This document shows, piece after piece, positions 1-64,000 of a stretch of DNA of 64,000 bases (the first letter of the stretch is position 1; every line of letters begins with the position of its first letter). A model generated the notes under the pieces. That model was not told the origin of the DNA and searched no databases. It saw only the letters and a list, made by a program, of their open reading frames with translations. The position numbers were made by a program, and so were the translations under genes. Origin of the DNA: an uncultured Anaerolineaceae bacterium. GTDB taxonomy: Bacteria; Chloroflexota; Anaerolineae; Anaerolineales; UBA11579. Location: positions 3,970 to 67,969 of the forward strand of contig CAZNFL010000004.1 of NCBI GenBank assembly GCA_964572455.1. The letters are read 5' to 3'.

Positions 1-96
1 GCCATGATCGCCGCCGCCGGCTACTTCCGCCACGCCATCACCCGCAAGCCGGATAGCATGGATATCGATATCGAGCCGGGATGGGGGATAGGGTGA
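1..96 (+). CDS. 3' end of unidentified CDS (partial, continues upstream of window)
   Basis: Frame 1 is open from nt 1 to TGA 94-96 (...AMIAAAGYFRHAITRKPDSMDIDIEPGWGIG*). Host-like GC-rich codons. Too short to assign. Confidence 0.3.
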   Translation, partial: AMIAAAGYFRHAITRKPDSMDIDIEPGWGIG

Positions 97-260
97 AAAA
101 TGGCGCAAAGGTATAATATTGCCATGAGTGAGGGAAAACTTGTTTTCGATAATCCCGCTGCACGTCTAACCATATTATTGTTGAGGCTTCGAAATTTCCT
201 CCTACCACCAAAGTAGACGAGGTTTGGGAAACCATCAAGAAAGAAATCGGGTTTGAAGAC

Positions 261-860
261 ATGCCCATTCCGACTTTCCTTTCAGAAGTTGGCAGTTTGG
301 TGAGAGATACTCGAAAGGCACTGAAGCAACTTCCTAATTTTGATCAAGAAATTTTTGAACAAGCAGTGTTGAATGTAAATCGGGCCATTTTCTCTTACGT
401 TCCAAATGAACAATGGAATTCATCTAAAAATTACTTAACCCCCACAACATTAACTGCAATCTCCCTCGGCGCGAGTGCGTTAGGCCAAATTTGGACTGAT
501 AAGGTTATTAGTGACCAAGACCTCCAATCCTTACTTGAGAAGGTTTCTGATTTGGAGAAAGAAGTGTTTAGCGCAGAAATTAATGGCGAACTAAAAACCT
601 TAATGCTTACGCAAATTGAGAAACTGCGCCTTTCCATTATCAATTATCGAATCTGGGGAATTGACGGGATCAAAGAAGCTGTAAATTTGAACATAGGTTT
701 TCTTTTAACTAATGCGGAAAAAATTAGTGAAACAAAAGAAACAGGTTTCCTGCAAAAATATTATCAAGTAATATCTCTATTTCTTCAGGCAGGGAACTTC
801 GGCATGAAGTTTTTGGAATTAACAGGGGGAGACCTTACCAAGCTTTTGCCTCCAGGTTAA
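261..860 (+). CDS. hypothetical protein, 199 aa, in AT-rich islet
   Basis: Only long ORF in a ~800-nt stretch of about 38-40% G+C (counted in two 100-nt samples). AAA/AAT/TTT-rich codons unlike the neighbours. No TM segment and no motif I recognise. No clear SD sequence. Confidence 0.45.
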   Translation: MPIPTFLSEVGSLVRDTRKALKQLPNFDQEIFEQAVLNVNRAIFSYVPNEQWNSSKNYLTPTTLTAISLGASALGQIWTDKVISDQDLQSLLEKVSDLEKEVFSAEINGELKTLMLTQIEKLRLSIINYRIWGIDGIKEAVNLNIGFLLTNAEKISETKETGFLQKYYQVISLFLQAGNFGMKFLELTGGDLTKLLPPG

Positions 861-912
861 TTCCCAAGTCAATTACTACCCTAGTTGTTCAGCTAACTCC
901 TTACCCCCAGGT

Positions 913-1008
913 GTCATTCGGAGGCAGCCACCGTCCTGAGCGAAGTCGAAGGATCAGCCAGCCGAAGAATTCTCGTTACCTCGTCTTCCAAAATAGCCGA
1001 TGGGTTCA
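913..1008 (+). repeat. dispersed CTGAG...CGAAG hairpin element, copy A
   Basis: gtcattcggaggcagccaccgtcctgagcgaagtcgaaggatcagccagccgaagaattctcgttacctcgtcttccaaaatagcc aligns over ~90 nt with 57852-57938. Intergenic. Confidence 0.8.
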
Positions 1009-1025
1009 ACTCCATCAAGCAATAC

Positions 1026-1290
1026 CTACCTTAGCACCTGCAACCCGATGCTGGCTACCAATCCCAGCCAGTAGGCGAAAGTGTAGTAGATGAAAAGTGG
1101 CTGCCTGCCTCTCTTCCACAGCAGATAGCTTGAAAGAATGGCCAGCGAGGCCACCACAAACAGGTCCAGGCCGATCTCTTCGAAGCCGAGGGTTGGCCAG
1201 GATGCCGGCGCCCAGGAACAAAGCATTGAACATCAGGATTTGGGTATCGGTACGCTCGGCGTTAGCCAAGTAGCTCTCCAACGAGGAAAG
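1026..1290 (-). pseudogene. possible frameshifted remnant of a small multi-TM membrane protein
   Basis: The 66-aa ORF 1026..1226 (two hydrophobic helices) is continued upstream in another frame by ...TQILMFNALFLGAGILA (ORF 1015..1503). Embedded in repeat-rich DNA. Confidence 0.2.
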
Positions 1291-1327
1291 TTGCGCAAGT
1301 ACCCTTTCGGGTGCGGCCCTCACCCTT

Positions 1328-1438
1328 GTCATTCCGAGCGGCATTTCCAAGTCCCTACCCGCAGGAGAATCTACATAGCAGGTGCCGTCCTGAGCGTAGC
1401 GAAGGAAATCCTTATAGCCTTGTATTCCGAAAAGCCTA
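1328..1438 (+). repeat. dispersed CTGAG...CGAAG hairpin element, copy E (long internal insert)
   Basis: gtcattccgagcgg...gtcctgagcgtagcgaaggaaatccttatagccttgtattccgaaaagcct. The 5' and 3' ends match copies A, B and C. Confidence 0.7.
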
Positions 1439-1497
1439 GTTTTACATGTTCGGTTTCGGCTCTCACTAATCCGTCTCACTTGCCCCTTAAACCCGAA

Positions 1498-1517
1498 CCG
1501 CACCCTTTCGGGTGCGG
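1498..1517. repeat. hairpin CCGCACCC-tttc-GGGTGCGG (second, imperfect copy at 1299-1316)
   Basis: The string accctttcgggtgcgg occurs at 1301-1316 and 1502-1517, bracketing element copy E. Confidence 0.6.
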
Positions 1518-1609
1518 TTAGAGTGAGGAGGAGATCTCATCTGGGCGCTATGCTAGCGTCCCAATCTAAAATCCAGCTAAGATTTGGGTTAACGGGGCAT
1601 TAAAACGAC

Positions 1610-2230
1610 TCACAGCCTCAGCGCTACCCTGATCTGTTCCTCGCTGATCGGCCCCGCCCGCAGCACTTTTGGCTGCGTCCCGGTCAGGTCCACCACCGTA
1701 GAGGGCTGGTCGCCGGGCGTCAGCCCGCCGTCCAGCACCAGCTCGATGCGCCCTTCCAGCTGCGCTAGCACCTCGTCCGCGCTGCGCGTATTGGCGCCTC
1801 CGCCTAGGTTGGCCGAAGTCACCGCCATAGGGCCGGCGGTCTGCAGGAGCGCCCGGGCTAAAGCGTGGTCTGGCATGCGCACGCCGATGGTTTCATTCGG
1901 GGAAAGCAAACCCGGCAGGTTGGGGTGGCGCGGCAGCACCAGTGTTAACGGCCCCGGCCAGAAGCGCTCCGCCAGCCGCAGGGCTGGCGCGCTTACTTCC
2001 TTGGCGACTTTATTCAGATCGCCCGGCTCGGCGATCAGCACCGCGATCGCCTTGGTCTGCTGGCGGCCCTTGATGGCGAATAAGCGCTCGATGCTGGCCG
2101 CGTTGAAGGCGGGCGCTCCCAGGCCATACACAGTGTCGGTGGGGAAGGCGACCACGCCGCCCGCTGCCAGCGCCTCAAGGGCGCGCTGGATGGCATCGGG
2201 AGCATCGGCGGCCAGGCGCTGCGTGATCAT
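1610..2230 (-). CDS. tsaC: L-threonylcarbamoyladenylate synthase (YrdC/TsaC family)
   Basis: 206 aa. VVAFPTDTVYGLG, FAIKGR, FWPGPLTLVL and SANLGG motifs. The ATG at 2230 overlaps the prmC stop (ATGA). The track ORF to 2458 is an unlikely Arg/Gly/Ala-rich extension. Confidence 0.8.
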   Translation of the reverse strand: MITQRLAADAPDAIQRALEALAAGGVVAFPTDTVYGLGAPAFNAASIERLFAIKGRQQTKAIAVLIAEPGDLNKVAKEVSAPALRLAERFWPGPLTLVLPRHPNLPGLLSPNETIGVRMPDHALARALLQTAGPMAVTSANLGGGANTRSADEVLAQLEGRIELVLDGGLTPGDQPSTVVDLTGTQPKVLRAGPISEEQIRVALRL

Positions 2231-3087
2231 GTCTCCACTACCAGCAAGCGCGGCAGGCCGGCCAGGTCGGGGCGAACTGCAATGCGTGCCGCGGGCCACA
2301 GCTCCAGCGCCAGGTCCAGCACCGCGCCCTGCAGGCTGGCGTCGATCTCTGCCAAGATCAGCGCCTGCGGCGCTGTTTTGGTTTGTGCCTGCTGCAGGAA
2401 GGGTTCGATGAATCGCAGGCCATCCTCGCCGCCGCCCAGCGCAATGCGCGGCTCCCATTTGGAGACGGCCAGTTCGGGCAACCGGGCTTCAGGGATATAC
2501 GGAAGGTTGGCGCAGATCATATCGAAAGGTCCGGCCATGTTCTCTAATAGATCGCTCTTTACCAAATGAACGCGAGCTGGCAAGCTATACCTCTCCACAT
2601 TCGCTTTGGCCACCGCCAGTGCGCCTGTGGAAATGTCTCCGGCGACGATGCGCACATCAGGCACATTAATAGCCAGCGCCACCGGAATGCAGCCGGATCC
2701 GGTGCCCACGTCTGCAGCGCGGCGGCGGCCGGGGTGGGCCGCCAGCCAGGCCATTGCAGTCTCCACCAGCAGCTCGGTCTCCGGCCGCGGGATGAGTACG
2801 TCGGGAGTAACGTTCAATTTGAGGCCAAAAAATTCCCATTCGCCGAGAATGTAGGGCAGCGGCTCACCGGTTTCCATTCGTGCCAGTCCGGCTTCAAATC
2901 TGCGCCCCGCCGCTGCGTCGACTTTCGCTTCGGGGTGCGCCAGCAGCCAGGCGCGCTCGGCGCCCAGCGCGCTGGCCAAGAGCACCTCACTGTCCAAGCC
3001 GGGATTCTCGCTACGGCCGGCCAGCCGCTGGCGAGCGGCAGCCAGGGTGGCGGCGATAGTTTGTGCGCCTAATTTGGAAGCTGCCAT
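2227..3087 (-). CDS. prmC: release-factor glutamine N5-methyltransferase (HemK/PrmC)
   Basis: 286 aa. SAM motif DVGTGSGCI. Catalytic tetrapeptide reads NLPY (ICANLPYIP) instead of NPPY. Lies downstream of prfA. Confidence 0.85.
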   Translation of the reverse strand: MAASKLGAQTIAATLAAARQRLAGRSENPGLDSEVLLASALGAERAWLLAHPEAKVDAAAGRRFEAGLARMETGEPLPYILGEWEFFGLKLNVTPDVLIPRPETELLVETAMAWLAAHPGRRRAADVGTGSGCIPVALAINVPDVRIVAGDISTGALAVAKANVERYSLPARVHLVKSDLLENMAGPFDMICANLPYIPEARLPELAVSKWEPRIALGGGEDGLRFIEPFLQQAQTKTAPQALILAEIDASLQGAVLDLALELWPAARIAVRPDLAGLPRLLVVET

Positions 3088-3150
3088 GGCTGTGATTCTA
3101 GCAGAGGCCAGCTGGCGCTTTGGTTGATGCTGATTAAAACCGTTTTAGGA

Positions 3151-3180
3151 GATTAATCGATTAATTGATTGATCGATTGC
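3151..3180. repeat. tandem array of palindromic octamer GATTAATC (about 4 units)
   Basis: GATTAATC GATTAATT GATTGATC GATTGC. Ends exactly at the prfA stop codon (3181-3183). Confidence 0.75.
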
Positions 3181-4242
3181 TCATGCACTAACCGTCGCCA
3201 ACCGTTCGGCCTCATCCTGGGTGGCTAGTTCCTCCAGCAGCTCATCCAGCTCGCCGTCCAGGAAGGCCGGCAAATTGTGCGAGGTGAAGCCGATGCGGTG
3301 ATCGGTTACCCGCGATTGGGGGAAATTGTAGGTGCGGATCTTTTCGGAGCGTTCGCCGCTGCCCACCTGCAGCTTGCGGGTCTGCTCGATCGCCGAGCGG
3401 CGCTTTTCCTCTTCCATCTCGTAAAGCCGGGCGCGCAAGATGGCCATCGCCCGCAGCCTATTTTGCAGCTGGGAGCGCTCGTCCTGGCATTGCACCACGA
3501 TGCCAGTGGGGATATGGGTTAGCCTAACGGCCGTGGAGTTCTTCTGTACGTTCTGCCCGCCGGCACCCGCCGAACGATAGACGTCCATCTTCACGTCGCT
3601 GTCGGGGATCTTGATCTCGACTTCGTCTACTTCGGCCAGAACGGCCACCGTGGCCGTGGAGGTGTGGATGCGGCCCTGGGCTTCGGTGGCGGGCACGCGC
3701 TGCACGCGGTGCACCCCGGATTCGAACTTGAGCCGGGAGAAAGCGCCTTTGCCCTTGATCAGCATCGTAGCTTCCTTGAAGCCGCCCACGCCGGTCTCGC
3801 TGCCGCTCATCAGCTCCGTCTTCCAACCCTCGCGCTCGGCGTACCGGGCGTACATGCGGTAAAGGTCGGCGGCGAACAAGCCGGCTTCGTTGCCGCCGGT
3901 GCCGGCGCGGATCTCCATGATCACGTTGCGGTTATCGCGCGGGTCTTTGGGCACCAGCAAGCTCTTGATCTCATTTTCCAGCGCTGGGATCTCGGCCTCC
4001 ACCTCCGCCAGCTCCGCCGAGGCAAGCTCGGCCAGCTCGGCGTCGCCGCTGTCGATCACTGCCTGCGCTTCCTGCTTGCGTTTCAGCGCGTCGCGATATT
4101 TGCGTATCTTGCCGATGATGGGTTCCAGCTCGGCGCGTTCCTTGGATAGCTCAACGGTGCGCTGGTAGTTGGCGGCGGGCAGCTGCAATTCGCGCTCGAT
4201 CTCGTCGAAGCGCGCTTCAATACCGGAAAGTTTGTCGAGCAT
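3181..4242 (-). CDS. prfA: peptide chain release factor 1
   Basis: 353 aa. RF1-specific PAT tripeptide (RVPATE). GGQ motif (SAGAGGQNVQK). Confidence 0.95.
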   Translation of the reverse strand: MLDKLSGIEARFDEIERELQLPAANYQRTVELSKERAELEPIIGKIRKYRDALKRKQEAQAVIDSGDAELAELASAELAEVEAEIPALENEIKSLLVPKDPRDNRNVIMEIRAGTGGNEAGLFAADLYRMYARYAEREGWKTELMSGSETGVGGFKEATMLIKGKGAFSRLKFESGVHRVQRVPATEAQGRIHTSTATVAVLAEVDEVEIKIPDSDVKMDVYRSAGAGGQNVQKNSTAVRLTHIPTGIVVQCQDERSQLQNRLRAMAILRARLYEMEEEKRRSAIEQTRKLQVGSGERSEKIRTYNFPQSRVTDHRIGFTSHNLPAFLDGELDELLEELATQDEAERLATVSA

Positions 4243-4392
4243 GAATTAAGGCAACCTTGTTTATAGTGGGAACGGGATTATAGCAGTCGGGCGATAAGTT
4301 GCATATTGGTGCATTGTGGGCCGCGGATGCACGCCGACAAACGCAGATAAATAAAGGGTATCAGCGTTTATCGGCGGCTGTTTTTCGGAAAC

Positions 4393-6960
4393 TTATACAA
4401 CCCGCACCATTGATCCCCTCGGCCCTTTTTCCACCTCGATGCGGTTGGGGAAGGCGTCCTTAAGCGCGTCGATGTGGGTGATCACCAGGATCTTGGCGAA
4501 GTCCTGACGCACCAGGCTGATCACCTCCACCAGGCGTTGGCGGCCGGCTTCGTCCTGGCTGCCGAAACCCTCGTCGACCACCAGGGTCTGCAGCCGGGCG
4601 CCGGCGCGCTGGGCGAGCACCTCAGACAGCGCCAGGCGGATGGCGAAGTTGATACGGAATGCTTCGCCGCCGGAGAACATTTCGTAGTCGCGCTCGCCGG
4701 CGCCATCGCTGATCTGGATATCCAGGGTCTCGCGCAGGTCGTCGCGCTTGCTGTCCTTGAATGGCCGCTGGGTCACGAAGCGGATGTTCATGCTGCCGGC
4801 GCTCAGGCGCTCGAGGATCTGGTTGGCCTTGCTTTCGATCTGCGGCAGGGCCTGCTCAATCAGCATGGCGGGCACTCCATCCTTGCCAAAGGCCCGCTCT
4901 AGAGCCTGGAATTGGGAGACCTGCCCGGCAAATGTTTCGCGTTGGCTCTCAATCTCCGTTTTGCGGGTACGCAGCGTTTCCAGCACGGCCACTTCCTGTT
5001 GGGCCGCCCCAAGCGCCTGGCGCACCTGGTTTTCCTTTTCTTGCGTATCCAGCATGGCCCGCTCAGCTTGCTCTAGGTCGGGCAAGCCCTCCCGCATGGG
5101 CTCCAGGGTCTGGGCGGCCTGCTGGTGGGCGGCTTCCTGGGCGGTCAGTTCCTTTTCCTGTGCGGCAATTTGCTTGGCCAGGTCCTTGATCTCCCGGTCC
5201 AGCGGCTTGGCCGCCGCGCGGGCTTGCTCCAGGGCGCGCATTTGCGCCTCGGCCGGGCGGGCCGCCAGCTCTTGTTTGCGGGCGGCGTCGTGCCGGGCGG
5301 CGTCGTAGCCGGTGGCCTTGAGATCGGCGTCGATCCTGCCCAGCTCACCGCGGGCTTCGGATGCGAAGCTTTCTACCTGCAGCGCTGCCTGGATCTCGGC
5401 CAGGCGCGGGGCGCGCTTCTCTTTCCAGCCTGCCTCATCGATTGAAACGTCGCCGATCCGTGTGCGCAGCTCTCCAGCCTTCGTATTGCTGGTTCGAAAG
5501 TTCGTATCTAATTGGCTTAATGCGGCCAATTCCTTTTCAAGTTTTTCGACTTGCTTGTCTACATCTTTGGCGCTTTTCACATTTGCGCGGTGTTTGTCAC
5601 CCATTTGGGTTCCCTCGCCGGTAAGTTCAGTGATCACTGAGTTGCGATGTTCCTCAGTCAGTGGCTGGCCGCAGGTTGGGCAGGTAGCTAATCCCTCCGT
5701 CTCTCTTACGCGCTTAATCTTTGCCTCTAGTTTTTTCATTTCTGCGTATAGCAATTTGTTTTGGGAATGGGCGTTGTCTTGGATTTTCTTTAAATTCTGC
5801 AGTTCCTTATCCTTCTCCACCCGACCAGCGAGATGCTTTTCCATTCTCTCGATCTCGCTAGTAATCTGCTTCAGTTCGCGCTCTTGTTCCACCTTATTGT
5901 TCAAGAGTGATTTGAGATTCTCGCTTTCATTAATTAAGCTCGTGAGTTCCGTTTCCAAACGGGCGCGCTCGGATTCGATAATAGCCACAGAGGCACCGCG
6001 CTTCATTTCCTGCCCGTGGAATTTGGCAGCCACGCTCTCTAGCGTTACGAGCTCTTCCCGCAGGGCCTGCCAGCCTGTATAGGCAGCTTCGATCTCTGCC
6101 GCTTTCCCGATCAGCCCTGCAGAGGCGGCTTGCTCGGCGCTGCGCTCCTCCAGCCGGGCGCGCTGCTCGGCCAACTGGGCCTGGGTGCGCTGCAGTTGGG
6201 CCGCCAGGGTGGCCACCAGCGCCTGCTGCTGCTGCACGGCGGCTGCCCGGCGGCGCACTTCCTCTAGCACGGCTTCTTGGGCAGCTCGGGATTTGCTTAG
6301 GTCTTGTAGTTGGGAATCCAGCTCTGTGAGGCGGGCCTTGCGCGTTTCTTCCTGGTCCAGTTCGTTGGCGATCTCTTGCAAGCGGCCCTGGAGCCCGGTG
6401 ATCTGATCTTCGACGCCCTTGCGCCGCGCCGCTGAACGGCCCCGATATTCTTCCCAGATCTCCAGCCCCAGCACGCTGCTTAGGATGCGCTTGCGGTCGG
6501 CGGGGCGTTGCTGGGTAAATTGGTCGGCCTTCCCTTGCAGGAAGAACGACGCGTTCACAAAGGTCTCGTAATCCAGGCGCAAGGTTTCCCGGATGCGCGC
6601 CTCCGTGTCGCGCGTGGCGCGTTCGGTGAGAGCTTTCCACTTGTCCTCGCCGGTCTGGATCTGGAATTCGAGGATGGTATTCTCCTCGCGCGGGAGAATG
6701 CGCTGCACGCGATATACGTTGCCTTCGTAGCTAAACGTAAATTCCACCTCGGCGGCTTTGACGTCCATGTGAGAATTGATCAACGAATCGCCGCTGTTGC
6801 GGGCCTTGCCGAACAGCGCGAAGGTGATCGCATCCAGCAGGGCGGATTTGCCCGCGCCGTTGGCGCCGGAGATGCAAGCCAGGTCGAACTTGGTGAAGTC
6901 CAGCTCTACGGGGTCGCGGTAGGAAAGGAAGCCGGCAATCGAAAGATGAATAGGGATCAT
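4393..6960 (-). CDS. sbcC: SbcC/Rad50-family SMC-like ATPase
   Basis: 855 aa. Walker A GANGAGKS. Long coiled coil with central zinc hook CPTCGQ. Signature FSGGEAF. Walker B LVVDEGFG. No sbcD/mre11 nuclease gene on either side. Confidence 0.8.
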   Translation of the reverse strand: MIPIHLSIAGFLSYRDPVELDFTKFDLACISGANGAGKSALLDAITFALFGKARNSGDSLINSHMDVKAAEVEFTFSYEGNVYRVQRILPREENTILEFQIQTGEDKWKALTERATRDTEARIRETLRLDYETFVNASFFLQGKADQFTQQRPADRKRILSSVLGLEIWEEYRGRSAARRKGVEDQITGLQGRLQEIANELDQEETRKARLTELDSQLQDLSKSRAAQEAVLEEVRRRAAAVQQQQALVATLAAQLQRTQAQLAEQRARLEERSAEQAASAGLIGKAAEIEAAYTGWQALREELVTLESVAAKFHGQEMKRGASVAIIESERARLETELTSLINESENLKSLLNNKVEQERELKQITSEIERMEKHLAGRVEKDKELQNLKKIQDNAHSQNKLLYAEMKKLEAKIKRVRETEGLATCPTCGQPLTEEHRNSVITELTGEGTQMGDKHRANVKSAKDVDKQVEKLEKELAALSQLDTNFRTSNTKAGELRTRIGDVSIDEAGWKEKRAPRLAEIQAALQVESFASEARGELGRIDADLKATGYDAARHDAARKQELAARPAEAQMRALEQARAAAKPLDREIKDLAKQIAAQEKELTAQEAAHQQAAQTLEPMREGLPDLEQAERAMLDTQEKENQVRQALGAAQQEVAVLETLRTRKTEIESQRETFAGQVSQFQALERAFGKDGVPAMLIEQALPQIESKANQILERLSAGSMNIRFVTQRPFKDSKRDDLRETLDIQISDGAGERDYEMFSGGEAFRINFAIRLALSEVLAQRAGARLQTLVVDEGFGSQDEAGRQRLVEVISLVRQDFAKILVITHIDALKDAFPNRIEVEKGPRGSMVRVV

Positions 6961-7047
6961 GGCTAAGCGTACGCGGCGTTGATTGTAACGGGGAAATTGT
7001 GGAAAGAGATCGGGCCAAGATTATAATGAACCAAACGGAGGACGCTG

Positions 7048-7467
7048 ATGCAAGTTGCAATCGATTGGAAACAGGGAATGAGTTTTAGTGGAAAAGTCGC
7101 AAACAGCTTAACCCTCGATTTGGGCGCCGAACCGGAGATAGGCGGGGCTGGGGATGGTTTTACGCCCATGGAGTTGTTTGCCCTTGGCCTGGGTGGTTGC
7201 ACCGGTATCGATGTGATCTCTATCCTGCACAAGAAACGCCAGGAAGTGACCGCTTTTGAAGTGCGCGTGAATACGCAGCGAGCGGAGGAGCACCCGCGAG
7301 TTTGGACCCAGGTGTTGCTGGAATATATCGTGACTGGCAAGAACATCGACCCCAAAGCTGTGGAGCGCGCCATCCAGCTTTCCTATGATAAATATTGCCC
7401 GGCTCAGAATATGCTTAAGAAAACTGTACGCATTGAATCGCGCTATGAGATAAAGGGAACTGCTTAG
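7048..7467 (+). CDS. OsmC-family peroxiredoxin-like protein
   Basis: 139 aa. Two conserved Cys contexts, GLGGCTG and DKYCPA. RBS GGAGGA 5 nt upstream. TATAAT at 7022-7027. Confidence 0.75.
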   Translation: MQVAIDWKQGMSFSGKVANSLTLDLGAEPEIGGAGDGFTPMELFALGLGGCTGIDVISILHKKRQEVTAFEVRVNTQRAEEHPRVWTQVLLEYIVTGKNIDPKAVERAIQLSYDKYCPAQNMLKKTVRIESRYEIKGTA

Positions 7468-7501
7468 TCAAATTACCTTCCTTTTTCCCCCCGACGGTTT
7501 T

Positions 7502-9082
7502 TTAGTTATTGGCTGATTCTGTAGCATCCACTTGCGGGGTAGGCAGGGCCACGAACGGTGCCTGCGAAACGATGGCACTGGCTGCATCCGAGCAGGTGCA
7601 GGCCCGCACCACGTGGCCTTGGCGGGCCAACAGCCCGGCATAGGCCTCGCTGCCCTCCTGCGCCGTCCAATCTTCCATCACGAAAGGCAGCGCCCCAGCC
7701 GCCTCGACCCATTCCCCGTTGTATTTGCGCGCCACGTGAACATGGGAGCCGGTGGAGGAGCCGCCCTCGCAGGAGGGATGGCCTACCGGCTGGCCTGCCA
7801 GCAGTTGGGCGCCAAATTGCGCCCGTTCTTGTTTGGCTATGTGCAAATAAAACAGCACCCAGCCCGTGCGTTCGTCGCCGTCCCCGTCCAGATCCAAGAC
7901 CACGGTACCTACATCTGTGCGCACCACTGTGCCGTCCGCCATGGCAGTCGCCCAATGGTCGGAGGTCAGGCAGCCGCGTTTTTCCCCGGGGGCAAAATCC
8001 AGAGCCGCCCAAGGCTCACCCTGGCCCCATCCCGTGTGCGGGCCGCCGGTAAGCGCCCAGGCTTCTCCGGGCGGAAACGGCAGGCGCAGCTCCGGTTGCT
8101 CCAGGCTGCCCTGGATGTGAGGGATGTCGTTAGCCCAAGGGTTGCCGAACAGCGTCGCAAAGGTGAGGGCAAGACCTTCCGGCCCAATGGCGCTATCAAA
8201 GTTAGCGGCTGGCTCGGTGGTGTTGAAGAAAACCTGCAAAGATACCGAGGCGGCGTTTTGCCAGGGATCCGGCCGAAAGATGATCCCATCCGGCCGCTCG
8301 AACTCGATCAGTTTGCCATTGCGCCACTGGTAGTAGCCATTGTTGAGCTGGTTGGCCGCCCACACCAATTGCAAATAGACGCCTGGATTTCGATAGCTTT
8401 CGTGCCCCATGGGGTAAGTGCTCTTTGAGTCATCCAGCACTGGCTGGCTGAGCGCACCCGCTTGATACTCCAGAAGCGCCAGCAGCAGGCGCGGGCTGAC
8501 GCTGAAATTAGTGGCCACCAGGTCCACCAGTCCGGCGCCGGTACGCGTTCGGCCAGAAGCGTATGCGCGATAGTTCTTTAGCCAGCCGTCATGGGCGTCT
8601 ACGAAGGCCTGCGTATCGAAGTCAACCGCGGCGGGGCCGTTGACGAAGAGGCTGTCTGGGATGATCGCATAAGCTGATCCCCAAAAGGCGCGGTAATAGA
8701 TGGGGATGAGCATGGGCAGGCCGGGCGGCAGGGTCGTGGCGCTCTGGGGGATAATGGGATTGGCTTCAAGGATCTCGGCAATGCTGGTGTTGAAGCGCGC
8801 CGCCAACCCGATGAGGGTGTCTCCGGTCTGGGCGATATAGTCCACCAGTTGCCCGGGGTCGTAAAGCGGCCTGGCGGGTAAAGGGGTGGAGGTGATCACC
8901 GGCTGCGTCGCCGCCAGGCTGGGTGTGGCGATGGGTTCCTGCGAAATTACAGGTGAAGTAGGTGCGCAGGCGGAAAGGAACAAGGCAAGGGCGAGCAAGA
9001 CCATTGCGGACTGGCTTGAAGCTGAGCGGACCATCGCAACGATTATACGGACTCGAATGGAAACAAGCTGGAATATCGGCAT
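7502..9082 (-). CDS. secreted LysM-domain + M23A (LasA/beta-lytic protease-like) metallopeptidase, paralogue 1
   Basis: Lipobox LFLSAC (alternative ATG at 9034). LysM YIAQTGDTLIGLAARF. H-x12-D (GGPHTGWGQGEPWAALD). CEGGSSTGSHVH. Confidence 0.8.
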   Translation of the reverse strand: MPIFQLVSIRVRIIVAMVRSASSQSAMVLLALALFLSACAPTSPVISQEPIATPSLAATQPVITSTPLPARPLYDPGQLVDYIAQTGDTLIGLAARFNTSIAEILEANPIIPQSATTLPPGLPMLIPIYYRAFWGSAYAIIPDSLFVNGPAAVDFDTQAFVDAHDGWLKNYRAYASGRTRTGAGLVDLVATNFSVSPRLLLALLEYQAGALSQPVLDDSKSTYPMGHESYRNPGVYLQLVWAANQLNNGYYQWRNGKLIEFERPDGIIFRPDPWQNAASVSLQVFFNTTEPAANFDSAIGPEGLALTFATLFGNPWANDIPHIQGSLEQPELRLPFPPGEAWALTGGPHTGWGQGEPWAALDFAPGEKRGCLTSDHWATAMADGTVVRTDVGTVVLDLDGDGDERTGWVLFYLHIAKQERAQFGAQLLAGQPVGHPSCEGGSSTGSHVHVARKYNGEWVEAAGALPFVMEDWTAQEGSEAYAGLLARQGHVVRACTCSDAASAIVSQAPFVALPTPQVDATESANN

Positions 9083-9116
9083 TTCTTAGCTGGGACTCAG
9101 AAGAAAAAAAAGTAGG

Positions 9117-10613
9117 TCAGCGCGAGATCAGGAAATCGCCAAAGGCAGCGATGGCCTGGTCGAGGGTGGCTTCGAGCTCCTCATAGCTGGCCTCGTTTTT
9201 TCCCACGCCATGCAAGCTAAACATGTAAACATCGCCGTCGGGAAGCTCGATCAGGCCGCTATCCGCCACGACCCGCGGCCACACCACCAGGGAGCCGCGC
9301 TTGTTATAGATGATCGTCTTTGCCGGCAGGCGCGGCCGAAGCAGCCCCAGGCGCGTCTCGTCGCTCGGCGTATAAGCGGACAGCAAAGCCAGGATCTGGG
9401 CGCGGGCCTGGGACGAGACCCAGGCGCCGGCAAACAGAGCTTCGAACGTGACACTGAGCTCGGTGGCGGAGCTGCGGCGCGGGTCTATCTTTGTCTTCTG
9501 CAGCCCCCAACCAAGCCAGAGTTCATCCAACCACGCTTTCCCCAGGAAGTTCGTCAGGGTCTCGGTGGCTTCCTCTTCCGAATCGACGAGCATGGCTTGC
9601 AGCAATTGAGTATAGGTGCGCCCGCCGACCCCGTGTGAATCCAAATAGGAAGTCCAATCGGAGATGCTTTGCGCTTCCAACCAATGATAGAAGCCAAGCG
9701 CGATTGGCACCTTAATGGTGGACGCGGGGTGGAAGACAGCGTAGGGGTTGAATTGATAGAGCAGGGGCCCATCTATTTGCTGGATAGAAGCGTGCCACTT
9801 TCCGGCTGCAGTAAGCAGCAGCCCATCTAGGACGGCGCGTAGCTGCTGGCTGGCGGTGTCGCTGGGAAAAACCAGGCTGGTGCTATCTTTCACCCGCCAG
9901 ATGCGGAAGCCGCCTTTGCCGGTATTGCCCATTTGATTGCGCAGGCTGCGGTTGCCCCAGTTGGCTAACTGTCCGACTCCCGCTTGGTGTGGGTCGTAGA
10001 GCAGGCGCTCTTCGATGATGGTGCCGGTGGCGATGAAAAAATTGGAGACGGTGAAAGCGCGCCCGGCCTCGTCCACCCGGGTGACCACCAGCAGATGCTC
10101 AAAGGTGTCGCCCGGGGCGGCGTGCAAATAGACCAGGTCGCCGGCCAGCAGAGGGAAGGCGCTAAAGTCAAAAGTGGAAATCGGCTCCTCGAATTGAAGC
10201 CAATCGTAAAGATCGGCGGGGAAGGTATCATCCAGTGGAAGCAACGAAACCCGCGGGTTGAGCAGCCAAAAGTCGTGTGGCTTAGCCCAGCGGCCGAGCA
10301 ATCCCGCGCTTTGCAGGATAGCGATGGCCAAAGGGCCGCACATGGTGGAAGCATCTTCGTTGCGCCCTTCAATGAAATCAATGTCCAGGGCCACCTGGCG
10401 GGCGGAGTCAAGCTCGGGGGCGATGAAAGTGTGCGCCGCGACTTCCAGGCTTAACCGTTGGGCTGCTGTCAAGGGGCCAAGAGCCGCCACCGGTGGTGGC
10501 GGGCAGGCTGTTGCCGCGGTGTGCTGCAGCCAGCGGGGTGGAATGCCGAACGTGAAGGCTCCCAGCGAGGCTAGCTTTAGGAAGTCGCGCCGGGAAAATA
10601 AACGCTTATTCAT
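9117..10613 (-). CDS. Tat-exported two-domain protein: possible Cys-peptidase-like N-domain + class-A beta-lactamase-fold serine hydrolase C-domain
   Basis: 498 aa. Twin-arginine signal SRRDFLK. N-domain has STMCGPLAIA ... FEHLLVV. C-domain has SxxK (ASTIK) and a K-x-G-like NKRGS. The start overlaps the upstream gene by 8 nt. Confidence 0.6.
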   Translation of the reverse strand: MNKRLFSRRDFLKLASLGAFTFGIPPRWLQHTAATACPPPPVAALGPLTAAQRLSLEVAAHTFIAPELDSARQVALDIDFIEGRNEDASTMCGPLAIAILQSAGLLGRWAKPHDFWLLNPRVSLLPLDDTFPADLYDWLQFEEPISTFDFSAFPLLAGDLVYLHAAPGDTFEHLLVVTRVDEAGRAFTVSNFFIATGTIIEERLLYDPHQAGVGQLANWGNRSLRNQMGNTGKGGFRIWRVKDSTSLVFPSDTASQQLRAVLDGLLLTAAGKWHASIQQIDGPLLYQFNPYAVFHPASTIKVPIALGFYHWLEAQSISDWTSYLDSHGVGGRTYTQLLQAMLVDSEEEATETLTNFLGKAWLDELWLGWGLQKTKIDPRRSSATELSVTFEALFAGAWVSSQARAQILALLSAYTPSDETRLGLLRPRLPAKTIIYNKRGSLVVWPRVVADSGLIELPDGDVYMFSLHGVGKNEASYEELEATLDQAIAAFGDFLISR

Positions 10614-11550
10614 TTTCTTCTAGCTGCGACCAGATCGAATCGAGGACCTGCAGTGCGGTGAGGTTTCGATTTGGCCAGCCGGCGCGCAGGTCGACCGCGT
10701 TGGCAAAGTCATTAGGCGCCCAGGTGAGGTGGGCGCCGTCTTCCTGCAGGCCGCCGTTAGGCAGGTCCTGCATGGCGCGCCACAGGTTCCAGAAGGGCAG
10801 TTCATATTCGAGCGCCAGGGAATACAGGATGCGGTTGAGGCTGTGATCGCCTTCCAGGTTATCCGGCTTGCTGGCGATCACCGGCAATATGCCCTGGTCA
10901 ATGGTGTATTCGATGATCTTGCGCATGGCGCCTTCGAATTCAGCCACGCGATATTTGTCATTGGTACCCACCATGATCAGCGCCAGGCTGGGGTTGTTGA
11001 GCCTGAATTCGCAGGACAGCGGATGCTCGCCCGGCTCGCACAACGCCGGGTCGGCGCGGATGCTGGAGAGGATGGAGGCGGCGTTGAAGCCATTGTGCAC
11101 CGCCTGGCTAGTGCGGTTGTAGGAGCCGGAATAGAAATCTATAACGCCTTGCAAAGAGGAATAATCGCCCAAGCTGTAATCGCCCAGGTCGAACGGCCCC
11201 AGGAACCAGGAGGGCGTTCCGCCGCAATCACCGACCTTGGAGAAGGCGTGTGGGTTACGGCCTAAGGCTAAGCCTTGGGCGTAAATGTCCCGGGCGCGCC
11301 GGCTGAGCGCCTCTGGGACCACCGGTGCGGCCTTCCAAGCGTCCGCTTCCGGCGTGACGAACGGGGTGGCGCTGGGCTGCGGGCTGGCGGTCGGCGTTGG
11401 GGAGGCCATAGGCGACGCGGGTGCTATTGTTGGGGCGGAGGTTTGGGTGGCGGTGGCGAACGCGGGCTGTGGGCCGCAGGCGGCGAGCAGGCCGAGCGTG
11501 AAGGCGAGGAGGACCAGGAAAACCGTTTGCGGAAAAGTCATGAGAAGCAT
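10606..11550 (-). CDS. lipoprotein, SGNH/GDSL-hydrolase-like with GDC in place of GDS, paralogue 1
   Basis: 314 aa. Lipobox LLAAC. Block I FSKVGDCGG, block III MVGTNDKY, block V EDGAHLT. Confidence 0.55.
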   Translation of the reverse strand: MLLMTFPQTVFLVLLAFTLGLLAACGPQPAFATATQTSAPTIAPASPMASPTPTASPQPSATPFVTPEADAWKAAPVVPEALSRRARDIYAQGLALGRNPHAFSKVGDCGGTPSWFLGPFDLGDYSLGDYSSLQGVIDFYSGSYNRTSQAVHNGFNAASILSSIRADPALCEPGEHPLSCEFRLNNPSLALIMVGTNDKYRVAEFEGAMRKIIEYTIDQGILPVIASKPDNLEGDHSLNRILYSLALEYELPFWNLWRAMQDLPNGGLQEDGAHLTWAPNDFANAVDLRAGWPNRNLTALQVLDSIWSQLEENE

Positions 11551-11749
11551 GCGATTTTATCCTTAGATTCGCCTGTCCAACTGGTTGACAGCCTGTCCCA
11601 ATTTTCTATTCCAGACAGCATCCATGCTTAAATGATGATCCGGATCGACCTGCGCATCCTTGCCTCCTCCAAGATGATAGAAAGCCGTGTATCGCACTAT
11701 CAAGTATCAACTTTTGCCAGCCCAGCGAGAGTTCCGTTCCGAATACCTT

Positions 11750-11758
11750 CTTGTCAAG
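11750..11758. promoter_or_regulatory. 9-bp palindrome CTTGTCAAG (near-copy CTTGTCAAC at 11813-11821)
   Basis: Lies in the divergent control region between 11550(-) and 11897(+). The same 9-mer occurs at 50253, 55898 and 55966. Confidence 0.35.
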
Positions 11759-11896
11759 TTACCAGCAAGCCGTGTCTCGCGTTGGTTACTTGTTTCTTGG
11801 AAGACCCTGGCACTTGTCAACATGTAACGATGCTGTGTCTCGATGTTACATTACAACTTGGCCATCCAGCTGGGGACATGGGGAAAAACGGATACA

Positions 11897-12310
11897 ATGA
11901 CTCCCGCCATGAAAACCCAAACGCTAACTAAATTTCAATTGGTCATTGTCGCCTCCCTAGGCTTGCTGCTGGCCGCTTGCAGCCAGGGGGGCAGTTCGCC
12001 GGCCACCGTAGTGGAGGAGTACCTGGCTGCCCTGGTGGCGCGGGATGACGTGGCGGCGGTCAACCTGTCGTGCGCGGCCTGGGAGGCCAACGCCGAGGTG
12101 GAAGGCGCGTCTTTTGAAGGCGTGGAAGTCACGCTTGAGGATGTGGCTTGCACGGTAACGGAAGAAAGCGGGGAGACCGCCACGGTTTCCTGCACGGGGC
12201 TGATCGTGTTCAGCTATGCCGGCGGCGAAAACGAGCAAATCGACCTGAGTTCGCGCAATTACAGCGTGGTGCTTGAGGGCGGCGAATGGCGCATGTGTGG
12301 TTATAAATAA
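11897..12310 (+). CDS. small lipoprotein, function unknown
   Basis: Lipobox LLLAACSQ after MTPAMKTQTLTKFQLVIVASLG. The track start at 11843 lies inside an upstream hairpin, so ATG 11897 or 11909 is preferred. Confidence 0.6.
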   Translation: MTPAMKTQTLTKFQLVIVASLGLLLAACSQGGSSPATVVEEYLAALVARDDVAAVNLSCAAWEANAEVEGASFEGVEVTLEDVACTVTEESGETATVSCTGLIVFSYAGGENEQIDLSSRNYSVVLEGGEWRMCGYK

Positions 12311-12340
12311 GAATTTGCTATTCGTCAATTGTGACTGGTT

Positions 12341-13294
12341 GTGAGGCCGATCAATTTCGTATTTAGTTCGATAATTATCGCCGCCATCTGCACGGGCTGC
12401 CTGGCCGCTGCGGCCAGCGGGCTGGAGCCAGCTGCGGGCAGTGGACTTGCGTCTATCGAAGTCTCCACCCAAGCCGACCCGAGCCCGACATTGCAGGCTT
12501 TGATTCCCGCTCTGCAAGTGGACGTGGAGAAAGCGGACCCGACTCTCGCCCCAGCCAACTGGCAGGATTACCCGGTGGTGCCGCAACTCTCTCCGAGAGC
12601 CATTGAGATCTACCAGCAAGGTTTGCTGGTGGGCAACGACCCCCATCACTTTTCAAAGATCGGGGATTGCCAAAATATCACCACGTACTTCCTGAGCGCA
12701 TTCGAGGACCCGGATCTTTACACCCTGGGCGCAGATTACGCCGACCTGCAAGCCACCATCGATTGGTATTTCGGCTCTTTCTCGCGCGAAAGCCTGGCGG
12801 TAGCCGGCGGCCTCAACGTGGCGGCCGTGCTTTCGCCTGTCCGTGCTAACCGAGAGTTGTGTGAGCCGACCGAAAACTCGCTGGACTGCGAAGTGAGAGT
12901 CTACAATCCCAGCGTAGCCCTGGTGAGCTTCGAAGAAAATTGGAGCCAAAGCAGCCCTGAAGAATACGAAAAGCACCTGCGCACCATCATCGAATCCCTG
13001 ATCGCCGAGGGCGTGCTGCCCATCCTGGCCACCAAGGCGGACAACCTGGAGGGCGACCAGAGCATCAATGCCACCATCGCCAAACTGGCCACCGAGTACG
13101 AGATCCCGCTATGGAATTTTTGGCTGGCGGTGCAGCCTTTGCCCAGCCACGGGCTGCACGCGGACGGCTTTCACCTGACGCTGGCGGGCTCGCACTTCGA
13201 TGACCTGCTGCGCATGAAAAAGGCCTGGCCGTGGAGAAACTTGACCGCGCTGCAGGCGTTGGAAGCGGTGCGCTTAGGTGTATTGGGGGAATAA
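12341..13294 (+). CDS. SGNH-like protein with GDC motif, paralogue 2
   Basis: 317 aa, GTG start. FSKIGDCQN and ADGFHLT retained. Block III is degenerate (SFEENW). Collinear similarity to 10606..11550. Confidence 0.55.
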   Translation: MRPINFVFSSIIIAAICTGCLAAAASGLEPAAGSGLASIEVSTQADPSPTLQALIPALQVDVEKADPTLAPANWQDYPVVPQLSPRAIEIYQQGLLVGNDPHHFSKIGDCQNITTYFLSAFEDPDLYTLGADYADLQATIDWYFGSFSRESLAVAGGLNVAAVLSPVRANRELCEPTENSLDCEVRVYNPSVALVSFEENWSQSSPEEYEKHLRTIIESLIAEGVLPILATKADNLEGDQSINATIAKLATEYEIPLWNFWLAVQPLPSHGLHADGFHLTLAGSHFDDLLRMKKAWPWRNLTALQALEAVRLGVLGE

Positions 13295-13331
13295 CAATCG
13301 ATTAATCGATTAGTCAATTATTCGATTAGTC
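13294..13331. repeat. tandem array of palindromic octamer GATTAATC (about 5 units)
   Basis: (ac)AATC GATTAATC GATTAGTC AATTATTC GATTAGTC. Starts at the stop codon of 12341..13294, between convergent genes. Confidence 0.75.
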
Positions 13332-13354
13332 AAAAGACCTAATCCCGCGTAAAT

Positions 13355-14929
13355 TTAATACGGATCGTTGCTGGAGAGGGCGATGCGGGCGCCCACATTG
13401 CTGCAGGTGCAAGCCGTGACGACGGCGTCATCTCGCACTAAGGTCCCTAAATAAGGCGCGGCGCCGTTTTGCACCACCCAGCCGCTTAATTCAAAGGGGA
13501 TGGGGCCGCCGGCGCTGATCCACTCCCCATTGTATTTGCGGGCGATGTGTAAGTGGGTGGCCGTGGCGTTGCCGCCCTCGCAAGAGGGGTTGCCCAGGCG
13601 TTCGCCTTGATCCACCCAATCCCCCGTGCGGATGTGATCTTTGTTGGTGACATGCAAATATAGGATCACCCAACCGGTTTGCTCGTACCCATCTCCATCC
13701 ATGTCCACCACGATCAGCCCCGTGTCCGTGCGCACCACCAGGCCGGACGCCATGGCGGTGACCCAGGCGTCCGACGGCACACAGCCGGGGAGGCTGCTGC
13801 CTGGCGCAAAGTCCAGGGCGGCCAGGGCGCCTTCACGCGCCCAAGCGCCGTGTGGCCCGGAGGTGAAAGCCCAAAGCTGGCCAGAGCGGAAGGGCAGCCG
13901 CATGCTGGGCTGGGTCATTTCGGGGGGGAAGAGGGGCTCGACTTCGGCGGCGCGCACCCAAGGGTCAGGGAACATGCCCTTGCCATGGGTGAAAGCAAAG
14001 CCAAAATCCGGATCCATCTTTTCGAGCCAGGTATCGTGCGTGTAAAGCTGGCTGAAGAAATATTGCACCGCTACAGTGCCAGCGTTTAGGTCTGGTGCCA
14101 GGTGCAGAGTGCGACCGTCGGGGAAGACCAATTCCGTCAGACGACCTTCCCGCCAGCCGTAATAGCCTATCGTAAGCTCCCTCGCAGCCCAGGAAAGTTG
14201 CTTGTAAAGGCCTTTCTCCAGGGGATTGATAAATCCCAAAGGGTAATCCAGGTTGTTTTCCGGCAGGGGTTCGCCCAACACCCAATTGCTCTGTTCTTGG
14301 AGTACGGCCAGGAGCAGCCGGGGGTTTAGTGAATGTTCGTAGGCCACGCGGTCAATAATGCGCGCCCCACTAAACCAATCAGAGGGCAGATATTCGCGGT
14401 AGCTCGCCAGGTAGCCTCCCATTTGGCCCACGTAGCTGGCGCTGCTGAAACCGATCGTCGAGCGGGAATAGACCACTTCGCTATCCGGCAGCAAGCGATC
14501 GCTGGGTCCGATATCGCCTAAGACAGAAGGGATGCTGAGGATCTGCCCGGCATCGATCAGCCCGATAGAAATATCTTGCGGGGAGGCGATCTGTTCTGGG
14601 TTTACACCGAAGCGGATGGCCACAGAGGCCAACGTGTCACCCGATTGAGCCACATACACTGAGGGCGGCGCAGCCGTGGGCGATTGGGCCGACGTGGGGC
14701 TGGCCACCACAGTGGGTAAAAAAGTGGGCGTGGCAAAATCTGGCAATGGCGTTGAGTTGGGGATCAGCAGCGCATACAACGCGGTAGCAGATGCGCTCAG
14801 GTTCTGCTCAACCTGCTCGGTCTCCGCCAGGCTGCCTGGGGTAATGTAGTCAGTGCTGCATACCGCGGTGACGAAGGCGACCAAAAAAATGCAGCAGGTT
14901 AATCGTAAGGATCGAGAAAAATTCATCAA
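13355..14929 (-). CDS. secreted LysM + M23A (LasA-like) metallopeptidase, paralogue 2
   Basis: 524 aa. LysM YVAQSGDTLASVAIRF. SGPHGAWAREGALAALD. CEGGNATATHLH. Immediately follows paralogue 3. Confidence 0.8.
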   Translation of the reverse strand: MMNFSRSLRLTCCIFLVAFVTAVCSTDYITPGSLAETEQVEQNLSASATALYALLIPNSTPLPDFATPTFLPTVVASPTSAQSPTAAPPSVYVAQSGDTLASVAIRFGVNPEQIASPQDISIGLIDAGQILSIPSVLGDIGPSDRLLPDSEVVYSRSTIGFSSASYVGQMGGYLASYREYLPSDWFSGARIIDRVAYEHSLNPRLLLAVLQEQSNWVLGEPLPENNLDYPLGFINPLEKGLYKQLSWAARELTIGYYGWREGRLTELVFPDGRTLHLAPDLNAGTVAVQYFFSQLYTHDTWLEKMDPDFGFAFTHGKGMFPDPWVRAAEVEPLFPPEMTQPSMRLPFRSGQLWAFTSGPHGAWAREGALAALDFAPGSSLPGCVPSDAWVTAMASGLVVRTDTGLIVVDMDGDGYEQTGWVILYLHVTNKDHIRTGDWVDQGERLGNPSCEGGNATATHLHIARKYNGEWISAGGPIPFELSGWVVQNGAAPYLGTLVRDDAVVTACTCSNVGARIALSSNDPY

Positions 14930-16447
14930 TTATCGTTGGAGCATATTGGAGGGGTCGCGGCATTCGCAGGCTTCCACACTTAACCCGTCGCGCTGCATCA
15001 CGCCGTCATATATGATGCCATTACTGGTGGAGACCCAGCCATCGAGCACGAAAGGCAACCCGCCTGAGGCCGGGATCCATTCCCCATTATATCGGCGGGC
15101 CAAATGCAGATGGGTGGCGTTAGCCACACCACCTTCGCATGAAGGATGCCCAATGCGTTCGCCGGCCCGCACCGTGTGGCCGGCTTGCACGCGTTCTTCG
15201 GCAGCGATGTGCATGTAGAGAATCGTCCAGCCGGTTTGCTCGTATCCGTCGCCATCCAGGTCCTGTACCACGGCGCCGTTATCGGCGCGGGCGATGAGGC
15301 CATCCGCGGCGGCCACCACCCAATCTGTGCTCTGGTTGCAGCCCAGCATGTCTCCGCGCGGGGCGAAATCTAGCGCAGCCCAGGCAGAGCCGGTTCCCCA
15401 GCCGCCGTGCGGCCCACCGCTGAAGACCCAGGGCACGCCGTTCTCGAAGGGGAGCTGCATGCTTGGCTGCGCCAGATCGCCGGGCAGCAGTGGGTCGAAG
15501 GCAAAATCAAAGGGATAGCCGAACAGCCGGTTGTAGATGGCGAAGACGCCGCCCTCGGAAACGGCGTGGCGCCATTGGTCTTGCGGGTAGAGCAAAGAAA
15601 ATAAATATTGCATCCCGGCTGTGCCGGGGTTGATGGTGGGGGCGGCGGGGACAAAGCTGGCGTCGGTTAATTTCCAACCGGATGTCGCCCCGTTTTTCCA
15701 ATCGTAGTAGCCTTTGTTCAAGTTATCAGCCGCCCACGAAAGCTGGCGATAGAGCCCGCTGCGCCAGGAGTCGGTGACTCCCATGGCGAACTCGAGAGTG
15801 CTGCTGCGCGGATTGGGATCGCTTAGCCAGCCGCTCTGATATTCCAGAACGACCAGCAGCAATTTTGGATTCACTGAATATTCGCTGGCGACGCGCTGCA
15901 CGATCTGGGCGCCGTTCAAAAAGCTTTGGTCAACTTCTTCGCGGTGCTGTTTCAGGTAGCCGGGCTGCGCATCGATGAAAGCTGCCACGTCGAAGAACAA
16001 CGCAACCGGGCTGTTCACCAATTCGGAGTCGGGGATGATCTTGAAATCAGGCCCGACGGCGGCCGGGGAAAGAGGAGGGATAAGCAGCACTTGGCCCACT
16101 TCAAGCTGGTTGGGGTCAACCAGGCTGTTGGCAGCGATCAATTCCTCCAGGGTCACCCCAAATTTCAGCGCGATCGAACTGAGGAAATCGTAGGGCTGCA
16201 CCTGGTATTCGATGTAGTCGCCGCGCAGGGTGGGCAGGCTGTGAGCGCTGTCTGGGGTGGGCGAGACCACTGGCAGGTTTGGGTCGCGGGTGGGCGGCAG
16301 GGTGGGGGCCGGGATTGCCGCGCCCAGGGGGGTGTTTTCTGGGCTGGAGATCACGGGGGCAGGCGTAGCCCCGCCGACGGTCGTGGTGGGAAAATTGCAA
16401 GCCAGGATGGCGAATATCAGGACGAAAGGGGCAAGGGACTTACGCAT
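14930..16447 (-). CDS. secreted LysM + M23A (LasA-like) metallopeptidase, paralogue 3
   Basis: 505 aa. Lipobox AILAC. LysM YQVQPYDFLSSIALKF. GGPHGGWGTGSAWAALD. CEGGVANATHLH. Confidence 0.8.
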   Translation of the reverse strand: MRKSLAPFVLIFAILACNFPTTTVGGATPAPVISSPENTPLGAAIPAPTLPPTRDPNLPVVSPTPDSAHSLPTLRGDYIEYQVQPYDFLSSIALKFGVTLEELIAANSLVDPNQLEVGQVLLIPPLSPAAVGPDFKIIPDSELVNSPVALFFDVAAFIDAQPGYLKQHREEVDQSFLNGAQIVQRVASEYSVNPKLLLVVLEYQSGWLSDPNPRSSTLEFAMGVTDSWRSGLYRQLSWAADNLNKGYYDWKNGATSGWKLTDASFVPAAPTINPGTAGMQYLFSLLYPQDQWRHAVSEGGVFAIYNRLFGYPFDFAFDPLLPGDLAQPSMQLPFENGVPWVFSGGPHGGWGTGSAWAALDFAPRGDMLGCNQSTDWVVAAADGLIARADNGAVVQDLDGDGYEQTGWTILYMHIAAEERVQAGHTVRAGERIGHPSCEGGVANATHLHLARRYNGEWIPASGGLPFVLDGWVSTSNGIIYDGVMQRDGLSVEACECRDPSNMLQR

Positions 16448-16682
16448 AAGAGCGATCGATGGTCATTGATGACTGGTTGGTTATACAAAGGTTGCAAGGA
16501 ATAAGCCAGCCGTTTTCGTTAAGAATCCAACTTTGACTCAGGAGGTGCAACCGTCTACCTCTGCTGAACCTCCGCCCCAAATAGGGCATCTGCCCTTGGC
16601 TTTAAGGGACTTTGCCCCATGACGGGGCGGGCGTACTTGCTTACGATTGACTATATATCCTGCGCTGGTAAGGAGACGCCTT

Positions 16683-19427
16683 ATGGCCAAAACCTGGGTT
16701 TATTCGTTTAACGAAGTTGAGGCCGCTGAATCAGCGGTCGGTGGAGATTGGGACAATGTGCGCGCCCTGCTGGGTGGCAAAGGAGCCAACTTGGCGGATA
16801 TGACCCGGCTTGGCATTCCCGTGCCCCCCGGCTTTATTATCACGACCGAAGGCTGCAACGCTTATCAGCAGAACGATCAGCGCTTTCCCGCTGGGATGTG
16901 GGACCAGGTCCTGGCCCACATAAAGCGTGTAGAGGCCGCCACTGGCCGGGTTTTTGGTGGCGCCAGGAATCCCCTGCTGGTGTCCTGCCGCTCTGGAGCC
17001 AAATTCTCCATGCCCGGCATGATGGATACCGTCCTCAACATCGGGCTGAACGACGAGACAGTAAAGGGGATGATCGCCCTTACCGGCGATGAGCGCGCAG
17101 TCTATAACCTCTATCGCCGTCTGCTGCAAATGTTTGGCTCCGTGGTGTTAAATATCGCGGATGAGCCATTCGAAGGTCTTATTGAAGTCCAAAAGAAAAA
17201 GCGCAACGTCAAGCTGGATGTGGAATTAAAAGCACAGGACTGGAAAGAGCTTTGCACATTGTTCAAAGCCCTGGTTGAAAAAGAATACGGCGCCAGCTTC
17301 CCGCAGGACCCCTATAAGCAATTGAAGATGGCGGCCGAAGCCGTATTCAGATCCTGGAACGGCAAACGCGCCGTAGATTACCGCAACGCGGCCGGCATCT
17401 CTCACTCCCTGGGTACTGCGGTCAACGTGCAGACCATGGTGTTCGGCAACCTGGGCGAAGGCTCGGGCACCGGCGTCGCCTTCACCCGCGACCCGGCTAG
17501 CGGCGAACGCAAGCTCTATGGCGATTATTTGATCAATGCCCAGGGCGAAGACGTGGTTGCTGGTATTCGTAACACCAAGCCCATCGCCGAGTTGGAAAAG
17601 GAATTCCCTGAAAGTTATGCCGAATTTATCGGCATATGCAACAAGCTAGAAAAGCACTACAAGGACCTGCAGGATGTGGAGTTCACCATCCAGCAGGGCA
17701 GGCTATGGATGTTGCAAACCCGTACTGGTAAGCGCACGGCCAAGGCAGCGGTGCGCGCCGCCACCGAGATGGTGGACGAAGGGCTCATCACTCGCCAGGA
17801 AGCCGTGAAACGCGTCACCCCTGAACAGGTGGATATTTTACTGCACCCGCAATTTGAAGCCAGGTCGACCGCCGCCGCCCGTGAGAGCGGGCAGTTGTTG
17901 GCCCATGGCGTGAACGCCTCCCCCGGCGCGGCTGTCGGCCGCGTGTACTTCGACGCCACCAAGGCTGAGCACATGGCCAAGGACGAGCACCAGGACGTGA
18001 TCATGGTGCGGCCATTCACCCGCCCGGATGATGTGCACGGCATGCTGGCCGCCAAAGGGATCCTCACCAGCGAAGGCGGCGCCACCTCGCACGCCGCGGT
18101 GGTGGCCCGCCAGTTCGGCGTGCCTTGTGTGGTAGGCGCGTCCACATTGGAGATCGACCTGGAAAGCCGGCGCATGCGGGTAAACGACACGCAGATCCAA
18201 GAAGGTGATTGGATCTCGGTGGATGGAACCAACGGGGATGTGTTCGTTGGCAACCTGCCCACCGTGGTCCCCAAACTTGAGGAACAACATGAACTGCTCA
18301 GGCTGCTCAGTTGGGCAGATGAACTTGCCCAAGGCGAAAACGGCCGCGGCCTGCAGGTGTGGGCCAATGCCGATTACCCAGCGGATGCCCAGCGGGCGCG
18401 CAGCTACGGGGCCCGCGGCATTGGCCTGTGCCGCACCGAGCATATGTTCTTCGAACAAGAGCGCCTGCCGATCGTGCAGCGCATGATCCTTTCTGAGAGT
18501 GTGGCGGACCGCCGCGCCGCGTTGGACGAACTCCTGCCTTACCAGCAATCCGACTTCGAAGGCCTTTTCAGCGCCATGAACGGGCTACCGGTGGTCATCA
18601 GGCTGATTGACCCGCCATTACACGAGTTTCTCCCCAATATGGAAACCTTGATCGAGGAAGTTGCCACCCTTCGCGCCAACGGTAAACAGGACGGCCTGCC
18701 GGCCAAGGAAAAACTGCTGGGCCGGGTACGCGCCTTGCACGAAAGCAACCCCATGATGGGCATGCGCGGGGTGCGTCTCAGCATCGTAATGCCGGAGATC
18801 GTCGAAATGCAAGTGCGCGCCATCTTCCAGGCTGCCGTCGCAGTGACCAAAAGCGGAATAAAGCCCAAGCCTGAGGTCATGATCCCGCTGACCGCGCATC
18901 TGAATGAACTGAAGTTCATTCAGCCGCGCTTGGAGATCGTGGCGCGAGAGGTGATGAAGGCTTCCGGCGTAAAGATCGAATACAAATACGGCACCATGAT
19001 CGAAATCCCCAGGGCAGCCTTAACCGCCGGTGAAATCTCCCAGGTGGCAGAGTTCTTTTCCTTCGGAACCAATGATTTGACCCAGATGACCTACGGGTTC
19101 AGCCGGGATGACGCCGAAGGCAACTTCCTCTTGAAATATGTGGAGGAGGGTATCCTGCCAAACAATCCCTTTCAAACTATTGACCAGGCCGGCGTGGGCC
19201 GCCTGATGTCCATGGCAGTGGTGGAAGGACGCAAGACCCGGCCAGACCTTGAGGTTGGCATCTGCGGCGAGCATGGTGGCGATCCAGCTTCCATCGAATT
19301 TTGCCAGCGCATCGGCTTAAATTATGTGAGCTGCTCGCCTTTCCGCGTACCCATTGCGCGGCTGGCTGCCGCCCAGGCTACTTTGAAAAGCCGAGTTCAA
19401 TCGCCGAATGGCAAGGTGAAGCACTAG
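16683..19427 (+). CDS. ppdK: pyruvate, phosphate dikinase
   Basis: Phosphohistidine loop GGATSHAAVVARQFGVPCV. C-terminal FSFGTNDLTQMT and CGEHGGDP. RBS AAGGAG 7 nt before ATG 16683. The track start at 16647 is a TTG. Confidence 0.93.
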   Translation: MAKTWVYSFNEVEAAESAVGGDWDNVRALLGGKGANLADMTRLGIPVPPGFIITTEGCNAYQQNDQRFPAGMWDQVLAHIKRVEAATGRVFGGARNPLLVSCRSGAKFSMPGMMDTVLNIGLNDETVKGMIALTGDERAVYNLYRRLLQMFGSVVLNIADEPFEGLIEVQKKKRNVKLDVELKAQDWKELCTLFKALVEKEYGASFPQDPYKQLKMAAEAVFRSWNGKRAVDYRNAAGISHSLGTAVNVQTMVFGNLGEGSGTGVAFTRDPASGERKLYGDYLINAQGEDVVAGIRNTKPIAELEKEFPESYAEFIGICNKLEKHYKDLQDVEFTIQQGRLWMLQTRTGKRTAKAAVRAATEMVDEGLITRQEAVKRVTPEQVDILLHPQFEARSTAAARESGQLLAHGVNASPGAAVGRVYFDATKAEHMAKDEHQDVIMVRPFTRPDDVHGMLAAKGILTSEGGATSHAAVVARQFGVPCVVGASTLEIDLESRRMRVNDTQIQEGDWISVDGTNGDVFVGNLPTVVPKLEEQHELLRLLSWADELAQGENGRGLQVWANADYPADAQRARSYGARGIGLCRTEHMFFEQERLPIVQRMILSESVADRRAALDELLPYQQSDFEGLFSAMNGLPVVIRLIDPPLHEFLPNMETLIEEVATLRANGKQDGLPAKEKLLGRVRALHESNPMMGMRGVRLSIVMPEIVEMQVRAIFQAAVAVTKSGIKPKPEVMIPLTAHLNELKFIQPRLEIVAREVMKASGVKIEYKYGTMIEIPRAALTAGEISQVAEFFSFGTNDLTQMTYGFSRDDAEGNFLLKYVEEGILPNNPFQTIDQAGVGRLMSMAVVEGRKTRPDLEVGICGEHGGDPASIEFCQRIGLNYVSCSPFRVPIARLAAAQATLKSRVQSPNGKVKH

Positions 19428-19645
19428 GTTTCTACGCATCCAAGCTGGGGGGACCGCCGATGAAGTGCTGCAGCCTCTAGGGTCGGCAAGGATCCTGGAA
19501 ACCTGGCTGGCTGACGAGGGAAGCTATTGGTCGCTGGAGGATTTCATCGGGTCTACGCCCGTGGAATTGCCGCTGCTGGAGGAGATCAACCAGAAACGCA
19601 GCAGGCGGCCGCATTTGTAATTTTGCCTCTGGATTTGCAGAACAT

Positions 19646-19706
19646 GGTTATTCGGAAGATAAGGTTATAAGGATTCTTCGGCTCGCCGAGCTCGCCTCAG
19701 AATGAC
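19646..19706 (-). repeat. dispersed CTGAG...CGAAG hairpin element, copy C (short form, inverted)
   Basis: The reverse complement reads gtcattctgaggcgagctcggcgagccgaagaatccttataaccttatcttccgaataacc. Confidence 0.7.
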
Positions 19707-19805
19707 ACCGGGGATAAGGTAGTTCGCCAGACACACTTTCCCCGTTATCCTGAGAGGCGATTCTATTCTGAAGGACTTATCCAAGGCGCGTTTAACTAAG
19801 CAGGC

Positions 19806-20606
19806 TTATTGGGTTTTGTTCCCTGTTTCATCTGCAAACAAGGGCTCGATGATTTGGCTGATCTCGATTTCTTTGGGGGGCGAGTTGGTCGCCCAAAGCA
19901 AAAATTCCACATTACCCTTCGGCCCGAGCAGAGGTGAGCGCATCAGTCCCGCAAGGCTGAACCCTTGGGCCTGGGCAAAGTCCAGCATGTCGTGCAGCAC
20001 CTGGCGATGGATCCGCGGGTCGCGGATGACCCCTTTGCCCTTGCTCGCCTCGGACTTGCCGGCTTCGAATTGGGGCTTGATCAAGGCCAGTAGCGCGCCC
20101 CCATCTGAAAGCCAGTTGCGCACTACAGGGAGCAAAATCTTGAGGGAAATAAAGGAGGCGTCGACGCTTACGATGTCCGCCGGTTCCGGCAGCTTGGCAA
20201 CAAAGCGGGCATTGGTTTCTTCGAGGATGATGACCCGCGGGTTTTGGCGCAGCTTCCAATGCAGCTGCCCTTTGCCCACATCAATGGCATAGACTTTGGC
20301 CGCGCCGTGCTGCAGCAGGCAATCGCTGAACCCGCCGGTGGAGGCGCCCAGGTCCGCGCACACGCGGCCTTCGACCGCGATGCCGAAAAGCTTAATGGCC
20401 GCGGCCAGTTTTTCCCCGCCACGCGACACAAAACGCGGGCCGCTATCTACTTTCAAGTCCACTTCGGGAGGCAGCAGGCTGGACGCTTTGGCCACCACCT
20501 GGCCGGCGGCGCGCACCTGGCCGGCCATCACCAGGCGCTGGGCCTGGCTTCGGCTTTCGGCCAGGCCGCGAGCAACCAGCAATTCATCGGCGCGTTGCTT
20601 CGGCAC
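19806..20606 (-). CDS. tlyA: TlyA-family rRNA 2'-O-methyltransferase (S4 + FtsJ domains)
   Basis: 266 aa. N-terminal S4-like RADELLVARGLAESRSQAQRLV. SAM motif DLGASTGGF. Confidence 0.85.
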   Translation of the reverse strand: MPKQRADELLVARGLAESRSQAQRLVMAGQVRAAGQVVAKASSLLPPEVDLKVDSGPRFVSRGGEKLAAAIKLFGIAVEGRVCADLGASTGGFSDCLLQHGAAKVYAIDVGKGQLHWKLRQNPRVIILEETNARFVAKLPEPADIVSVDASFISLKILLPVVRNWLSDGGALLALIKPQFEAGKSEASKGKGVIRDPRIHRQVLHDMLDFAQAQGFSLAGLMRSPLLGPKGNVEFLLWATNSPPKEIEISQIIEPLFADETGNKTQ

Positions 20607-20662
20607 ACTGAGATTCTAACATCGCGCCTTCGGGCGCGTTGTTTTATGCCCCGAAGGATGCT

Positions 20663-21541
20663 ATGATTCCGACCATGCTGCTGGCTTTGCTAAAGAATAT
20701 GCGCCCCAAACAATGGGCCAAGAACCTGCTCGTATTTGCCGGGCTGGTCTTCGACCGCCAGCTCACTTATCAGCCCGCCCTCGAACGAACCCTGGCCGGC
20801 TTTGCCCTATTCTGCATGTTGAGCAGCAGCATCTACTTGATCAATGACATTATAGATTTGGATACTGACCGTAAACATCCCAAGAAAAAGTCGCGACCGC
20901 TGGCTTCAGGCGCCCTGCCGGTCCCCGTGGCCTGGGGTGTGGCCGCGATGTTGTTTGTGCTGTCCCTGGGTCTGGGCTATTGGCTCTCACCCTTATTCGC
21001 CCTCACCTGTCTAGCTTACGCCGCCCTGAATATAAGTTACTCGCTTTGGCTAAAGCATGTGCCGATTATCGACGTGTTGGTGCTGGCCAGTTTTTACGTG
21101 CTGCGGGTTTGGGCGGGCACCTCGCTAATTGAGGTGCAGCGCTTCTCGCCATGGATCTATGCCTTCACTACTTTCCTGGCGCTGTTCCTGGGCGTAGGCA
21201 AGCGGCGCGCGGAGATCTTGCGCAATAAACCGGGAGGCCACGCACGCCGGGTTTTGGAAGGATATACCGCGCCTTTTTTGGAACAGTTGCTGATGATCGT
21301 GCTGTCGCTTTCGATTGTCACCTACAGCCTGTACACATTCCTGGCGCCTAACCTGCCCGAAAACCACGCCATGATGCTAACCATCCCCTTTGTGATCTTC
21401 GGGTTCTTTCGTTATTTGTATCTGATCCAGGTCAAAAATTCCGGTGAAGCCCCCGAAGAGATCTTATTCACAGACCGCCCATTACAGTTCGATTTGCTGC
21501 TGTGGGTGTCCTCTATTCTGCTGATCTTTTACTACTACTAA
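20663..21541 (+). CDS. UbiA-family prenyltransferase resembling decaprenyl-phosphate 5-phosphoribosyltransferase (DPPR synthase)
   Basis: RPKQWAKNLLV, YLINDIIDLDTDRKHPKKKSRPLASG, GKRRAEIL and GEAPEEILFTDRPLQ parallel my recollection of M. tuberculosis Rv3806c. RBS GAAGGA precedes ATG 20663. The track start at 20639 is a TTG. Confidence 0.72.
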   Translation: MIPTMLLALLKNMRPKQWAKNLLVFAGLVFDRQLTYQPALERTLAGFALFCMLSSSIYLINDIIDLDTDRKHPKKKSRPLASGALPVPVAWGVAAMLFVLSLGLGYWLSPLFALTCLAYAALNISYSLWLKHVPIIDVLVLASFYVLRVWAGTSLIEVQRFSPWIYAFTTFLALFLGVGKRRAEILRNKPGGHARRVLEGYTAPFLEQLLMIVLSLSIVTYSLYTFLAPNLPENHAMMLTIPFVIFGFFRYLYLIQVKNSGEAPEEILFTDRPLQFDLLLWVSSILLIFYYY

Positions 21542-21542
21542 C

Positions 21543-22484
21543 ATGCCGGCCATTTCCGCCTCTGCCCCAGGCAAGGTGATCTTGTTTGGCGAGCATGCCG
21601 TGGTGTATGGGCAGCCTGCCATTGCCGTGCCGGTGCAAGCCGTTTCCGCCAAAGCCATTATTACGCCAGACATCCAAGCGCCCAGCGGCCGGGTGTGGAT
21701 CGAAGCTCCCCAGGCGGGCATCTCTGCCGAGCTCGGCGCGGAGCCGGAAAACGACCCGCTGGCCGCGGCTGTGCACGCCGGCTTGCAAGCGCTCGGCATC
21801 CGCCAGCCGCCGGCGTTCAAGCTGCGGGTGAGCTCGACCATTCCTATGGGAGGCGGCCTGGGTTCAGGGGCGGCGGTGAGCGTGGCCATCATACGGGCGG
21901 TTTCTGCTTTCCTCGGGCACCCATTGAGCGATGAGAGAGTTTCGCAGCTGGCCTTTGAGGTCGAAAAGATCCATCATGACACTCCTTCCGGGATCGACAA
22001 TACTGTGATTACCTATGCCAAACCCGTTTTCTTTCTTAAGGGCCGAGCGGTTGAATTCCTTGAGGTGGCTGCGCCCTTCACATTATTGATCGCGGATAGC
22101 GGAGCGTCAACTCCCACAAAGGTCAGCGTCGGCGCGGTGCGCTCGGCCTGGCAGGACGAGCCCCAGCGTTATGAGCAACTCTTCGCCCAGATCGGCGACC
22201 TGGCCAAGCAGGCGCGCAAGGCCATCGAAGCCGGAGATAATAAGCAGCTCGGCCCCCTGATGGATCGCAACCACGAATTGCTGCAGCAGCTAGATGTTTC
22301 TTCGCCTGAGCTGGACACTCTAGTCGCCGCGGCGCGCCAGGCTGGCGCGCTGGGCGCCAAGCTTTCGGGCGGCGGCCGCGGCGGCAATATGATCGCGATG
22401 GTACCTGCCGAGAAAGCAAAGGCGGTTGCCGATGCCTTGCTAGGCGCAGTAGCAATCGGCGTGATCCAAACCACGGTGGAATAA
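21543..22484 (+). CDS. mvk: mevalonate kinase (GHMP family)
   Basis: 313 aa. SAPGKVILFGEHAVVYG. GHMP motif PMGGGLGSGAAVSVA. Confidence 0.85.
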   Translation: MPAISASAPGKVILFGEHAVVYGQPAIAVPVQAVSAKAIITPDIQAPSGRVWIEAPQAGISAELGAEPENDPLAAAVHAGLQALGIRQPPAFKLRVSSTIPMGGGLGSGAAVSVAIIRAVSAFLGHPLSDERVSQLAFEVEKIHHDTPSGIDNTVITYAKPVFFLKGRAVEFLEVAAPFTLLIADSGASTPTKVSVGAVRSAWQDEPQRYEQLFAQIGDLAKQARKAIEAGDNKQLGPLMDRNHELLQQLDVSSPELDTLVAAARQAGALGAKLSGGGRGGNMIAMVPAEKAKAVADALLGAVAIGVIQTTVE

Positions 22485-22488
22485 GCGC

Positions 22489-23280
22489 ATGATCTTCCTC
22501 AAACTTGGCGGTTCGCTGATCACAGAAAAAGAAAAGCCTTCGTCCGCTCGGATCGACGTAATTCAACGCGCCGCCAAGGAAATAGCAGCGGCCTGCGCGA
22601 ACGACCCAGGCCTGCAACTGCTATTAGGCCACGGCTCTGGTTCCTTCGGGCACTTCCCCGCCAAGCATCACAAAACCCGTGAGGGCGTGCGCATTCCGGA
22701 GCAATGGAGCGGCTTCATCGAGGTCTGGCGGCAAGCCGCGGCGCTGAACCACATCGTGATGGATGCGCTGCAGTCCGCCGGGTTGCCGGCTATATCTTTT
22801 TCCCCTTCAGCAGGCGCGCTGGCCCAGGATGGCCAGGTTGCGACTTGGGAATTGCAACCTATATTGGCGGCTGTGGCAGCCGGTCTGGTGCCCGTGGTCT
22901 ATGGCGATGTGGCCTTCGACCTGGCGCGTGGGGGTACGGTGCTTTCCACCGAGGAACTTTTTGTGCACTTGGTAGCCGTACTCAAGCCAACCCGCATCCT
23001 GCTGGCCGGCGATGAAGAAGGCGTGTTGGCCAATTACGGCAGTAATCCGCAACTGATCCCTGAAATTACTCCAGGCTCCTACTCACAGTTCGCCGCTTCG
23101 ATCAGCGGCCCGGCAGCCCCCGACGTGACCGGCGGTATGGCCGGCAAAGTGCAAAGTATGCTCGAGTTGGTGAAGCGGCTTCCAGGCTGCGAAGTGCGCA
23201 TATTTTCTGGCCTGGCGCCTGGAAACATCGAGAAGGCTCTTTCCGGCGCTGCATTAGGTACTCGGCTGCGCGCCGCCTAG
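22489..23280 (+). CDS. isopentenyl phosphate kinase (amino-acid kinase fold)
   Basis: 263 aa. IFLKLGGSLITEK, GHGSGSFGH and DVTGGM motifs. Directly follows mvk. Confidence 0.72.
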   Translation: MIFLKLGGSLITEKEKPSSARIDVIQRAAKEIAAACANDPGLQLLLGHGSGSFGHFPAKHHKTREGVRIPEQWSGFIEVWRQAAALNHIVMDALQSAGLPAISFSPSAGALAQDGQVATWELQPILAAVAAGLVPVVYGDVAFDLARGGTVLSTEELFVHLVAVLKPTRILLAGDEEGVLANYGSNPQLIPEITPGSYSQFAASISGPAAPDVTGGMAGKVQSMLELVKRLPGCEVRIFSGLAPGNIEKALSGAALGTRLRAA

Positions 23281-23328
23281 CCTATCCCGTTTGACACTGC
23301 CACCTGGCTACATTAGACTCTCCTCCCC

Positions 23329-24477
23329 ATGTACACGCGTGAACAACTAGAAGCCCACGAGGACCAGATCCTGGCGCCTTATGGCATGCGCAGCCGCGAG
23401 AGCAAAGGCCGCGCTTACCCCGACAAGGAACCCAAACAGCGCACGCGCTTCCAACGCGATCGTGACCGTATCCTGCACACTTCCGCGTTCCGCCGCCTGG
23501 AATACAAGACGCAAGTCTTCATAAACTTTGAGGGCGATTACTTCCGCACACGGCTGACCCACACCCTGGAGGTCACCCAGATCGGGCGCTCGATCGCCCG
23601 CGCCCTGGGCGCCAACGAAGACCTGGTGGAGGCTGTGTGCCTGGCGCATGACTTGGGGCACGCCGCCTTCGGCCACTCGGGCGAGATGACCCTGAACAAG
23701 CTGATGGAAGGCCACGGCGGCTTTGACCACAACCGCCAATCCTTGCGCATCCTCACGGAGCTGGAGCAGCGCTATCCCAATTTCCCGGGGCTCAACCTAA
23801 CCTGGGAGGTGCGCGAAGGCATCGTCAAGCACGAGACGGAATACGATGTGTCCGACGCCTCAGCCTACGAACCGGAATTGCGCGGCAACCTGGAAGCGCA
23901 GATCGCCAACTCCGCCGACGAGCTCGCTTACACCACACACGACCTGGACGACGGCTTGCGCTCCGGCATGATCACGCCTCCAGATCTGGCCCAGTTGGAA
24001 ATGTGGCAATTACTGGTCGAAAGTGTTGGCTGGGACGGGCAGCGGCTGGACGACCTGACCCGCCACCGGTTGATCCGCCGGCTGATCGGCCTGTTGGTGG
24101 CTGACGTGGTTGAGGCCACCGACAAGCGCATCCAGGCCAGCAAGGCGAAGAGCGCGCTGGACTTGCAGAAACTGGATCACAACGTGATCGGTTACAGCGA
24201 AGACATCCAGCGCCGCAACCGGCAGCTGAAGGATTTCCTGTTCAGGAATTTATACAACCACCCGCGGGTGGTACGCATGGCGGTAAAAGCGGAAGGCGTA
24301 ATCTCGGACATCTTCGAGGCCTACATCAATGCCCCATCCATGCTGCCCTACGATTTCCAGGAGCTTATAAAAGAACGCGGCCTAGAGCGCACGGTGTGCG
24401 ATTATTTGGCGGGCATGACCGATCGTTACGCCATCCAGGAATACGGAAAACTTTTCGACCCGCACAGCCTGCCATGA
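23329..24477 (+). CDS. dgt: dGTP triphosphohydrolase-like HD-domain protein
   Basis: 382 aa. RDRDRILHTSAFRRL, RLTHTLEV and AHDLGHAAFGH. Possible promoter TTGACA 23291-23296 / TAGACT 23314-23319. Confidence 0.85.
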   Translation: MYTREQLEAHEDQILAPYGMRSRESKGRAYPDKEPKQRTRFQRDRDRILHTSAFRRLEYKTQVFINFEGDYFRTRLTHTLEVTQIGRSIARALGANEDLVEAVCLAHDLGHAAFGHSGEMTLNKLMEGHGGFDHNRQSLRILTELEQRYPNFPGLNLTWEVREGIVKHETEYDVSDASAYEPELRGNLEAQIANSADELAYTTHDLDDGLRSGMITPPDLAQLEMWQLLVESVGWDGQRLDDLTRHRLIRRLIGLLVADVVEATDKRIQASKAKSALDLQKLDHNVIGYSEDIQRRNRQLKDFLFRNLYNHPRVVRMAVKAEGVISDIFEAYINAPSMLPYDFQELIKERGLERTVCDYLAGMTDRYAIQEYGKLFDPHSLP

Positions 24478-24944
24478 GCCACCAGGAGTATTACCTCACC
24501 GCGGAAGGCGCCGAGCGCCTGCGCAAAGAGCTGGCCGAGCTCAAGGGGCCGCGGCGCACCGAACTGGCCCAGCGGCTGCGCACCGCCATCCAGCAGGGCG
24601 ACCTTTCGGAGAACGCCGATTACTCCAAGGCCAAGGAAGACCAGGCCTTCCTCGAGGGCCGCATCCAGGAATTGGAAACCTTGCTGAGCCGGGCTGAAAT
24701 TATTTCGGCGAGCGGATCCCCGACCGGGGTGATCGGGCTTGGGTCCGTGGTCCTAATCCGCGAGAAAGGCCGCGAGCCGGTGAAATATTTCCTGGTAGGC
24801 GCACAGGAAGCTGACCCGCGCAACGGCCGCATCTCACACGAGTCGCCCATCGGGCGGGTGCTGATCGGCCACAAAGCAGGCGAGACGGTGAAAGCGCAAA
24901 CGCCTGCGGGGGAATTAAGTTTCGAGATCGTTGAAGTTGAGTAA
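24474..24944 (+). CDS. greA: transcription elongation factor GreA
   Basis: 156 aa from ATG 24474 (ATGA overlap with the dgt stop). YLTAEGAERLRKEL...GDLSENADYSKAKE. Confidence 0.9.
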   Translation: MSHQEYYLTAEGAERLRKELAELKGPRRTELAQRLRTAIQQGDLSENADYSKAKEDQAFLEGRIQELETLLSRAEIISASGSPTGVIGLGSVVLIREKGREPVKYFLVGAQEADPRNGRISHESPIGRVLIGHKAGETVKAQTPAGELSFEIVEVE

Positions 24945-24946
24945 AT

Positions 24947-25010
24947 CCCTAATCAATTAATCCAATAATCGGTTAATCGATTAGCTGATTAACCGATTAG
25001 CTGATTGATT
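24947..25010. repeat. tandem array of palindromic octamer GATTAATC (8 phased units)
   Basis: CCCTAATC AATTAATC CAATAATC GGTTAATC GATTAGCT GATTAACC GATTAGCT GATTGATT. It fills the whole gap between the convergent stops of greA (24944) and 25011(-). Confidence 0.8.
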
Positions 25011-26048
25011 TTATATCTTAGACCAGACCGCCAACTCGAGCGTGGCGCGCTCGAAGAAGCTGTCTTCCGGCATCGGCCCTTCGCCATATTGCATGTCTAC
25101 CACGCGGGCCACCATTTGCAAGGTGGCCGTCTCAAGCACCATCTCCACGCCCGGCCTGGCCAGCACGGGCTCGCCCTTGGCGGAGAGCCGCTCGCGGGCG
25201 GCATCATCGCGGAAGAGATGGTTGCTCATCAGCACCTTGGTCACGGTCTGGATATCGTTCTTATCGAACAGCCAGATCTCGAAGGCGGAGACGCGTTTGG
25301 GGTTGCCCACGCCGATGGTCTCGGCGATGCTGACGCCGCATTCGCCCATGAACTCGCCGGCCGGCGAGTCGATGCTGTAGGAATCGTCGTACAGGTCGTC
25401 GCCTTGGACGTAATTGGTCATCCATTGGGAGAGCGGCGGAGAATCCGCTCCCGCGCCGGGTTCGGCCAACTCGGTTTGCTGGGCGGCCGCGCGGGTCTTG
25501 AGGATGCCGGGGCGCAGTTCGTCGCCTTGGCGGCTGCGCACAATATAGAGCACACCTAACACCAGGCCGATCACCAGGGTAATGCCGCACAGGGTGGTGA
25601 GGAGAGTCCCTGTGCTGAAAATCGATCCGTCGCCTTCCGCGGGAGCTGGCGCGTCATCGACAGGCGGGGCTGTGCCGCCAAGCAAGGCCTGGAAGCGGGC
25701 AATGGTTTCCACGCTTTGTACCCCGGGCGCGGATGCTACCGCCGCCATGGTCTCGTCCACCCGCGCGCCTAGGGCGGCCAGGCGCTGGCGGGCCAGCGTG
25801 TCGTCGGGGCGCTGGGTGTAGGAGTCGACCGCGGCGCGCAAGTAATCGGCGCGCAGGGCCGGGCTCAGCTCGGCGGCGGAGGCATTCTCCCAGTCCACAG
25901 GGAACAGCCACCAGCCCAGCACCACCAAGCCGACGATCAGGCCGCCCACAAAGGCAGCAATGGCCAGCGTGCGCGGCTCGCTCAGGGAGGCGAGATTTAG
26001 GTTCTTCGGCAAGGAGAGGCGCGGCTTGGTTTGGCCCGTAGGTTCCAT
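25011..26048 (-). CDS. two-TM membrane protein, function unknown
   Basis: 345 aa from ATG 26048 (AGGAG 6 nt upstream). TM helices at about aa 30-55 and about aa 170-195. Conserved-looking C-terminal soluble domain. The track extension to 26270 runs through the RNA motif. Confidence 0.6.
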   Translation of the reverse strand: MEPTGQTKPRLSLPKNLNLASLSEPRTLAIAAFVGGLIVGLVVLGWWLFPVDWENASAAELSPALRADYLRAAVDSYTQRPDDTLARQRLAALGARVDETMAAVASAPGVQSVETIARFQALLGGTAPPVDDAPAPAEGDGSIFSTGTLLTTLCGITLVIGLVLGVLYIVRSRQGDELRPGILKTRAAAQQTELAEPGAGADSPPLSQWMTNYVQGDDLYDDSYSIDSPAGEFMGECGVSIAETIGVGNPKRVSAFEIWLFDKNDIQTVTKVLMSNHLFRDDAARERLSAKGEPVLARPGVEMVLETATLQMVARVVDMQYGEGPMPEDSFFERATLELAVWSKI

Positions 26049-26107
26049 CAATACTCCTAGTTGGTCATTGTAGATGAGCGGCTGTAAATGCGCAACTTTT
26101 GAGCCGT

Positions 26108-26163
26108 GCGATTGCTTCGCAATCGCCCGAGAACCTACTCGGCGTTGCCGAGTAACGATTCTC
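26108..26163 (+). ncRNA. candidate structured RNA motif, copy 1 (hairpin + nested hairpin)
   Basis: GCGATTGC-ttc-GCAATCGC, then GAGAA-cc-TACTCGGC-gtt-GCCGAGTA-acga-TTCTC. About 140 nt upstream of ATG 26304. Strand is inferred from the position of copy 2. Confidence 0.4.
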
Positions 26164-26303
26164 CAACGGATGTTCGTGCTGAAGCACAACCTCCATTCTC
26201 CAATAAGAGCTGACGAAAAAGTAGGGCGTGGGTTATTCGTCTTTCCGAAGGCCGCCTGGGATAAAATCAAGCCGGTCTGCTCTCCTGAGCAGCAAAAGTC
26301 CAG

Positions 26304-28439
26304 ATGCCCGAACCCAGTGTCCTAGACTACCTTAAGGCCTTGCTTTCGTTTGGGCGCAGGCGACTTCCTTCTGTCCCGACGTTGCCGAAAACGGCGACGA
26401 AGGCTGCGCGGCCTGCGCAGCCGCGGGCCGCGGCGAGGTCGGCGGCTCGCAAGCCTCGTTCGCTGGTCTCCCTTCCCTGGCGCAGCGGCCTGGCGCTCTT
26501 GCTCTTCTTCAGCGCGCAATTATTTTGGCTGCCGCCGCATTCCTCCTGGCAGATTGGGGTCCTCGCCATGCTGGCGGGGGTGGTTTTAGCAGTCTTTGCG
26601 GCGCGGCATGGGGAATGGCGGCTGCCTCAGATCGAACCCATAAAGATAGACAGGAAGAATCTACACTTTAGGCGTTTGCCGCTGGGGCTCGGGCTACTGT
26701 GTTTTGCGCTAACCCTCCTTTTTTCCGGTGACAATCGTTTTACCGGATTGAATATCTTTTTCTGGGTGCTCAGCCTTGGTTTCGTCCTGGCTGCCTTTTG
26801 GCAGTTCGATCAGAGCCCACGGGCGACCTGGAAAAAGTTCAGAACCGGTGTACAGCGGCGCGACTGGCTTTTACACGTCTCGCGCTGGACCCTGGTGTTG
26901 CTGGCCGTCTTCGCCATCATCGCCTTCTTCCGCTTCTCGCAACTGGAAACCCTACCGGCGGAGATGAACAGCGATCATGCCGAGAAGTTGCTGGATATGA
27001 GCGATATCTTCGCGGGCCAGACTTCCATCTTCTTCGAGCGCAACACGGGCCGCGAACCCCTCCAGTTCTATGTGACCGCGGCCGTGGCGGGAATTTTGGA
27101 TACTGGCATTTCCTTTTTAAGCTTGAAGATCGGTACTGTCCTTCTGGCTTTCATGTCCCTCATTTATATGTACTTGCTGGGCAGGGAATTTGGCGGGCGC
27201 TGGGTGGGCTTGTTTGCGTTGCTCTTGGTCGGCATGGCCTTTTGGCCCAATCTGTTGGCGCGCACCGGACTGCGCTTCTCGTTGTATACCACCTTTGCTG
27301 CGCCGACGTTGTATTATCTGCTGCGCGGCCTGCGGCGCAGCCACCTGAATGACTTCCTGTTGTGCGGCGTATTCATGGGCATCGGGCTCAACGGCTACTC
27401 GGCTTTTCGCATCGTGCCGATAGTGGCCGGCGTGGCGCTGTTGCTATCCTTGTGGCATACGCCCAGCCCAGAACTTCGCCGGCGCGGGCTGATCGGCTTT
27501 GCCCTGCTGGCGCTGGTGGCTTTGGTCGTCTGTGCTCCCTTGCTGCGCTACGCTGTCGAGCACCCCAGCGCGTTCAGCGAGCGCATGTTTACGCGCATAT
27601 TTGAAACCGAGCGGCCTTACCCTGCGCCCGTGTTGATCACCCTCGCCAGCAATGTTGGAAGCGGCCTGGCGATGTTTAACTTCTCCGGCGGCCGGATCTG
27701 GCTGGTGGGGATAGAAGATGCCCCGGCCTTTGACCTGATCTCAGCCGGGTTGCTGCTGCTGGGCGCCGTGCTGGCTATCCTGCGGTATGCACGCAACCGT
27801 TCCTGGCTCGATCTTTTCCTGCTGCTCTCGATCCCGCTGCTCATGCTGCCATCCACGCTCTCGTTAGCGTTCCCTGAAGAGAACCCGGCGATGAACCGGG
27901 CCAGCGGCGCTTGGATCCCGGCTTTCATCCTGTGCGCACTGGGGCTGGATGCTTTCCTGCACGGCTTGCGCGATAGGCTGGGTGATAAACTCGGTTTGCA
28001 CGTCGCGCAGGTGAGCGGCGCTCTGATCTTCTTGTTTGCCGCACTGCTCAACTACAACTTGTTCTTCCATAGTTATGTTAATCAATACGATAACTCTTCC
28101 TGGAACACATCCGAACTCGGGAAAGTCATCGCCGATTATGCCGGCAGCTTCGGCAGCTACGACAGCGCCTGGGTGGTGGCCTATGCCCATTGGGTGGATA
28201 CGCGCCTGGTCGGTATGAATGCCGGCAACACCACCCGCGATTACGGCATCTGGCCGGACCAGTTGAGCACGACATTGGCCATACCCGCGCCTAAGCTGTT
28301 CCTGGTGAAGATCGATGATCAACTCGGACTGGAAACATTAAAGCAGCTGTATCCGGAAGGGTTGATCAGCAACAAGCCCAGCCGCCTGCCGGGCAAAGAA
28401 TTCATCACCTTTTTTGTGCCTGAACAGCCCAACCCCTAA
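26304..28439 (+). CDS. polytopic GT-C-like (PMT/ArnT-type) membrane protein
   Basis: 711 aa. Basic Ala/Pro/Arg-rich N-tail followed by more than 10 hydrophobic helices. Acidic loop motif LPAEMNSDHAEKLLDMSD. C-terminal soluble domain. Confidence 0.55.
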   Translation: MPEPSVLDYLKALLSFGRRRLPSVPTLPKTATKAARPAQPRAAARSAARKPRSLVSLPWRSGLALLLFFSAQLFWLPPHSSWQIGVLAMLAGVVLAVFAARHGEWRLPQIEPIKIDRKNLHFRRLPLGLGLLCFALTLLFSGDNRFTGLNIFFWVLSLGFVLAAFWQFDQSPRATWKKFRTGVQRRDWLLHVSRWTLVLLAVFAIIAFFRFSQLETLPAEMNSDHAEKLLDMSDIFAGQTSIFFERNTGREPLQFYVTAAVAGILDTGISFLSLKIGTVLLAFMSLIYMYLLGREFGGRWVGLFALLLVGMAFWPNLLARTGLRFSLYTTFAAPTLYYLLRGLRRSHLNDFLLCGVFMGIGLNGYSAFRIVPIVAGVALLLSLWHTPSPELRRRGLIGFALLALVALVVCAPLLRYAVEHPSAFSERMFTRIFETERPYPAPVLITLASNVGSGLAMFNFSGGRIWLVGIEDAPAFDLISAGLLLLGAVLAILRYARNRSWLDLFLLLSIPLLMLPSTLSLAFPEENPAMNRASGAWIPAFILCALGLDAFLHGLRDRLGDKLGLHVAQVSGALIFLFAALLNYNLFFHSYVNQYDNSSWNTSELGKVIADYAGSFGSYDSAWVVAYAHWVDTRLVGMNAGNTTRDYGIWPDQLSTTLAIPAPKLFLVKIDDQLGLETLKQLYPEGLISNKPSRLPGKEFITFFVPEQPNP

Positions 28440-28441
28440 TC

Positions 28442-31400
28442 ATGCCAAAGACTCAACGTACTTCAACCCATTCGTGGATCAATAACGTTCTGTTTGTGCT
28501 GGTCCTGCTGGCGGCTGCCTACCTGCGCCTGGTGGGAATTGATTGGGACGAGGACCAGCATCTGCATCCCGACGAACGCTTCCTCACCGGCGTAGTGGCC
28601 AGCCTGGAGTCAGTGGACGGGTTGGGCGAATATTTCGACACGGCCAACTCCACCCTCAATCCTAACAACCGCGGCGCCGGGTTCTTCGTCTATGGAACCT
28701 TGCCGGTCTTCATGGTGCGCTACGTGGCCGAAGCGGTCGGCAGCACCGGTTACGACCAGATCCATTTGGTTGGACGAGCCCTCTCTGCCCTGGCCGACCT
28801 GGGCGTGGTGGCTCTGGTGTATTTCATTGGCTCGCGCCTGGTGGATAAGCGCGTCGGTTTGCTTGCCGCAGTTTTCTCGGCCTTCGCCGTGATGCAGATC
28901 CAGGAGTCCCATTTTTGGACTGTGGACAATTTCGTCAACTTCTTCACCTTGCTGGCCTTATTTTTCGCCATCCGCATAGCTAGCTATGGTTCGCGGCCTA
29001 AAGAAAAGGGCGCATTCACCCCTTGGGATCTTGTGGGCTTCGGCCTCGCGCTCGGGTTTGCGTTGGCCTCCAAGGTCAGCGTAGCCCCGCTGGCGCTAAC
29101 CTTGCCGGCCGCGGTGATCGTGCGCCTGCTGGCCTTGCCACGTGAGCAACGCGCCGCCCACATTTCTTCTTCGTTTTGGTGGATGTTGCTTGCCGCCGGC
29201 CTGAGCGCACTAACCTTTCGTGTCTTTCAGCCTTACGCTTTTCAAGGAGTGGGGCTGGGAGGCTGGCTGAGCAACATCGGGGCGTCCTGGCAAGCCTCTG
29301 AAGGCCTCGTCATATTCGACCGGCTCAAGCAGTTAATCATCGCAATCCTGGGCTTGAACCCGCATTGGGTGGACACCATGTCTTCCCTCGCTGCCCAGGT
29401 GAGCGGGGACGCCGACTGGCCGCCTTCCATGCAATGGGCGCGGCGGCCACTGTGGTTCGGGCTGCAAAATATCGTCCAATGGGGCTTGGGATGGCCGCTG
29501 GCGCTGGTCTGCCTGGCCGGCTTGGCTTGGGCTGGCTGGCGCATTTACAAAGGCGAATGGCGCAATCCCGCGGTTATTTTGTGGGGGTGGGGCGCCTTCT
29601 ATTTCCTGTGGCAGTCCTCTGCCTTTAACCCTACCATGCGTTATTTCCTGCCCTTCTATCCTGTGCTGGTTATTTTCGGCGCGTGGGCGGTCATCAGTTT
29701 ATGGGATGCCGGCGCAGCGCGCCCCAAACCGCGCGGTAAGAAGGGATTTCAGTGGCCGGCCTGGGCCCGCCCGGCGGCCGGAGTGCTGGGCGCGGTTACA
29801 GTCCTCGGCGCAGGGCTGTGGGCCTGGGCTTTCGTGCAGATCTACCAACAGGATGTTTCCCGCTTGGAAGCAACGCGCTGGATCTACCAGAATTTGCCTG
29901 GTCCGATCACGATGACTTTTGAAAAAGATGGTGGGGAGGTCAACCAGCCCTTGCCTTTATCCTATGGTCAGGTGATTAGCCCGGAAACGCCGCTCTTTAT
30001 AACTTACTTTCCAAAGGAAGAGGGGCAGCTCACCCAGATCACGCTTAAGCACGTGCTGGCCCCGGTCCAGTTGGAAATCCGCAACTGGGCTGCGGGCGAA
30101 ACGGTCTTGACTCATTTGAACCAGATCGTCGACCTGGAAAACATGCAGCTAGGGCAGGTGAACGAGATTGCCTTCGAAATCCCTACTGACCTGCTCATCG
30201 ATCCGACTGCCCAATACCAATTGCTGCTGCAGTTGCCGGCTGGTCGCGGCCAGCTGCAGGTAAACGGCGTGGAATTGCGTAACTCCCAGATTCCCGGCGT
30301 GCCCGGCAATCCACTGCTCCTCGAACCAGCGCCTGTGCGCATGGGAGAGACTTTGTCTCTGGCGTTTACCAATACCTTGAGCGTGGTCGCTGACCGGCTG
30401 TTCATCCGGTTAACCCCAAGCGAAGCGCTTTCGGTCGATTCCATCAACGCCCGGTTCACCCTCAGCAACGCCGAGAGCGGCCTGCTTGTGGAGCAAGGTT
30501 TGAAGTTGGATGTTTCCACTGACAGAGGCGCGCTGGGTAGCGAGCAGGTGATCGCGCTGCCCGCGCCGATCGCTTTGCAACCCGACCGACCATTAACACT
30601 GCAGCTTTCCGTCGCATCAGGCGCGCTGACTCTGCTGGGCACGACGATGGCGAATGAGACCAGCTGGGATGACGGCCTGCCGCGGCGCATGGATGGCTAT
30701 GATGGATTTGGTGGCATCTATCAGGGCGATCTGAATTTTGAGATGTACTGGGACTCCGACGCGGCCAAGTTGGCGCGCTTCCTGGATATTCTCGACCGCG
30801 CCGAATACATTTTCATCAGCTCCAATCGCCAGTGGGGCAGCCTGCCGCGCCTGCCGGAACGCTTCCCACTGGTGACCGCTTATTACCGCTCCCTCATCGG
30901 CTGCCCCGAAGGCGAATCCATCGAATCCTGTTTTATCAATGCCCAGGTCGATAATACTCACAGCGATTACGGCTTTGAGCTGATCCAGGTTTTCGAGAAC
31001 GCACCTCAGCTTGGCCCGTGGACGATAAATGACCAGGGCGCCGAAGAAGCTTTCACCGTCTACGACAATCCCAAGGTATTCATCTTCCGCAAGACGGCAG
31101 ATTTCGACGCTGAGAAGTGGGCGGCAACCCTCTCTCAAGTTGATTTAACCAAAGTGATCCACCTCACTCCCAAACAGGCCGCAGGCGGAATGCTGCCGAA
31201 CTTGCAGCTGCCCGCGGAACGGTTGGAAGCCCAGCGCGCCGGCGGCACCTGGTCGGAGTTGTTCGATACTGAATCCTGGATCAATATCTCCCCTTGGGTC
31301 AGCGCCCTAGTCTGGTATTTGGCCCTAGCTGCGCTGGGCTTGGCGGTTTATCCCCTGGTGCGCTGGGCTCTGCCCGGCCTCAAGGATGGCGGCTATCCCT

Positions 31401-33715
31401 TTGCGCGTCTGGTGGGCTTGCTATTGCTCTCCTATCTGGCCTGGATGGGAGGCTCGCTGGGGCTGGCCTTCAGCCGCGGCTGGCTGGCAGCCTTTGCGCT
31501 GCTGTTGCTGCTGGCTGGCGGCGCGGCAGCCTGGTTCCATCGCGACGAGCTGCAGCGCGAATGGAAAACCAAACGTGCGATCTTCCTGCGCACTGAGGTG
31601 CTTTTCCTAGCTTTCTTCCTATTGATGTTGGTAATCCGCATCGCCAATCCCGACCTGTGGCATCCGGCATTCGGCGGCGAGAAGCCCATGGACTTTTCCT
31701 ATTTCAATGCGGTGCTCAAGAGCACCAGCTTCCCGCCTTATGACCCTTGGTTTGCCGGCGGATATATCAACTATTACTACTACGGCTTTGTGTTGGTCGG
31801 CTCGCTGGTCAAGCTGTTGGGCATCGTACCGGCGGTGGCCTACAACCTAATCCTGCCATCCCTATTCGCCATGCTGGCGCTCGGCGCCCACAGCGTTGCC
31901 TGGAATCTTTGGACAGCTTGGAAAGCGCGCGAAGGAAAGGCTACGCGCATCTCGCCGGAGATAGTCGGCCTGACCGCAGCCGTTGCCGTGCTGATCCTGG
32001 GCAACCTGGGCAGCATCGATCTGCTCCTTGTCTCCTACGCCAAGATGGGCGCAGAGGGCGCCTACAGTCCCGACAGCGGCTTTCTCACCCAATGGGGGTG
32101 GATTCTGCGGGGCTTTATTATGTCGCTTAGTGGCCAACCCTTCCAGATCGGCCGCGGCGATTGGTATTGGAATCCCACCCGCATAATTCCAGCCCCGGGC
32201 GAAACCGGGCCGATCTCGGAATTTCCCATATTCACATTCACCTATGCAGACCTGCATGCCCACATGATCGCCCTGCCGGTGACTGTGTTGGGACTGGCCT
32301 GGTCGCTGTCGGCCATCCTCAGCCGGGCCTGGTCCGGCCTTAAAAATAAAGGCCAGGTGGCTGCCTCGTTAATTTTAGGCGCCATCATCTTGGGCAGCCT
32401 GCGACCGATTAATACCTGGGACCTGCCCACTTATTTGCTGCTGGCTATGTTGGCGGTGGGCTACGCCTTATGGCGCTATGGCCCGAAGGTCAAGGGGGGG
32501 CGTGGGAAGCCGCGCCCGACCTGGCAGCTGGCGCTGCGCGGAATGGCTGCGCTGGGTATCTTAAGTGTGCTTGCCTATCAACCTTTTGCTAGTTGGTACC
32601 GGCAGGGTTATTCCAGCATTGAACTTTGGACCGGCACGCATACTCCAACCAGTCCTTACCTGATGCACTGGGGCATTTTCCTGTTCTTCATTATTGCTTG
32701 GCTGGTTTGGGAAACGCGCCAATGGATGGCCGTCACTCCGCTGTCCTCCATTCGAAGGCTGGAGAAATATAGTTATCTGCTCATCGCTGCTGGGACTTTT
32801 TTCTTCTTCGCCTGGTTTTTGCTGTTTGGCCTGGGTGTTCACGTTGCTTGGTTTCTCTTTCCCCTTCTGCTTTGGGTCGGTCTGCTCTTCCTTCGCCCCG
32901 GGGTGGATGAAGCCAAGCGACTGGTCCTATTCCTGATCGGCACGGGTCTCTTCCTTACTTTGATGGTCGAGGTGATCCGCCTGCAGGGCGATATCTCCCG
33001 CATGAACACCGTATTCAAGTTCTACTTGCAAGCCTGGGTGCTGCTGGGCATCGCAGCGGCCTTTGCCCTAGCCTGGACTCTGGACGGATTGCGCCATTGG
33101 CTGCCAGCCTGGCGCGGGGCATGGTCAACGGTCGCGGTGTTCCTACTAGGCTTTGGCGCGCTCTTCATACTGCAGGGCGTCACCGCCAAGGCCGGCGATC
33201 GCATGGTGGCCGAAGCGCCGCACACGCTGGACGGCATGGCTTATATGCAATATGCGGTTTATTTCGATCGGGACCGGGCGCTGAACCTAAGCCAGGATTA
33301 CGCCTCCATCCGCTGGATGCAAGAGACCGTTCAGGGTTCGCCGGTGATCGTTGAGGCGAACACCGGCGAATATCGTTGGGGTTCGCGCTTCACTATTTAC
33401 ACGGGCTTGCCCTCTGTCGTGGGCTGGAACTGGCACCAGCGCCAGCAGCGCGAGTTCGTGCCGGGCAATGATGTTCAAGGGCGGGTGAACGAGATTGAGG
33501 CTTTCTATCTTTCCTTCGACCTAAACTTGGTGCGCGACTTTTTGCAAAAATACCAGGTGAAATACATTATCGTGGGCCAACTGGAACGCGCCTATTACCC
33601 GGGCGCGGAGTTGGATAAGTTCGAGGCGCAAGACGGTGTGCTGTGGCAAGAGGTGTACCGCCTCAACGACACTGTGATCTACGAAGTGCTTGACACCACC
33701 TTAGCCGGGGATTGA
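28442..33715 (+). CDS. giant membrane protein: GT-C-like N-module + large non-hydrophobic central domain + Chlor_Arch_YYY (DUF2298) module
   Basis: 1757 aa. N-module loop motif DWDEDQHLHPDERF. About 450-aa hydrophilic region. C-module GEKPMDFSYFNAVLKS...PPYDPWFAGGYINYYYYGF. Confidence 0.75.
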   Translation: MPKTQRTSTHSWINNVLFVLVLLAAAYLRLVGIDWDEDQHLHPDERFLTGVVASLESVDGLGEYFDTANSTLNPNNRGAGFFVYGTLPVFMVRYVAEAVGSTGYDQIHLVGRALSALADLGVVALVYFIGSRLVDKRVGLLAAVFSAFAVMQIQESHFWTVDNFVNFFTLLALFFAIRIASYGSRPKEKGAFTPWDLVGFGLALGFALASKVSVAPLALTLPAAVIVRLLALPREQRAAHISSSFWWMLLAAGLSALTFRVFQPYAFQGVGLGGWLSNIGASWQASEGLVIFDRLKQLIIAILGLNPHWVDTMSSLAAQVSGDADWPPSMQWARRPLWFGLQNIVQWGLGWPLALVCLAGLAWAGWRIYKGEWRNPAVILWGWGAFYFLWQSSAFNPTMRYFLPFYPVLVIFGAWAVISLWDAGAARPKPRGKKGFQWPAWARPAAGVLGAVTVLGAGLWAWAFVQIYQQDVSRLEATRWIYQNLPGPITMTFEKDGGEVNQPLPLSYGQVISPETPLFITYFPKEEGQLTQITLKHVLAPVQLEIRNWAAGETVLTHLNQIVDLENMQLGQVNEIAFEIPTDLLIDPTAQYQLLLQLPAGRGQLQVNGVELRNSQIPGVPGNPLLLEPAPVRMGETLSLAFTNTLSVVADRLFIRLTPSEALSVDSINARFTLSNAESGLLVEQGLKLDVSTDRGALGSEQVIALPAPIALQPDRPLTLQLSVASGALTLLGTTMANETSWDDGLPRRMDGYDGFGGIYQGDLNFEMYWDSDAAKLARFLDILDRAEYIFISSNRQWGSLPRLPERFPLVTAYYRSLIGCPEGESIESCFINAQVDNTHSDYGFELIQVFENAPQLGPWTINDQGAEEAFTVYDNPKVFIFRKTADFDAEKWAATLSQVDLTKVIHLTPKQAAGGMLPNLQLPAERLEAQRAGGTWSELFDTESWINISPWVSALVWYLALAALGLAVYPLVRWALPGLKDGGYPFARLVGLLLLSYLAWMGGSLGLAFSRGWLAAFALLLLLAGGAAAWFHRDELQREWKTKRAIFLRTEVLFLAFFLLMLVIRIANPDLWHPAFGGEKPMDFSYFNAVLKSTSFPPYDPWFAGGYINYYYYGFVLVGSLVKLLGIVPAVAYNLILPSLFAMLALGAHSVAWNLWTAWKAREGKATRISPEIVGLTAAVAVLILGNLGSIDLLLVSYAKMGAEGAYSPDSGFLTQWGWILRGFIMSLSGQPFQIGRGDWYWNPTRIIPAPGETGPISEFPIFTFTYADLHAHMIALPVTVLGLAWSLSAILSRAWSGLKNKGQVAASLILGAIILGSLRPINTWDLPTYLLLAMLAVGYALWRYGPKVKGGRGKPRPTWQLALRGMAALGILSVLAYQPFASWYRQGYSSIELWTGTHTPTSPYLMHWGIFLFFIIAWLVWETRQWMAVTPLSSIRRLEKYSYLLIAAGTFFFFAWFLLFGLGVHVAWFLFPLLLWVGLLFLRPGVDEAKRLVLFLIGTGLFLTLMVEVIRLQGDISRMNTVFKFYLQAWVLLGIAAAFALAWTLDGLRHWLPAWRGAWSTVAVFLLGFGALFILQGVTAKAGDRMVAEAPHTLDGMAYMQYAVYFDRDRALNLSQDYASIRWMQETVQGSPVIVEANTGEYRWGSRFTIYTGLPSVVGWNWHQRQQREFVPGNDVQGRVNEIEAFYLSFDLNLVRDFLQKYQVKYIIVGQLERAYYPGAELDKFEAQDGVLWQEVYRLNDTVIYEVLDTTLAGD

Positions 33716-36144
33716 TGGACCAACTGCTGGCCACGGTCCTCTGGTATCTGCTGGTGGCCAGCTTCGGCTGGCTCAGCTTTCCGATCGCCTATCGCTTCCT
33801 AAAGGCTCTTCCGGACCGCGGCTACGCATTTGCGCGTGCGCTGGGCCTGCTGCTGTGGGGCTTCATCTTCTGGACGCTCAGCAGCTATGGGCTGCTGCAA
33901 AATAATCCGGGCGGCCTGATCACCGCCGCCGTGCTGCTGGCTGCGCTCAGTTGGTGGGCCTGGCGCCAGCTGCCTCCCGGTGAGCTGCGCGCCTGGCTGC
34001 GTGCTCATCGCTCCCTGGTGGTCGCCATGGAACAGGTCGTTTTGGTGGCCTTTGTCTTCATGGCCTTCGTGCGCTTCTCTCGCCCCGAGATCTTTCACAC
34101 CGAGCAGCCCATGGAGTTGGCTTTCATCAACGCCATCCTGCGCTCGCCTTCCATGCCGCCGCACGACCCTTGGCTGGCTGGCTTTTCCATCTCTTATTAT
34201 TACTTCGGCTATTTGCTGGTGGCCATGCTGGCCAAGTTGGTAGGGGTCACTGGCTCGATCGCCTTCAATCTGGGCTTCATCACCATCTTTGCTTCTGCAG
34301 CCTTGGGCGCGTACGGGTTTGCCTATAACCTGCTTTCACTTTACAAACCCAAAGCCCAACGCGCCCTGTTGCGGCTGGCCTGCCTGGCTCCGCTATTTGT
34401 CTTGGTGCTGGGCAATGGGGAGGGCCTGCTGGAGTTGGCCCACGCTCGGCATGCGTTTTGGAGCGCGGATCCTGCCGGCGCGCAGACCTCGGGTTTCTGG
34501 ACCTGGTTGGACGTCGAGGACCTGACTAATCCGCCAAGCGCCGAACCCAGATGGACGCCGCGCAACTACGGCACCGGTTTTTGGTGGTGGTGGCGGGCTT
34601 CGCGGGTCATCAATGATCAGACCTTCAGCGGCGGTGACCAGGAATTGATCGACGAGATCCCCGCCTTTTCGTTCACCCTGGGGGACCTTCATCCCCACGT
34701 GTTATCCATGCCCTTCATTATGTTGGCGGTGGGCCTGGCTCTGAATGTCTATCTTGGAGGCGCCGAGCGCAAAGAGCCGCTGCGATTCTTCAAGCTCAGG
34801 ATCGAGCCGGAGTTTTTACTGTTTGCGACTATTGTCCTTGGCGCCCTGGCCTTCCTGAACATTTGGGACTTTCCTATCTATGTGGGCTTGTTCGCACTGG
34901 CCTATGTTTTGCGCAACGCTCAGCAGGCGGGCTGGTCTTGGGAACGCGGCTTTGAGTTGGTTCGCCTGGCGCTTCTTCTATTAATTGGCGGTGTGCTGCT
35001 CTACCTGCCTTTCTATGTGGGATTCACCTCTCAGGCGGGAGGCATTCTGCCAAATTTGCTCAACCCCTCGCGCGGCGTTCACCTGTGGATCATGTTCGCC
35101 ACCTTGTGGATACCGCTCTTTGCCTATTTGCTTTTCTTGTGGCGCCGCGAGGCGACCTGGTCTCGCCTCCTGACCAATATTCTCTTTGGGCTGGGTTTCG
35201 TGGCCGGACTGTGGCTGGTTTCGCTGCTGATCTCCTGGGTGTATGCCACGTTGTTTGCGGGCGGCGCGCTGGGGCAGGCCCTGTCTAGCTTGGGGGCGGC
35301 TGATCTTGGCAACCTGCTCGCGGTCTCCGTCAGCCGCCGGCTGGCGGCCGCCGGCGGCTGGCTGACCTTGAGCATCCTCTTGGGAGTCGCCTTCGGCCTA
35401 TTAGTCAAACCTGCCGCAAAAAAGGAAGCAGGCACTGCACCGTTTGCAGCGCGTACCTTCGTGATCCTGCTCGTGTTTTTGGGCGCCCTGCTGGTCACTG
35501 CGCCGGAATTCGTCTATCTGCGCGACCAGTTTGGCACGCGCATGAACACAGTCTTCAAGTTTTACTTTCAGGCCTGGCAGCTTTGGGCTGTCGCTGCGGC
35601 TGTGGCTTCGGTGATGTTGTTGCAAGAATTGCGCAGTTGGGGCCGCGTCCTGTTTGCCGTGCTGCTGAGCTTGATGTTGGCCACGGGTCTCATTTATCCA
35701 TTCTTCTCCTTTTCGGATATCACCGGCAATCCTGTGGGCAGCCTGGACGGCGCCAGCTACCTCTCGCCCGAAGTGGTCCAGGGCATCCAGTGGCTGCAGC
35801 AAGCGCCGCTCGGCACGCTGGTGGAAGCCGTCGGTGGCAGCTATGACGCCAACTTTGCGCGCTACTCTACCCACAGCGGGCAGCCCGGCTTGATGGGCTG
35901 GCCCGGTCACGAAGGCCAGTGGCGCGCCGGCAACGTGGATTGGGCGCGCATCGATGATATTCAAGTGCTTTTTTCGGCAGCCGATTGGCAGACCGCGCAG
36001 GTCATCCTGGATAAATACGACGTCAGGTACCTGGTCGTGGGCGAGTGGGAGAGAAACAGTTACCTGGTTTCTGAGAGCCTGTTTGCCGAAAACTTGATCG
36101 TTGCCTTTCAAAATCCCAGCGTGACCATTTACCAAGTCCCGTAG
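33715..36144 (+). CDS. Chlor_Arch_YYY (DUF2298) family membrane protein
   Basis: About 809 aa. EQPMELAFINAILRS...PPHDPWLAGFSISYYYFGY. ATG 33715 (or TTG 33712) overlaps the upstream TGA at 33713-33715. Confidence 0.75.
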   Translation: MDQLLATVLWYLLVASFGWLSFPIAYRFLKALPDRGYAFARALGLLLWGFIFWTLSSYGLLQNNPGGLITAAVLLAALSWWAWRQLPPGELRAWLRAHRSLVVAMEQVVLVAFVFMAFVRFSRPEIFHTEQPMELAFINAILRSPSMPPHDPWLAGFSISYYYFGYLLVAMLAKLVGVTGSIAFNLGFITIFASAALGAYGFAYNLLSLYKPKAQRALLRLACLAPLFVLVLGNGEGLLELAHARHAFWSADPAGAQTSGFWTWLDVEDLTNPPSAEPRWTPRNYGTGFWWWWRASRVINDQTFSGGDQELIDEIPAFSFTLGDLHPHVLSMPFIMLAVGLALNVYLGGAERKEPLRFFKLRIEPEFLLFATIVLGALAFLNIWDFPIYVGLFALAYVLRNAQQAGWSWERGFELVRLALLLLIGGVLLYLPFYVGFTSQAGGILPNLLNPSRGVHLWIMFATLWIPLFAYLLFLWRREATWSRLLTNILFGLGFVAGLWLVSLLISWVYATLFAGGALGQALSSLGAADLGNLLAVSVSRRLAAAGGWLTLSILLGVAFGLLVKPAAKKEAGTAPFAARTFVILLVFLGALLVTAPEFVYLRDQFGTRMNTVFKFYFQAWQLWAVAAAVASVMLLQELRSWGRVLFAVLLSLMLATGLIYPFFSFSDITGNPVGSLDGASYLSPEVVQGIQWLQQAPLGTLVEAVGGSYDANFARYSTHSGQPGLMGWPGHEGQWRAGNVDWARIDDIQVLFSAADWQTAQVILDKYDVRYLVVGEWERNSYLVSESLFAENLIVAFQNPSVTIYQVP

Positions 36145-36199
36145 CGTTGCTTTGCAACGCTGGGAGAAATCTACTCGCCGAAGGCGAGTAACGATTCTC
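36143..36199 (+). ncRNA. candidate structured RNA motif, copy 2
   Basis: AGCGTTGC-ttt-GCAACGCT, then GAGAA-atc-TACTCGCC-gaa-GGCGAGTA-acga-TTCTC. Begins within the stop codon of the upstream gene. Compensatory changes relative to copy 1. Confidence 0.4.
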
Positions 36200-36242
36200 C
36201 AGCCTGATTTATTCCTCAAGCGCAAAACCCGCTCGACTATAA

Positions 36243-37952
36243 TTGATGGTAGCCATGGCGCAACCATCCCTATTAAGTCGCGAATACTTCTTCTATTCTC
36301 TAATTATCCTGCTCGCCCTAGCCTTGCGATTCGCCAGCCTGGGTGGGCCTCCACTAAACGAATTCGAAGCCTCAGCCGCCTTGCCCGCCTCTGATTTGGC
36401 ATCCGGCGGCCAGCCCGCCCTCGGTGAGCAACCCGCCTACGTACTGCTGACCAGCTTGCTCTTTGGTCTCTTTGGCAGCAGCGAATTCCTGGCTCGCTTT
36501 TGGCCGGCCTTGTTTGGGCTGGCGCTGGTGGCGCTTCCATATTTCTGGCGTGATCTGCTGGGCAAAAAAGTTGCTCTGCTGTTGGTTTTCTTTCTGGCGA
36601 TCGACCCGGGCTTGGTGGCCGTCTCGCGCCTGGCTGCGGGTTACATGCTGGCGCTGTCTGCCGCCCTGATGGCCCTGACGGCCTGGCGCTATCGCCGCCC
36701 GGTCTTAGCCGGCTCGCTTGCCGGTTTGGCCTTGCTGTCTGCCCCAACGGCCTATTTCGGGCTGGGCGCGGCTGCTCTAGTCTGGGTCAGGCTAAGGAAA
36801 GCTATCCGTGTAGATAGGGCGGCGTTGCGCTCCGCGGCCCTGGCTGCATTGGTAGTTTTGCTATTGGGGGGCACCTTGCTGTTCAATGTGCCCCAGGGAT
36901 TAGCTGGCGCTGGCCAGGCCCTCGCCTCCTTTTTTTTCGGCGCCCCAAACTTCCCGGGGTCAAGTCTAAGCTTGACCTTATTTGCCCTGCTAGGCTATTC
37001 CCTGCCCGCGCTGATCTTTGGCGGCCTCGGCGCCTGGCGCAGCTGGAGGCTGGGCGAACCTTTGGGCAAAGCGCTCTCCCTGTTTGCCGCCTATGCTTTC
37101 TTGCTTGTTTTGATCAATCCAAACCGCCAGGTGGCCGATCTTTTGTGGGTCCTGCTGCCCCTTTGGGTTTTGGCAGCCCAGGTGGTCAGCATCTATTTGC
37201 GTACGCCTGAAGACGAACCGGTGGCTGCCGTTGGCCAGGCTGCCTTGATGCTTTTGCTGGCCGCCTTTTTGGTGCCCACCCTGGCGCGCATCGCCGATAC
37301 GGGATTTTTGCTGGTCCCAGCTCCGGACACCCCGCTGCCGGTCATTTCGTCTCACGGAGTGATCGCCCTCTTTGTCTTGGGCATCGCCGGCCTGGCCACC
37401 GCGCTGATCGCCCTAGGCTGGTCGCGCCGGGCCGCCGCCCAGGGGTTGGTGTGGGCTTTGGCGCTAGTCTTTGTGTTGTTCCTATTGTCTGCTAGCAGCC
37501 GGTTTTCTCGCTTGGAGACCGCGGCCGCCAACGAGTTGTGGTCGCCCGGCCTTGCCGCCGGGCAACTGGGCATTCTGCGCGAAACTCTGGCCGACCTGTC
37601 CTTCTGGGATCAAAGGCAGCCTGCGGCCATCTCCATTGAGTTGCGCAGCGAAAGCGCTGCCTTGCGCTGGGCTTTGCGCGATTTTCAGGTGGCCTCCAGT
37701 TCTGCACCTCCGGCCGTTGCGATCACGACCGGCGTGGGCGAGACCCCCGCCGAATTTGTGACCTATCGGGGCCAGAGTTTCGCCCTCAGCGTCCAACGCA
37801 CCTGGGAGAGCTGGCCCCCCAACTTCTTTGCTTGGCTGTTGTTTCGCCAGGCGCCCACGCAAAGCCAGCAACTCATTCTGTGGGCGAATGCCGATTTGTT
37901 TGCGGATGCCGCCTCTTTTGATCAAAGTTCTCCCGAGGGCGAGACACCCTAG
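36243..37952 (+). CDS. polytopic GT-C-like membrane protein
   Basis: About 565 aa (TTG 36243, ATG 36246 or ATG 36255). LRFASLGGPPLNEFEASA first-loop motif. More than 10 hydrophobic helices. C-terminal soluble domain. Confidence 0.55.
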   Translation: MMVAMAQPSLLSREYFFYSLIILLALALRFASLGGPPLNEFEASAALPASDLASGGQPALGEQPAYVLLTSLLFGLFGSSEFLARFWPALFGLALVALPYFWRDLLGKKVALLLVFFLAIDPGLVAVSRLAAGYMLALSAALMALTAWRYRRPVLAGSLAGLALLSAPTAYFGLGAAALVWVRLRKAIRVDRAALRSAALAALVVLLLGGTLLFNVPQGLAGAGQALASFFFGAPNFPGSSLSLTLFALLGYSLPALIFGGLGAWRSWRLGEPLGKALSLFAAYAFLLVLINPNRQVADLLWVLLPLWVLAAQVVSIYLRTPEDEPVAAVGQAALMLLLAAFLVPTLARIADTGFLLVPAPDTPLPVISSHGVIALFVLGIAGLATALIALGWSRRAAAQGLVWALALVFVLFLLSASSRFSRLETAAANELWSPGLAAGQLGILRETLADLSFWDQRQPAAISIELRSESAALRWALRDFQVASSSAPPAVAITTGVGETPAEFVTYRGQSFALSVQRTWESWPPNFFAWLLFRQAPTQSQQLILWANADLFADAASFDQSSPEGETP

Positions 37953-37960
37953 ATTCCGCG

Positions 37961-39337
37961 ATGGCCAAACCACGTACGATCGCCATCGACGGCCCGGCGG
38001 CCTCCGGAAAGTCCACTCTGGCTCAGGCGCTGGCGCAGCGCCTGGGATTTTTATATTTTGATACGGGCGCCATGTATCGCGCCGTCACCCTGGCCGCGTT
38101 GCGCCGCGGCTTGGACTTGATGGACGAAGCCGCGCTGGCGAAAGTGGCCCACGAGGTGGAGATCGACCTGCGTCCCGCCAGCCAGGCGGACGGCCGCCTC
38201 AGCGATGTCTTCCTTGACGGGGAGGACGTCACCTGGGCCATCCGCTCGAAGGAAGTGGATGCGGCGGTGTCCGCGGTATCCGCGTTCCCTTCGGTGCGCC
38301 GCGCCCTCACCGAACTGCAGCAGCGCATCGGGCAGCGCGGCGCGGTGGTGATGGCCGGCCGCGACATCGGCACGGTGGTGTTGCCGGAGGCGGATCTCAA
38401 GATCTTTTTGGATGCTTCACTGGAAGAGCGCGCCAAGCGCCGCCATGCCGAATTGACGGAACGCGGCGAAGCGCTGCTCTATGACCAGATCTTGCAGTCG
38501 TTGCGTGAACGCGACCAGATCGATTCCAATCGCGAAGTGGCTCCATTGCGCCCGGCGGACGACGCCGTCTTATTGAAAACTGACGGCGTGGGAAGAGAAC
38601 AGGTCTTGGATCAAGTGCTTGGCTTGGTGCGCATGGTAGAGCAGGGAGGTTCCCAATCAGCCACCCGGCCACCTTATAAGGTTCCTTTTAAAAACCAGCT
38701 CTTCCGCGCCCTGCTTGCTTCCCCGGTGCGTTTCCTGGTTCGCCTCCTGTTCCGCTTACGCATTGTGGGTTTTGAGAACGTTCCGAAAAACGGCGCTTAT
38801 ATCATCGCCTATAACCATGTTTCACTGTTTGAACCGCCTTTGCTGCTCGCCTTTTGGCCGGTCTTCCCCGAACCAGTGGCTGGCGCGGATACTTTTGAGC
38901 GCGATGCGCTTAAATTTTTTGTGCGCGGCTACGGGGCACTAGCTGTACGCCGCGGAGAATATGATCGTAAGATCATCGACGATTGCCTCTGGGTGCTGGA
39001 TTCCCAAAAACCTTTGATGATCGCCCCTGAAGGCGGACGCAGCCACAAGCCTGGCCTGCGCCAGGCGAAGGCCGGCGTGGCTTATCTCATGGATCGCGCT
39101 CGCGTGCCCGTGTTGCCGGTGGGCGTCAACGGCACCAGCGACCATATGCTCAAGCCTGCCTTGCGCGGCAAGCGCCCCCCCATAGAAATTCGTATCGGCA
39201 AGCCCTTCGTTCTGCCGCCCATCGAAGGCCGCGGCGAGGACCGCCGCGCCGCCCGCCAGACAAATGCCGACCTGGTCATGCGCCATATTGCCGCCGTCCT
39301 GCCCCCGGAATATTGGGGCGAATACCAGCCCATCTAG
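37961..39337 (+). CDS. cmk: bifunctional cytidylate kinase / 1-acyl-sn-glycerol-3-phosphate acyltransferase fusion
   Basis: 458 aa. N-half IAIDGPAASGKST...DTGAMYR. C-half AYNHVSLFEP (HX4E) and APEGGRS (PlsC blocks). Confidence 0.85.
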   Translation: MAKPRTIAIDGPAASGKSTLAQALAQRLGFLYFDTGAMYRAVTLAALRRGLDLMDEAALAKVAHEVEIDLRPASQADGRLSDVFLDGEDVTWAIRSKEVDAAVSAVSAFPSVRRALTELQQRIGQRGAVVMAGRDIGTVVLPEADLKIFLDASLEERAKRRHAELTERGEALLYDQILQSLRERDQIDSNREVAPLRPADDAVLLKTDGVGREQVLDQVLGLVRMVEQGGSQSATRPPYKVPFKNQLFRALLASPVRFLVRLLFRLRIVGFENVPKNGAYIIAYNHVSLFEPPLLLAFWPVFPEPVAGADTFERDALKFFVRGYGALAVRRGEYDRKIIDDCLWVLDSQKPLMIAPEGGRSHKPGLRQAKAGVAYLMDRARVPVLPVGVNGTSDHMLKPALRGKRPPIEIRIGKPFVLPPIEGRGEDRRAARQTNADLVMRHIAAVLPPEYWGEYQPI

Positions 39338-39340
39338 CCC

Positions 39341-42300
39341 ATGACCTTCACCTCCCTAGAGGCTTTCCCGATCCAGCCCATCCTGCCGCCCATCGGGCCG
39401 CTGGGTTGGTTGGCGTGGCTATTGATGGCTGGTTTGGTTTTCTGGTTGCTTTGGCGGATACGTGGCCAAAATGTAATTTTCACTCGTAGCCATTGGACCT
39501 GGCTGCTCGGCCTGGCTTTGCTCACCCCGCTTACGATCTTGCTGTTCACCTTGCGCCTGCCTTCCGAGGCCGGATTGCCCATCCCGGCAATCGGCCCACC
39601 GGCGTTAGGGCCACTGCTGCCCATCTTGGCTGCCATTCCTTGGGTAATAGCCCTCGTCTTGTTGGGCCCTGCGCCGGGCGCCTTGCTGGCCGGGTTGTCC
39701 GGCTTTTTGCTGGCCTTATGGGATACGCGCAGCCCTTTCACCCCCTTGGAGTTTGCCCTACTGGCTGCCTTGCTATCCATAGCCTTGGCCCAGCCGTACC
39801 GTACCCGGCTTTTCGCTTGGCTGCGCCATCCACTAGTCGCCGCGCTGTTGGTTTCCGCCGTCTATCCCCTGGTTTACTTAACCACCTCCTTTTTCTGGGC
39901 TGCCGCCGATCCCCTCGCCAGCCTTGATTTTGCGCTGTCGCGCTTGCCCTGGGTGGTGCTTTCGGTCGGTGTGCCTCTATTGGTCGCGGCGGGCTTCTTG
40001 CAAGTCCTGCGCGCCCGAGTTCCCCAGTTCTCCACCGCTCCTCAAACAAGCCAGCCTGCCCCCAGCGAACGCAGCCTGGAGGCGCGGCTGCTCTTCACTC
40101 TGGCGCCAATCGTGCTGCTGGCGTTTCTCGCCCTCGGAGCGCTGGCCTGGTGGTCTGCCAGCCGGACGGCCGAGCAACTTCTTGGCGATCGTGCCCGCGC
40201 CAGCGCCGAGCTGGCCGCCGACTCCGTTCCTTTCCTATTGGAGACTGGCCAAAATCTGATCCTGCAATTGGCCAGCGACACCAGTCTGGCGGATGCCTCT
40301 AAACAGGCCGCCTTGGAGTTACTCCAAAATCAAATGGGCGCCGTTCCTTATTTCGAGCAGATGTTCCTGCTGGATACTGGGGGCAACACTCTGGTTGGTT
40401 TTCCAGTGGCTGACTTTGCCGGCTTGCAACCCAGTCAAGCCGAACTTGAGGCAGTAAATCTTTCCATTCAAGGCATGGCATTTCAGGCACTCAGTGTTCC
40501 GCCTTTGGACGCGGACACCGCCACTGCCCAATTGTCTTTCGTGGCTGCGGTACGCAACGACAACGGCCAGGTGCGCGCTGTGTTGCTTGGTCGCACCAAC
40601 CTGGGCTCAAATCCTCTGGCACAGCCTGTGCTGCAAGGCTTGAACAGCGTGACTCTGCTCGGCGGTGAAGGCTTACTCATCGACGGCGAGGGCCGCATCG
40701 TGATCGCGCCCGATCCGGCTGCCATCCTGCAGCTATATAACGGCCAGGCGGGCAGCGAGCCGCTCTCCTACGAGGACTCCGGAGCGGATGGTTCTCGCCG
40801 TTTTGTAAATTACGTCCCTGTCACCGGCAGCTCCTGGGCGGTCGTCACTCAGTGGCCGGGCCGCCTCAGCCAGGCGCTGGCGCTGGAATTGGCTTTGCCT
40901 ATTTTGCTGGTCCTCGTCCTTTTGGCTGCCCTAGCTTATCTGCTTTTGCGTGTCAGCCTGCGCGCCATCACTTCCCCGTTGCAAGAATTAATTGGCGAAA
41001 CTCGCCGCATCGCCGCCGGTGATCTCAAGGCGCCGTTGTCCGTGAAGGGCGCCGACGAAGTGGGCCGCCTGGCGACTGCCTTCGAGGGCATGCGCCAGGC
41101 CTTGCAGGCCCGCGTGGGCGAAACCCAGCGCCTCTTGTCTGTCAGCCAGGGGCTCACCTCCAGCTTGGATGTCAGCGCGCATATCGAACCCATTCTCGAA
41201 GCTGCCCTGGCGGGCGGCGCGGTATCCGCCCGGCTCGTGTTCAGCGCCGACGCCGATGGAAAGGACTTGGTGGGCTTTGGGCGCGGGGAAGAATCTGCCA
41301 ACTATCAGGGCCTGGATGAGCAGGTCCTCTTGCTTTCACGCAAGCAGCCGCGCGTGCTACTGAGCAACCCGGCCCGCGCTCAGTTGAAAGCCGCAAAGGG
41401 CTCCGCGCTCCCGGCGAGCCTGGCTGCCTTTGCTCTGCAAGCACCCGATGGCGATCGCCTGGGCGTATTGTGGTTGGCGTTCGCTAAGCCTCAGACCTTC
41501 AGCCCCGAATCGGTGCGTTACCTGGAAACCTTGGCGCACCAGGCGGCCAAAGCTGCAGTGAATGCGCGCTTGTATAGCAGCGCCAGCCTGGGCCGCCAGC
41601 GGTTGGAGGCTGTCCTGCAGGCCAACCCGGAGCCGCTGCTGGTAATCGATGAAAATCAACGCGTGGTTTTTGCCAACCAGGCCGCGGCCAGCGCCTTAAA
41701 CTCTAAAGGGAAAGTTGTGACTGGGATTCCGATTAACGAAATCCTCCCATCTCCTCAGCTTGCCACTTGGCTGCGCTCAGCCGATCAGCAAACACCCGGC
41801 ATCGAGATCGAGATTGGGGGGTCCCCATATAAGATAGAGGCCGTCGTTTTACAAGAAGGTGCGCACCCACTGGGTAAGCTTATTCATCTGCAGGACCTTG
41901 GCACATCCAAACAACTGGAGTCAGCCCGCGCAGATTTCCTTTCTACGCTCAGCCACGATTTGCACGATCCCTTGGAGCTGACCAAGGGCTACTTAAATAT
42001 GCTGGGCATGGTGGGGGATCTAAACGAACAGCAGGCTGCCTATGTAGAGAAAATAGAGCACAGTGTAGAGCATATCTCTCGCCTGGCGTCCAACCTGCTG
42101 GATAGCGAGCGTGTCTCCGGACTCAAAGGGTTGCAGATCCAGGCAGTTTCTTTAGCCGAGCTGGTTCAGGAAGCTAGCGAGGAGCTGGCCCCTCGTGCCC
42201 GCCAAAAGAAAGTTGATTTTGCTGTGCAGAAACCTCAGGGCCAGGTCCAGCCCTTGCAAGCCGACCGCACCCTGCTGCAGCGCGCCCTCTATAATTTGCT

Positions 42301-42595
42301 GGATAATGCGATCAAGTTCAGCCCGCGCGATGGGGTGGTGCAGATCAAGACGAGTTACACAAAGGGTAAGGTCACCCTCTCTCTGATTGACCATGGGGTC
42401 GGGATTGCCCCTCTGGACCTGTCGCGCCTCTTGGATGCCAAGCGCAGCCAGGCCCGCAAATCGTCGGGGTTGCTCATCGTCAAATCCATCGTGGAGCGCC
42501 ACGGGGGCCGCCTCTGGGCCGAGAGCGAGCTTGGCACGGGCAGCACCTTCCATATGGAACTGCCGTTGACCTCAACCGATATGGTTGCCAACTAA
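39341..42595 (+). CDS. multidomain sensor histidine kinase (multi-TM N-domain, extracytoplasmic sensor, HAMP, GAF, PAS, HisKA, HATPase)
   Basis: 1084 aa. HAMP AAGDLKAPL...VGRLATAFEGM. H-box LSTLSHDLHDPL. N-box YNLLDNAIKFSP. G-boxes DHGVGI and GTGSTF. No response regulator in the window. Confidence 0.85.
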   Translation: MTFTSLEAFPIQPILPPIGPLGWLAWLLMAGLVFWLLWRIRGQNVIFTRSHWTWLLGLALLTPLTILLFTLRLPSEAGLPIPAIGPPALGPLLPILAAIPWVIALVLLGPAPGALLAGLSGFLLALWDTRSPFTPLEFALLAALLSIALAQPYRTRLFAWLRHPLVAALLVSAVYPLVYLTTSFFWAAADPLASLDFALSRLPWVVLSVGVPLLVAAGFLQVLRARVPQFSTAPQTSQPAPSERSLEARLLFTLAPIVLLAFLALGALAWWSASRTAEQLLGDRARASAELAADSVPFLLETGQNLILQLASDTSLADASKQAALELLQNQMGAVPYFEQMFLLDTGGNTLVGFPVADFAGLQPSQAELEAVNLSIQGMAFQALSVPPLDADTATAQLSFVAAVRNDNGQVRAVLLGRTNLGSNPLAQPVLQGLNSVTLLGGEGLLIDGEGRIVIAPDPAAILQLYNGQAGSEPLSYEDSGADGSRRFVNYVPVTGSSWAVVTQWPGRLSQALALELALPILLVLVLLAALAYLLLRVSLRAITSPLQELIGETRRIAAGDLKAPLSVKGADEVGRLATAFEGMRQALQARVGETQRLLSVSQGLTSSLDVSAHIEPILEAALAGGAVSARLVFSADADGKDLVGFGRGEESANYQGLDEQVLLLSRKQPRVLLSNPARAQLKAAKGSALPASLAAFALQAPDGDRLGVLWLAFAKPQTFSPESVRYLETLAHQAAKAAVNARLYSSASLGRQRLEAVLQANPEPLLVIDENQRVVFANQAAASALNSKGKVVTGIPINEILPSPQLATWLRSADQQTPGIEIEIGGSPYKIEAVVLQEGAHPLGKLIHLQDLGTSKQLESARADFLSTLSHDLHDPLELTKGYLNMLGMVGDLNEQQAAYVEKIEHSVEHISRLASNLLDSERVSGLKGLQIQAVSLAELVQEASEELAPRARQKKVDFAVQKPQGQVQPLQADRTLLQRALYNLLDNAIKFSPRDGVVQIKTSYTKGKVTLSLIDHGVGIAPLDLSRLLDAKRSQARKSSGLLIVKSIVERHGGRLWAESELGTGSTFHMELPLTSTDMVAN

Positions 42596-42623
42596 GCTAT
42601 TGGTGAGATGCCTTTGGTTTGCC

Positions 42624-42651
42624 TTGACACCCCTGACAGCCCGGATATAAT
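42624..42651 (+). promoter_or_regulatory. near-consensus sigma-70-type promoter upstream of rpoC
   Basis: TTGACA (42624-42629), 16-nt spacer, TATAAT (42646-42651). Predicts a leader of about 225 nt before ATG 42886. Confidence 0.55.
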
Positions 42652-42885
42652 CTCCTAGCCAATCGAATAGGCTTGCCACAGGCAAGTGCTGGAGAAAAAT
42701 TTCTCAAGCGCTTGTTTTCGTTTGTCCGCAACTTAGCACGTTTGTTCGAAAATCATGGTTTGTGGTTGGTGTGAATGCCGGATCGCGGAAGCCAAAGGTT
42801 TTTATTGTGGGCGCAGCGCCATTCACCTCATCAACTACTTCGCATTGTTCTTTTTTGCAATATTCCTCTGGAGGCGCGTTAGAAC

Positions 42886-45800
42886 ATGGAAACAAAGGGA
42901 TTGCTTTCACTTCGGATTAGCCTGGCTTCCCCAGAGACCATCCGCTCTTGGTCCTATGGCGAGGTATTGAAGCCCGAAACAATTAACTACCGCCGCCTGC
43001 GCCCAGAGAAGGACGGCCTGTTCGACGAAGCCATTTTCGGGCCCACCCGCGACTGGCAATGCTATTGCGGCAAATACAAGAACATTCGCTATAAGGGCAT
43101 CGTCTGCGATAAATGCGGCGTCGAAGTGACCCGCTCCTCCGTGCGCCGCGAGCGCATGGGCCACATTTCGCTGGCCGCCCCGGTGGCGCATGTCTGGTAC
43201 ACCCGCCGCGTCCCCTCTTATCTCGGCCTCCTGCTCGATATTTCCCGCCGCAATCTGGACCGCGTGCTCTACTTTGCCCAATATGTCGTCACTTACGTGG
43301 ACCAGGATGCCCGCCAGAAGGCCTTGGCTCGTCTTGACGAAGAGATCAGCGCGGTCGAAAAGCAGCATGCCACGACCATCAACACGCAGATCGCCGATAT
43401 CAAGAAAGAGCGCGACGAGAAGCTCGCTGATCTCGACAAACGCACCAAGGAGATCGAAACGCGCTACGACGAAGAACTGGCCGCCAAGATCGACCCGATC
43501 ATCAAAGAAGGCCAGCGCTTGGAAGCCAAACTGCAAGACCAGCTGGGCAAAGAGTCCCGCGCCGGGATCAACTTTGCGGCCACCAAGGCGGTCATTGTCA
43601 AAGCCGGCGATACGGTAGCCAACAAGCACATTTCGTCCGTGCAAAAAGAAGTGCGCAATTTCCTGAACGAAAAAGAAAAAGAAGCCGTCCAGCGCAAACA
43701 AAAAGATCTGGAGCGCATGGCGGTCGAACGCGCCAGCACCAAGGCGGAAGCAGATCTCGCCATGAATAAATTGCGCCTCTCGCTGGAGGAAAAAGACGGT
43801 CCGGCCCAGGATGAGCAATTGCAGGCCCGCGAAGAACTGGAAAACCTGCGCCCGCTCACCTTCATGGGCGAGAATCGCTATCGCGAATTACGCGCCCGCT
43901 ACGGGCAGGTCTTCCGCGCTGATATGGGCGCCGAGGCCTTCTACGATATTCTCGAACGCATTGACCTCGACAAACTAGCCGAGGAGTTGTGGCACGAACT
44001 GCGCACCTCGCGCAGCAAGCAGCGCCGCCGCAAAGCCACCAGTCGCTTACGCGTGGTCGAATCTTTCCGCCGCTCGAGCAATCGCCCCGAGTGGATGATC
44101 CTCACCGTCCTGCCCGTTATCCCGCCTGACCTGCGCCCGATGGTGCAGTTGGACGGCGGCCGCTTCGCCACTTCGGATCTCAATGATTTGTACCGCCGGG
44201 TAATCAACCGCAACAACCGCCTCAAGCGCCTGCTCGAATTGGGCGCCCCGGATGTCATCGTGCGCAACGAAAAGCGCATGTTGCAGGAAGCGGTGGATTC
44301 CCTGATCGACAATTCCCAGCGCGGCAAGGCGCTTTCGCGCCGCGGCCGCCGCGAGCTCAAGTCGCTCAGCGACTTGCTCAAAGGCAAGAAAGGCCGCTTC
44401 CGCCGCAACTTGCTGGGCAAGCGCGTAGACTACTCCGGCCGTTCGGTGATCGTGGTTGGGCCGCAGCTCAAGCTCTTCCAATGCGGCCTGCCCAAGAGCA
44501 TGGCCCTGGAGCTCTACAAGCCCTTCGTCATCTCCCAGTTGGTGGCGAAGAATTACGCCGCCAACGTCAAGGGCGCCAAGCGCATCATTGACCGTAACCG
44601 TCCCGAGGTCTACGAAGTCCTCGAAGAAGTTATCAAAGACCGCCCGGTGCTCTTGAACCGTGCGCCTACTTTGCATCGTCTGGGTATTCAGGCTTTCGAG
44701 CCGGTGCTCATCGAGGGCAGCGCTATCCAATTGCATCCCCTGGTGACCACCGCCTTCAATGCTGACTTCGATGGTGACCAGATGGCCGTCCACGTGCCGC
44801 TTTCCCGCAAGGCCGTTTGGGAAGCGCGCGAACTGATGCTCTCCACCCGCAACCTGCTAAAGCCCGCCGACGGCGAGCCCATCATTGGGCCCTCCAAGGA
44901 TATGGTGCTGGGCGCGTATTACCTCACCATCGAGCCCCAGAAAGTGGACAGTAAAGACCACCCGCGTGCCTTCTCCGATATGGACGAAGTGGAAATGGCC
45001 TATCAGTTGGGCAGCGTCAAACTGCATACTCCCATTAGCCTGCGCACCGAGACCTGGTATGACGAAAAGAATGTGCGTCTGCCTCAGGCTCAAACGCGCA
45101 TGGTGGAAACCTCCGTGGGGCGCGTGTTGTTCAATCTCGTTCTGGAACCTGAGATCCGCTTTGTGAATCGCCGCATGGATAAAGGCACCATCAAGGACTT
45201 GATCGCCGAAATGCTCCAGGTGACCGGTGACGAGGAACGCACTACCAATGTCGCTGACCGCATCAAGGATATCGGCTTCAAGTTCGCCACGCGCTCCGGC
45301 ACCACTATCGCCATTTCAGATATCACCATTCCCGAAGAAAAGAAGGGCATCGTTGCCTCCGCCATGGAGCGTGAAGAAGCGGTGGAAGAAGATTTCCGCC
45401 GCGGCCTGCTAACCGACCAGGAGCAAAACGAACGCGTCATCGAGATCTGGCAGGAAACCACTACCAAGGTGGCCGACGCCGTCAGAAAGCATATGGATCC
45501 CCTGGGCAACCTGGCCACGATGGCCAACTCCGGGGCCACCAAGGGTGGCTTCAGTTCCATCTCGCAGTTGGCCGGCATGCGCGGCATGATGGCGGACCCC
45601 TCCGGGCGCATCATCCCGCTGCCCATCCGCTCCAACTTCCGCGAGGGCCTCACCACGCTGGAATACTTCATCTCCACCCACGGTTCTCGCAAGGGCTTGG
45701 CCGACACGGCGCTGCGTACGGCTGATGCCGGTTACCTCACTCGCCGCTTAGTGGATGTGGCTCAGGACGTGATCACCACCATCGAGGACTGCGGCACTGA

Positions 45801-47175
45801 CGAAGGCCTTTGGTTGCGCAGTACCGACAACGTGGCCGACCAGGCCTTGGGCAGCCGCATTTTCGGCCGCGTGGCCGGCCGCAATATTGTCGACCCCAAA
45901 ACGGGTGAGCTCTTGGTGGAAAAAGGCCAATTGCTTGACCATGTGGAAACTCGCGCCGTCGTAGCTGCCGGCGTGCAAGAAGTGTATGTCTTTTCGCCGC
46001 TCACCTGTGAAGCGGTCCAAGGCATCTGCATTAAATGCCATGGCATGGACATGGGCCGCGGCCGCCTGGTAGGCATGGGCGCCGCCGTCGGCATTGTGGC
46101 CGCCCAGTCCATCGGTGAGCCAGGCACCCAGCTCACCTTGCGCACCTTCCACACCGGTGGTGTCGCCGCTGAATCCGACATCACTACGGGTCTCCCCCGC
46201 GTGGAAGAGCTTTTCGAAGCCCGCCGCGCGCCGAAGGGTGAAGCCGTGGTGGCTGAACTGAACGGCACTGTGGAAGTGGCTCAATCCGAGCGCTTCAGCG
46301 ATCTGCGCGTCATCCGCGTTCTGCACAGCGAGATGGTGCACGATGAATACGAGCTCCCCAAGGGCTATCGCCTGTCCGTCAAGGACGGCGACAAGGTGGC
46401 GGCCGGTGCTGTCTTGGCGTCGCTCAAAGGCAACGACCTGAAGGCGGAGAACGCCGGCAAGGTGCGCGTTGAGGACCGAACGGTCTTTGTTTCCTACGAA
46501 CAAAAGGACTCCGTTGAGTATGAGGTGCCTAACACCACCCGCATGCTGATCAAACCTGGCGATAAAGTCGAAGCCGGCCAGGCGCTGACCGAAGGCTCGC
46601 TGAACCCGCACAATATTCTGCGCATCCAGGGACGCGATGCCTGCTATATTTACCTGCTCAATGAGGTGCAAAAGGTTTATCGCTCCCAGGGCCAGAATAT
46701 CCACGACAAGCATTTCGAGGTCATCATCCGCAAGATGATGTCCAAGGTGCAGTTGACCCGCCCCGGGGATACCGGCTACCTGCCCGGGGATTACGTCAAC
46801 CGCTTGGATATCGCCAAGAAGAACGAGGAACTGCTGGCCGAGGGCAAAGAGTCCGGCAAATTTGTTGAAGTGCTGCTGGGCATCACCAAAGCCTCCCTCA
46901 CCACCGACTCCTTCCTCTCGGCGGCCTCCTTCCAGCACACCATCAAGGTGCTGGCAGGCGCGGCGATTGCCGGCCAGCGCGACGCGCTCACTGGCTTGAA
47001 AGAGAATGTGATCCTGGGCAAGCTGATCCCGGCTGGCACCGGGCACATCGCCAACGTCCACCTGCTGCCGCCGCCCGAGCAGCGCAAAGAGGTCCTGATC
47101 GAAGCGCCCTTGGGCGAGGCGGGCCTCGGCTTGTTGCCCGAAACCCCCGTCAAGCCGCTGCCCGAAGGCGAATAA
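42886..47175 (+). CDS. rpoC: DNA-directed RNA polymerase subunit beta'
   Basis: 1429 aa. Zn finger [20 protein letters not shown]. Catalytic NADFDGD. GGAGG RBS 11 nt upstream. Confidence 0.97.
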
Positions 47176-47190
47176 ACATTACCTAAGATG

Positions 47191-47227
47191 AAAAAAAAGC
47201 GGCCCGCATTGCGGGCCGCTTTTTTTT
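47191..47227. terminator. bidirectional intrinsic terminator
   Basis: aaaaaaaa-GCGGCCCG-catt-CGGGCCGC-tttttttt, between convergent rpoC and 47243(-). Confidence 0.85.
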
Positions 47228-47242
47228 CGTCGCACCTGACTC

Positions 47243-48349
47243 TCACGGTTTGAACACCTCATCCAACGGCGGCAACTCGCCGCCGCAATTCTGCCGGTAC
47301 CAGGCCGCTTCGGCGGCGTAATTGTCTTTGGCAAACTCCTGGGCCGCATCGCCGATCTGGGCGGCCTGCTCCAGATTTAGCAGGGCGGCCGTATCCCAGT
47401 AGCGCGGCAGCAGCATCAACGGATCGTTGTACGCGCGCTCCTCTTCCCCCTGCGGGATCCAATTGAAGAGCAAGGGACCGCGCGAATGGATCGTGAAACC
47501 CAACTCGAAGCCGGCTTCGTGGGCCACCTGCACACCCAGTGACGTATAGTTGCCTCCCGGCCAGATGTAGGCCAGGGGAGTCTCGCCAAAATGCTCTTTC
47601 AAAACCGGGACGGAGCCCGCGATCTCCTCGCGCACAAGCTCCTCGGCCGTGTCCGCATTCAAATAAATGTGATTGAGCCCATGCGATTGAATGTCGAAAT
47701 ACCCAGTCTCATTCAGCCGCTCGATCCAGTCCCACAAAGACTCGCCCGGTAACCTTCCTTTGCGCTGGTCGGTGTCGCTTTGGGCGATCCACGCCAGCGT
47801 CAGCGTCCAGTCGTTCTTTTCAAGGATCGGCAGAAAGTAATCTTCGGCGGTGCCCGGCCGCCGGTCATCCAGGATCAGGATCATGGAACGGGCCGGAATT
47901 TTTGCGTTGTTCAACAGGAAATCCAGCAACTCTTCGGCAGTGATCGTCTCATACCCAAGGCCCTCAGCCAATCCGATGATTTCCTTGAACGTTTTGTAGT
48001 TTATGTCCTGGGATTGGGTAGGCGTCCCGCCTCCCTTGAGGATGCTGTGGAACATGATTGGCGCCACCACCGTCCCCGGCAGGGCGCCTGCGGGGTCCCA
48101 GCGCTGCTCCAGGGTTGCGCAACTGTCTTCGATATATTCCGCTGGCTCGATGCCGCCTCTCAAGACTTCGCTGTCAAAGGTCGCTGGCGGTGGGGCGGCG
48201 GGCTCTTGTGTCGGCGTGGAGCTTGGCGTTTGAGTTGGCTCTAATGGTTCGAGGGTGAGAGTCGTAGTTGGGCTGACGGTTTCGCTTGCAGGAACTTCCG
48301 CATTTGCCAACGACCCGCAGGAAACCAGCAGAAGTAACGCAAAGACCAT
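47243..48349 (-). CDS. polysaccharide deacetylase (NodB/CE4-like) lipoprotein
   Basis: About 368 aa from ATG 48349 (MVFALLLLVSCGS). LILDDRRPG, QSHGLNH and IWPGGNY motifs. The longer track ORF would overlap the upstream gene. Confidence 0.7.
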   Translation of the reverse strand: MVFALLLLVSCGSLANAEVPASETVSPTTTLTLEPLEPTQTPSSTPTQEPAAPPPATFDSEVLRGGIEPAEYIEDSCATLEQRWDPAGALPGTVVAPIMFHSILKGGGTPTQSQDINYKTFKEIIGLAEGLGYETITAEELLDFLLNNAKIPARSMILILDDRRPGTAEDYFLPILEKNDWTLTLAWIAQSDTDQRKGRLPGESLWDWIERLNETGYFDIQSHGLNHIYLNADTAEELVREEIAGSVPVLKEHFGETPLAYIWPGGNYTSLGVQVAHEAGFELGFTIHSRGPLLFNWIPQGEEERAYNDPLMLLPRYWDTAALLNLEQAAQIGDAAQEFAKDNYAAEAAWYRQNCGGELPPLDEVFKP

Positions 48350-48443
48350 CACTAACAGTTTTTGATTGCTTATAGGATGCAAGGGGCAATGCTCTGTCAA
48401 AAACGGCAACGCAGGATTATACAGCTTAGGGTTGGAGCTTGAG

Positions 48444-49595
48444 CTAAGGCTTCTGGACTGTGAAGTAGCTGTAGTGGTAAGCGATCTGTTGATCCTTAAC
48501 CCCCAGCGAATCTTTGCCATCCAGCACGCGGCCTCCATTGGATTCTGCCGTCCAGGTGAGCGTGTGGATATTGTCCTTCTGCGTGCGCCCGGTGATCACA
48601 AAGCGGCCGCCAGGCAGCGTCTCGCGCAGCAGGCTGTTGTACCAGCGCAAAATGGCTTCCGTGCCCTGCAGGGTGCGGCCGGCGGTCACGTGCACCCCGC
48701 GCGGGCTATACAGGGCGGCCACTTGCACGGGGTCATTAGAATTCAATGCGTCCAGATAGCGGATGGAGAGGTCCACCGGCTCGTCCGGTCCTGGCGCCGG
48801 CCACGCAAAGTTACTGATCGTGTCCCACAGGACCGTGCTGGTTTTTCGGGTGTAATACCATTCCCAGAAATTGGCGCCGGGCAGCCCGAATTCCCTGGCT
48901 GCCTGCATGAATTCGATGATCTGTTGTGGCGTGGGCGCCCAGCTGCCCTCGGGGTAAGCGCAGCCGGTCGGCAAGATCGGCCGCCACACGCGCAAGCCCT
49001 GGTATTCGCGTATCGAGCGCAACAATTGCTCAGCGGGGTTGTAGTTTTTCACCCAATAGACCTGGGGCATATTGAAGTCGCAATATTCCAGGAAGGTATC
49101 GAAAGGCAGTGGCTGGTGGTAGACCGGATAGCGATAGGAACTAAACGCGATCGGGGTGTTGGGTAGGCCTTTGCGCAGTTCTTCCATATAGCGTCCGGCG
49201 ATCACGTCTTTGCCTTTTTCTTTAAATTCCACCTCGGCGTTGACCACAAAGCCGTTCAGGTTGAATTGGTTCACCCGTTGCACGGCGATGCGCGCTTCAG
49301 TAAATGGATCGCGCCCGTAAATATATTGCCAGCCCCAGGGCTGCACGCCGCGCATCCGCAGGGCGCTGACCAGGGCGGGCACGTGGTCGAAATTGGTGTC
49401 CTTGTCCACGTTGTAAGCCCGGCTGCCGTCCGCGACTTTGATGAGCACATGGCTCAAGCCGGCCTGGCGCGCCAGATCGGCGATCGCGTTTGGGTTGCCC
49501 CCTTCGACGCGGCTGATGATCCAGAGGTACATACCCTTGCCTTGCAGGAAGGTCATGCCTTGTGAAGTAGCAAGTTTTGTGCCTAAATCCCCCAT
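48444..49595 (-). CDS. putative TIM-barrel glycoside-hydrolase-like domain + C-terminal NTF2/SnoaL-like domain protein
   Basis: 383 aa. RBS GGGGGAG. The N-part resembles lysozyme/GH25-like barrels (weak, from memory). The C-part is YLDALNSNDPVQVAALYSP... Confidence 0.4.
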   Translation of the reverse strand: MGDLGTKLATSQGMTFLQGKGMYLWIISRVEGGNPNAIADLARQAGLSHVLIKVADGSRAYNVDKDTNFDHVPALVSALRMRGVQPWGWQYIYGRDPFTEARIAVQRVNQFNLNGFVVNAEVEFKEKGKDVIAGRYMEELRKGLPNTPIAFSSYRYPVYHQPLPFDTFLEYCDFNMPQVYWVKNYNPAEQLLRSIREYQGLRVWRPILPTGCAYPEGSWAPTPQQIIEFMQAAREFGLPGANFWEWYYTRKTSTVLWDTISNFAWPAPGPDEPVDLSIRYLDALNSNDPVQVAALYSPRGVHVTAGRTLQGTEAILRWYNSLLRETLPGGRFVITGRTQKDNIHTLTWTAESNGGRVLDGKDSLGVKDQQIAYHYSYFTVQKP

Positions 49596-49607
49596 AAAAC
49601 TCCCCCT

Positions 49608-50183
49608 CTAACTAGATGTTTGAACCCCTTCCAGCCCCAGTTCGGTGGCCTGCGCCTGCATAGCCGCCAGCACGTTGCCTACATGCTCCCACAGCTCCAC
49701 GCCGAATTCCGTGGCCGCCGCTTCCATCTCGTCCCGCTTGGCCCCGGCGGCGAAGGCCTTGTCCTTCCACTTGTTCTTGATCGATTTCACGCTCACGTCG
49801 CCAATCGCTTTCGAAGGCCGCACCAGGGTCACGGCGGTGATCAGCCCCGTGATCTCGTCGCAGGCATACAGCGCCTTCTGCATGCGTGTCAGCCGCGGCA
49901 CCCCGCTGTGCTCCGCGTGGCTCAGCACGGCCTGTATGGTTTCCTCAGGCACGCCTCGCTGGCGCAGGATCTCCGCTCCCGCTTGCGGATGCTGCTCCAG
50001 GGTGGGGTGGATCTCCCAATCGAAGTCATGCAATAATCCTGCCACTCCCCAAGCCTCTTCATCTTCGCCGAACAGCCTGGCGTAATGGCGCATGGCGGCC
50101 TCCACAGCCAGCATGTGCCGCACCAGGCTTTCGTTCTTCACGTGCTCGCGCACGATGTCGAGCGCTTCTTGGCGGGTTGTCAT
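49608..50183 (-). CDS. HD/HDIG-domain phosphohydrolase
   Basis: 191 aa. VRHMLAVEA and LLHDFDWE metal-binding motifs. Confidence 0.6.
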   Translation of the reverse strand: MTTRQEALDIVREHVKNESLVRHMLAVEAAMRHYARLFGEDEEAWGVAGLLHDFDWEIHPTLEQHPQAGAEILRQRGVPEETIQAVLSHAEHSGVPRLTRMQKALYACDEITGLITAVTLVRPSKAIGDVSVKSIKNKWKDKAFAAGAKRDEMEAAATEFGVELWEHVGNVLAAMQAQATELGLEGVQTSS

Positions 50184-50252
50184 GAACTAACGTCCTCGTT
50201 GAGCGAGGGGCATTTTAGCATCCTAGCCCCGCTAGGTGTTGGATTGGGACCG

Positions 50253-50261
50253 CTTGTCAAG
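50253..50261. promoter_or_regulatory. 9-bp palindrome CTTGTCAAG
   Basis: 70 nt upstream of the HD gene start (50183, minus strand). Immediately after the phnE stop. Confidence 0.3.
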
Positions 50262-52094
50262 CTAGGTATACCGCTCGCGGACCACCGAACTAACATAGTC
50301 CAGGGTGGCCACCACCACCGCAATGGCCAGCATCTGCGTGCTGGCCGCCCGGTAGTTGAGCAGATTGATGTTCTGCTGCAGCAGGAAGCCGATGCCGCCG
50401 CCGCCCACAAAACCGATAATGGTCGACATACGTACGTTGATATCCCAGCGATACAGGGTATAGGCGATGTAAGGCGGGATGATCTGCGGCACTACCGCAT
50501 ATACGATGGTTTGCAACCGGTTGGCTCCCGTCGCCTGGATAGCTTCCATCGGCCCCGCGGCGATGCTCTCCACTTGCTCCGAATATAGCTTGGCCAGGCT
50601 CACGATGGTGTGCAGCCCTAGCGCCAGCATGCCGGCGAAGGGGCCGATACCCACCGCGATCACGAACACGATCGCCATGACCAAGGCTTCCACGGAGCGC
50701 AAGGCATTGAGGAAAGTGCGCGTGACGTAATAGATCACGATGCCGATAGGCAGCGTATCTTTAGGTTTCGTGCGCAGGGCGGCAAATGCGCCTAGTGCCG
50801 CGCCCAACGCGGCCAGACCCCAGAAGGTGAGAGCGGGGTTGCCAATCTCGTATAGCCAATCAATGATCCACCCGAACACCACGAAAAAAGTAGCGCCAGT
50901 CAGCGCGGTGATCGCAATGTTCATAATGCGCACGGTTTGCGCGGACAGCCGCTCGGCGGCCAGTTGCCCCAGGCGGCCAAGCAGGGAGCCCATGGCCGCC
51001 CCGCCGATGAACGCGGCAATGAATGGGATCAGCGTTCTTAAGATATCGCCGCCGTGGAACAGGAAGCTGCCCATGAAAGCGAAGATACCGAGCACGTCGC
51101 TCAATTGGGTGCCCAACGAAGTCATTAACCCAGCCAACGCGTAAAGCCAATACAGCGTCAACACGACCAGGCCGAGCAAAGCCAATTGCCGCGCGATGCG
51201 TACTTCAAGTTTAGGCAGCTCGATTACTTCAGCCGGCACAGCCCAGCGGAAGACAAAAAGGCCGACCACTGGAAGGATGAAAACACTAAGTCCCGCAATT
51301 AACGTGGACTCGACATATGGCTCACTAAAAGCTCCCAGCCAATTTGCCAGCTGGTAAGCCAGCCCAATACCGACCAACCAGCCTAACGCGGTCAGGGACA
51401 CAGCCGCCAGCGGGCTGCGCATAGTTTTCATTAGGTTGCGGGCAGCAATGAAACTCAGCGGCACCGCCAGGACCGTGCCGATAGTGGTCGCTAGCAGCGC
51501 CAGGAAAATGGTCTCGATGATCTTGTCCCAGGTATCGTGGGCCGTCTGGGTGAAATGTGGCGCCCCGATGCTGCGCCGCACGATCACGCGAATGAATTGG
51601 ACTTGGTCGCTCTCGCGCTCCGCTATTACGAAATCAGCCGCGAAATGGCCGCTCGCGTCTGTGGTGATGAAGTCGCGCCCCAGCGACACGTTGTTGTTGG
51701 GGTCGTTGCCTGGCACAAAGCGCAGCGGGCCCTCCGCGTTAGGCAGGAAATTGAAGCCCTCCACAGCCACGGTTTCCCCGGGGGCCGCGCAGCCCGGGGA
51801 AATCACCAGGCGCGGACCTTCTTCGGGCGCCGGCTCGACCTCCGGCAGGTTGCCTTCCGGGCAGGGCACCAGGATGGGGGCGTTGATCGTGATCTCCTCC
51901 TGGTCGTAAGCGATGATATCGGGGCGGGCCAATAAGCGGATCACGCGCACCAGGCTTTCCTGGCGGCGTTCTTCGCGCAGCTCGCCCAGGTTCACCTGGG
52001 TGACTTCCGTCCCGTAGGCGTAGATGATGATGACCAGAAAAACGGTCAGGCCGAGGCCGAGCGATCTCCAAATGTTGGCTTTTTTCTTTTGCAT
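50262..52094 (-). CDS. phnE: phosphonate-type ABC transporter permease (PhnE-like) with N-terminal extracytoplasmic extension
   Basis: 610 aa. One N-terminal TM, then a hydrophilic domain of about 170 aa, then about 12 TM helices. PhnE-like C-terminus ...LDYVSSVVRERY. Confidence 0.72.
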   Translation of the reverse strand: MQKKKANIWRSLGLGLTVFLVIIIYAYGTEVTQVNLGELREERRQESLVRVIRLLARPDIIAYDQEEITINAPILVPCPEGNLPEVEPAPEEGPRLVISPGCAAPGETVAVEGFNFLPNAEGPLRFVPGNDPNNNVSLGRDFITTDASGHFAADFVIAERESDQVQFIRVIVRRSIGAPHFTQTAHDTWDKIIETIFLALLATTIGTVLAVPLSFIAARNLMKTMRSPLAAVSLTALGWLVGIGLAYQLANWLGAFSEPYVESTLIAGLSVFILPVVGLFVFRWAVPAEVIELPKLEVRIARQLALLGLVVLTLYWLYALAGLMTSLGTQLSDVLGIFAFMGSFLFHGGDILRTLIPFIAAFIGGAAMGSLLGRLGQLAAERLSAQTVRIMNIAITALTGATFFVVFGWIIDWLYEIGNPALTFWGLAALGAALGAFAALRTKPKDTLPIGIVIYYVTRTFLNALRSVEALVMAIVFVIAVGIGPFAGMLALGLHTIVSLAKLYSEQVESIAAGPMEAIQATGANRLQTIVYAVVPQIIPPYIAYTLYRWDINVRMSTIIGFVGGGGIGFLLQQNINLLNYRAASTQMLAIAVVVATLDYVSSVVRERYT

Positions 52095-52098
52095 GGCC

Positions 52099-52851
52099 TT
52101 AACCTACCCGCTCGGCCTCTTGCCCATAGATCTCTTTGAATTTGCTGTCATCTATTTTTTTGGGATGTCCTTCAAAAACCAGCTTGCCCTGGTTTAGCGC
52201 CACCACGTGTCCTGCATAGCGGTGGACCAGGTCGAGAAAGTGGAGCGAGCAGATCACCGTCACCTTGTCTTCTTTATTGATGATCTCCAGGTATTTCATG
52301 ATGCTGTGCGCCAGCACAGGATCCAGGCTGGCCACGGGCTCATCCGCCAGGATGATGCTGGGGTCCTGCATCAGGGCGCGGGCGATGCCCACCCGCTGCT
52401 GCTGCCCGCCGGAAAGTTCGTCGGCGCGCACCCGCGCTTTATCGGCGATGCCCACCCGTTCCAGTTGGCGGATGGCTTTTGCGATATCTTCTTTAGGAAA
52501 GTGATTGATCAGGCTGAACGCCGGATTGATATACCCCAGCCTCCCGGCCAGCACGTTGGTGATCACCCGGGAACGGTTCACCAGGTTGAAATGCTGAAAC
52601 ACCATGCCGATCTTGCGCCGCATGCGGCGCATTTCCTCCGGCGAGAGGCTCACCAGATCCACGCCGTCCCAGATGATCTGCCCGCTGGTGGGCTCGATCA
52701 GCCGGTTGATGCAGCGCAGCAGTGTGGATTTGCCAGAGCCGCTCAGCCCGATGACGGCCATAAAATATCCGTCGGGGATATCAAAGCTCACATTATCCAG
52801 CGCGGTTACCCCGCTGTCATAAATTTTTGTGAGGTTTCGGATCTGCAGCAT
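52099..52851 (-). CDS. phnC: phosphonate-type ABC transporter ATP-binding protein
   Basis: 250 aa. Walker A GLSGSGKST. LSGGQQQR. Walker B ILADEP. LRCINRLIEPTSG is typical of PhnC. Confidence 0.85.
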   Translation of the reverse strand: MLQIRNLTKIYDSGVTALDNVSFDIPDGYFMAVIGLSGSGKSTLLRCINRLIEPTSGQIIWDGVDLVSLSPEEMRRMRRKIGMVFQHFNLVNRSRVITNVLAGRLGYINPAFSLINHFPKEDIAKAIRQLERVGIADKARVRADELSGGQQQRVGIARALMQDPSIILADEPVASLDPVLAHSIMKYLEIINKEDKVTVICSLHFLDLVHRYAGHVVALNQGKLVFEGHPKKIDDSKFKEIYGQEAERVG

Positions 52852-52970
52852 GCTGGCTCCTGGTCGCTGGTGGGCCTGCCGGGGTCAACTCCGCGCTTTG
52901 GAAAGATGATTATAAATAATAAGTGCAATTTTAGGAACGGTGCGCTCGCTGGTTCGTCAACTTGGTAACA

Positions 52971-53002
52971 AAAAGGGGCAGGGTGTTAACCCTGCCCCTT
53001 TT
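52971..53002. terminator. intra-operon hairpin/attenuator between phnD and phnC
   Basis: aaaa-GGGGCAGGG-tgttaa-CCCTGCCCC-tttt, 19 nt downstream of the phnD stop. Confidence 0.6.
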
Positions 53003-53020
53003 GTTTAGGCGTCTACCGAT

Positions 53021-54151
53021 TTAGCGGAAGTCGTCCAGGGTCTGGCCGGTGACGGCAAGCAGATCCCGGATGATGTCGTAGTCAGCATCCGTGGCTGGGT
53101 AGATGCCGGACCAGCCATAGAAGTCTGGGTGGCCGATCGATTCATCCCATGCGGGAGTCTCAGCGAAGGCCAGCAAAGCCGCTTCGATCTGAGCGCGCAG
53201 CTCAGCCGGGAACTCAGGCCCGAAGGACAGGGTATCGTTCGGGATTGCGTCAGTCAAGTCGAGGAGGCGAACTTGCTGCATTACATCTGGGGCCTCGGTG
53301 CGGATATTGGCGCGGGCGTCCAGGACTTGCCAGCCATCACAAAGCAAGGCCTCGCCATCATCGCTCGGGGCGCAGTTAGCGATCACCTCTTCCGGAACAT
53401 CATACATATCCGGGGTAACGTCGCCAGCCAGATATTCATCATACGTCCACGCAGGTTCACCTTCGGGCGTGAGAGGAACACTGTAGAACGTGGTGCCAAA
53501 ATCCACTTCGCCGTTGTACACCGCCAGAGCCGACTGGTTGTGCCCGCCGGTTTCAACAGCTTCGGCCGGGGTAATGCCTAGGCTATTGAGGGTGATCTGT
53601 GGGAAGAGGTAACCGGAAGTAGAAGTCACGCTTCCATACCCCCAGGTTAGATCTTCTATTGCTGCCAGATCTTCCAGTGTTTGGACTTCGCTGTCGCGCG
53701 GCACCAGGAATTGGGCCCAGTAAACCGGGAAGCCAAAGCGTACGGCCTTGAAGGCCACGTCTACACCGCACAGGTCATTGGCCAGCACGTAACCGAGGGC
53801 GGGGATGAATGCCATGGTGTCCTCGGGCGAGGCGCAGGTCTCTTCGATGGTGGCGGCGTAGGAGGTGGGGACAGAAACTTCAAAGAATAAGCCGGTGGCT
53901 TCGTTGAGCGCCGCGGCCAGCACTTCGCCGCCGGTCACGATAACGGTGGTGTCGACCGAGGGAACGAACAAAACCTTGATCGGGTGCGCCTCGGTGCCGA
54001 TGTCCGTGACGGTGGGTTCGGCGGTGGGCTCGGGCGGGGCCTCCGTAGGGGCGGGCGCCTCGGTGGTGGCTACTGCCGCTGGGCCGCATGCGGCCAACAG
54101 GATTGCAGCAACCGCCATCAAGCTGAAAAGTAGGACTAACCGATTCTTCAT
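53021..54151 (-). CDS. phnD: phosphonate-type ABC transporter substrate-binding lipoprotein
   Basis: 376 aa. Lipobox ILLAAC. Pro/Thr/Glu linker. PhnD-like core IKVLFVPS...FIPALGYV...WAQFLV. RBS AAGGAG. Confidence 0.8.
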   Translation of the reverse strand: MKNRLVLLFSLMAVAAILLAACGPAAVATTEAPAPTEAPPEPTAEPTVTDIGTEAHPIKVLFVPSVDTTVIVTGGEVLAAALNEATGLFFEVSVPTSYAATIEETCASPEDTMAFIPALGYVLANDLCGVDVAFKAVRFGFPVYWAQFLVPRDSEVQTLEDLAAIEDLTWGYGSVTSTSGYLFPQITLNSLGITPAEAVETGGHNQSALAVYNGEVDFGTTFYSVPLTPEGEPAWTYDEYLAGDVTPDMYDVPEEVIANCAPSDDGEALLCDGWQVLDARANIRTEAPDVMQQVRLLDLTDAIPNDTLSFGPEFPAELRAQIEAALLAFAETPAWDESIGHPDFYGWSGIYPATDADYDIIRDLLAVTGQTLDDFR

Positions 54152-54324
54152 ACGATTTCTCCTTCTTCTTAGGTTGGGGTCTTTTGAGCGACCTTGTCGC
54201 TCGCCTCGCCATCATAACTCACAACCTGCATGCCTTACCTTAAAAATTCCACCATATGTAGCGGTTAACCGAAAATCCTTTCTCAAGTCAATTGTTATTG
54301 GCTAGCAAAGTACAATTCTGCCCC

Positions 54325-55623
54325 ATGCTGGCAACTTTGAATTCCTTTCCTGATCTCGGCGCTCGGCCGCAAGGCTCCATGAGCGCCGCCGCGTTCACTC
54401 TGGAAAATATCACTTGGTTGACGGCGGCTCTGGGCCATCCCCAGCAGCAATACCCCAGCATCCATGTGGCCGGCACCAACGGCAAGGGCTCGGTCAGCGC
54501 CCTATGCGCTTCGGCTCTGCAGGCCGCTGGCTTGCGCGCGGGGTTGTTCACCTCGCCACACTTGCGCGGCCCGCTGCAGGGCATCTCGATCGATGGCAAG
54601 GTAGTGGCGCAAAGCGAGCTTGAAACCACCTTCGAAAGCTTGCGCCCGCACTTGGAACCCCGCTCGGACTGGACCCAATTTGAAGTCGTGACCGCTCTGG
54701 CCTTCCTGCATTTTGCCCGCGCAAAGGTGCAAGCGGCCGTCATCGAAGTCGGTTTGGGCGGCCGCCTGGATGCCACCAACGTACTGACTCCCCTGGTCTC
54801 GGTGATCACCCCGATTGATTATGACCACACCTCCATCCTGGGCAACAGCCTACCTGAGATCGCCGCCGAGAAGGCCGGCATCATCAAGCCCGGCGTCCCT
54901 CTCGTCCTGGCGCCCCAGCCACCAGAGGTGCGCGAAGTTATAAAAAAAACCGCTAAAGCCAAAACTCACATAATTGAAGTTGGCGAGGACTTTTTGTTTG
55001 AAGCCGGGGATTTTGATCTTTCCGGGCAGGATTTTCAAATTTGGCCCGCGTCGCAGCCGGCTCAAAAAACGGCCTTGCGTATTTCCCTCTTAGGGGCTCA
55101 TCAAGTCGTGAACGGAGCCACCGCCTACGCCGCGCTGCAAGTTGCTAAACGTCATGGGCTGGCTTTGGATGGCGACGCTATTCGCCGCGGCTTTGCGGCC
55201 GCCCGCTGGCCGGGCCGCTTCGAGGTCTTGCAAACGAAACCCGCCCTGTTGCTCGACGCGGCTCATTCGCCCCACGCAGCCCGCGCCTTGCGCCGCGCCC
55301 TGGATGATTATTTCCCTGAAACTCCAGCGACCCTGGTGCTCGGCGTCTCCGCCGACAAAGACTTGGCCGGGATCATAGACCCATTGCGCCCGCGACTCGG
55401 CTTGGTGATCGCTACCCAATCCGCCCATCCGCGCGCCATGCCCGCAGCCGAATTGCAGCGCCGCCTGGCCGCCCTGGGCCAGGCCGCCGAAGCGCAGCCC
55501 GCCCCGGCCGCTGCCTTGCAGCGTGCCCTGGCGTTGGCGGATGAGGGCGGATTAGTACTGGTAGCGGGATCGGTGTTTCTTGTGGAAGAGGTCAGAGAGG
55601 CTTATTTGTCAAAAACGTTCTAA
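54325..55623 (+). CDS. folC: folylpolyglutamate synthase / dihydrofolate synthase
   Basis: P-loop HVAGTNGKGS, and VGLGGRLDATNV. ATG 54325 is preferred over the track TTG at 54292. Confidence 0.85.
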   Translation: MLATLNSFPDLGARPQGSMSAAAFTLENITWLTAALGHPQQQYPSIHVAGTNGKGSVSALCASALQAAGLRAGLFTSPHLRGPLQGISIDGKVVAQSELETTFESLRPHLEPRSDWTQFEVVTALAFLHFARAKVQAAVIEVGLGGRLDATNVLTPLVSVITPIDYDHTSILGNSLPEIAAEKAGIIKPGVPLVLAPQPPEVREVIKKTAKAKTHIIEVGEDFLFEAGDFDLSGQDFQIWPASQPAQKTALRISLLGAHQVVNGATAYAALQVAKRHGLALDGDAIRRGFAAARWPGRFEVLQTKPALLLDAAHSPHAARALRRALDDYFPETPATLVLGVSADKDLAGIIDPLRPRLGLVIATQSAHPRAMPAAELQRRLAALGQAAEAQPAPAAALQRALALADEGGLVLVAGSVFLVEEVREAYLSKTF

Positions 55624-55713
55624 TGGAGTGGGGCTGCATGGAACCCAATCCCCTACGTCGTCGAGCCGCCGCTTTCACCTCTATGTCACCTGAGCCTCCG
55701 TCCACACCTCGGT

Positions 55714-55747
55714 GTCACTCTGAGCGCAGCGAAGAGCTATCCGAATC
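55714..55747 (+). repeat. CTGAG...CGAAG hairpin element, minimal copy D
   Basis: gtcactCTGAGCgcaGCGAAGagctatccgaatc. Stem, tandem G.A/A.G, GC pairs. Confidence 0.55.
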
Positions 55748-55800
55748 TTGCTTGACAATCGGCCTCAATTTGCCTCTAACCGCGCCTTTCATGCTATGTA

Positions 55801-55838
55801 GGGACAGGTCTATAGACCTGTCCGCTTTTTCTATTTTT
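55801..55838 (+). terminator. hairpin GGGACAGGTC-tata-GACCTGTCC + T-rich tail (likely folC terminator). Member of a 2-copy hairpin family.
   Basis: Followed by gctttttctattttt. A near-identical hairpin occurs at 61731-61753. Confidence 0.5.
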
Positions 55839-55897
55839 CTCAAGGGGTACCATGTCTGATAAATGTTATGTTTTGACTGAACCAGCTAAGGCTAAAC

Positions 55898-55974
55898 CTT
55901 GTCAAGCCGCTTGACGTCACTTCCGATGAATGGCCATTTTTTCTTCATTTTCAGGTTGGTGGAACCTTGTCAAG
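55898..55974. promoter_or_regulatory. two copies of AACCTTGTCAAG (palindrome CTTGTCAAG) spaced 68 nt apart
   Basis: 55898-55906 and 55966-55974, 160-235 nt upstream of the lipoprotein gene at 56134. Near-copy CTTGACAAT at 55751-55759. Confidence 0.4.
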
Positions 55975-56098
55975 TTGGGTCGGCCCCCCTGTGTGTTTCC
56001 CGGAATAACAATATGGAGCGCTGTCACCTGTCCACGCCTCTAGTAATATCTTCTTTCCTGCTCAGATCGGAACATCTTTGCCTCTACGATCATATTAA

Positions 56099-56127
56099 TT
56101 GGCCTTTTTCCCAATAAATGTGATAAT
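56099..56127 (+). promoter_or_regulatory. putative promoter giving a leaderless mRNA for 56134
   Basis: TTGGCC (56099-56104), 17-nt spacer ending TGt, GATAAT (56122-56127). The ATG begins 7 nt after the -10 element. No SD sequence. Confidence 0.4.
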
Positions 56128-56133
56128 TGCTCT

Positions 56134-57021
56134 ATGAATAAAACCTACGCTTTCGCCGTGCTTTTTGCCCTTTTGCTGCAAGCTTGCTCGCCAGCGGCAA
56201 CGCCTATACCAACCCTCACAAGCTCCCCATTGCCCCCGACCATCGCAGCGCCCACCCAAACCCCGTACGTCATCGTCGTCACCTCTGAACCTACGGCCAC
56301 CGCCACCGAAGGTCCGGTGGACGGTACCCTGGAAGCCATCCTGATCTCCTTGCCCGGCGCTGGCTCGGCGATCACGTCGCCGGTCACGGTCCAAGGCCAA
56401 TCGCGGCCCACCTTTGAGCAAAACCTGGTGGTAGCCGTTTACGACCAGTTCGGCGCAGTAGTCGGCCTAACCTCCACTACCCTGGACTCGCCCGCCGGCA
56501 GCCCCGGTAACTTCAACACCGAAGTCTCCTTCACCGTCGCCTCCGAGCAGCCCGGCCGCGTTTCAGTCTACGAGACCAGCGCTATGGATGGCGGCGTGGT
56601 GCATTTGGCCAGTGAGGAAGTAACCTTGCGCCCTAGTGGTGCCGAGGCGATCGTCCCTGCCGCATTTCATTTCGAGAGCATCCAGATCCAGTTTCCAGCC
56701 GCCAACGATGAACTCAGCGGTGGCACCCTGACCGTCAGCGGTTATTCATATGGCACCTTCGAGTCGAACCTGGGTTTGATGCTGTGCGGCGAGGGCGGCA
56801 GCGGCGCTCCCCATGAGTTGTGCGGCACCGAGGACAATGTCCTGGCCGCCGGAAACGCGCTGATCGACGCGCCTAACATGGGCCAGCCCGGCCCCTTTAG
56901 CGGCGAACTTACCTACAGCGTCAGCGCGCCAACCCACGCCCGTATCATCGTCTTTGCGGCCTCGGCCCGCGATGGCGGGCTCTTGCACGTGAGCAGCATT
57001 CCAGTCATGTTAGTCCCCTAG
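56134..57021 (+). CDS. lipoprotein with two Gmad2-type immunoglobulin-like domains
   Basis: 295 aa. Lipobox LLLQAC. Pro/Thr linker. Repeated ...SPVTVQGQSR.FEQNLVV.VYD... and ...LTVSGYSYGTFESNLGLML... modules. Confidence 0.5.
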   Translation: MNKTYAFAVLFALLLQACSPAATPIPTLTSSPLPPTIAAPTQTPYVIVVTSEPTATATEGPVDGTLEAILISLPGAGSAITSPVTVQGQSRPTFEQNLVVAVYDQFGAVVGLTSTTLDSPAGSPGNFNTEVSFTVASEQPGRVSVYETSAMDGGVVHLASEEVTLRPSGAEAIVPAAFHFESIQIQFPAANDELSGGTLTVSGYSYGTFESNLGLMLCGEGGSGAPHELCGTEDNVLAAGNALIDAPNMGQPGPFSGELTYSVSAPTHARIIVFAASARDGGLLHVSSIPVMLVP

Positions 57022-57028
57022 GTGAACC

Positions 57029-57835
57029 ATGGCTGACGACAAAAAACCCGTCATCGTAATTACCGGCGCCTCCTCCGGCATCGGCGAGGCCACCGCCCGC
57101 GTCTTTGGCAGCTCTGGCTACCGCGTGGTGCTGGCCGCCCGGCGGCTGGACCGCTTGGAAGCGCTCAAGTCCGAAATTGAAAGCCAGGGCGGCGCCGCGT
57201 TGGCCGTGGAAACCGATGTCAGCTCAGCGGCCGCCTTGCAAGGCTTGGTGGAACAAACCCTGTCAGCCTACAGCCAGATCGACATTCTTTTTAACAATGC
57301 CGGCTTCGGGCGCACCAAGTGGCTTGAGGAGATGGATCCTGAAAAAGATATCGCCGCCCAGATCCAGGTAAACCTGACCAGTGTGATCCTGGCCTCGCGG
57401 GCCGTGCTGCCCCACATGATCGGGCGCAAGGCCGGGCATATCATCAACATGTGCTCACTGGCCGGCTTCGTGGCCACGCCCACCTACACGGTATACGCCG
57501 CCACGAAATTTGGCGTGCGCGGCTTCAGCGACGCGCTGCGCCGCGAAGTGGGCGTGTGGGGTATCAACGTGTCCGTCATCTATCCCGGGGGCGTGTCCAC
57601 TGAATTTGGGCAACATATGCAGGCTGAACGCAAGACCAAAATAAAGACTCCCAAGGCGCTGCTGCTCACCGCCGATGATGTGGGGCGCGCCGTATTGGCC
57701 GCCGCCAGGAAGCCCGTGCGGGCGCGCATATTGCCGGGCATCTCTCGCGTCGGCGTTTTATTCGCCGCCGCTTTCCCTGGCATCAACGATTGGATTATCG
57801 AACGGACGTTTACAAAGCCAGAGCGGGGATTGTAG
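57029..57835 (+). CDS. short-chain dehydrogenase/reductase (classical SDR)
   Basis: 268 aa. TGASSGIGEA, NNAG and YAATK motifs. Confidence 0.85.
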   Translation: MADDKKPVIVITGASSGIGEATARVFGSSGYRVVLAARRLDRLEALKSEIESQGGAALAVETDVSSAAALQGLVEQTLSAYSQIDILFNNAGFGRTKWLEEMDPEKDIAAQIQVNLTSVILASRAVLPHMIGRKAGHIINMCSLAGFVATPTYTVYAATKFGVRGFSDALRREVGVWGINVSVIYPGGVSTEFGQHMQAERKTKIKTPKALLLTADDVGRAVLAAARKPVRARILPGISRVGVLFAAAFPGINDWIIERTFTKPERGL

Positions 57836-57851
57836 GGAGGATACTCTTAGT

Positions 57852-57938
57852 GTCATTCTGAGGCAGCCGCCATCCTGAGCGAAGTCGAAGGATTCGCGAG
57901 CCGAAGAATCCTTACTGCGCTGTCTTCCGAAATACCTA
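57852..57938 (+). repeat. dispersed CTGAG...CGAAG hairpin element, copy B
   Basis: gtcattctgaggcagccgccatcctgagcgaagtcgaaggattcgcgagccgaagaatccttactgcgctgtcttccgaaatacct. Confidence 0.8.
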
Positions 57939-58049
57939 ATGCTGCAAGTCTAGGCAAAGGCTCAGCTAGTTTATTTTTTGAATTATTGTGCCAGTTAGCG
58001 GGGATCGAAAATATTTATAGAGATTCGTCGTAAGGCAGCACTACTAAGC

Positions 58050-58541
58050 TTATTCTGGAGATTTCGCCTCGGCGGGCTGGCCGGATTTCTTGTCTTCCTG
58101 TTGCTGGATCACAGCCCGGATGCCGTTACGTACCTGGTTCAGCACGCGTTCCAGTTCCATTTCCAGGTTGGTCAGCACTTCGATGACGTAGTCATCGGCT
58201 TGCTGGCGGGTAGCCTCGCCGTCCAGCTCAGCCTGGTGGATGATCTGCTTGGCGCGGTCTTCCGCCGAGGCGACGATGGAATCACGTTCCACCAGCCCCT
58301 GGCTCTTCTCTTTGGCCAGCTGCAAGGTGCGCTGGGCTTCCTCGGTGGCTTGCGCCAACGTGCGGTCACGCTCGGCGATCAGTTTTTGGGCCTTCTTGAC
58401 CTCGTCGGGAATGGCCACCCGCATCTGGTCGATGAGGTCCAGCATTTTGTCCTCATCCACGATCACGTTATTGGTAAGCGGGATGGGACGGCTCTTGTTA
58501 AAGAGCTCTTCCAAGTGGTCGACTAATTGGAGAATGTCCAT
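58050..58541 (-). CDS. coiled-coil protein, function unknown
   Basis: 163 aa from ATG 58541. Charged heptad-rich sequence. Downstream of coaD on the same strand. Confidence 0.5.
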   Translation of the reverse strand: MDILQLVDHLEELFNKSRPIPLTNNVIVDEDKMLDLIDQMRVAIPDEVKKAQKLIAERDRTLAQATEEAQRTLQLAKEKSQGLVERDSIVASAEDRAKQIIHQAELDGEATRQQADDYVIEVLTNLEMELERVLNQVRNGIRAVIQQQEDKKSGQPAEAKSPE

Positions 58542-58652
58542 ATGGGTTACGGGTGCAAGTTGTGAGCCAAGGTTAGTTCCCAAGCTTATACGCAAATAGT
58601 TTGTGCGTCAACTCGGTTGAGTCGGCAAGTTGCAAGGCTGGAATAGAGCAGG

Positions 58653-59180
58653 TTAATCCCTGGGGGGACTTGCCATGTACTCGGCTTCGCCGTTCCTTTT
58701 GATCTCAGCGAAGCGCTCCGCCAGGGCCTTGTTGACGTGCGCCGGCACCATGCCGCCCACGTTGCCGCCCAGCGAAGCGATCTCCCGCACGGTCGTCGAC
58801 GACAGGAAGGAATGCTCTTTGCTGGTAATGAGCGACACCGTTTCGATATCCGGCGCCATTTGGCGGTTGGCCAGGGCCATGCGGAATTCATACTCGAAGT
58901 CCGAAAGCACGCGCAGCCCACGCACAATCACCTGCGCGCCGACTTTGCGAGCGAAGTCCACGGTGAGCCCATGGTAAAGCATCACTTTGACCTTCGCCTG
59001 CTTCTTGAAGGTCTCCTGCACCAACGCCAGGCGGGTTTTAGTGGGCAAGAGCAGGGATTTCAGTGGGGTTTCGTATACGCCCACCACAACCTCGTCGAAT
59101 AGCAGGGCGGCGCGCTCGGCGATGTCGATATGGCCGTTGTGGATCGGGTCGAACGTTGCGGGGAACAGGGCTCGCATCAT
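58653..59180 (-). CDS. coaD: phosphopantetheine adenylyltransferase
   Basis: 175 aa. FPATFDPIHNGHIDI (T/HxGH). The start overlaps the recG stop. Confidence 0.9.
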   Translation of the reverse strand: MMRALFPATFDPIHNGHIDIAERAALLFDEVVVGVYETPLKSLLLPTKTRLALVQETFKKQAKVKVMLYHGLTVDFARKVGAQVIVRGLRVLSDFEYEFRMALANRQMAPDIETVSLITSKEHSFLSSTTVREIASLGGNVGGMVPAHVNKALAERFAEIKRNGEAEYMASPPRD

Positions 59181-61702
59181 TAGCTAGGGTCTCCCTTGCC
59201 GTCGCTGAGGTAGATCTTGAGCGCGGCGGCTAGTGGCTGGTGTTCGGGCTTGCTCAGGGCGGGGTCGCCGGCCAGCAGCTCCTCGGCATGGCGGCGGGCT
59301 TTATCGATCAGCCGCCCGTCGCTCAGCGAGGCCAGGCGGAAATCCAGGAAGCCGGACTGCTGCCTGCCGATGAACTGGCCGGGGCCGCGCTGCTGCAGGT
59401 CCTTTTCAGCAAGCATAAAGCCGTCGTTGCTTTCCAGCAAGGCCTGCAGGCGCTCGTTTTCGGCGGCCTCGTCGCTATCGGGGATCAGGATGCAATAGGA
59501 TTGGTCTGCCCCGCGGCCCACCCGGCCGCGCAGCTGGTGCAGCTGCGCCAACCCGAAGTGGTTGGCGCCCTCGATGAGCATCACCGAGGCATTGGGGATG
59601 TCCACACCCACTTCAATCACCGTGGTGGAGACCAGCACCTGGGCCTTGCCATCCCGGAATGCCGCCATGGCCTTTTCCTTATCCTCGGCGGGCATGCGGC
59701 CATGCAGCAGTTTTAGTTTGAGATCGGGGAAGACTTCTTTCTTCAGGCGTTTTTCTTCCTCGACGGCGGCTTTGCGTTGGCTGTTTTCGCCCTCCTCATC
59801 CTCGTCGCTGTCGATGAGCGGATAAATGATAAAAGCTTGCCGCCCGGCCTCTATTTCGTTGCGGACTAGCTGGTAAGCGCGCTGCCGCTCCCGCGGCAGC
59901 ATGAGCTGCGTGGTTACCGGGCGGCGGCCAGGCGGCAACTCGCCGATCACGCTGAGGTCCAGGTCACCATACAGTGTGAGCGCCAACGAACGTGGGATGG
60001 GCGTGGCGGTCATCACCAGCAAATGAGGATTGGTCCCTTTGCTGCGCAGCGCGGCCCGCTGCCCCACGCCGAAACGGTGCTGCTCGTCGATCACCACCAT
60101 CTCCAGCTCGGCGAATAGGATCGGGTCTTCGATCAACGTGTGGGTGCCTACCACAACTTTGATGCTGCCCTCGTGTAAGCCCTGGCGAATCTCTTCTTTT
60201 TCAGCCTCGGGCGTGCTGCCCACAATGAGCCGCAATTCGCCAGCCTGCAAGCCGGCTTCGCCGACCAGCAGCTTGCTCAGCGTGACGTAATGCTGCTCTG
60301 CCAGAATGCTGGTGGGCGCCATGATCGCCGCCTGGGCGCCCTGGCGCGCCACCGCCGCCATGCATATGGCGGCCACTACTGTCTTGCCGGAACCCACATC
60401 GCCTTGCAGCAGCCGGTTCATCGGCCGCCCGGAATCCATATCCCGCAGCAAATCCGCCAGTGCGGTCTGCTGCGCCCCGGTCAGCGCGAAGGGCAGCCGG
60501 GCGATTTGGTCTTGCAGCCAGGCTTCCGGCGCGTCGAAGCGGCGGGCCGCCTTGCCCTGCCACAGCTGCTTTTGCATCAGCACCGCCAGCTGCATCAGCA
60601 GCAGCTCTTCAAAGGCCAGGCGCTGGCGGGCCGCTTGCAACTTCTCCATCGATTCGGGGAAGTGGGCTTGCAATAAGGCTTCAGCCAGCGGCACGACCTG
60701 CGCGGAGGAGACCAGCGCCTGCGGCAGTGGGTCGGGAACCCGCGGCGCCCAATAGCTAACCACGCGCTTCATCAGGCCGCGCAGCCAGCGCTGGCCCAGG
60801 TCAGCGGCCAGCGGGTAAACCGGCACGATGCGGCTGGTGTGCAACTGCTCTTTATCCAGCAGGTCCCACTCAGGGTTGCTGAGCGTCAGGCGGCCCTGGA
60901 ACTGCTCCACTTGCCCGGCCAGCACCACCTCGTCGTCCACATGCAGGTTGCGCGTCATCCAGGGTTGGTTGAACCAGGTGACGCGCAGCGCCCCGCTGCC
61001 ATCGTCCACAATGACCTCGGTGATGCTGCGCTTGCTTTTCACCGGCCGGTTGGTGATTGCCTTGATCGTGCCGGCAATGGTTACCGGCCGCCCGTATAGC
61101 AAGGAGGAGATGGGAGTCAGCTGGCTGTAATCTTCGTAGCGGCGCGGAAAATGATAGAGCATGTCGCCCAGCGTGTTGATGCCCAGGTTTTCCAAGCGCT
61201 TGGCGTTCACGCTGCCCACGCCGTAAAGCACGGTCGTGGGCGCGTCCAGGGCAGTCGGGCCGCCTTCGGCCCGCGGCCGCGGCGGGGAAGCTTTCCGCCT
61301 TTTGGGTTTGGGCTCCGCTTTAGCCGGGGTTTTACCGGCAGCTTTGGTCGCGGCTTTCGCCGCAGGTTTCGCTGGCTGCGATTTAGCCGGACTTGGCTGT
61401 TTGGCGGCTGGCTTCTGGGGTGGGGCAGGCTTGCCGTTTTGGGCGAGATCGCCCACCTCGCCTTCGATGCGGCGCCAAAGCTCGATCAGTGTCCTTTGGC
61501 GCTCGACGGGCGTCTGGTTTTCGTAGCCGCGCAAGCGCGCGCCAATAGCCAGGATCAGATCTTCGCCCAAGCCCTCGGCGCGCGCCTCGGCTTCCCAGCT
61601 TTGCAGGCCCTTGTACAGGCCGCCAAAGACTGAGCGGTTGTCATATTTGCGCTCCGCTTCAAGCCGGAAGAACTTCTTCAGCTTGAGGATGGAAGGCTTC
61701 AT
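59180..61702 (-). CDS. recG: ATP-dependent DNA helicase RecG with about 155-aa N-terminal extension
   Basis: 840 aa. GVGSVNAKRLENLGI...FPRRYED wedge region begins only at about aa 160. Helicase motifs GDVGSGKT, DEQHRFG and TATPIPR. Confidence 0.92.
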   Translation of the reverse strand: MKPSILKLKKFFRLEAERKYDNRSVFGGLYKGLQSWEAEARAEGLGEDLILAIGARLRGYENQTPVERQRTLIELWRRIEGEVGDLAQNGKPAPPQKPAAKQPSPAKSQPAKPAAKAATKAAGKTPAKAEPKPKRRKASPPRPRAEGGPTALDAPTTVLYGVGSVNAKRLENLGINTLGDMLYHFPRRYEDYSQLTPISSLLYGRPVTIAGTIKAITNRPVKSKRSITEVIVDDGSGALRVTWFNQPWMTRNLHVDDEVVLAGQVEQFQGRLTLSNPEWDLLDKEQLHTSRIVPVYPLAADLGQRWLRGLMKRVVSYWAPRVPDPLPQALVSSAQVVPLAEALLQAHFPESMEKLQAARQRLAFEELLLMQLAVLMQKQLWQGKAARRFDAPEAWLQDQIARLPFALTGAQQTALADLLRDMDSGRPMNRLLQGDVGSGKTVVAAICMAAVARQGAQAAIMAPTSILAEQHYVTLSKLLVGEAGLQAGELRLIVGSTPEAEKEEIRQGLHEGSIKVVVGTHTLIEDPILFAELEMVVIDEQHRFGVGQRAALRSKGTNPHLLVMTATPIPRSLALTLYGDLDLSVIGELPPGRRPVTTQLMLPRERQRAYQLVRNEIEAGRQAFIIYPLIDSDEDEEGENSQRKAAVEEEKRLKKEVFPDLKLKLLHGRMPAEDKEKAMAAFRDGKAQVLVSTTVIEVGVDIPNASVMLIEGANHFGLAQLHQLRGRVGRGADQSYCILIPDSDEAAENERLQALLESNDGFMLAEKDLQQRGPGQFIGRQQSGFLDFRLASLSDGRLIDKARRHAEELLAGDPALSKPEHQPLAAALKIYLSDGKGDPS

Positions 61703-61730
61703 TTGGGTATTTTATCAACCGATCGGAGTA

Positions 61731-61753
61731 GGGACAGGTTTAGAAACCTGTCC
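61731..61753. repeat. hairpin GGGACAGGTT-taga-AACCTGTCC (second family member)
   Basis: Lies between the degV stop and the recG start. Differs from 55801-55823 by a compensatory C-G to T-A change at the stem top. Confidence 0.6.
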
Positions 61754-61787
61754 TCTTGGGTTTCTAAGCCTACCCTATGAGGGGCTT

Positions 61788-62627
61788 TTACCTTTCCAAC
61801 GCGAACACGCCCAGGCTGTGCGGCCCGATAAAGCTGGCGAAGGGCGCATTGATGATCTGCTCGCTGATAGGTACTTCGCTTCCCTCCTCGTGCAGGCGTT
61901 CGCGCAAGGCGCGCGTCTCCTGCTCAAAGGCCGGGGAGCCCTGCATCAAGGCTACGTGCTTCAAGTCGATGAATTCGGACAAGAACTCGAAGAGGATATC
62001 CACCAAATGGCGCGGGTTGCGCGCTTTTTGCGTGGGCACCAGCTCTCCCTCCTCCAAGGTGTATACCTGGGTGATGCGCAGATATTCCCCCACTACCGCC
62101 TGGGACGGGTTGACGTGGCCGCCGCGTTGCAAATAGGTCAGGCCCGGGATGCACAGCAGCCCATAGATCTTGGGGACCAGGCTGCGTGCAAACAGGTCCA
62201 GGTCCCCCAAGCCCATGCCGCCCTCTGCAGCTTCGGCGGCGGCTTGCACAATGAAACCGAGGCCCAATGAGACCGTGGCGCTGTCCACGACGCGCACCGG
62301 CACGATGCCATGCAAGGCCGCCGCGGCCGTTTGCGCCGCCAGGTTGGCGTTGCTGAAGCGCGAGGCATGCAAGATCGCCAAGACCCCGCCATAGTGGGCG
62401 CCCAGTTGTTTAAAGAACTTTTCGAACTCGGCGGCGCTGGGCGTGGCGAGGAGCGGGGCCGGGTTGCCTTGCAGAGATTCAGGGAAATCCGCCGCTTTGA
62501 TCCGGTCGGGCTGCGCGCTGGCTCCGTTCTGCCAACTTTCCGGCAGCAAATGGACGCGGGCGCGCCCTGGGAACACAGGATTGGGGAACAGCGCGGTGCT
62601 GTCGCTTACGATGCAAACAGAAGGCAT
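61788..62627 (-). CDS. DegV-family fatty-acid-binding protein
   Basis: 279 aa. N-terminal IVSDSTALFP. C-terminal ...IGPHSLGVFA. Confidence 0.8.
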   Translation of the reverse strand: MPSVCIVSDSTALFPNPVFPGRARVHLLPESWQNGASAQPDRIKAADFPESLQGNPAPLLATPSAAEFEKFFKQLGAHYGGVLAILHASRFSNANLAAQTAAAALHGIVPVRVVDSATVSLGLGFIVQAAAEAAEGGMGLGDLDLFARSLVPKIYGLLCIPGLTYLQRGGHVNPSQAVVGEYLRITQVYTLEEGELVPTQKARNPRHLVDILFEFLSEFIDLKHVALMQGSPAFEQETRALRERLHEEGSEVPISEQIINAPFASFIGPHSLGVFALER

Positions 62628-62632
62628 GCGCG

Positions 62633-64000
62633 TTATTCGACCGAGAAGATGAATTGGTAGTGGGGCTGCCCGCCTTCGTACACTTCCACTTCTAGTTTCT
62701 TGAACGCTTTGCGAATGGCAGCCGCGATGGACTCTGTCTCCGCCTGGCGCAGATCTTCACCGAAAAACATGGTGATGATCTCAGCCTGGTCGGCGCCCAT
62801 CTTTTTCAATAGTTCCACACAGCTTGTTTCCAGGTCTTCGGAGGAGATCGCCAGTTTTCCATTGTGCAAGCCAATGATCTGTCCGATCTTGACCTTGACG
62901 CCATCCAATTCAACGTCGCGGCTGGCCGTGGTGATTTCACCGCTTTGCACTTGGGAGATGGCTTCCTCCATCTCCTTAGCTATGGTTTCAAGATCGCCCT
63001 TGGGATTATGGCGCAGCAGAGCGGCCAGACCTTGCGGGATGCTCTTGCTGGAAATCACCATGGCCTTTTTCCCGGTTAACTCGGCCGCTGATTTGGCGGC
63101 TGGAATAATGTTCTTGTTGTTGGGCAGGATGATGACCTTATCCGTGGGCAAGTCCTCGAAAGCCTTCAGCAGGTCCGCCGTGCTGGGGTTCATGGTTTGC
63201 CCGCCCTCCACAATGGCCGCCGCGCCTAATTCGGCGAAATGGCGGGCGATGCCGCGGCCGGGGGCCACCGCCACCACCGCGATCTGGCCTTGTTCAACCG
63301 GAGCAAATTTGAGCGGTCCCTGGCCGGCTTTGGCGCTGATCTCATCCATCTGGGCCATTAAGTTTTCCATCTTGATGTTCGTCCAGGTGCCCAATGTTTC
63401 CACGTAATCAATGGGCTCCTGCCGTTTGTCCACCGGAACATGGATATGCATGCGGTACATGCCCTCGCCTTCACCGACCTGGATCGAGGTGCCCATCTTT
63501 TCCAATTCATCATAGAAATGCTGCAGGTCTAAAGCCTTGTCGGGGCGAAAGTCGATCACGATCTCGTAATCCTGCCCTTCTTCAACGGCTTCCAGGGTGC
63601 CTTCCAATTTCATCGCGCTGATCGGCAGGGCCAGCGTCTCGGCTATCTTGAGCTGGTGGCCTTCCACCCAGCGCAGCATGCCTTCCAGGAGGTAGCTGAG
63701 TCCCTTGCCGCCTGAATCCACCACCCCGGCTTGCTTAAGGATCGGCATCAGTTCTGGGGTGCGAGTGACAGAGTCCTTGGCGCCTTGCAACACTTTCCGC
63801 AGCAGGGTGATCGGGTCGGCGCCAGCCTTAACCGCCTCTTCGGCAGCGGCGGCCATGTCTTTGGCCACAGTGAGGATAGTGCCCTCTACCGGGCGCCCGA
63901 CTCCCTTGTAGGCCGTGTCCCGGGCGGAGGCAAAGGCGGCGGCCAGGTCCTGCGATGTCAACGTGCGCTTACCCTCGACGGAACGGGCGAAGCCGCGCCA
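62633..64000 (-). CDS. DAK2-domain protein (YloV-like), partial; N-terminus beyond window
   Basis: The frame stays open to nt 64000, and the track M at 63961 is a TTG. C-terminus ...GGQPHYQFIFSVE. The yloV-degV-recG-coaD order resembles Firmicutes. Confidence 0.8.
   Translation of the reverse strand, partial: WRGFARSVEGKRTLTSQDLAAAFASARDTAYKGVGRPVEGTILTVAKDMAAAAEEAVKAGADPITLLRKVLQGAKDSVTRTPELMPILKQAGVVDSGGKGLSYLLEGMLRWVEGHQLKIAETLALPISAMKLEGTLEAVEEGQDYEIVIDFRPDKALDLQHFYDELEKMGTSIQVGEGEGMYRMHIHVPVDKRQEPIDYVETLGTWTNIKMENLMAQMDEISAKAGQGPLKFAPVEQGQIAVVAVAPGRGIARHFAELGAAAIVEGGQTMNPSTADLLKAFEDLPTDKVIILPNNKNIIPAAKSAAELTGKKAMVISSKSIPQGLAALLRHNPKGDLETIAKEMEEAISQVQSGEITTASRDVELDGVKVKIGQIIGLHNGKLAISSEDLETSCVELLKKMGADQAEIITMFFGEDLRQAETESIAAAIRKAFKKLEVEVYEGGQPHYQFIFSVE

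Follow-up and report, generated by a model that had tools for sequence, protein, structure and literature searches.

Seven consecutive ORFs of a filamentous Chloroflexota (Anaerolineales) bacterium, located at positions 7502-16447 of the 64-kb stretch of DNA analysed here (the window), probably represent vertically inherited chromosomal machinery that remodels the bacterium's own peptidoglycan. The cluster recurs at 15 other Anaerolineales loci, so that the arrangement is far beyond chance, and the fixed order of an ancient triplet of M23 peptidase genes, accompanied by variable accessory enzymes, makes it look like inherited housekeeping and not like weaponry that was amplified recently. The families that make up the cluster are known; their architectures are new.

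Layout and conservation of the locus

The seven adjacent genes reported in the sequence-only reading were all found in the ORF list, with the same protein types, coordinates and strands (Table 1). As that reading had it, the products come from cell-wall-active or wall-modifying families, and all seven carry an export signal or lipid anchor, with the signals conserved across orthologues. The domain calls also stood, but with weak Pfam support in places, the M23 match of M23a and the Lipase_GDSL_2 matches falling below cutoff. Of the lipoboxes, searched as [LVI][ASTVI][GAS]C after the signal h-region, those of M23a, M23c, GDC1 and the small lipoprotein (LPP) have a canonical, conserved sequence, and those of M23b (T-x-V-C) and GDC2 (L/C-T-G-C; CTGC in the window, LTGC in locus L001) a non-canonical one.

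Table 1 Features of the seven-gene locus, in window coordinates
Feature	Coordinates	Strand	Description
M23a	7502-9082	-	Lipobox LSAC, LysM, middle domain 8093-8680, M23A; orthologues 54-84% identity
Fusion (FUS)	9117-10613	-	Tat signal SRRDFLK, Amidase_6-like domain 9858-10478, PBP-A-like domain ~9219-9764
GDC1	10606-11550	-	Lipobox LAAC, SGNH-like; block I GDC (Cys109), block III GTND (N197), block V D271-G-A-H274
GDC1/LPP divergent intergenic region	11551..11842	.	From the gene map
LPP	11843 (likelier ATG 11897 or 11909)-12310	+	Lipobox LLAAC; partner of GDC proteins
GDC2	12341-13294	+	GDC, degenerate block III EENW (Asn kept), DGFH
M23b	13355-14929	-	T-x-V-C signal, LysM, middle domain 13907-14509, M23A; orthologues 50-77% identity
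M23c	14930-16447	-	Lipobox ILAC; orthologues 55-87% identity
M23c, LysM	~16076-16207	-	
M23c, middle domain	15464-16054	-	Lysozyme/SLT-like
M23c, M23A domain	~14933-15463	-	LasA-type

The layout in three transcription units is as previously described, but the unit boundaries and operon structure are drawn from gene orientation only, since a scan for promoter and terminator consensus sequences yielded sites no more numerous than in shuffled sequence; the one sigma-70-like site in the GDC1/LPP intergenic region (minus strand, 11703-11674) is likewise not above the shuffled expectation. The GDC1 and fusion ORFs share an 8-nt overlap, and M23b directly abuts M23c with zero gap. [quoted passage not shown]

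What never varies among the 15 related loci is the core of M23 paralogues in the order c, b, a, all three having one-to-one orthologues; osmC adjoins this triplet in 14 of the 15, and sbcC was also mapped in 13. The order M23c, M23b, [GDC1], FUS, M23a, osmC(-), sbcC is shared by 12 distinct related loci, with 54-87% identity, among housekeeping neighbours that include prfA, prmC and an adenine glycosylase. The slot between M23b and M23a is variable in content and often holds the Tat-exported fusion, and of the cluster, the three more distant genomes L027-L029 have retained the M23 triplet only. Thus, the M23 genes and the fusion are not scattered in related genomes. In contrast, the proposed pairing of SGNH-like and LysM-M23A proteins is not kept: GDC genes are absent from the three distant loci and from half of the distinct loci with a full-length fusion, GDC1 being found in 6 of these 12 with a patchy distribution on the tree. 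The LPP-GDC2 unit occurs only in the closest relatives of the window; L003 and L004 are collinear with the window locus but lack this unit, and the gap at 11551..11842 arose when the LPP-GDC2 unit was inserted, in inverted orientation, into the ancestral one-strand cluster. Around the fixed M23 order, other wall enzymes have come and gone.

The M23 lipoproteins

Each of the three M23 proteins consists of a lipobox, a LysM domain, a domain of ~200 aa and a LasA-type M23A domain in which the catalytic residues are all intact. The LysM scores exceed the Pfam PF01476 cutoff of 20.9 bits in all three (27.3, 28.3 and, for M23c, 49.8 bits). Against the Peptidase_M23 cutoff (PF01551, 28.7 bits), M23c scores 31.9, M23b 28.9 and M23a, in which the catalytic residues are nevertheless complete, 20.6 bits. 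The best sequence matches among solved structures are the M23A enzymes 6ik4, 8af1 and 3it5 (E 6e-11 to 2e-8), compared with E of at least 2e-5 for lysostaphin and other M23B peptidases; in M23c, the matches to the three M23A structures begin at residue 329. The zinc-site pattern of M23c is H347-x12-D360, H413 and H446xH448, with H413 ~33 residues upstream of the latter motif; all 35 M23 sequences keep H347, D360, H413, H448 and four Cys, and 34 keep H446 (one H446N). In LasA-type enzymes, the first zinc motif is spaced as H(x)12D (PMC9662197). By sequence, the three proteins are members of peptidase subfamily M23A, LasA type, with predicted endopeptidase activity. The paralogues are 38-41% identical to one another whereas orthologues share 50-87%, which indicates that the triplication is old and that each copy has been retained; as every related locus has a separate orthologue of each paralogue, the copies are older than the clade.

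The middle domain shows no Pfam match at E up to 10 in any of the 35 members and no sequence match in the PDB, but resembles the lysozyme/SLT fold, if with weak scores. In a Foldseek search with the model (pLDDT 85), nearly all of the 50 matches listed are GH73 or GH23 lysozyme-type wall glycosidases, the best E value among them being only 0.066 and the TM score at most 0.48. In a ranking against 85 background ORFs, three of five E. coli SLT enzymes took places 1, 2 and 4, and the profile-profile alignment with SLT (hhalign; P 0.0018, probability 15%) sets QS opposite the SLT 'ES'. At the position of the SLT catalytic Glu, 32 of 35 sequences have Gln in the middle domain, two have Arg or Lys, and only M23b of L011 has Glu; two residues upstream, Gln is found in M23b and Glu in the M23c and M23a lineages. 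With Gln mostly in place of the catalytic Glu, the domain probably binds glycan strands and does not cleave them, and given that it occupies the position of the LasA-type propeptide, it may also hold the enzyme latent or aid its folding.

The accessory proteins

The Tat-exported fusion carries the twin-arginine motif SRR[DE]FL[KR] in all 13 fusion sequences, and the searched pattern, S-R-R-x-F-L-K followed by a hydrophobic stretch, is present. Its C-terminal domain matches Pfam Beta-lactamase2 at 57.8 bits (cutoff 22); the closest relative of this 'beta-lactamase-fold' half by both sequence and fold is the DD-peptidase PBP-A (profile match to Tll2115/PBP-A, E 4e-13; the top Foldseek match is also PBP-A). 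Canonical SDN and KTG motifs are absent from this domain in the 13 sequences, in which S298-T-I-K301 (SxxK), S345-E-E and K438-R-G are invariant. The omega-loop Glu166 separates true beta-lactamases from PBPs; in the fusion, the omega loop is poorly modelled (pLDDT <50 at residues 374-383). PBP-A is a DD-carboxy/endopeptidase (PMC11189452). The N-terminal domain of the window protein matches Amidase_6 at E 0.23 only, but that of a relative 46% identical to it (P0487) scores 26.0 bits (cutoff 23.2), and four other relatives match at E 0.004-0.09. This domain also matches CHAP, and its His motif aligns with the phage lysin 5d74; C92 (STMCGPL) precedes H173 (GDTFEH) in papain-like order, both invariant in the 13 sequences.

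On their sequence motifs, the GDC proteins are a large Cys-for-Ser SGNH-like family. The two window members score 22.4 and 20.3 bits with Lipase_GDSL_2 (PF13472), below the cutoff of 32.9; the 'GDC' motif that had been noticed is real and lies in block I, being conserved in 113 of 120 homologues, with GDS (Ser) in 4. Blocks III-V of TesA can be aligned with the family profile, GTND and DGAH of GDC1 falling opposite GGND and DGIH of TesA. GDC2, the older paralogue, is 43-45% identical to GDC1.

Three of the four sampled non-M23 contexts of GDC homologues (L036-L038) are MBOAT-SGNH-GDC(-ACP-FAAL) operons, in which the GDC genes come immediately after genes for a DltB-like MBOAT and a GDS-type SGNH-like protein; genes for ACP and an adenylating enzyme are present too. 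In L038, a GDC1-like copy is followed by a GDC2-like copy. LPP is 39-47% identical (E 1e-27 to 1e-35) to lipoproteins of ~130 aa encoded just upstream of the MBOAT gene in all three operons. The 64-kb window contains no MBOAT, ACP or FAAL genes. MBOAT-SGNH pairs acylate envelope polymers (PMC12148441), and the GDC proteins together with the lipoprotein may be the extracytoplasmic arm of a DltB-like MBOAT/acyl carrier protein/fatty-acyl-AMP-ligase pathway. If so, this pathway would imply a novel (fatty-)acyl ester modification of a Chloroflexota envelope polymer.

Probable own-wall remodelling, alternatives and known systems

From the observed gene content, motifs, fold similarities, orthology and synteny, we infer the substrates, topology, latency and physiological role of the cluster proteins as follows. 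M23c, M23b and M23a would be three non-redundant endopeptidases tethered at the outer face of the cytoplasmic membrane, each through a predicted lipid anchor and a Pro/Thr-rich linker. The LysM and lysozyme/SLT-like middle domains would dock on glycan strands and the intact LasA-type zinc site would cut peptide cross-links, with the middle domain perhaps also keeping the M23A site latent or aiding its folding. The fusion, a predicted Amidase_6-like Cys/His hydrolase joined to a PBP-A-like DD-carboxy/endopeptidase, would trim or cleave stem peptides. GDC1, LPP and GDC2 would be borrowed from the DltB-like MBOAT/ACP/acyl-AMP-ligase envelope-acylation system; as Cys-nucleophile SGNH-like acyl-transfer or esterase proteins, the GDC proteins would probably attach an ester-linked acyl group to a wall polymer, or take one off, and thereby adjust how easily the hydrolases reach it. 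The three LysM-pseudo-SLT-M23A lipoproteins may act jointly as a multi-subunit machine of filamentous Anaerolineales, and the dead lysozyme-like domain may be both a reader of glycan strands and a latch on the M23A site. The joint proposal that the GDC proteins with the ~130-aa lipoprotein form an undescribed Cys-nucleophile SGNH branch and that the M23 triplet is a dedicated wall-splitting machine is a tentative one.

Several observations count against remodelling of the own wall. The characterised M23A peptidases are secreted bacteriolytic or elastinolytic exoenzymes and not housekeeping autolysins (PMC8715609, PMC9662197), and if the middle domain is removed like the LasA propeptide, the M23A domain is freed from the anchor and LysM, as befits an exoenzyme. 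The non-canonical lipoboxes of M23b and GDC2, the weak lysozyme-like scores, the Amidase_6 E value of the window fusion, the lack of MBOAT, ACP and FAAL genes in the window and an operon structure deduced from orientation alone count in the same direction.

The two functions between which the sequence-only reading left the choice, an autolysin or remodelling toolkit and a bacteriolytic arsenal, now stand apart: the former is favoured, whereas lipid anchors and vertical, housekeeping-type synteny speak against the latter. Nevertheless, a bacteriolytic or necromass-digesting arsenal, if rather unlikely, merits consideration. The M23A proteins would then be zymogens that lose LysM and the middle region to a different protease, for which the Cys/His domain of the fusion is a candidate, with the freed LasA-like domains lysing neighbours or dead cells and the DD-peptidase and esterase-like proteins helping to dismantle foreign walls. 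The nearest solved relatives are indeed secreted lytic enzymes (pseudoalterin 6ik4, LasA 3it5 and 8af1), and the M23A domain starts exactly at the mature-enzyme start, behind a region of ~200 aa in the propeptide position; furthermore, M23A maturation requires a foreign protease (PMC8715609), the cluster encodes a Cys/His hydrolase domain, and it includes no regulator or immunity gene. However, the lipid anchors are conserved, maturation would discard LysM and the glycan-binding-like domain, the L027 triplet comes without the fusion, and there is no dedicated secretion system or immunity protein. Moreover, synteny with housekeeping genes and one-to-one orthologues in 15 loci are typical of core functions and not of variable weaponry.

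It is highly improbable that the LysM-M23 proteins are non-catalytic regulators, that is, degenerate LytM factors of the EnvC, NlpD or DipM type that activate amidases. In the source annotations, the proteins appear as 'MepM / murein hydrolase activator NlpD', and there are weak partial matches to the DipM, NlpD-type and ActS models of NCBIfam, mainly over the LysM region, but these score 16-34 bits, far under the cutoffs of 341-900. Degenerate LytM factors lack the zinc ligands and catalytic histidines (PMC9662197) that, one H446N exception aside, all 35 sequences keep. Least credible of all is the local duplication of an esterase-like plus endopeptidase pair that had been proposed from the occurrence of two protein types, both present in more than one copy along 9 kb of diverging and converging units: such an amplified module is contradicted by the ancient one-to-one orthology of the divergent M23 paralogues, by the patchy distribution of GDC1, by the divergence of GDC1 from GDC2 and the presence of both types side by side in the unrelated MBOAT operon of L038, and by the membership of the LPP-GDC pair in the MBOAT system.

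The known systems nearest to the putative own-wall machinery include the M23A enzymes LasA/staphylolysin, beta-lytic protease and pseudoalterin, with which the M23 proteins share the H(x)12D and HxH zinc site, the upstream catalytic His and the Cys pairs. The known enzymes come from Proteobacteria, which secrete them freely as lytic exoenzymes (PMC8715609). In contrast, the proteins described here are lipoproteins with an N-terminal LysM domain, the region that stands in place of the propeptide is lysozyme/SLT-like in appearance, and three fixed paralogues occupy a conserved housekeeping locus in Chloroflexota. With the SLT/GH23 lytic transglycosylases (MltE, MltC, Slt70) and GH73 glucosaminidases, the middle domain shares fold matches and the motif order (a helix with VNPxLLLAxLxxQS, then GLYxQL, then NAG), but differs in the Gln that replaces the catalytic Glu, the lack of a Pfam match and the weak scores. 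CwlT combines a muramidase with NlpC/P60, and ShyA is an autoinhibited M23 endopeptidase; CwlT-type bifunctional hydrolases and ShyA likewise have glycan- and peptide-directed domains or N-terminal control of the M23 site, but their domain families and order differ and they lack the triplet organisation.

The fusion shares the class A beta-lactamase fold and SxxK with PBP-A (Tll2115, Thermosynechococcus), but is only 17-19% identical to it in structural alignments, has SEE for SDN and KRG for KTG, is Tat-exported and is joined to the N-terminal Amidase_6-like Cys/His domain. As in PatA/PatB, DltB/DltD and AlgI/AlgJ/AlgX, relatives of the GDC proteins adjoin an MBOAT and keep SGNH blocks III and V; unlike these systems, they have Cys for the nucleophilic Ser, a FAAL-like adenylating enzyme instead of DltA and a lipoprotein partner of ~130 aa, and in the window, the GDC genes lie within the M23 cluster, away from any MBOAT gene. 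By its described motifs, the Vi-antigen O-acetyltransferase TviD is comparable to the GDC proteins in that its SGNH-like domain depends for activity on a block I Cys and a block V His (PMC8760489), but it has Gly-Ser-Cys, lacks blocks II and III and is a large TPR protein of Proteobacteria.

Gene content and conservation of the locus

The gene map reproduces exactly the seven ORFs of the sequence-only reading, with GDC1 and FUS overlapping by 8 nt and M23b abutting M23c. Three of the genes encode LysM-containing lipoproteins with a middle domain and a LasA-type M23A peptidase domain (M23a, M23b and M23c); the others encode a Tat-exported fusion (FUS), two SGNH-like proteins with GDC in block I (GDC1 and GDC2) and a small lipoprotein (LPP). 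The domain calls of that reading are backed by Pfam, weakly: LysM is above the cutoff in all three M23 proteins and Beta-lactamase2 is found in FUS (57.8 bits), Peptidase_M23 scores 31.9, 28.9 and 20.6 bits in the three M23 proteins (cutoff 28.7), but Lipase_GDSL_2 stays under the cutoff for the GDC proteins. An NCBIfam scan of the cluster proteins added nothing specific. The G+C content of the cluster (0.56-0.62) equals that of the flanks, so the genes do not form an island in the compositional sense. A consensus scan for promoters and terminators yielded no more sites than shuffled sequence, and hence the three proposed transcription units are defined by gene orientation alone.

Genes of the cluster and its flanks in the window
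Feature	Position	Strand	Remark
sbcC, flank	4393-6960	-	
osmC, flank	7048-7467		
M23a	7502-9082	-	gene map
FUS (Tat fusion)	9117-10613	-	gene map
GDC1	10606-11550	-	gene map
LPP, small lipoprotein	11843-12310	+	likelier start ATG 11897 or 11909
GDC2	12341-13294	+	gene map
M23b	13355-14929	-	gene map
M23c	14930-16447	-	gene map
Pyruvate phosphate dikinase gene, flank	16647-19427		

Related loci were collected from the contexts of GDC homologues and from a scan of species-representative genomes for FUS. Full-length FUS was found in 12 distinct loci, all of which share the order M23c, M23b, GDC1 (where present), FUS, M23a, osmC(-) and then sbcC on one strand, and each M23 paralogue has one-to-one orthologues across these loci. 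These ortholog maps contradict the proposal that the cluster is an amplified module of an esterase-like protein and an endopeptidase. The linkage of SGNH-like and M23 genes in relatives was borne out in part: the M23 genes and FUS are linked, but GDC1 occurs in half of the FUS loci (6 of 12), with a patchy distribution on the concatenated tree. The inverted LPP-GDC2 unit was detected only in the window and in the loci L001/L002 and L006. In the more distant genomes (L027-L029), the M23 triplet is kept and the remainder varies. The triplet alone adjoins osmC and sbcC in L027 (a 2.24-Mb contig), and in L028, a polysaccharide deacetylase gene abuts M23c, the FUS gene is inverted and divergent, and a gene for an MFS transporter is present. 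Thus, the ordered M23 triplet is the invariant element of the locus, and between M23b and M23a lies a variable slot that accommodates other wall enzymes.

An extra M23b-like copy occupies the variable slot of L029 (13044-14438), replacing FUS; it aligns solely to M23b residues 143-516, has no Pfam match on record, and apparently lacks LysM. A gene encoding a GIY-YIG domain (98 aa) and an 86-aa gene lie between M23c and M23b in L003 (7832-8402), an insertion that could represent a small mobile element or one resembling a homing endonuclease. The product of a 431-aa ORF of the window (47243-48538, minus strand) shares 39% identity with the Polysacc_deac_1 protein encoded next to M23c in L028, a second hint that enzymes that (de)acylate wall glycans may be connected with the M23 triplet. 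The SbcC/Rad50-like ATPase gene, common to all related loci, has no adjacent sbcD; it adjoins divergent osmC in 13 related loci, followed by the adenine glycosylase, prfA and prmC genes.

Catalytic and middle domains of the M23 lipoproteins

The three M23 paralogues are 38-41% identical to one another. The best structure matches of the C-terminal 180 residues are M23A enzymes, namely pseudoalterin (6ik4), 8af1 and LasA (3it5), with E values from 6e-11 to 2e-8 for a 35-sequence profile, and the matches begin at residue 329, opposite residues 4-7 of the mature crystallised enzymes. Across the 35 orthologues and paralogues, H347, D360, H413, H448 and four cysteines are invariant, and H446 is kept in 34. 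The H347-x12-D360 spacing is that of LasA-type enzymes, and H413 lies 33 residues upstream of HxH, as does His81 of LasA (PMC9662197). Given these conserved zinc and catalytic residues and the LasA spacing, the M23 proteins are probably active enzymes, and the conservation of the zinc site makes a role as degenerate, non-catalytic LytM-type regulators unlikely. M23c (I/M-L-A-C) and M23a (L-S/T-A-C) carry canonical lipoboxes that are kept across orthologues; M23b has an invariant cysteine, but in the non-canonical context T-x-V-C.

Between LysM and the M23A domain, at the position of the LasA propeptide, lies the middle domain (residues 132-328 of M23c). Pfam searches at E up to 10 gave no match to this domain, whether for the three copies of the window or for the full set of 35 members, and neither did a PDB sequence search with the domain profile. 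Clustering at 90% identity divides the family into at least 1,046 clusters, and the members listed are Anaerolineales proteins of the LysM-X-M23 type; at 50% identity, the family counts 1,081 representatives (E up to 0.001). The matches listed in the exhaustive search of representatives are all strong and all share the architecture of the M23 proteins. Modelled in isolation from 35 sequences, the domain is mostly helical and predicted with confidence (pLDDT 85.2, pTM 0.83). The best match of this model in a PDB fold search has an E value of 0.066, and nearly all of the 50 matches listed are wall glycosidases of the lysozyme superfamily; the matches comprise the GH73 proteins LytB, AtlE, Auto and FlgJ, the GH23 chitinase and goose-type lysozymes, and also MltE, MltC and MltF.

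To follow up this resemblance, annotated E. coli K-12 enzymes were ranked among 85 background ORFs: Slt70, MltE and MltC took ranks 1, 2 and 4 (chance of about 4e-4 by a hypergeometric estimate), whereas MltD and MltF scored poorly and came low in the ranking. FlgJ (GH73) also scored poorly, with a negative hhalign comparison. A profile of five SLT sequences aligned with the middle domain over 87 columns (P 0.0018), and the "ES" glutamate of MltE, MltC and MltF falls opposite domain position 73, which is Gln in 32 of the 35 sequences. The model and these alignments make it likely that the middle domain is a divergent lysozyme/SLT-like fold devoid of the catalytic glutamate. Such a domain would bind glycan instead of cleaving it, and it may additionally serve in latency or folding. 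The active sites of M23 enzymes are commonly blocked by pro-regions at the N-terminus (PMC9662197), and M23A enzymes depend for folding on their propeptides, which other proteases then cleave off (PMC8715609).

The glutamate of the 'LEYQSGW' motif (Glu in M23c and M23a, Gln in M23b) was considered as a lysozyme-type catalytic residue and dropped, because three SLT alignments pair the catalytic Glu with the following Gln. The M23b orthologue of L011 (8842-9441), the most divergent FUS-bearing lineage, is the sole sequence with the canonical 'ES' at the SLT-equivalent site (ILEFESHW), and its middle domain might still be catalytic.

The Tat-exported fusion and the GDC proteins

All 13 FUS orthologues carry the twin-arginine motif SRR[DE]FL[KR]. 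The best match of the C-terminal domain, by profile (E 4e-13) and also by fold (FUS model pLDDT 77.6), is PBP-A (Tll2115), a cyanobacterial DD-carboxy/endopeptidase with the class A beta-lactamase fold (PMC11189452). Like SxxK enzymes, FUS has an invariant S298-T-I-K301; unlike the canonical motifs, it has S-E-E for SDN and K-R-G for KTG. A single-sequence PDB search with FUS produced no match, and in the PDB fold search with full-length FUS, beta-lactamase-fold matches swamp the rest. The N-terminal domain, with invariant C92 (STMCGPL) and H173 (GDTFEH), is weakly similar to Amidase_6 (E 0.23) and to CHAP proteins in a viral fold library (E 0.014), and phage lysin 5d74 aligns with it on the His motif (E 0.16). 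All five scanned relatives of this domain match Amidase_6, mostly weakly, and one of these (P0487, 46% identical) scores 26.0 bits, above the cutoff of 23.2; for this reason, the preferred reading of FUS is a fusion of an NlpC/P60-clan amidase or peptidase with a DD-peptidase. The N-terminal domain is also found in stand-alone proteins of ~295 aa in Chloroflexota (P0468-P0508; examples lie on contigs of 270 and 329 kb). A role of the Cys/His domain as the maturation protease of the M23A zymogens is speculative, given that L027 has the triplet without FUS.

At least 1,830 homologues of GDC1 were found, the majority in MAGs of Anaerolineales and other Chloroflexota. Among the 120 homologues listed, block I reads GDC in 113 and GDS in 4, and GxND and DxxH are conserved in the family. 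Single-sequence PDB searches gave no match for GDC1 and none for LPP; a profile of the GDC family aligned with blocks III through V of E. coli TesA (E 3e-4). The GDC proteins have an SGNH-like fold in which the nucleophilic Ser is replaced by Cys. A 2022 review of SGNH proteins names cysteine solely for disulfide bonds (PMC9487903), and the sole precedent that we found for Cys in an SGNH-like block I is TviD (PMC8760489). The GDC1-like and GDC2-like copies are old paralogues as opposed to products of a local duplication.

The L037 operon encodes, in order, an LPP-like protein, a DltB-like MBOAT (TIGR04091, E 5e-62), a GDS-type SGNH-like protein, a GDC protein, an acyl carrier protein (ACP) and a fatty-acyl-AMP ligase (FAAL). 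The order in L038 is LPP-like, MBOAT, SGNH-like, GDC (DGAH) and GDC (DGFH), and L036 begins like these two and has an ACP gene after GDC. The window LPP shares 39-47% identity (E 1e-27 to 1e-35) with the LPP-like proteins encoded upstream of MBOAT in the three loci, and MBOAT-SGNH pairs are the general device of envelope-polymer acylation (PMC12148441). This gene context, the LPP similarity and the MBOAT-SGNH precedent together suggest that GDC and LPP are functionally part of an acyl-transfer system; the 64-kb window itself contains no MBOAT, ACP or FAAL genes.

The Dlt-like operon of Anaerolineales (L037:3954-9919 and L038:3903-8976) includes a lipoprotein of ~130 aa and, at L037, has FAAL instead of DltA; the literature searched does not describe this combination of genes. 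The MBOAT and SGNH genes of L036 (4591-6973), as well as M23c of L013 (6865-8378), are matched in separate frames or pieces (two or three), probably due to assembly indels as opposed to true pseudogenization.

Role of the cluster

The sequence-only reading offered two roles, an autolysin or remodelling toolkit and a bacteriolytic arsenal. We favor, with moderate confidence, remodelling of the cell's own wall, whereby cross-links would be cut as a filamentous cell grows or processes its septa. Several features speak for this role: the locus is inherited vertically among housekeeping genes, the three old paralogues have all been kept, their active sites are intact, they bear lipid anchors, and LysM is combined with a glycan-binding-like domain. 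A lytic arsenal or digestion of necromass fares less well and is rather improbable, even though every M23A enzyme that has been characterised is secreted and lytic, and the catalytic domain would be set free by processing at the propeptide-like boundary.

The cell envelope of Anaerolineae, which are filamentous and abundant in sediments, digesters and sludge, is poorly understood, and the locus presents a conserved candidate set of genes for wall growth and cell separation in this group. The middle domain is a confidently modelled, predicted domain without a Pfam model. The large Cys-for-Ser SGNH family, linked to Dlt-like MBOAT systems, is a candidate for a new envelope modification and could widen the mechanistic range of MBOAT-SGNH acyl transfer. 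To our knowledge, LasA-type M23A peptidases have so far been known as secreted lytic exoenzymes; here, they apparently perform a housekeeping, membrane-tethered role within a new domain architecture.

Follow-up and report, generated by a model that had tools for sequence, protein, structure and literature searches.

Two folded elements of about 57 nucleotides (nt), alike in sequence and structure, occur at the GT-C operon of an uncultured Anaerolineaceae bacterium. Are they the regulatory RNA of that operon, or are they copies of something that has little to do with it? The first-pass annotation of the window (the 64,000-nt stretch of DNA analyzed here) took the differences between the two sets of stems, which are compensatory, as a sign of selection on RNA structure, for example, in a cis-regulatory leader, a processing site, or a protein-binding site that coordinates expression of the membrane-protein genes. 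We think it likely that the two motifs instead belong to a hairpin repeat, apparently undescribed, that is dispersed in Anaerolineae/Chloroflexota and is of the REP/RPE-like kind.

Two copies of a two-hairpin unit in the window

Both copies were found at the places and in the look-alike folds that had first been described, by pattern search as well as by a covariance model. Their extents, and that of the block in which copy 1 is embedded, are as follows.

26108-26164, + strand: copy 1, a two-hairpin repeat of ∼57 nt, with hairpin 1 at 26108-26126
36143-36201, + strand: copy 2, with hairpin 1 at 36143-36161, a clamp at 36163-36171 and 36193-36200, and an inner hairpin at 36172-36190
26105-26212: block of ∼108 nt made up of copy 1 and a 3′ tail, not present in the orthologous spacer of the 85%-identity relative L036

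The unit is a 7- to 8-bp hairpin followed by an interrupted hairpin of ∼16 bp. Hairpin 1 is GCGATTGC-ttc-GCAATCGC in copy 1 (26108-26126) and AGCGTTGC-ttt-GCAACGCT in copy 2 (36143-36161). In copy 1, an outer clamp in which GAGAA (26129-26133) pairs with TTCTC (26159-26163) encloses the inner hairpin TACTCGGC-gtt-GCCGAGTA (26136-26154), which is followed by an AC bulge (26155-26156). The clamp of copy 2, GGAGAA(A)TC/GATTCTCC, surrounds the inner hairpin TACTCGCC-gaa-GGCGAGTA (36172-36190). In the tail of the copy 1 block, GTGC-TGAA-GCAC (26176-26187) forms a small hairpin and ATTCTCCAA recurs (26195-26203); the tail is possibly a decayed second unit.

Copy 1 lies in a 255-nt divergent spacer between the gene of a 345-aa membrane protein (25011-26048, − strand), for which a family search gave no match, and a PMT_2-type GT-C gene (26304-28439); its placement ∼140 nt upstream of ATG 26304 in the first-pass annotation is correct. 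Copy 2 overlaps the gene of an 810-aa DUF2298 protein by 2 nt, the final AG of the TAG stop codon (36142-36144) serving as the start of hairpin 1. Its end lies 54 nt upstream of ATG 36255, the start of the following gene, whose 565-aa product has a weak match to TIGR03663/Agl23.

The shared 29-nt core, searched as the pattern CTACTCGNCNNNGNCGAGTAACGATTCTC with ≤3 mismatches, matched the window only at copies 1 and 2 and was expected nowhere by chance (no match in 100 shuffles). With filters disabled, the covariance model scored copy 2 at 74.1 bits and copy 1 at 66.9 bits, both on the + strand; tried at every position of the 64 kb, it found no third copy in the window, the next match being an unrelated one of 13 bits. 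Comparison with Rfam, foreseen in the first-pass annotation, matched no family: Rfam 15 gave nothing at gathering score in the window and nothing at E ≤ 1 within 25900-36500. Copies 1 and 2 are 66% alike. The nearest relative of copy 1 is the copy in an Anaerolineaceae metagenome-assembled genome (MAG), L001 (85%), and that of copy 2 is the copy in the orthologous locus L034 (88%). Since each is nearer to copies elsewhere, the two are not a local duplication, and we infer that they are independent insertions.

The unit is dispersed among unrelated genes

We found the family at ∼17 independent sites in Chloroflexota MAGs and metagenomes. A scan of species-representative genomes gave nine matches; seven, in archaea, Acidobacteriota, and others, were judged to be due to chance, and the real copies were L001, a full two-hairpin unit, and L005, from a Chloroflexota MAG. 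A scan of metagenome contigs in which the inner stem was left free gave 24 loci, ∼15 of them nonredundant, and a model built from 15 copies added, on the same contigs, an extra site in L020, a second copy in L024, and the third unit of a tandem array with a period of 90 nt. Two loci, L028 and L029, were set aside as chance matches (AT rich, no hairpin 1, 14 bits). The core pattern had no match in viral contigs, and a literature search for the core sequence gave only an unrelated primer.

The tandem array (L020, 6936-7166; also L013 and L018) has 2.6 units of 90 nt, each consisting of the 57-nt element and a 33-nt spacer that is repeated too, and it occupies a divergent spacer adjoining a class I tRNA synthetase gene. 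Other neighbors confirmed by Pfam are as diverse as FHA, rhomboid, EF-G, class II tRNA synthetase, sigma-70, an MFS transporter, lipoyl synthase, DUF1028, GtrA, and several methyltransferases. Orientation was scored where both flanking genes or the host gene was confirmed by Pfam/Rfam, and the orientation in which the window copies were first read served as the reference. Window copy 2 and L005 are sense copies, as is L024 relative to its one confirmed flanking gene, that of the downstream methyltransferase; L021, L030, L014, L032, and L043 are antisense, and several copies lie in divergent or convergent spacers. The members of the family share no common gene and have no fixed orientation. The observation that the element occurs both times at the GT-C operon is true of the window and does not extend to the family, whose neighbors are unrelated to one another. 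The annotation had named, as the picture that would speak against it, a simple repeat scattered in many copies and in both orientations, without gene association and without covariation; many copies, both orientations, and no gene association are what we see, and covariation is nevertheless present (see below).

MAGs from separate studies share a nearly identical core, a uniformity that is partly imposed by the exact-match search patterns; recent spread or strong sequence constraint is needed to account for it.

Locus L045 holds a cousin of the element (6851-6919, − strand), in which a small hairpin is followed by a perfect 17-bp hairpin, GGAGAAGCGGATTCTGC-TTC-GCAGAATCCGCTTCTCC. The cousin has the GGAGAA...TTCTCCA clamp of the family around a different inner sequence and stands directly after an MmeI-like restriction-modification gene. 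The common clamp makes a wider superfamily likely.

To gauge the number of copies in one genome, we turned to the contigs of the source permafrost metagenome. A copy 1 probe at 80% likeness found the window contig and two others, and a consensus-like probe (L023) found seven contigs, a result that speaks against a low copy number of two to four per genome. At least nine contigs in total bear the core, with depths of 8 to 12 compared with 9.95 for the window contig; judged by depth only, they would come from one genome. In three of them, the motif stands at a contig end, as is usual for repeats in assemblies built from de Bruijn graphs.

Gain and loss in orthologous GT-C operons

Might the element nevertheless be a cis-regulatory RNA specific to the GT-C/DUF2298 operon, coordinating its membrane-protein genes? 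Two of the known copies of this genome do flank genes of one operon, and one metagenome copy adjoins a GtrA gene. Most family members, however, adjoin unrelated genes, and the orthologous operons tell strongly against such a role. We compared eight loci (L034 to L041) around homologues of the 810-aa DUF2298 protein, from 90% to 54% identity, and found the gene order to be kept in all eight. At site 2, the copy is intact only in the two 90% relatives, L034 and L035 (66.4 bits). It is recognizably decayed at 85% (L036, 11 bits) and at 77% (L037) and absent from L038 to L041; in L039 (67%), no copy can be recognized and the spacer is still 110 nt long, and the spacer measures 39 to 48 nt in the distant operons. 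At site 1, the sole relative that covers the region, L036 (85%), is without the 108-nt block containing copy 1, and the sequences flanking the block can be aligned on either side. At the edges of the block there is only GAGC/AGC and no clear target-site duplication. The MAG that contributes both L005 and L039 (contig prefix JAMCZK01) has the element in a thiamine pyrophosphate (TPP) riboswitch and none in its GT-C operon. Together with the copies inside genes described below, these alignments show that the unit has been gained and lost at many unrelated sites.

The distant operons, lacking the element, keep both their gene order and their promoter boxes. Three promoter-like stretches lie close to the copies.

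26067-26095, − strand: putative divergent promoter of the 345-aa gene, with TTGCGC at 26095-26090, a 17-nt spacer, and TACAAT at 26072-26067
26260-26268, + strand: GATAAAATC, a −10-like box downstream of copy 1 and 36 nt upstream of the PMT_2 start codon (ATG 26304)
36235-36243, + strand: GACTATAAT, a perfect −10 hexamer, 11 nt upstream of the start codon of the 565-aa gene (ATG 36255)

GATAAAATC is unchanged across six orthologous loci, in the most distant of which the neighboring gene has 54% protein identity, and is probably a promoter element of the GT-C operon. It is kept even where the upstream gene is a codirectional methyltransferase gene and not the divergent membrane-protein gene. 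Copy 1 lies ∼95 nt upstream of this box and is therefore probably outside the operon transcript. The stretch with the divergent promoter is conserved in L036 and was not listed by a scanner with a stricter consensus; the copy 1 block starts 9 nt, and copy 1 itself 9 to 12 nt, upstream of the putative −35 element. Copy 1 would then sit between two divergent promoters. Seven orthologous loci have GACTATAAT without any change, even where the spacer is 39 to 48 nt long and holds no repeat. Its conservation and position suggest that the 565-aa gene has its own promoter and a nearly leaderless mRNA within the apparent operon. This box is downstream of copy 2, which in turn begins at the DUF2298 stop codon.

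An operon-specific RNA is therefore extremely unlikely: intact copies at site 2 are confined to two close relatives among eight, copy 1 is missing from the only relative that covers its site, and a related MAG carries the element elsewhere. The association with DUF2298/GT-C genes that the annotation proposed to test does not hold up in this comparison, since orthologous operons have no copies or decayed ones and the rest of the family sits beside unrelated genes. For a dispersed repeat, copy 1 would probably be without function for the GT-C operon, and copy 2 would be an older insertion, placed after the DUF2298 stop codon and before the next gene's own promoter. By analogy with REPs just after stop codons, any role of copy 2 may be at most incidental: it might stabilize the upstream mRNA from its 3′ end or hamper translation termination.

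A copy inside a TPP riboswitch

In L005, a genuine TPP riboswitch (312-489) upstream of genes for thiamine pyrophosphokinase and a thiamine-type ABC binding protein has an insert of 74 nt in its P3 loop, made up of the element and the hairpin that precedes it. The riboswitch scores 53.6 bits (E = 6.7e-10), just below the Rfam gathering score of 54.3 because of the insert, and annotation pipelines would miss it.

The L005 copy is certainly transcribed, within the riboswitch, and lends some support to a broader RNA hypothesis, in which the element is a modular RNA, active wherever it is transcribed and spread by duplication because it is useful. It might be a 3′ stem-loop that shields the upstream mRNA from exonucleases, an RNase III-type processing site, or a hairpin for an RNA-binding protein. 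Several sense copies stand directly after stop codons (window copy 2, L020:1335-1407, and L025), as does the cousin in L045. Opposed to this are the antisense copies between or inside confirmed genes (L021, L030, L014, L032, and L043), the position of copy 1 upstream of a conserved −10-like box, and the relatives that lose the element with the operon unchanged. The folds of the copies bear on the same question.

A constrained fold, possibly acting on the opposite strand

Compared with shuffled sequences, the two window copies fold well both as RNA (z scores of −4.2 and −4.7) and as DNA (−5.2 and −6.4), and the opposite strand of each folds equally strongly. In an alignment of 22 distinct copies, 95.7% of the stem cells are paired, and 10 of 23 pairs have changed on both sides. 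Both-sided changes occupy 25 cells, versus 3.3 in shuffles, and none of 500 shuffles reached the observed level; structures slid along the alignment did not come near the observed covariation either. The compensatory differences first noticed between the two window copies are thus real and hold across the family. Because the alignment was fitted to the covariance model and the copies are related by descent, the covariation means that the hairpins are maintained, not that they act as RNA. A folded nucleic-acid structure is under constraint, and in that respect the original claim of selection stands; a coordinating role for the GT-C genes, as a leader, processing site, or binding site in RNA, is not supported.

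Read on the opposite strand, the consensus is GGAGAATC-GT-TACYCGGC-GNA/GNNA-GCCGRGTA-GATTCTCC, followed by a short spacer and GCGTTGC-GAA-GCAACGC. The loop of hairpin 2 on this strand is G..A in 19 of 23 copies, with variable middle bases and a length of 3 to 4 nt (GAA, GTA, GCA, GTTA, GCTA, GCCA, and GACA), and hairpin 1 mostly has a GCGAAGC tip. Both window copies are without the typical G..A loop in hairpin 2, and hairpin 1 is flipped in the copy at L020:1335. GNA and GNNA loops with a sheared G·A closing pair, d(GCGAAGC) especially, form unusually stable DNA mini-hairpins. The G..A loops and the GCGAAGC tip suggest that the fold of the opposite strand matters, and they fit single-stranded DNA. 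That the active form is single-stranded DNA of this strand is suggestive only; wobble-type intermediates occur on both strands (three versus four cases) and so do not settle which strand is active.

Most copies begin with TGCG, TTGCG, or GTGCG. A GTAG start is seen only in window copy 2, by way of the stop codon, and in L034, and the copy at L020:1335 has CTAG. The tag 5′ of the inner stem is CGTT in all copies, which is partly fixed by the search pattern, and the 3′ end is ...CTCCA in 14 of 18 flanks. Two specific RNA readings were rejected: the AC bulge is not part of a K-turn, as the opposite strand is without tandem G·A pairs, and neither copy has a terminator-like site or U-tract that would make it an intrinsic terminator.

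For the modular RNA, then, the covarying stems and strong RNA folds count in its favor, and the lack of a U-tract terminator and the conservation of the G..A loop ends on the strand opposite to the sense copies count against it, as do the antisense copies. A search of RNA sequencing runs for the stretch gave no match. On balance we regard a modular RNA as unlikely.

The palindromes could also be double-stranded DNA operators, sites for a dimeric transcription factor that controls a regulon. They occur in promoter-proximal spacers, copy 1 being 9 to 12 nt upstream of the putative −35 element, and several copies lie in divergent intergenic regions. The compensatory changes, however, keep pairing within a strand and yet alter the sequence that such a protein would read, and the loop measures 3 to 4 nt. 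Moreover, copies are found inside coding regions and in a riboswitch loop, and the neighboring genes share no functional theme. We consider a family of operators very improbable.

In the reading that we prefer, a dispersed, selfish repeat, the hairpin would act as DNA, probably single stranded, on the strand with the G..A loops and the GCGAAGC tip, and it would be spread or homogenized by a trans-acting enzyme.

In-frame copies in AAA_25-wHTH ATPase genes

The unit also enters protein-coding sequence, as seen when filled genes (L014, L032, and L043) are compared with homologues that have no insert (P0123 to P0126 and L042). In L014, an ATPase gene with AAA_25 and wHTH domains (1356-2831) has an insert of ∼190 nt after the Walker A region; the insert holds two units and keeps the frame open (GESLLGASRVDSPTRCEAT and GESLLGVSRVDSPMRCEAT). 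The homologue in L032 (3789-4883; 36% identity) has one in-frame unit at the same loop, which is empty in its close homologues (88% and ∼80%). At the DNA level, 12 nt of L042 are replaced by 90 nt in L032; this filled/empty pair shows no clean target-site duplication and represents a replacement, not a clean insertion. A protein search uncovered a further copy (77 bits) in L043, at a different site, the linker of another AAA_25-wHTH homologue (3001-4308), and in L021 a copy follows, by 20 nt, the stop codon of a homologue without an insert. The coding strand in L014, L032, L043, and L021 is the one opposite to the reference orientation, i.e., the strand with the G..A loops. An in-frame unit adds the loop peptide GESLLGxSRVDSPxRCEAT.

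Three of the ∼15 loci found from the DNA pattern alone involve an AAA_25-wHTH gene, with the unit inside the gene or 20 nt after it. This association is far above chance. The excess may reflect an insertion-tolerant, fast-evolving gene, or it may reflect a functional tie.

Three other proteins, P0132, P0144, and P0155, have different repeat-derived in-frame inserts in the same loop after Walker A. The upstream neighbors of the ATPase genes in L014 and L032 are low-GC accessory genes (DUF5677 and a Panacea/SocA-like antitoxin); in L045, the upstream neighbor is the MmeI-like restriction-modification gene. In L043, a stand-alone gene for a 99-aa GIY-YIG protein (6490-6789) is located 2.4 kb downstream of the repeat-bearing AAA_25-wHTH gene; it had no NCBIfam match, and no copy of the repeat flanks it.

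Comparison with known repeats

REPs of the GTAG and CGTC classes are found inside genes, often genes of replication and repair (PMC3733652). Those with a CGTC tag correspond to the dRS3/NTS and SRM hairpins, which are cut by the Ssn GIY-YIG single-strand nucleases (Di Nocera et al. 2013, PMC3733652; Chenal et al. 2025, PMC11893778). In these, the tag is followed by a stem of 8 to 9 bp that opens with A/T pairs, by a short loop, and by a short tail near CCA (PMC3733652). The Anaerolineae repeat resembles them in being a short oriented hairpin with an 8-bp stem that starts with A/T (TACYCGGC/GCCGRGTA), a 3- to 4-nt G..A loop, a fixed nonpalindromic 5′ tag (here TCGT-T), and a ...CCA end, and in having copies both intergenic and inside genes. 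It differs in its tag, CGTT and not CGTC (partly fixed by the search), and in having an extra 8-bp clamp (GGAGAATC/GATTCTCC) and a second small hairpin. Membership among the Ssn SRMs was rejected: the published pattern, HGTCWY..., had 0 matches in the window, versus 0.5 expected.

Like the GTAG REPs and REPINs, the repeat forms an imperfect palindrome that compensatory changes preserve; it is dispersed, with some copies in tandem or in clusters, and often comes just after a stop codon. Unlike them, it has no general GTAG tag and no inverted doublets (REPINs) were seen, and its copy number is apparently in the tens, not hundreds. No gene for a RAYT (Y1 transposase) was found among the neighboring genes scanned. 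With the RPE of Ogata et al. (2000), as these are summarized in PMC3733652, the unit shares self-complementarity, in-frame copies in intact genes alongside intergenic ones, and presence or absence that varies between close homologues. Relative to that summary, its sequence and host phylum are unrelated, the unit is shorter (∼57 to 90 nt), and neither window copy lies in a gene. The unit is also like MITEs (Correia/NEMIS, ERIC, and RUP) in being small, nonautonomous, co-transcribable, and able to fold into a long hairpin; it differs in having no terminal inverted repeats that match an IS and no target-site duplication at the L032/L042 pair. More generally, no mobilizing enzyme, terminal inverted repeat, or target-site duplication was found at the loci examined.

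As a speculative extension, Anaerolineales might have an unrecognized REPtron-like system in which the repeat is the DNA substrate and the gene of the AAA_25-wHTH (RepA/RadA-like) ATPase is the partner or the preferred target. In such a system, a conserved trans-acting protein would read the invariant GGAGAATCGTTAC...GATTCTCC clamp on single-stranded DNA, which would explain the near identity of the core across distant MAGs. We hold this extension to be distinctly improbable.

The window contains other repeats as well. Three intergenic arrays with an 8-nt period, of the ATTAATCG/ATTAGTCA type, are located at 3144-3188, 13293-13345, and 24940-25008, the last ending just before the 25011-26048 gene. 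A 92-nt repeat of the GTCATTC...GAGCGAAGTCGAAGGAT type occurs at 911-1002 and 57850-57941 with 80% identity and has no match to the SRM pattern. A third, REP-like family is represented by two GTAG-tagged hairpins, GTAGGGACAGGT-loop-ACCTGTCC, at 55798-55827 and 61728-61757, which are 87% alike.

Implications

These results leave the GT-C operon without a dedicated structured leader and remove a tempting false lead; control is likely to be exerted at the two conserved −10-like boxes (26260-26268 and 36235-36243). They also make a more general point: a pair of nearby copies whose stems differ by compensatory changes is not, on that ground alone, a sign of a regulatory RNA. We conclude that the repeat is tolerated where a self-contained hairpin does little harm: in intergenic spacers, in the P3 loop of a riboswitch, and, in frame, in surface loops of proteins. 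The family is a clean example of one hairpin repeat that inhabits intergenic DNA, a variable stem of a riboswitch, and protein-coding genes in frame. New biology might come from only one of its aspects, the recurrent tie to AAA_25-wHTH ATPase genes.

Follow-up and report, generated by a model that had tools for sequence, protein, structure and literature searches.

The PMT and PMT_2 families consist of GT39/GT83-type GT-C enzymes such as the protein O-mannosyltransferases and ArnT. Bacterial PMTs O-glycosylate secreted proteins, and the scope of PMT_2 includes ArnT-type lipid- and glycan-modifying enzymes as well. In mycobacteria, the genes for arabinogalactan and lipoarabinomannan (LAM) include those for the DPPR synthase Rv3806c, the Emb, Aft, Mpt and PimE GT-Cs, the GT4 enzymes PimA and PimB and the acyltransferase PatA. 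According to the TIGRFAMs descriptions, genes of family TIGR03663, which has the tripeptide HGP as its signature, often adjoin those of TIGR03662. In GT-CA enzymes the first juxtamembrane helix has the catalytic carboxylate at its tip (PMC12041299), DPY19 has a Glu at the same catalytic position, and a C-terminal "dome" is common to oligosaccharyltransferases (OSTs) and the Emb and Aft enzymes (PMC10154233). Agl23 of Haloarcula hispanica, a TIGR03663 protein, flips lipid-linked glycans in vitro, in liposomes (PMC11182771). The DUF2298 family (PF10060, TIGR03662) is large, with 6683 clusters at 50% identity, and a literature search found no paper giving it a function.

The cluster described here, g1 to g4, lies in a window of 64,000 nucleotides, the whole stretch of DNA that was analysed, together with the following downstream neighbors.

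26304..28439, + strand: g1, PMT_2-type GT-C membrane protein, 711 aa (ORF, Pfam, TM scan)
28442-33715, + strand: g2, fused multi-module protein, 1757 aa (single ORF)
28442..29851, + strand: g2 N-terminal module (residues 1-470), PMT/PMT_2-type GT-C TM module (Pfam)
29837..31306, + strand: g2 middle region (residues 466-955), non-membrane domain (TM scan)
31295..33715, + strand: g2 C-terminal module (residues ~952-1757), complete DUF2298/TIGR03662 (HMM)
33712..36144, + strand: g3, DUF2298/TIGR03662 protein, 810 aa, or 809 aa from the ATG at 33715 (HMM, AF2)
36243..37952, + strand: g4, membrane protein with predicted GT-C fold, 569 aa (AF2, Foldseek)
37961..39337, + strand: cmk-plsC fusion, CMP kinase and 1-acylglycerol-3-phosphate acyltransferase-type domain, 8 nt past g4 (Pfam, NCBIfam)
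39341..42595, + strand: dCache-HAMP-GAF-PAS sensor histidine kinase, 3 nt past cmk-plsC (Pfam)

The first-pass annotation had described four co-directional, tightly packed ORFs, and their coordinates and lengths (3847 aa in total) are exactly as claimed. The junctions it gave as 2 nt, a 1-4 nt overlap and about 100 nt are a 2-nt gap between g1 and g2, a 4-nt overlap between g2 and g3, reduced to 1 nt if g3 starts at the ATG, and 98 nt between g3 and g4. All seven peptide motifs that it quoted are present where expected, and the same-strand run into cmk-plsC and the sensor kinase, with gaps of 8 and then 3 nt, is also as it reported. A hydropathy scan found about 65 TM segments across the four proteins. 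However, calling them "almost purely" membrane protein was imprecise, given that 489 aa in the central part of g2 and the C-terminal 130-175 aa of each protein are non-membrane stretches. The proposal that every module has an acidic motif after its first TM helix held for the g2 N-terminal module and g4 but not for g1, the g2 DUF2298 module and g3, where the GT-C core comes after three extra N-terminal helices and the motif therefore follows the module's fourth helix. The loop residues themselves were invariant or nearly so in homologues of all modules, and they are candidate catalytic residues.

Searches with family HMMs matched PMT_2/PMT to g1 and the g2 N-terminal module and TIGR03662/DUF2298 to g2 and g3, and the matches of g1-g3 were well above chance level. 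The TM scan of g1 gave about 12 TM segments between a basic, cytoplasmic N-terminus and a soluble C-terminal domain of 130 aa; PMT_2 matched residues 252-414 of g1 with 35.7 bits (cut-off 26.1), and no NCBIfam family matched the protein. The g2 N-terminal module, when scanned alone, scored 30.4 bits for PMT (cut-off 22.7) and 28.8 bits for PMT_2 (cut-off 26.1), and PF02366/PF13231 are present in most of its homologues. Both modules thus pass the Pfam cut-offs. Each also has an acidic pair in the loop that follows helix 1 of the core; the sequence there is SDxAE in g1, and in the g2 module, where the loop is the first outer one, it is HPDE. Among 43 orthologues of g1, D224 is invariant and S223, E227, D231, R250 and E251 are at least 90% conserved, and among 53 orthologues of g2 the same is true of R29 (invariant) and of H42, P43, D44 and E45 (at least 90%). 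However, the PMT/PMT_2 scores of g1 and the g2 N-terminal module are low (29-36 bits) and span only about 150 residues, and the g2 module is fused to a domain of about 490 aa and a DUF2298 module, an architecture that to our knowledge is undescribed for characterised PMT or ArnT enzymes.

The middle region of g2, with no TM segments in the hydropathy scan, is presumably extracytoplasmic. Its last 250 or so residues are conserved and residues ~540-700 are variable among homologues; the invariant residues include D743, K776, E869, Y874, D875 and K884. Neither a Pfam match nor a PDB profile match was found for it, and judged by sequence it is outside known families. In the C-terminal module that follows, TIGR03662 matched residues 952-1749 with 537 bits (cut-off 300) and PF10060 matched with E = 5.7e-117. 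E1080 and Y1111-Y1113 are invariant there (53 orthologues), and D1101, D1270, H1272, H1274, R1520, N1522 and K1526 are at least 90% conserved. The PMT-like and DUF2298 modules are fused as one ORF in 53 related loci.

The second DUF2298 protein, g3, scored 463 bits with TIGR03662 (cut-off 300) and E = 3.7e-107 with PF10060, so that the two YYY-family members expected from the first-pass annotation are both full-length, one as the C-terminal half of g2 and the other as g3. PDB sequence and profile searches found nothing for the DUF2298 module. The AF2 model of g3 (pLDDT 93.4, pTM 0.93) shows 16 TM helices, with the N- and C-termini outside, and an extracytoplasmic α/β C-terminal domain. All five significant PDB matches of this model were GT-C enzymes, DPY19 (7zli; 4.9e-6) and AftA (8if8; 1.3e-5), which are its closest solved structures; the AftA match is equally good, with a higher TM-score than that of DPY19. 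The next relatives were PglB, AftB, Pmt1/2 and EmbC, and the C-terminal globular domain of AglB (3vu0) matched the C-terminal domain of g3 with a probability of 1.0 and E of about 0.08. Shared with DPY19 and AftA are a predicted GT-CA-type core, a first outer loop that is long and carries two juxtamembrane helices, conserved Arg/Lys residues that are candidate phosphate binders, and the extracytoplasmic C-terminal α/β "dome" (PMC10154233, PMC12041299). However, the DUF2298 module has no detectable sequence or profile similarity to them, TM-scores were just 0.34-0.51, three extra N-terminal TM helices stand before the core, and the signatures PPxDPW, YYYxG, DLHxH and RMNTxFKFY are specific to DUF2298.

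Invariant residues of g3 are E131, Y162, Y163, D325, H327, H329, N383, D386, R610, N612 and K616. E131 does not vary among 58 close or 38 divergent members of the family; even where identity falls to 33-38% the representatives keep it, as does the DUF2298 paralogue within g2. In the model it sits at the N-terminal tip of a juxtamembrane helix (residues 132-144), the first one past a TM helix; on the modelled outer face this is the GT-CA catalytic position and corresponds to the Glu of DPY19. The K/R density of the loops (16 per 64 aa inside vs 8 per 137 aa outside) places E131, D152, D325, H327, H329, R610, N612, K616 and the C-terminal domain outside.

No Pfam family was found for g4, and PDB sequence and profile searches found nothing for it. 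Its AF2 model (pLDDT 92.8, pTM 0.91) matched ArnT at 2.1e-7 (TM 0.51/0.53), ALG9 at 8e-6 and ALG12 at 2e-5, with STT3, AglB, Emb and PIG-U as further matches, and the significant matches were GT-C enzymes in 11 of 11 cases (ArnT, ALG9, ALG12, STT3, AglB). The closest solved structures, ArnT (5f15/5ezm) and ALG9/ALG12 (9s6s, 9s6t), share with g4 a predicted GT-C fold (TM-score 0.50-0.61) and an invariant carboxylate on the first-loop helix, and g4 is near ArnT in size. In the model this residue, E42, lies in the opening turn of that helix; R29 and R85 are also invariant in homologues. g4 differs from these enzymes in having no sequence match to them, a C-terminal domain that is β-rich and about 150 aa long, and the motif NEFE rather than a DE/DxD-type motif. 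The models of g3 and g4 matched GT-C enzymes only, at significant Foldseek E-values and with moderate TM-scores (0.34-0.53), and the assignment of DUF2298 and g4 to GT-C is model-based. No similarity among the three module types (PMT_2-type, DUF2298-type and g4) was detected by hhalign.

The order g1-g2-g3-g4 is conserved throughout the class Anaerolineae, and the longer order g1–g2–g3–g4–cmk–plsC–kinase–rpoC was found there repeatedly; g2, g3 and g4 are in order at 41 loci. Fold, loop-residue conservation and gene order, the three points on which the first-pass annotation staked its glycan-assembly reading, were thus all checked, and none of them contradicts it. Directly upstream of g1, relatives encode a PF03706 membrane protein, an epimerase/dehydratase, a GT4 (31 loci) and a methyltransferase (34 loci). 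These genes start the unit in relatives, so the cluster is larger than four genes; they are missing from the window, where they were lost by rearrangement. The unit probably extends into cmk-plsC and the sensor kinase, which occupy the same position past g4 in relatives. As cmk, plsC and rpoC are housekeeping genes, their adjacency may carry no functional meaning. A perfect TTGACA-16-TATAAT site is found at 42624-42651, between the sensor kinase and rpoC. Three further genes lie upstream of the cluster.

20639..21541, + strand: UbiA-family prenyltransferase, decaprenyl-phosphate phosphoribosyltransferase (DPPR synthase) type (NCBIfam)
21543-22484, + strand: mevalonate kinase (TIGR00549, 265 bits)
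22489-23280, + strand: isopentenyl phosphate kinase (NF040647, 164 bits)

The UbiA gene, 4.8 kb upstream of g1, passed the cut-offs of two NCBIfam equivalog models for decaprenyl-phosphate phosphoribosyltransferase, NF008978 (240.8 bits, cut-off 207) and NF008977 (234.1 bits, cut-off 234), in agreement with the DPPR-synthase-like prenyltransferase noted earlier at about 5 kb. Its candidate role is to make a polyprenyl-phosphate pentose donor, and the two kinases encoded directly after it supply isoprenoid precursors. The UbiA gene has an equivalent position in three of the four relatives whose flank reaches there (L084, L086, L087), and L086 has the whole trio. The window ORFs that were scanned include neither a GT2 polyprenyl-phosphate-sugar synthase nor a MATE flippase, DprE1/E2 or a PRP phosphatase domain.

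The analysis shows the gene structure, family membership and class-wide synteny, a predicted GT-C fold for g3 and g4, and candidate catalytic residues that are conserved and face outward; glycosyltransferase activity, donor type, acceptor and an envelope-polymer product are what we infer. The reading that we favor, and hold to be reasonably probable, is that g1-g4 are GT-C modules that build an envelope glycopolymer or lipoglycan from lipid-linked sugars. There would be five such modules: PMT_2-type in g1 and the g2 N-terminus, DUF2298-type in the g2 C-terminus and g3, and ArnT/ALG-like in g4. Their catalytic carboxylates and soluble "dome" domains would lie on the outer side of the cytoplasmic membrane, and they would draw sugars from polyprenyl-phosphate(-diphosphate) carriers and join them stepwise onto the growing product, with the cytoplasmic start of the pathway encoded directly upstream in relatives and the UbiA protein and the two kinases possibly providing a polyprenyl-phosphate-pentose donor. 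The logic would resemble that of the Emb/Aft/Mpt/PimE series that makes mycobacterial arabinogalactan and LAM: several large GT-C enzymes are encoded together with a DPPR-synthase-type UbiA nearby, and the neighborhood conserved in relatives includes genes for a GT4 and a PlsC-type acyltransferase. However, the phylum and the GT-C families are different, the window ORFs scanned include no DprE1/E2 epimerase, and housekeeping genes separate its UbiA gene from the cluster, so the comparison is a gene-content analogy and not pathway homology.

An alternative is protein glycosylation, in which the PMT_2-type modules would O-glycosylate secreted or S-layer proteins and the DUF2298 modules would act like oligosaccharyltransferases, transferring glycans en bloc from a lipid-diphosphate. 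The family matches of g1 and the g2 N-terminal module with their conserved DE-type motif, the resemblance of g3 to the peptide-acting GT-Cs DPY19 and PglB and of its C-terminal domain to that of AglB, and the invariant D325-x-H327-x-H329 of g3, which may be a metal site in the style of diphosphate-donor enzymes, all favor this. However, WWDxG is absent from all four proteins, Pfam STT3 matched none of them, and their only STT3-like match was an archaeal STT3 model at 20.9 bits (cut-off 450). AftA, a lipid-linked-glycan enzyme, matches g3 as well as DPY19 does, PMT_2 also takes in enzymes such as ArnT, and the dome, common to OSTs, Emb and Aft enzymes, is no pointer to a protein acceptor, which leaves this alternative unlikely. 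Single-sugar modification of lipids, peptidoglycan or a teichoic-acid-like polymer (ArnT/Gtr-like), controlled by the adjacent sensor kinase, would fit the lipid A-modifying ArnT as the best match of g4, the ArnT-type enzymes within PMT_2, and the lipid genes (cmk, plsC) and WalK/PhoR-like kinase that adjoin the cluster. Known three-component systems do use a DPPRS-type synthase and one GT-C to attach single pentofuranoses, but they consist of one GT-C, a synthase and a flippase (PMC11127046); five distinct modules in a class-wide fixed order exceed the needs of a decoration system, and the scanned ORFs of the window have neither a MATE flippase nor a PRP phosphatase domain, so we consider this very improbable.

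It is only slightly less improbable, and still quite doubtful, that at least one module, most plausibly g4, is an Agl23-like translocator or scaffold for polyprenyl-phosphate-linked sugars that feeds the catalytic modules. The sole family-level match of g4 is TIGR03663, "flippase activity-associated protein Agl23" (residues 20-328, 43.2 bits, E = 2.6e-11), a similarity that covers about 300 residues and is significant though below the family cut-off, and the g4 gene adjoins the TIGR03662 gene g3. Purified Haloarcula Agl23 flips lipid-linked oligosaccharide (PMC11182771), and no flippase candidate other than g4 was found in the window. A GT-C-fold protein need not be a transferase, as shown by non-catalytic PIG-U, which matches g4 structurally, and by Agl23 itself as a reported flippase. 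However, at 43 bits against a cut-off of 126, g4 is not an Agl23 orthologue; it is bacterial and not archaeal, and a motif search did not find the HGP tripeptide in it. Its sequence indicates only a distant relationship to Agl23/TIGR03663, by which a flippase-like role may apply. The invariant carboxylate E42 with R29 and R85 fits the expectation for an active GT-C, the top structural matches are active transferases, and the separate PF03706 membrane protein upstream in relatives could be the translocator.

Envelope glycan assembly by GT-C modules is thus the preferred reading, and the cluster is a candidate for an uncharacterised, class-wide extracytoplasmic glycan assembly line whose donor, acceptor and product we infer. 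Because it has five GT-C-like modules whose order is kept class-wide, it is a strong candidate for the system that builds the sugar layers of the Anaerolineae envelope. The composition of the envelope layers of filamentous Chloroflexota is still unknown (PMC13319060), and this cluster could answer what those layers consist of.

The four genes reported in the first-pass annotation were recovered by ORF analysis at exactly the claimed positions and sizes:

26304-28439, plus strand, g1, ORF of 711 aa
28442-33715, plus strand, g2, ORF of 1757 aa
33712-36144, plus strand, g3, ORF of 810 aa
36243-37952, plus strand, g4, ORF of 569 aa

The junctions were also as described, with a gap of 2 nt between g1 and g2, an overlap of 4 nt between g2 and g3 (1 nt when the ATG at 33715 is taken as the start of g3) and a gap of 98 nt between g3 and g4. 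The same strand continues, as had been claimed, into a cmk-plsC fusion 8 nt past g4 and a sensor kinase gene after a further 3 nt, and every claimed peptide motif was found in the translations. AT skew across the stretch was -0.10 to -0.32, meaning that the coding strand is T-rich, as expected of membrane-protein genes. A hydropathy scan gave about 12, 23, 16 and 14 transmembrane (TM) segments in g1, g2, g3 and g4, respectively. The description of these proteins as almost purely membrane protein was, however, an overstatement because the same scan found long non-membrane stretches at residues 466-954 of g2 (489 aa) and in the C-terminal 130-175 aa of all four proteins. The N-terminus of g1 (26304-26345) carries a short conserved cytoplasmic peptide, (E)PSVLDYLK, followed by a very basic segment, and the same peptide starts the g1-type gene of one relative (L061:2081-2494). 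Its conservation supports the annotated start of g1 and hints at a possible interaction motif.

The assignment of two of the proteins to TIGR03662/DUF2298 held in HMM searches, where g2 scored 537.3 bits and g3 462.7 bits against a TIGR03662 cut-off of 300.25, both over model positions 2-726 of 727. The match covers residues 952-1749 of g2 and the full length of g3, and the corresponding Pfam family, PF10060, gave 392 bits (E = 5.7e-117) for g2 and 360 bits (E = 3.7e-107) for g3. The YYYxG motif is YYYYG at residues 1111-1115 of g2 and YYYFG at 162-166 of g3, with Y162, Y163 and G166 invariant. The GT-C-like label was borne out for g1, which scored 35.7 bits against PMT_2 (cut-off 26.1), and for the first 470 residues of g2, which when scanned alone scored 30.4 bits against PMT (cut-off 22.7) and 28.8 bits against PMT_2 (cut-off 26.1). 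This N-terminal region has about 1062 homologues, and most among the matches listed are proteins of 1600-1660 aa with both PMT/PMT_2 and DUF2298. Fusion proteins of the g2 type, 1600-1750 aa long, join two different GT-C modules naturally. No Pfam family matched g4, the Arabinose_trans/AftA families had no Pfam match among the four proteins, and the isolated soluble regions (the g2 middle domain and the four C-terminal domains) had no Pfam matches. DUF2298 is a large family, with 6683 clusters at 50% identity (E ≤ 0.001), 2306 of them at E ≤ 1e-30. A literature search for DUF2298 or TIGR03662 found no functional work or assignment; the "YYY domain" of the literature is the Y_Y_Y domain, which is unrelated.

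Detectable sequence similarity to established GT-C families was confined to g1 and the g2 N-terminal module, via Pfam. PDB sequence searches with all four proteins (phmmer) returned nothing relevant, nor did PDB profile searches with alignments of DUF2298 (A1), g4 (A2) and the g2 middle domain (A3), whose sole match, LMBD1 (E = 4.6e-4), was spurious. Comparison of the g2 N-terminal module, DUF2298 and g4 by hhalign gave no similarity (probability 1-3%), and relatedness of these three module types cannot be shown by sequence. The case for a GT-C fold in DUF2298 and g4 is therefore built on predicted structures. The AF2 model of g3, built from an alignment of 58 sequences, had a pLDDT of 93.4 and a pTM of 0.93, and a Foldseek search of PDB with it gave five matches at E ≤ 0.001, all of them GT-C enzymes (DPY19 and AftA). 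The best matches were DPY19 (4.9e-6) and AftA (1.3e-5, TM-score 0.40/0.51), followed by PglB, AftB, Pmt1/2 and EmbC. The C-terminal domain of g3 separately matched the C-terminal globular domain of archaeal AglB (3vu0) at the level of fold only (E about 0.08). This likeness fits the "luminal dome" domain common to DPY19, oligosaccharyltransferases (OSTs), Emb and Aft enzymes (PMC10154233). The g4 model (pLDDT 92.8) matched ArnT (2.1e-7, TM-score 0.51/0.53), ALG9, ALG12, STT3, AglB, Emb, Pmt4 and PimE. The predicted structures thus place g3 and g4 in the GT-C superfamily with the architecture of the GT-CA class, and g1 and the g2 N-terminal module are assigned to the superfamily by their Pfam scores. 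The GT-C fold assignment of PF10060 may already be visible in Pfam/InterPro.

The GT-CA class is defined by TM helices 1-7 with two juxtamembrane helices between TM1 and TM2, in a long first outer loop, and the tip of the first juxtamembrane helix carries the catalytic carboxylate (PMC12041299); in DPY19 this residue is a Glu (PMC10154233). The g3 model has outer-loop helices at 132-144 and 165-177 following the TM helix at 100-123, and E131 is at the tip of helix 132-144. The expected conservation of acidic loop residues was found. E131 is invariant in the 58 sequences of A1, which include the paralogous g2 module, and also in 38 sequences at 33-38% identity drawn from divergent 50%-identity representatives (A5). 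Other invariant residues of g3 are W154, Y162, Y163, D325, H327, H329, N383, W385, D386, R610, N612 and K616, and D152 is conserved at ≥90%. In the remaining modules, D224 of g1 (in an SDxAE motif) and E1080 of g2 are invariant, H42-P43-D44-E45 of g2 are conserved at ≥90%, and E42, R29 and R85 of g4 are invariant, with E42 in the first turn of helix 40-53. The first-pass annotation had placed an acidic motif after the first TM helix of every module; this is true of the g2 N-terminal module and g4, but in g1, the g2 C-terminal module and g3 the motif follows the fourth. When g3 loops were set by the model helices, K/R residues numbered 16 per 64 residues inside and 8 per 137 outside. This bias places all the g3 residues named above (E131, D152, D325 and the others) and the C-terminal domain of g3 outside. 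For g4, a manual helix list gave no clear positive-inside signal, and its orientation is not fixed by K/R bias. A candidate catalytic carboxylate is conserved in each module; in g3 it lies at the GT-CA position and is outward-facing by K/R bias. In g3, D325, H327 and H329 may bind metal and R610 and K616 may bind phosphate.

Conservation of the cluster was examined by scanning a single genome for each species, which gave at least 525 loci. Among these, the best 80 carry Chloroflexota names that fit class Anaerolineae (Anaerolineales, Thermoflexales, Caldilineales and Ardenticatenaceae), with the exception of one record named Nitrosomonadaceae (L022). By its best hits, the source organism belongs to Anaerolineales, phylum Chloroflexota. 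When 83 loci were compared by tblastn and ORF analysis, the four genes proved to be syntenic in relatives, as the proposal of an operon had implied. The fused g2-type ORF was complete in 53 of the 83 and was followed by a separate DUF2298 ORF, and the order g2-g3-g4 was present in 41. Most loci without this order were truncated contigs; a lone DUF2298 gene or another arrangement was seen in L015, L029, L069, L072, L076 and L081. The order g1-g2-g3-g4-cmk-plsC-kinase-rpoC persists to about 40% identity. In one relative at 47% identity (L003:6698-9528), two IS110-family transposase genes lie between the g2- and g3-type genes and no g4-type gene follows the g3-type gene, so the cluster can be broken. 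In the window, rpoC (42886-47175) sits after the sensor kinase gene and not after rpoB, and this kinase-rpoC neighbourhood recurs in relatives.

Directly 5' of g1, the relatives carry a SAM methyltransferase gene (34 loci, spacing 7-27 nt). The upstream set also has a GT4 glycosyltransferase gene, in 31 loci, and one for an NAD-dependent epimerase/dehydratase, in at least 12 (a flank-limited count). The wider order in g2-anchored loci is IPK (isopentenyl phosphate kinase), MVK (mevalonate kinase) and UbiA (a DPPR-synthase-type prenyltransferase) on the opposite strand, then TlyA, sometimes an MFS gene, LepA, a PF03706 membrane protein, epimerase, GT4, methyltransferase, g1-g4, cmk, one to three plsC-type genes, kinase and rpoC; the upstream set was absent in one g2-anchored locus. 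The window is a rearranged version of this locus upstream of g1 (19806-26303, compared with L084, L086, L087, L088 and L089). LepA, the PF03706 protein, epimerase/dehydratase, GT4 and methyltransferase were found nowhere in its 64 kb, and the TlyA / UbiA-MVK-IPK block is inverted compared with the relatives. In place of the upstream set, g1 is preceded by genes for dGTPase, GreA and a divergent two-TM protein without a known family (25011-26048, minus strand). The prenyltransferase gene that had been noted upstream is part of a trio:

20639-23280, UbiA, then directly mevalonate kinase and isopentenyl phosphate kinase

The DPPR-synthase-like label given to UbiA was upheld, as the protein scores above the cut-offs of two decaprenyl-phosphate phosphoribosyltransferase equivalog models in NCBIfam; it is 300 aa long and has no additional domain. 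Isopentenyl phosphate kinase belongs to the alternative mevalonate route. The trio adjoins TlyA in L086, and UbiA adjoins TlyA in L084 and L087. No genes for DprE1/E2, a MATE transporter or GT2 were found among the window ORFs scanned.

Rfam (gathering threshold) and tRNA scans of the window gave nothing. Promoter and terminator scans of 24.5-43 kb found sites no commoner than in shuffles, bar one site before rpoC, so these scans set no limits to the operon. A perfect sigma-70-type site, TTGACA-16-TATAAT, is present at 42624-42651, 235 nt 5' of rpoC. Several repeats and one paralogous gene set were also seen in the window:

26108-26165 (139 nt before g1) and 36148-36201 (g3-g4 gap), plus strand, two-hairpin element of about 60 nt
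3144-3188, 13293-13345 and 24940-25008, intergenic, AT-rich arrays of ATTAATCG-like units with an 8-nt period
911-1002 and 57850-57941, another family of intergenic repeats, not related to the two-hairpin element, two copies of 92 nt that are 80% identical
55798-55827 and 61728-61757, 30-nt palindromic sequence GTAGGGACAGGTnTAnAnACCTGTCC..., two copies at 87% identity
7502-9082, 13355-14929 and 14930-16447, minus strand, three paralogous LysM + M23 peptidase genes (about 505-526 aa), two of them adjacent

The two-hairpin element, with the 3' consensus GGGAGAAaTCTACTCGGCtnCGCCGAGTAACGATTCTCCA, had a folding z-score of about -4.7 per copy, no Rfam match and no copies in the relatives' cluster loci. 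Copies were found on other metagenome contigs (L101:62-216, L105:632-700, L100:1447-1516 and L103:590-660), where they are full-length and some are in tandem, 90 nt apart; their neighbours include genes for a rhomboid protease, a proteasome subunit and a DUF5666 protein. Seven distinct copies taken together have 90.9% of cells paired, and in nine pairs both sides are changed. Its presence beside unrelated genes on unrelated contigs rules out an operon-specific riboregulator, and the element looks like a dispersed REP-like structured intergenic repeat. The AT-rich arrays may be terminators or protein-binding sites, and the copy 3' of greA also scores as a long AT-rich hairpin with a T tail. The LysM/M23 paralogues, which have 66-74% identical DNA stretches in common, are probably peptidoglycan hydrolases.

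As to the activity, donor, acceptor and product of the cluster, we infer that the five GT-C modules (g1, the two of g2, g3 and g4) would work on the outer side of the membrane, lengthening an envelope glycopolymer or lipoglycan step by step with polyprenyl-(di)phosphate sugars. The GT4, epimerase, methyltransferase and PF03706 genes of the relatives would begin the pathway in the cytoplasm. Circumstantial pointers to such donors are the conserved outer-face Arg, Lys and His residues of g3 and the nearby UbiA; a polyprenyl-phosphate pentose made by UbiA is one possible donor, and systems with such donors are known (PMC11127046). The fullest form of this proposal, offered tentatively and with rather low expectation, is that DUF2298 is a new, very large GT-C family and that the cluster makes the "inner" or "outer" layers, of unidentified chemistry, in the envelope of filamentous Chloroflexota. 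In that case polyprenyl-phosphate sugars would be assembled outside the membrane into a wall glycopolymer or lipoglycan with a housekeeping role, the donors may include DPPR-synthase-derived pentofuranoses, and the system would be an independently evolved Chloroflexota counterpart of mycobacterial arabinogalactan/LAM assembly. For a relation to the Emb/Aft arabinofuranosyltransferases the indications are mixed: g3 matches AftA in fold and a DPPR-synthase-type UbiA is present, but Pfam gave no match to those families, and of the decaprenyl-phospho-arabinose pathway (DPPR synthase plus DprE1/E2) no DprE1/E2-like genes were seen among the ORFs scanned in the 64-kb window. In three-component pentofuranose systems, a polyprenyl phosphoribose synthase that has a PRP phosphatase domain is encoded together with a MATE flippase and a GT-C enzyme of family GT136 (PMC11127046). 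The window has a synthase of this type, but without the phosphatase domain, it has no MATE transporter, and its GT-C modules are of other families. At most, the general logic may be common to both.

Protein glycosylation by PMT-like and OST-like enzymes is an unlikely alternative reading of the same genes. The PMT-like modules and the AglB-like fold of the g3 C-terminal domain resemble such enzymes, the latter being the likeness to STT3/AglB/PglB, but the WWD (WWDxG) motif was found in none of the four proteins and STT3 had no Pfam match in them, the best score being 20.9 bits against TIGR04154 (cut-off 450). DUF2298 as an STT3-type OST is thus unsupported. It is also conceivable, and quite doubtful, that g4 is flippase-like by analogy with Agl23 (PMC11182771). 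It scored 43.2 bits (E = 2.6e-11) against TIGR03663/Agl23, below the cut-off of 126.25, which rules out an Agl23 orthologue, and the HGP tripeptide is absent from it; judged by its HMM score, g4 is a distant relative outside that family. Modification of lipids or wall polymers with single sugars is the reading to which we give least weight.

GT-C enzymes are already known; what we rate as new is that this family has three additional helices and a motif set of its own, that two GT-C modules are naturally fused in one protein, and that five modules form a fixed cluster. DUF2298/TIGR03662 is a large family present in at least 525 loci of species-representative genomes, and its placement among GT-C enzymes, together with a candidate catalytic Glu and candidate phosphate- and metal-binding residues, gives a concrete biochemical hypothesis. 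The g2 fusion could reveal how consecutive extracytoplasmic glycosylation steps are coupled. Filamentous Chloroflexota have envelope layers of unknown composition and lack outer-membrane markers (PMC13319060), so a class-wide cluster is a useful genetic handle. Five GT-C modules in fixed order beside core genes throughout class Anaerolineae provide a specific handle on this envelope question.
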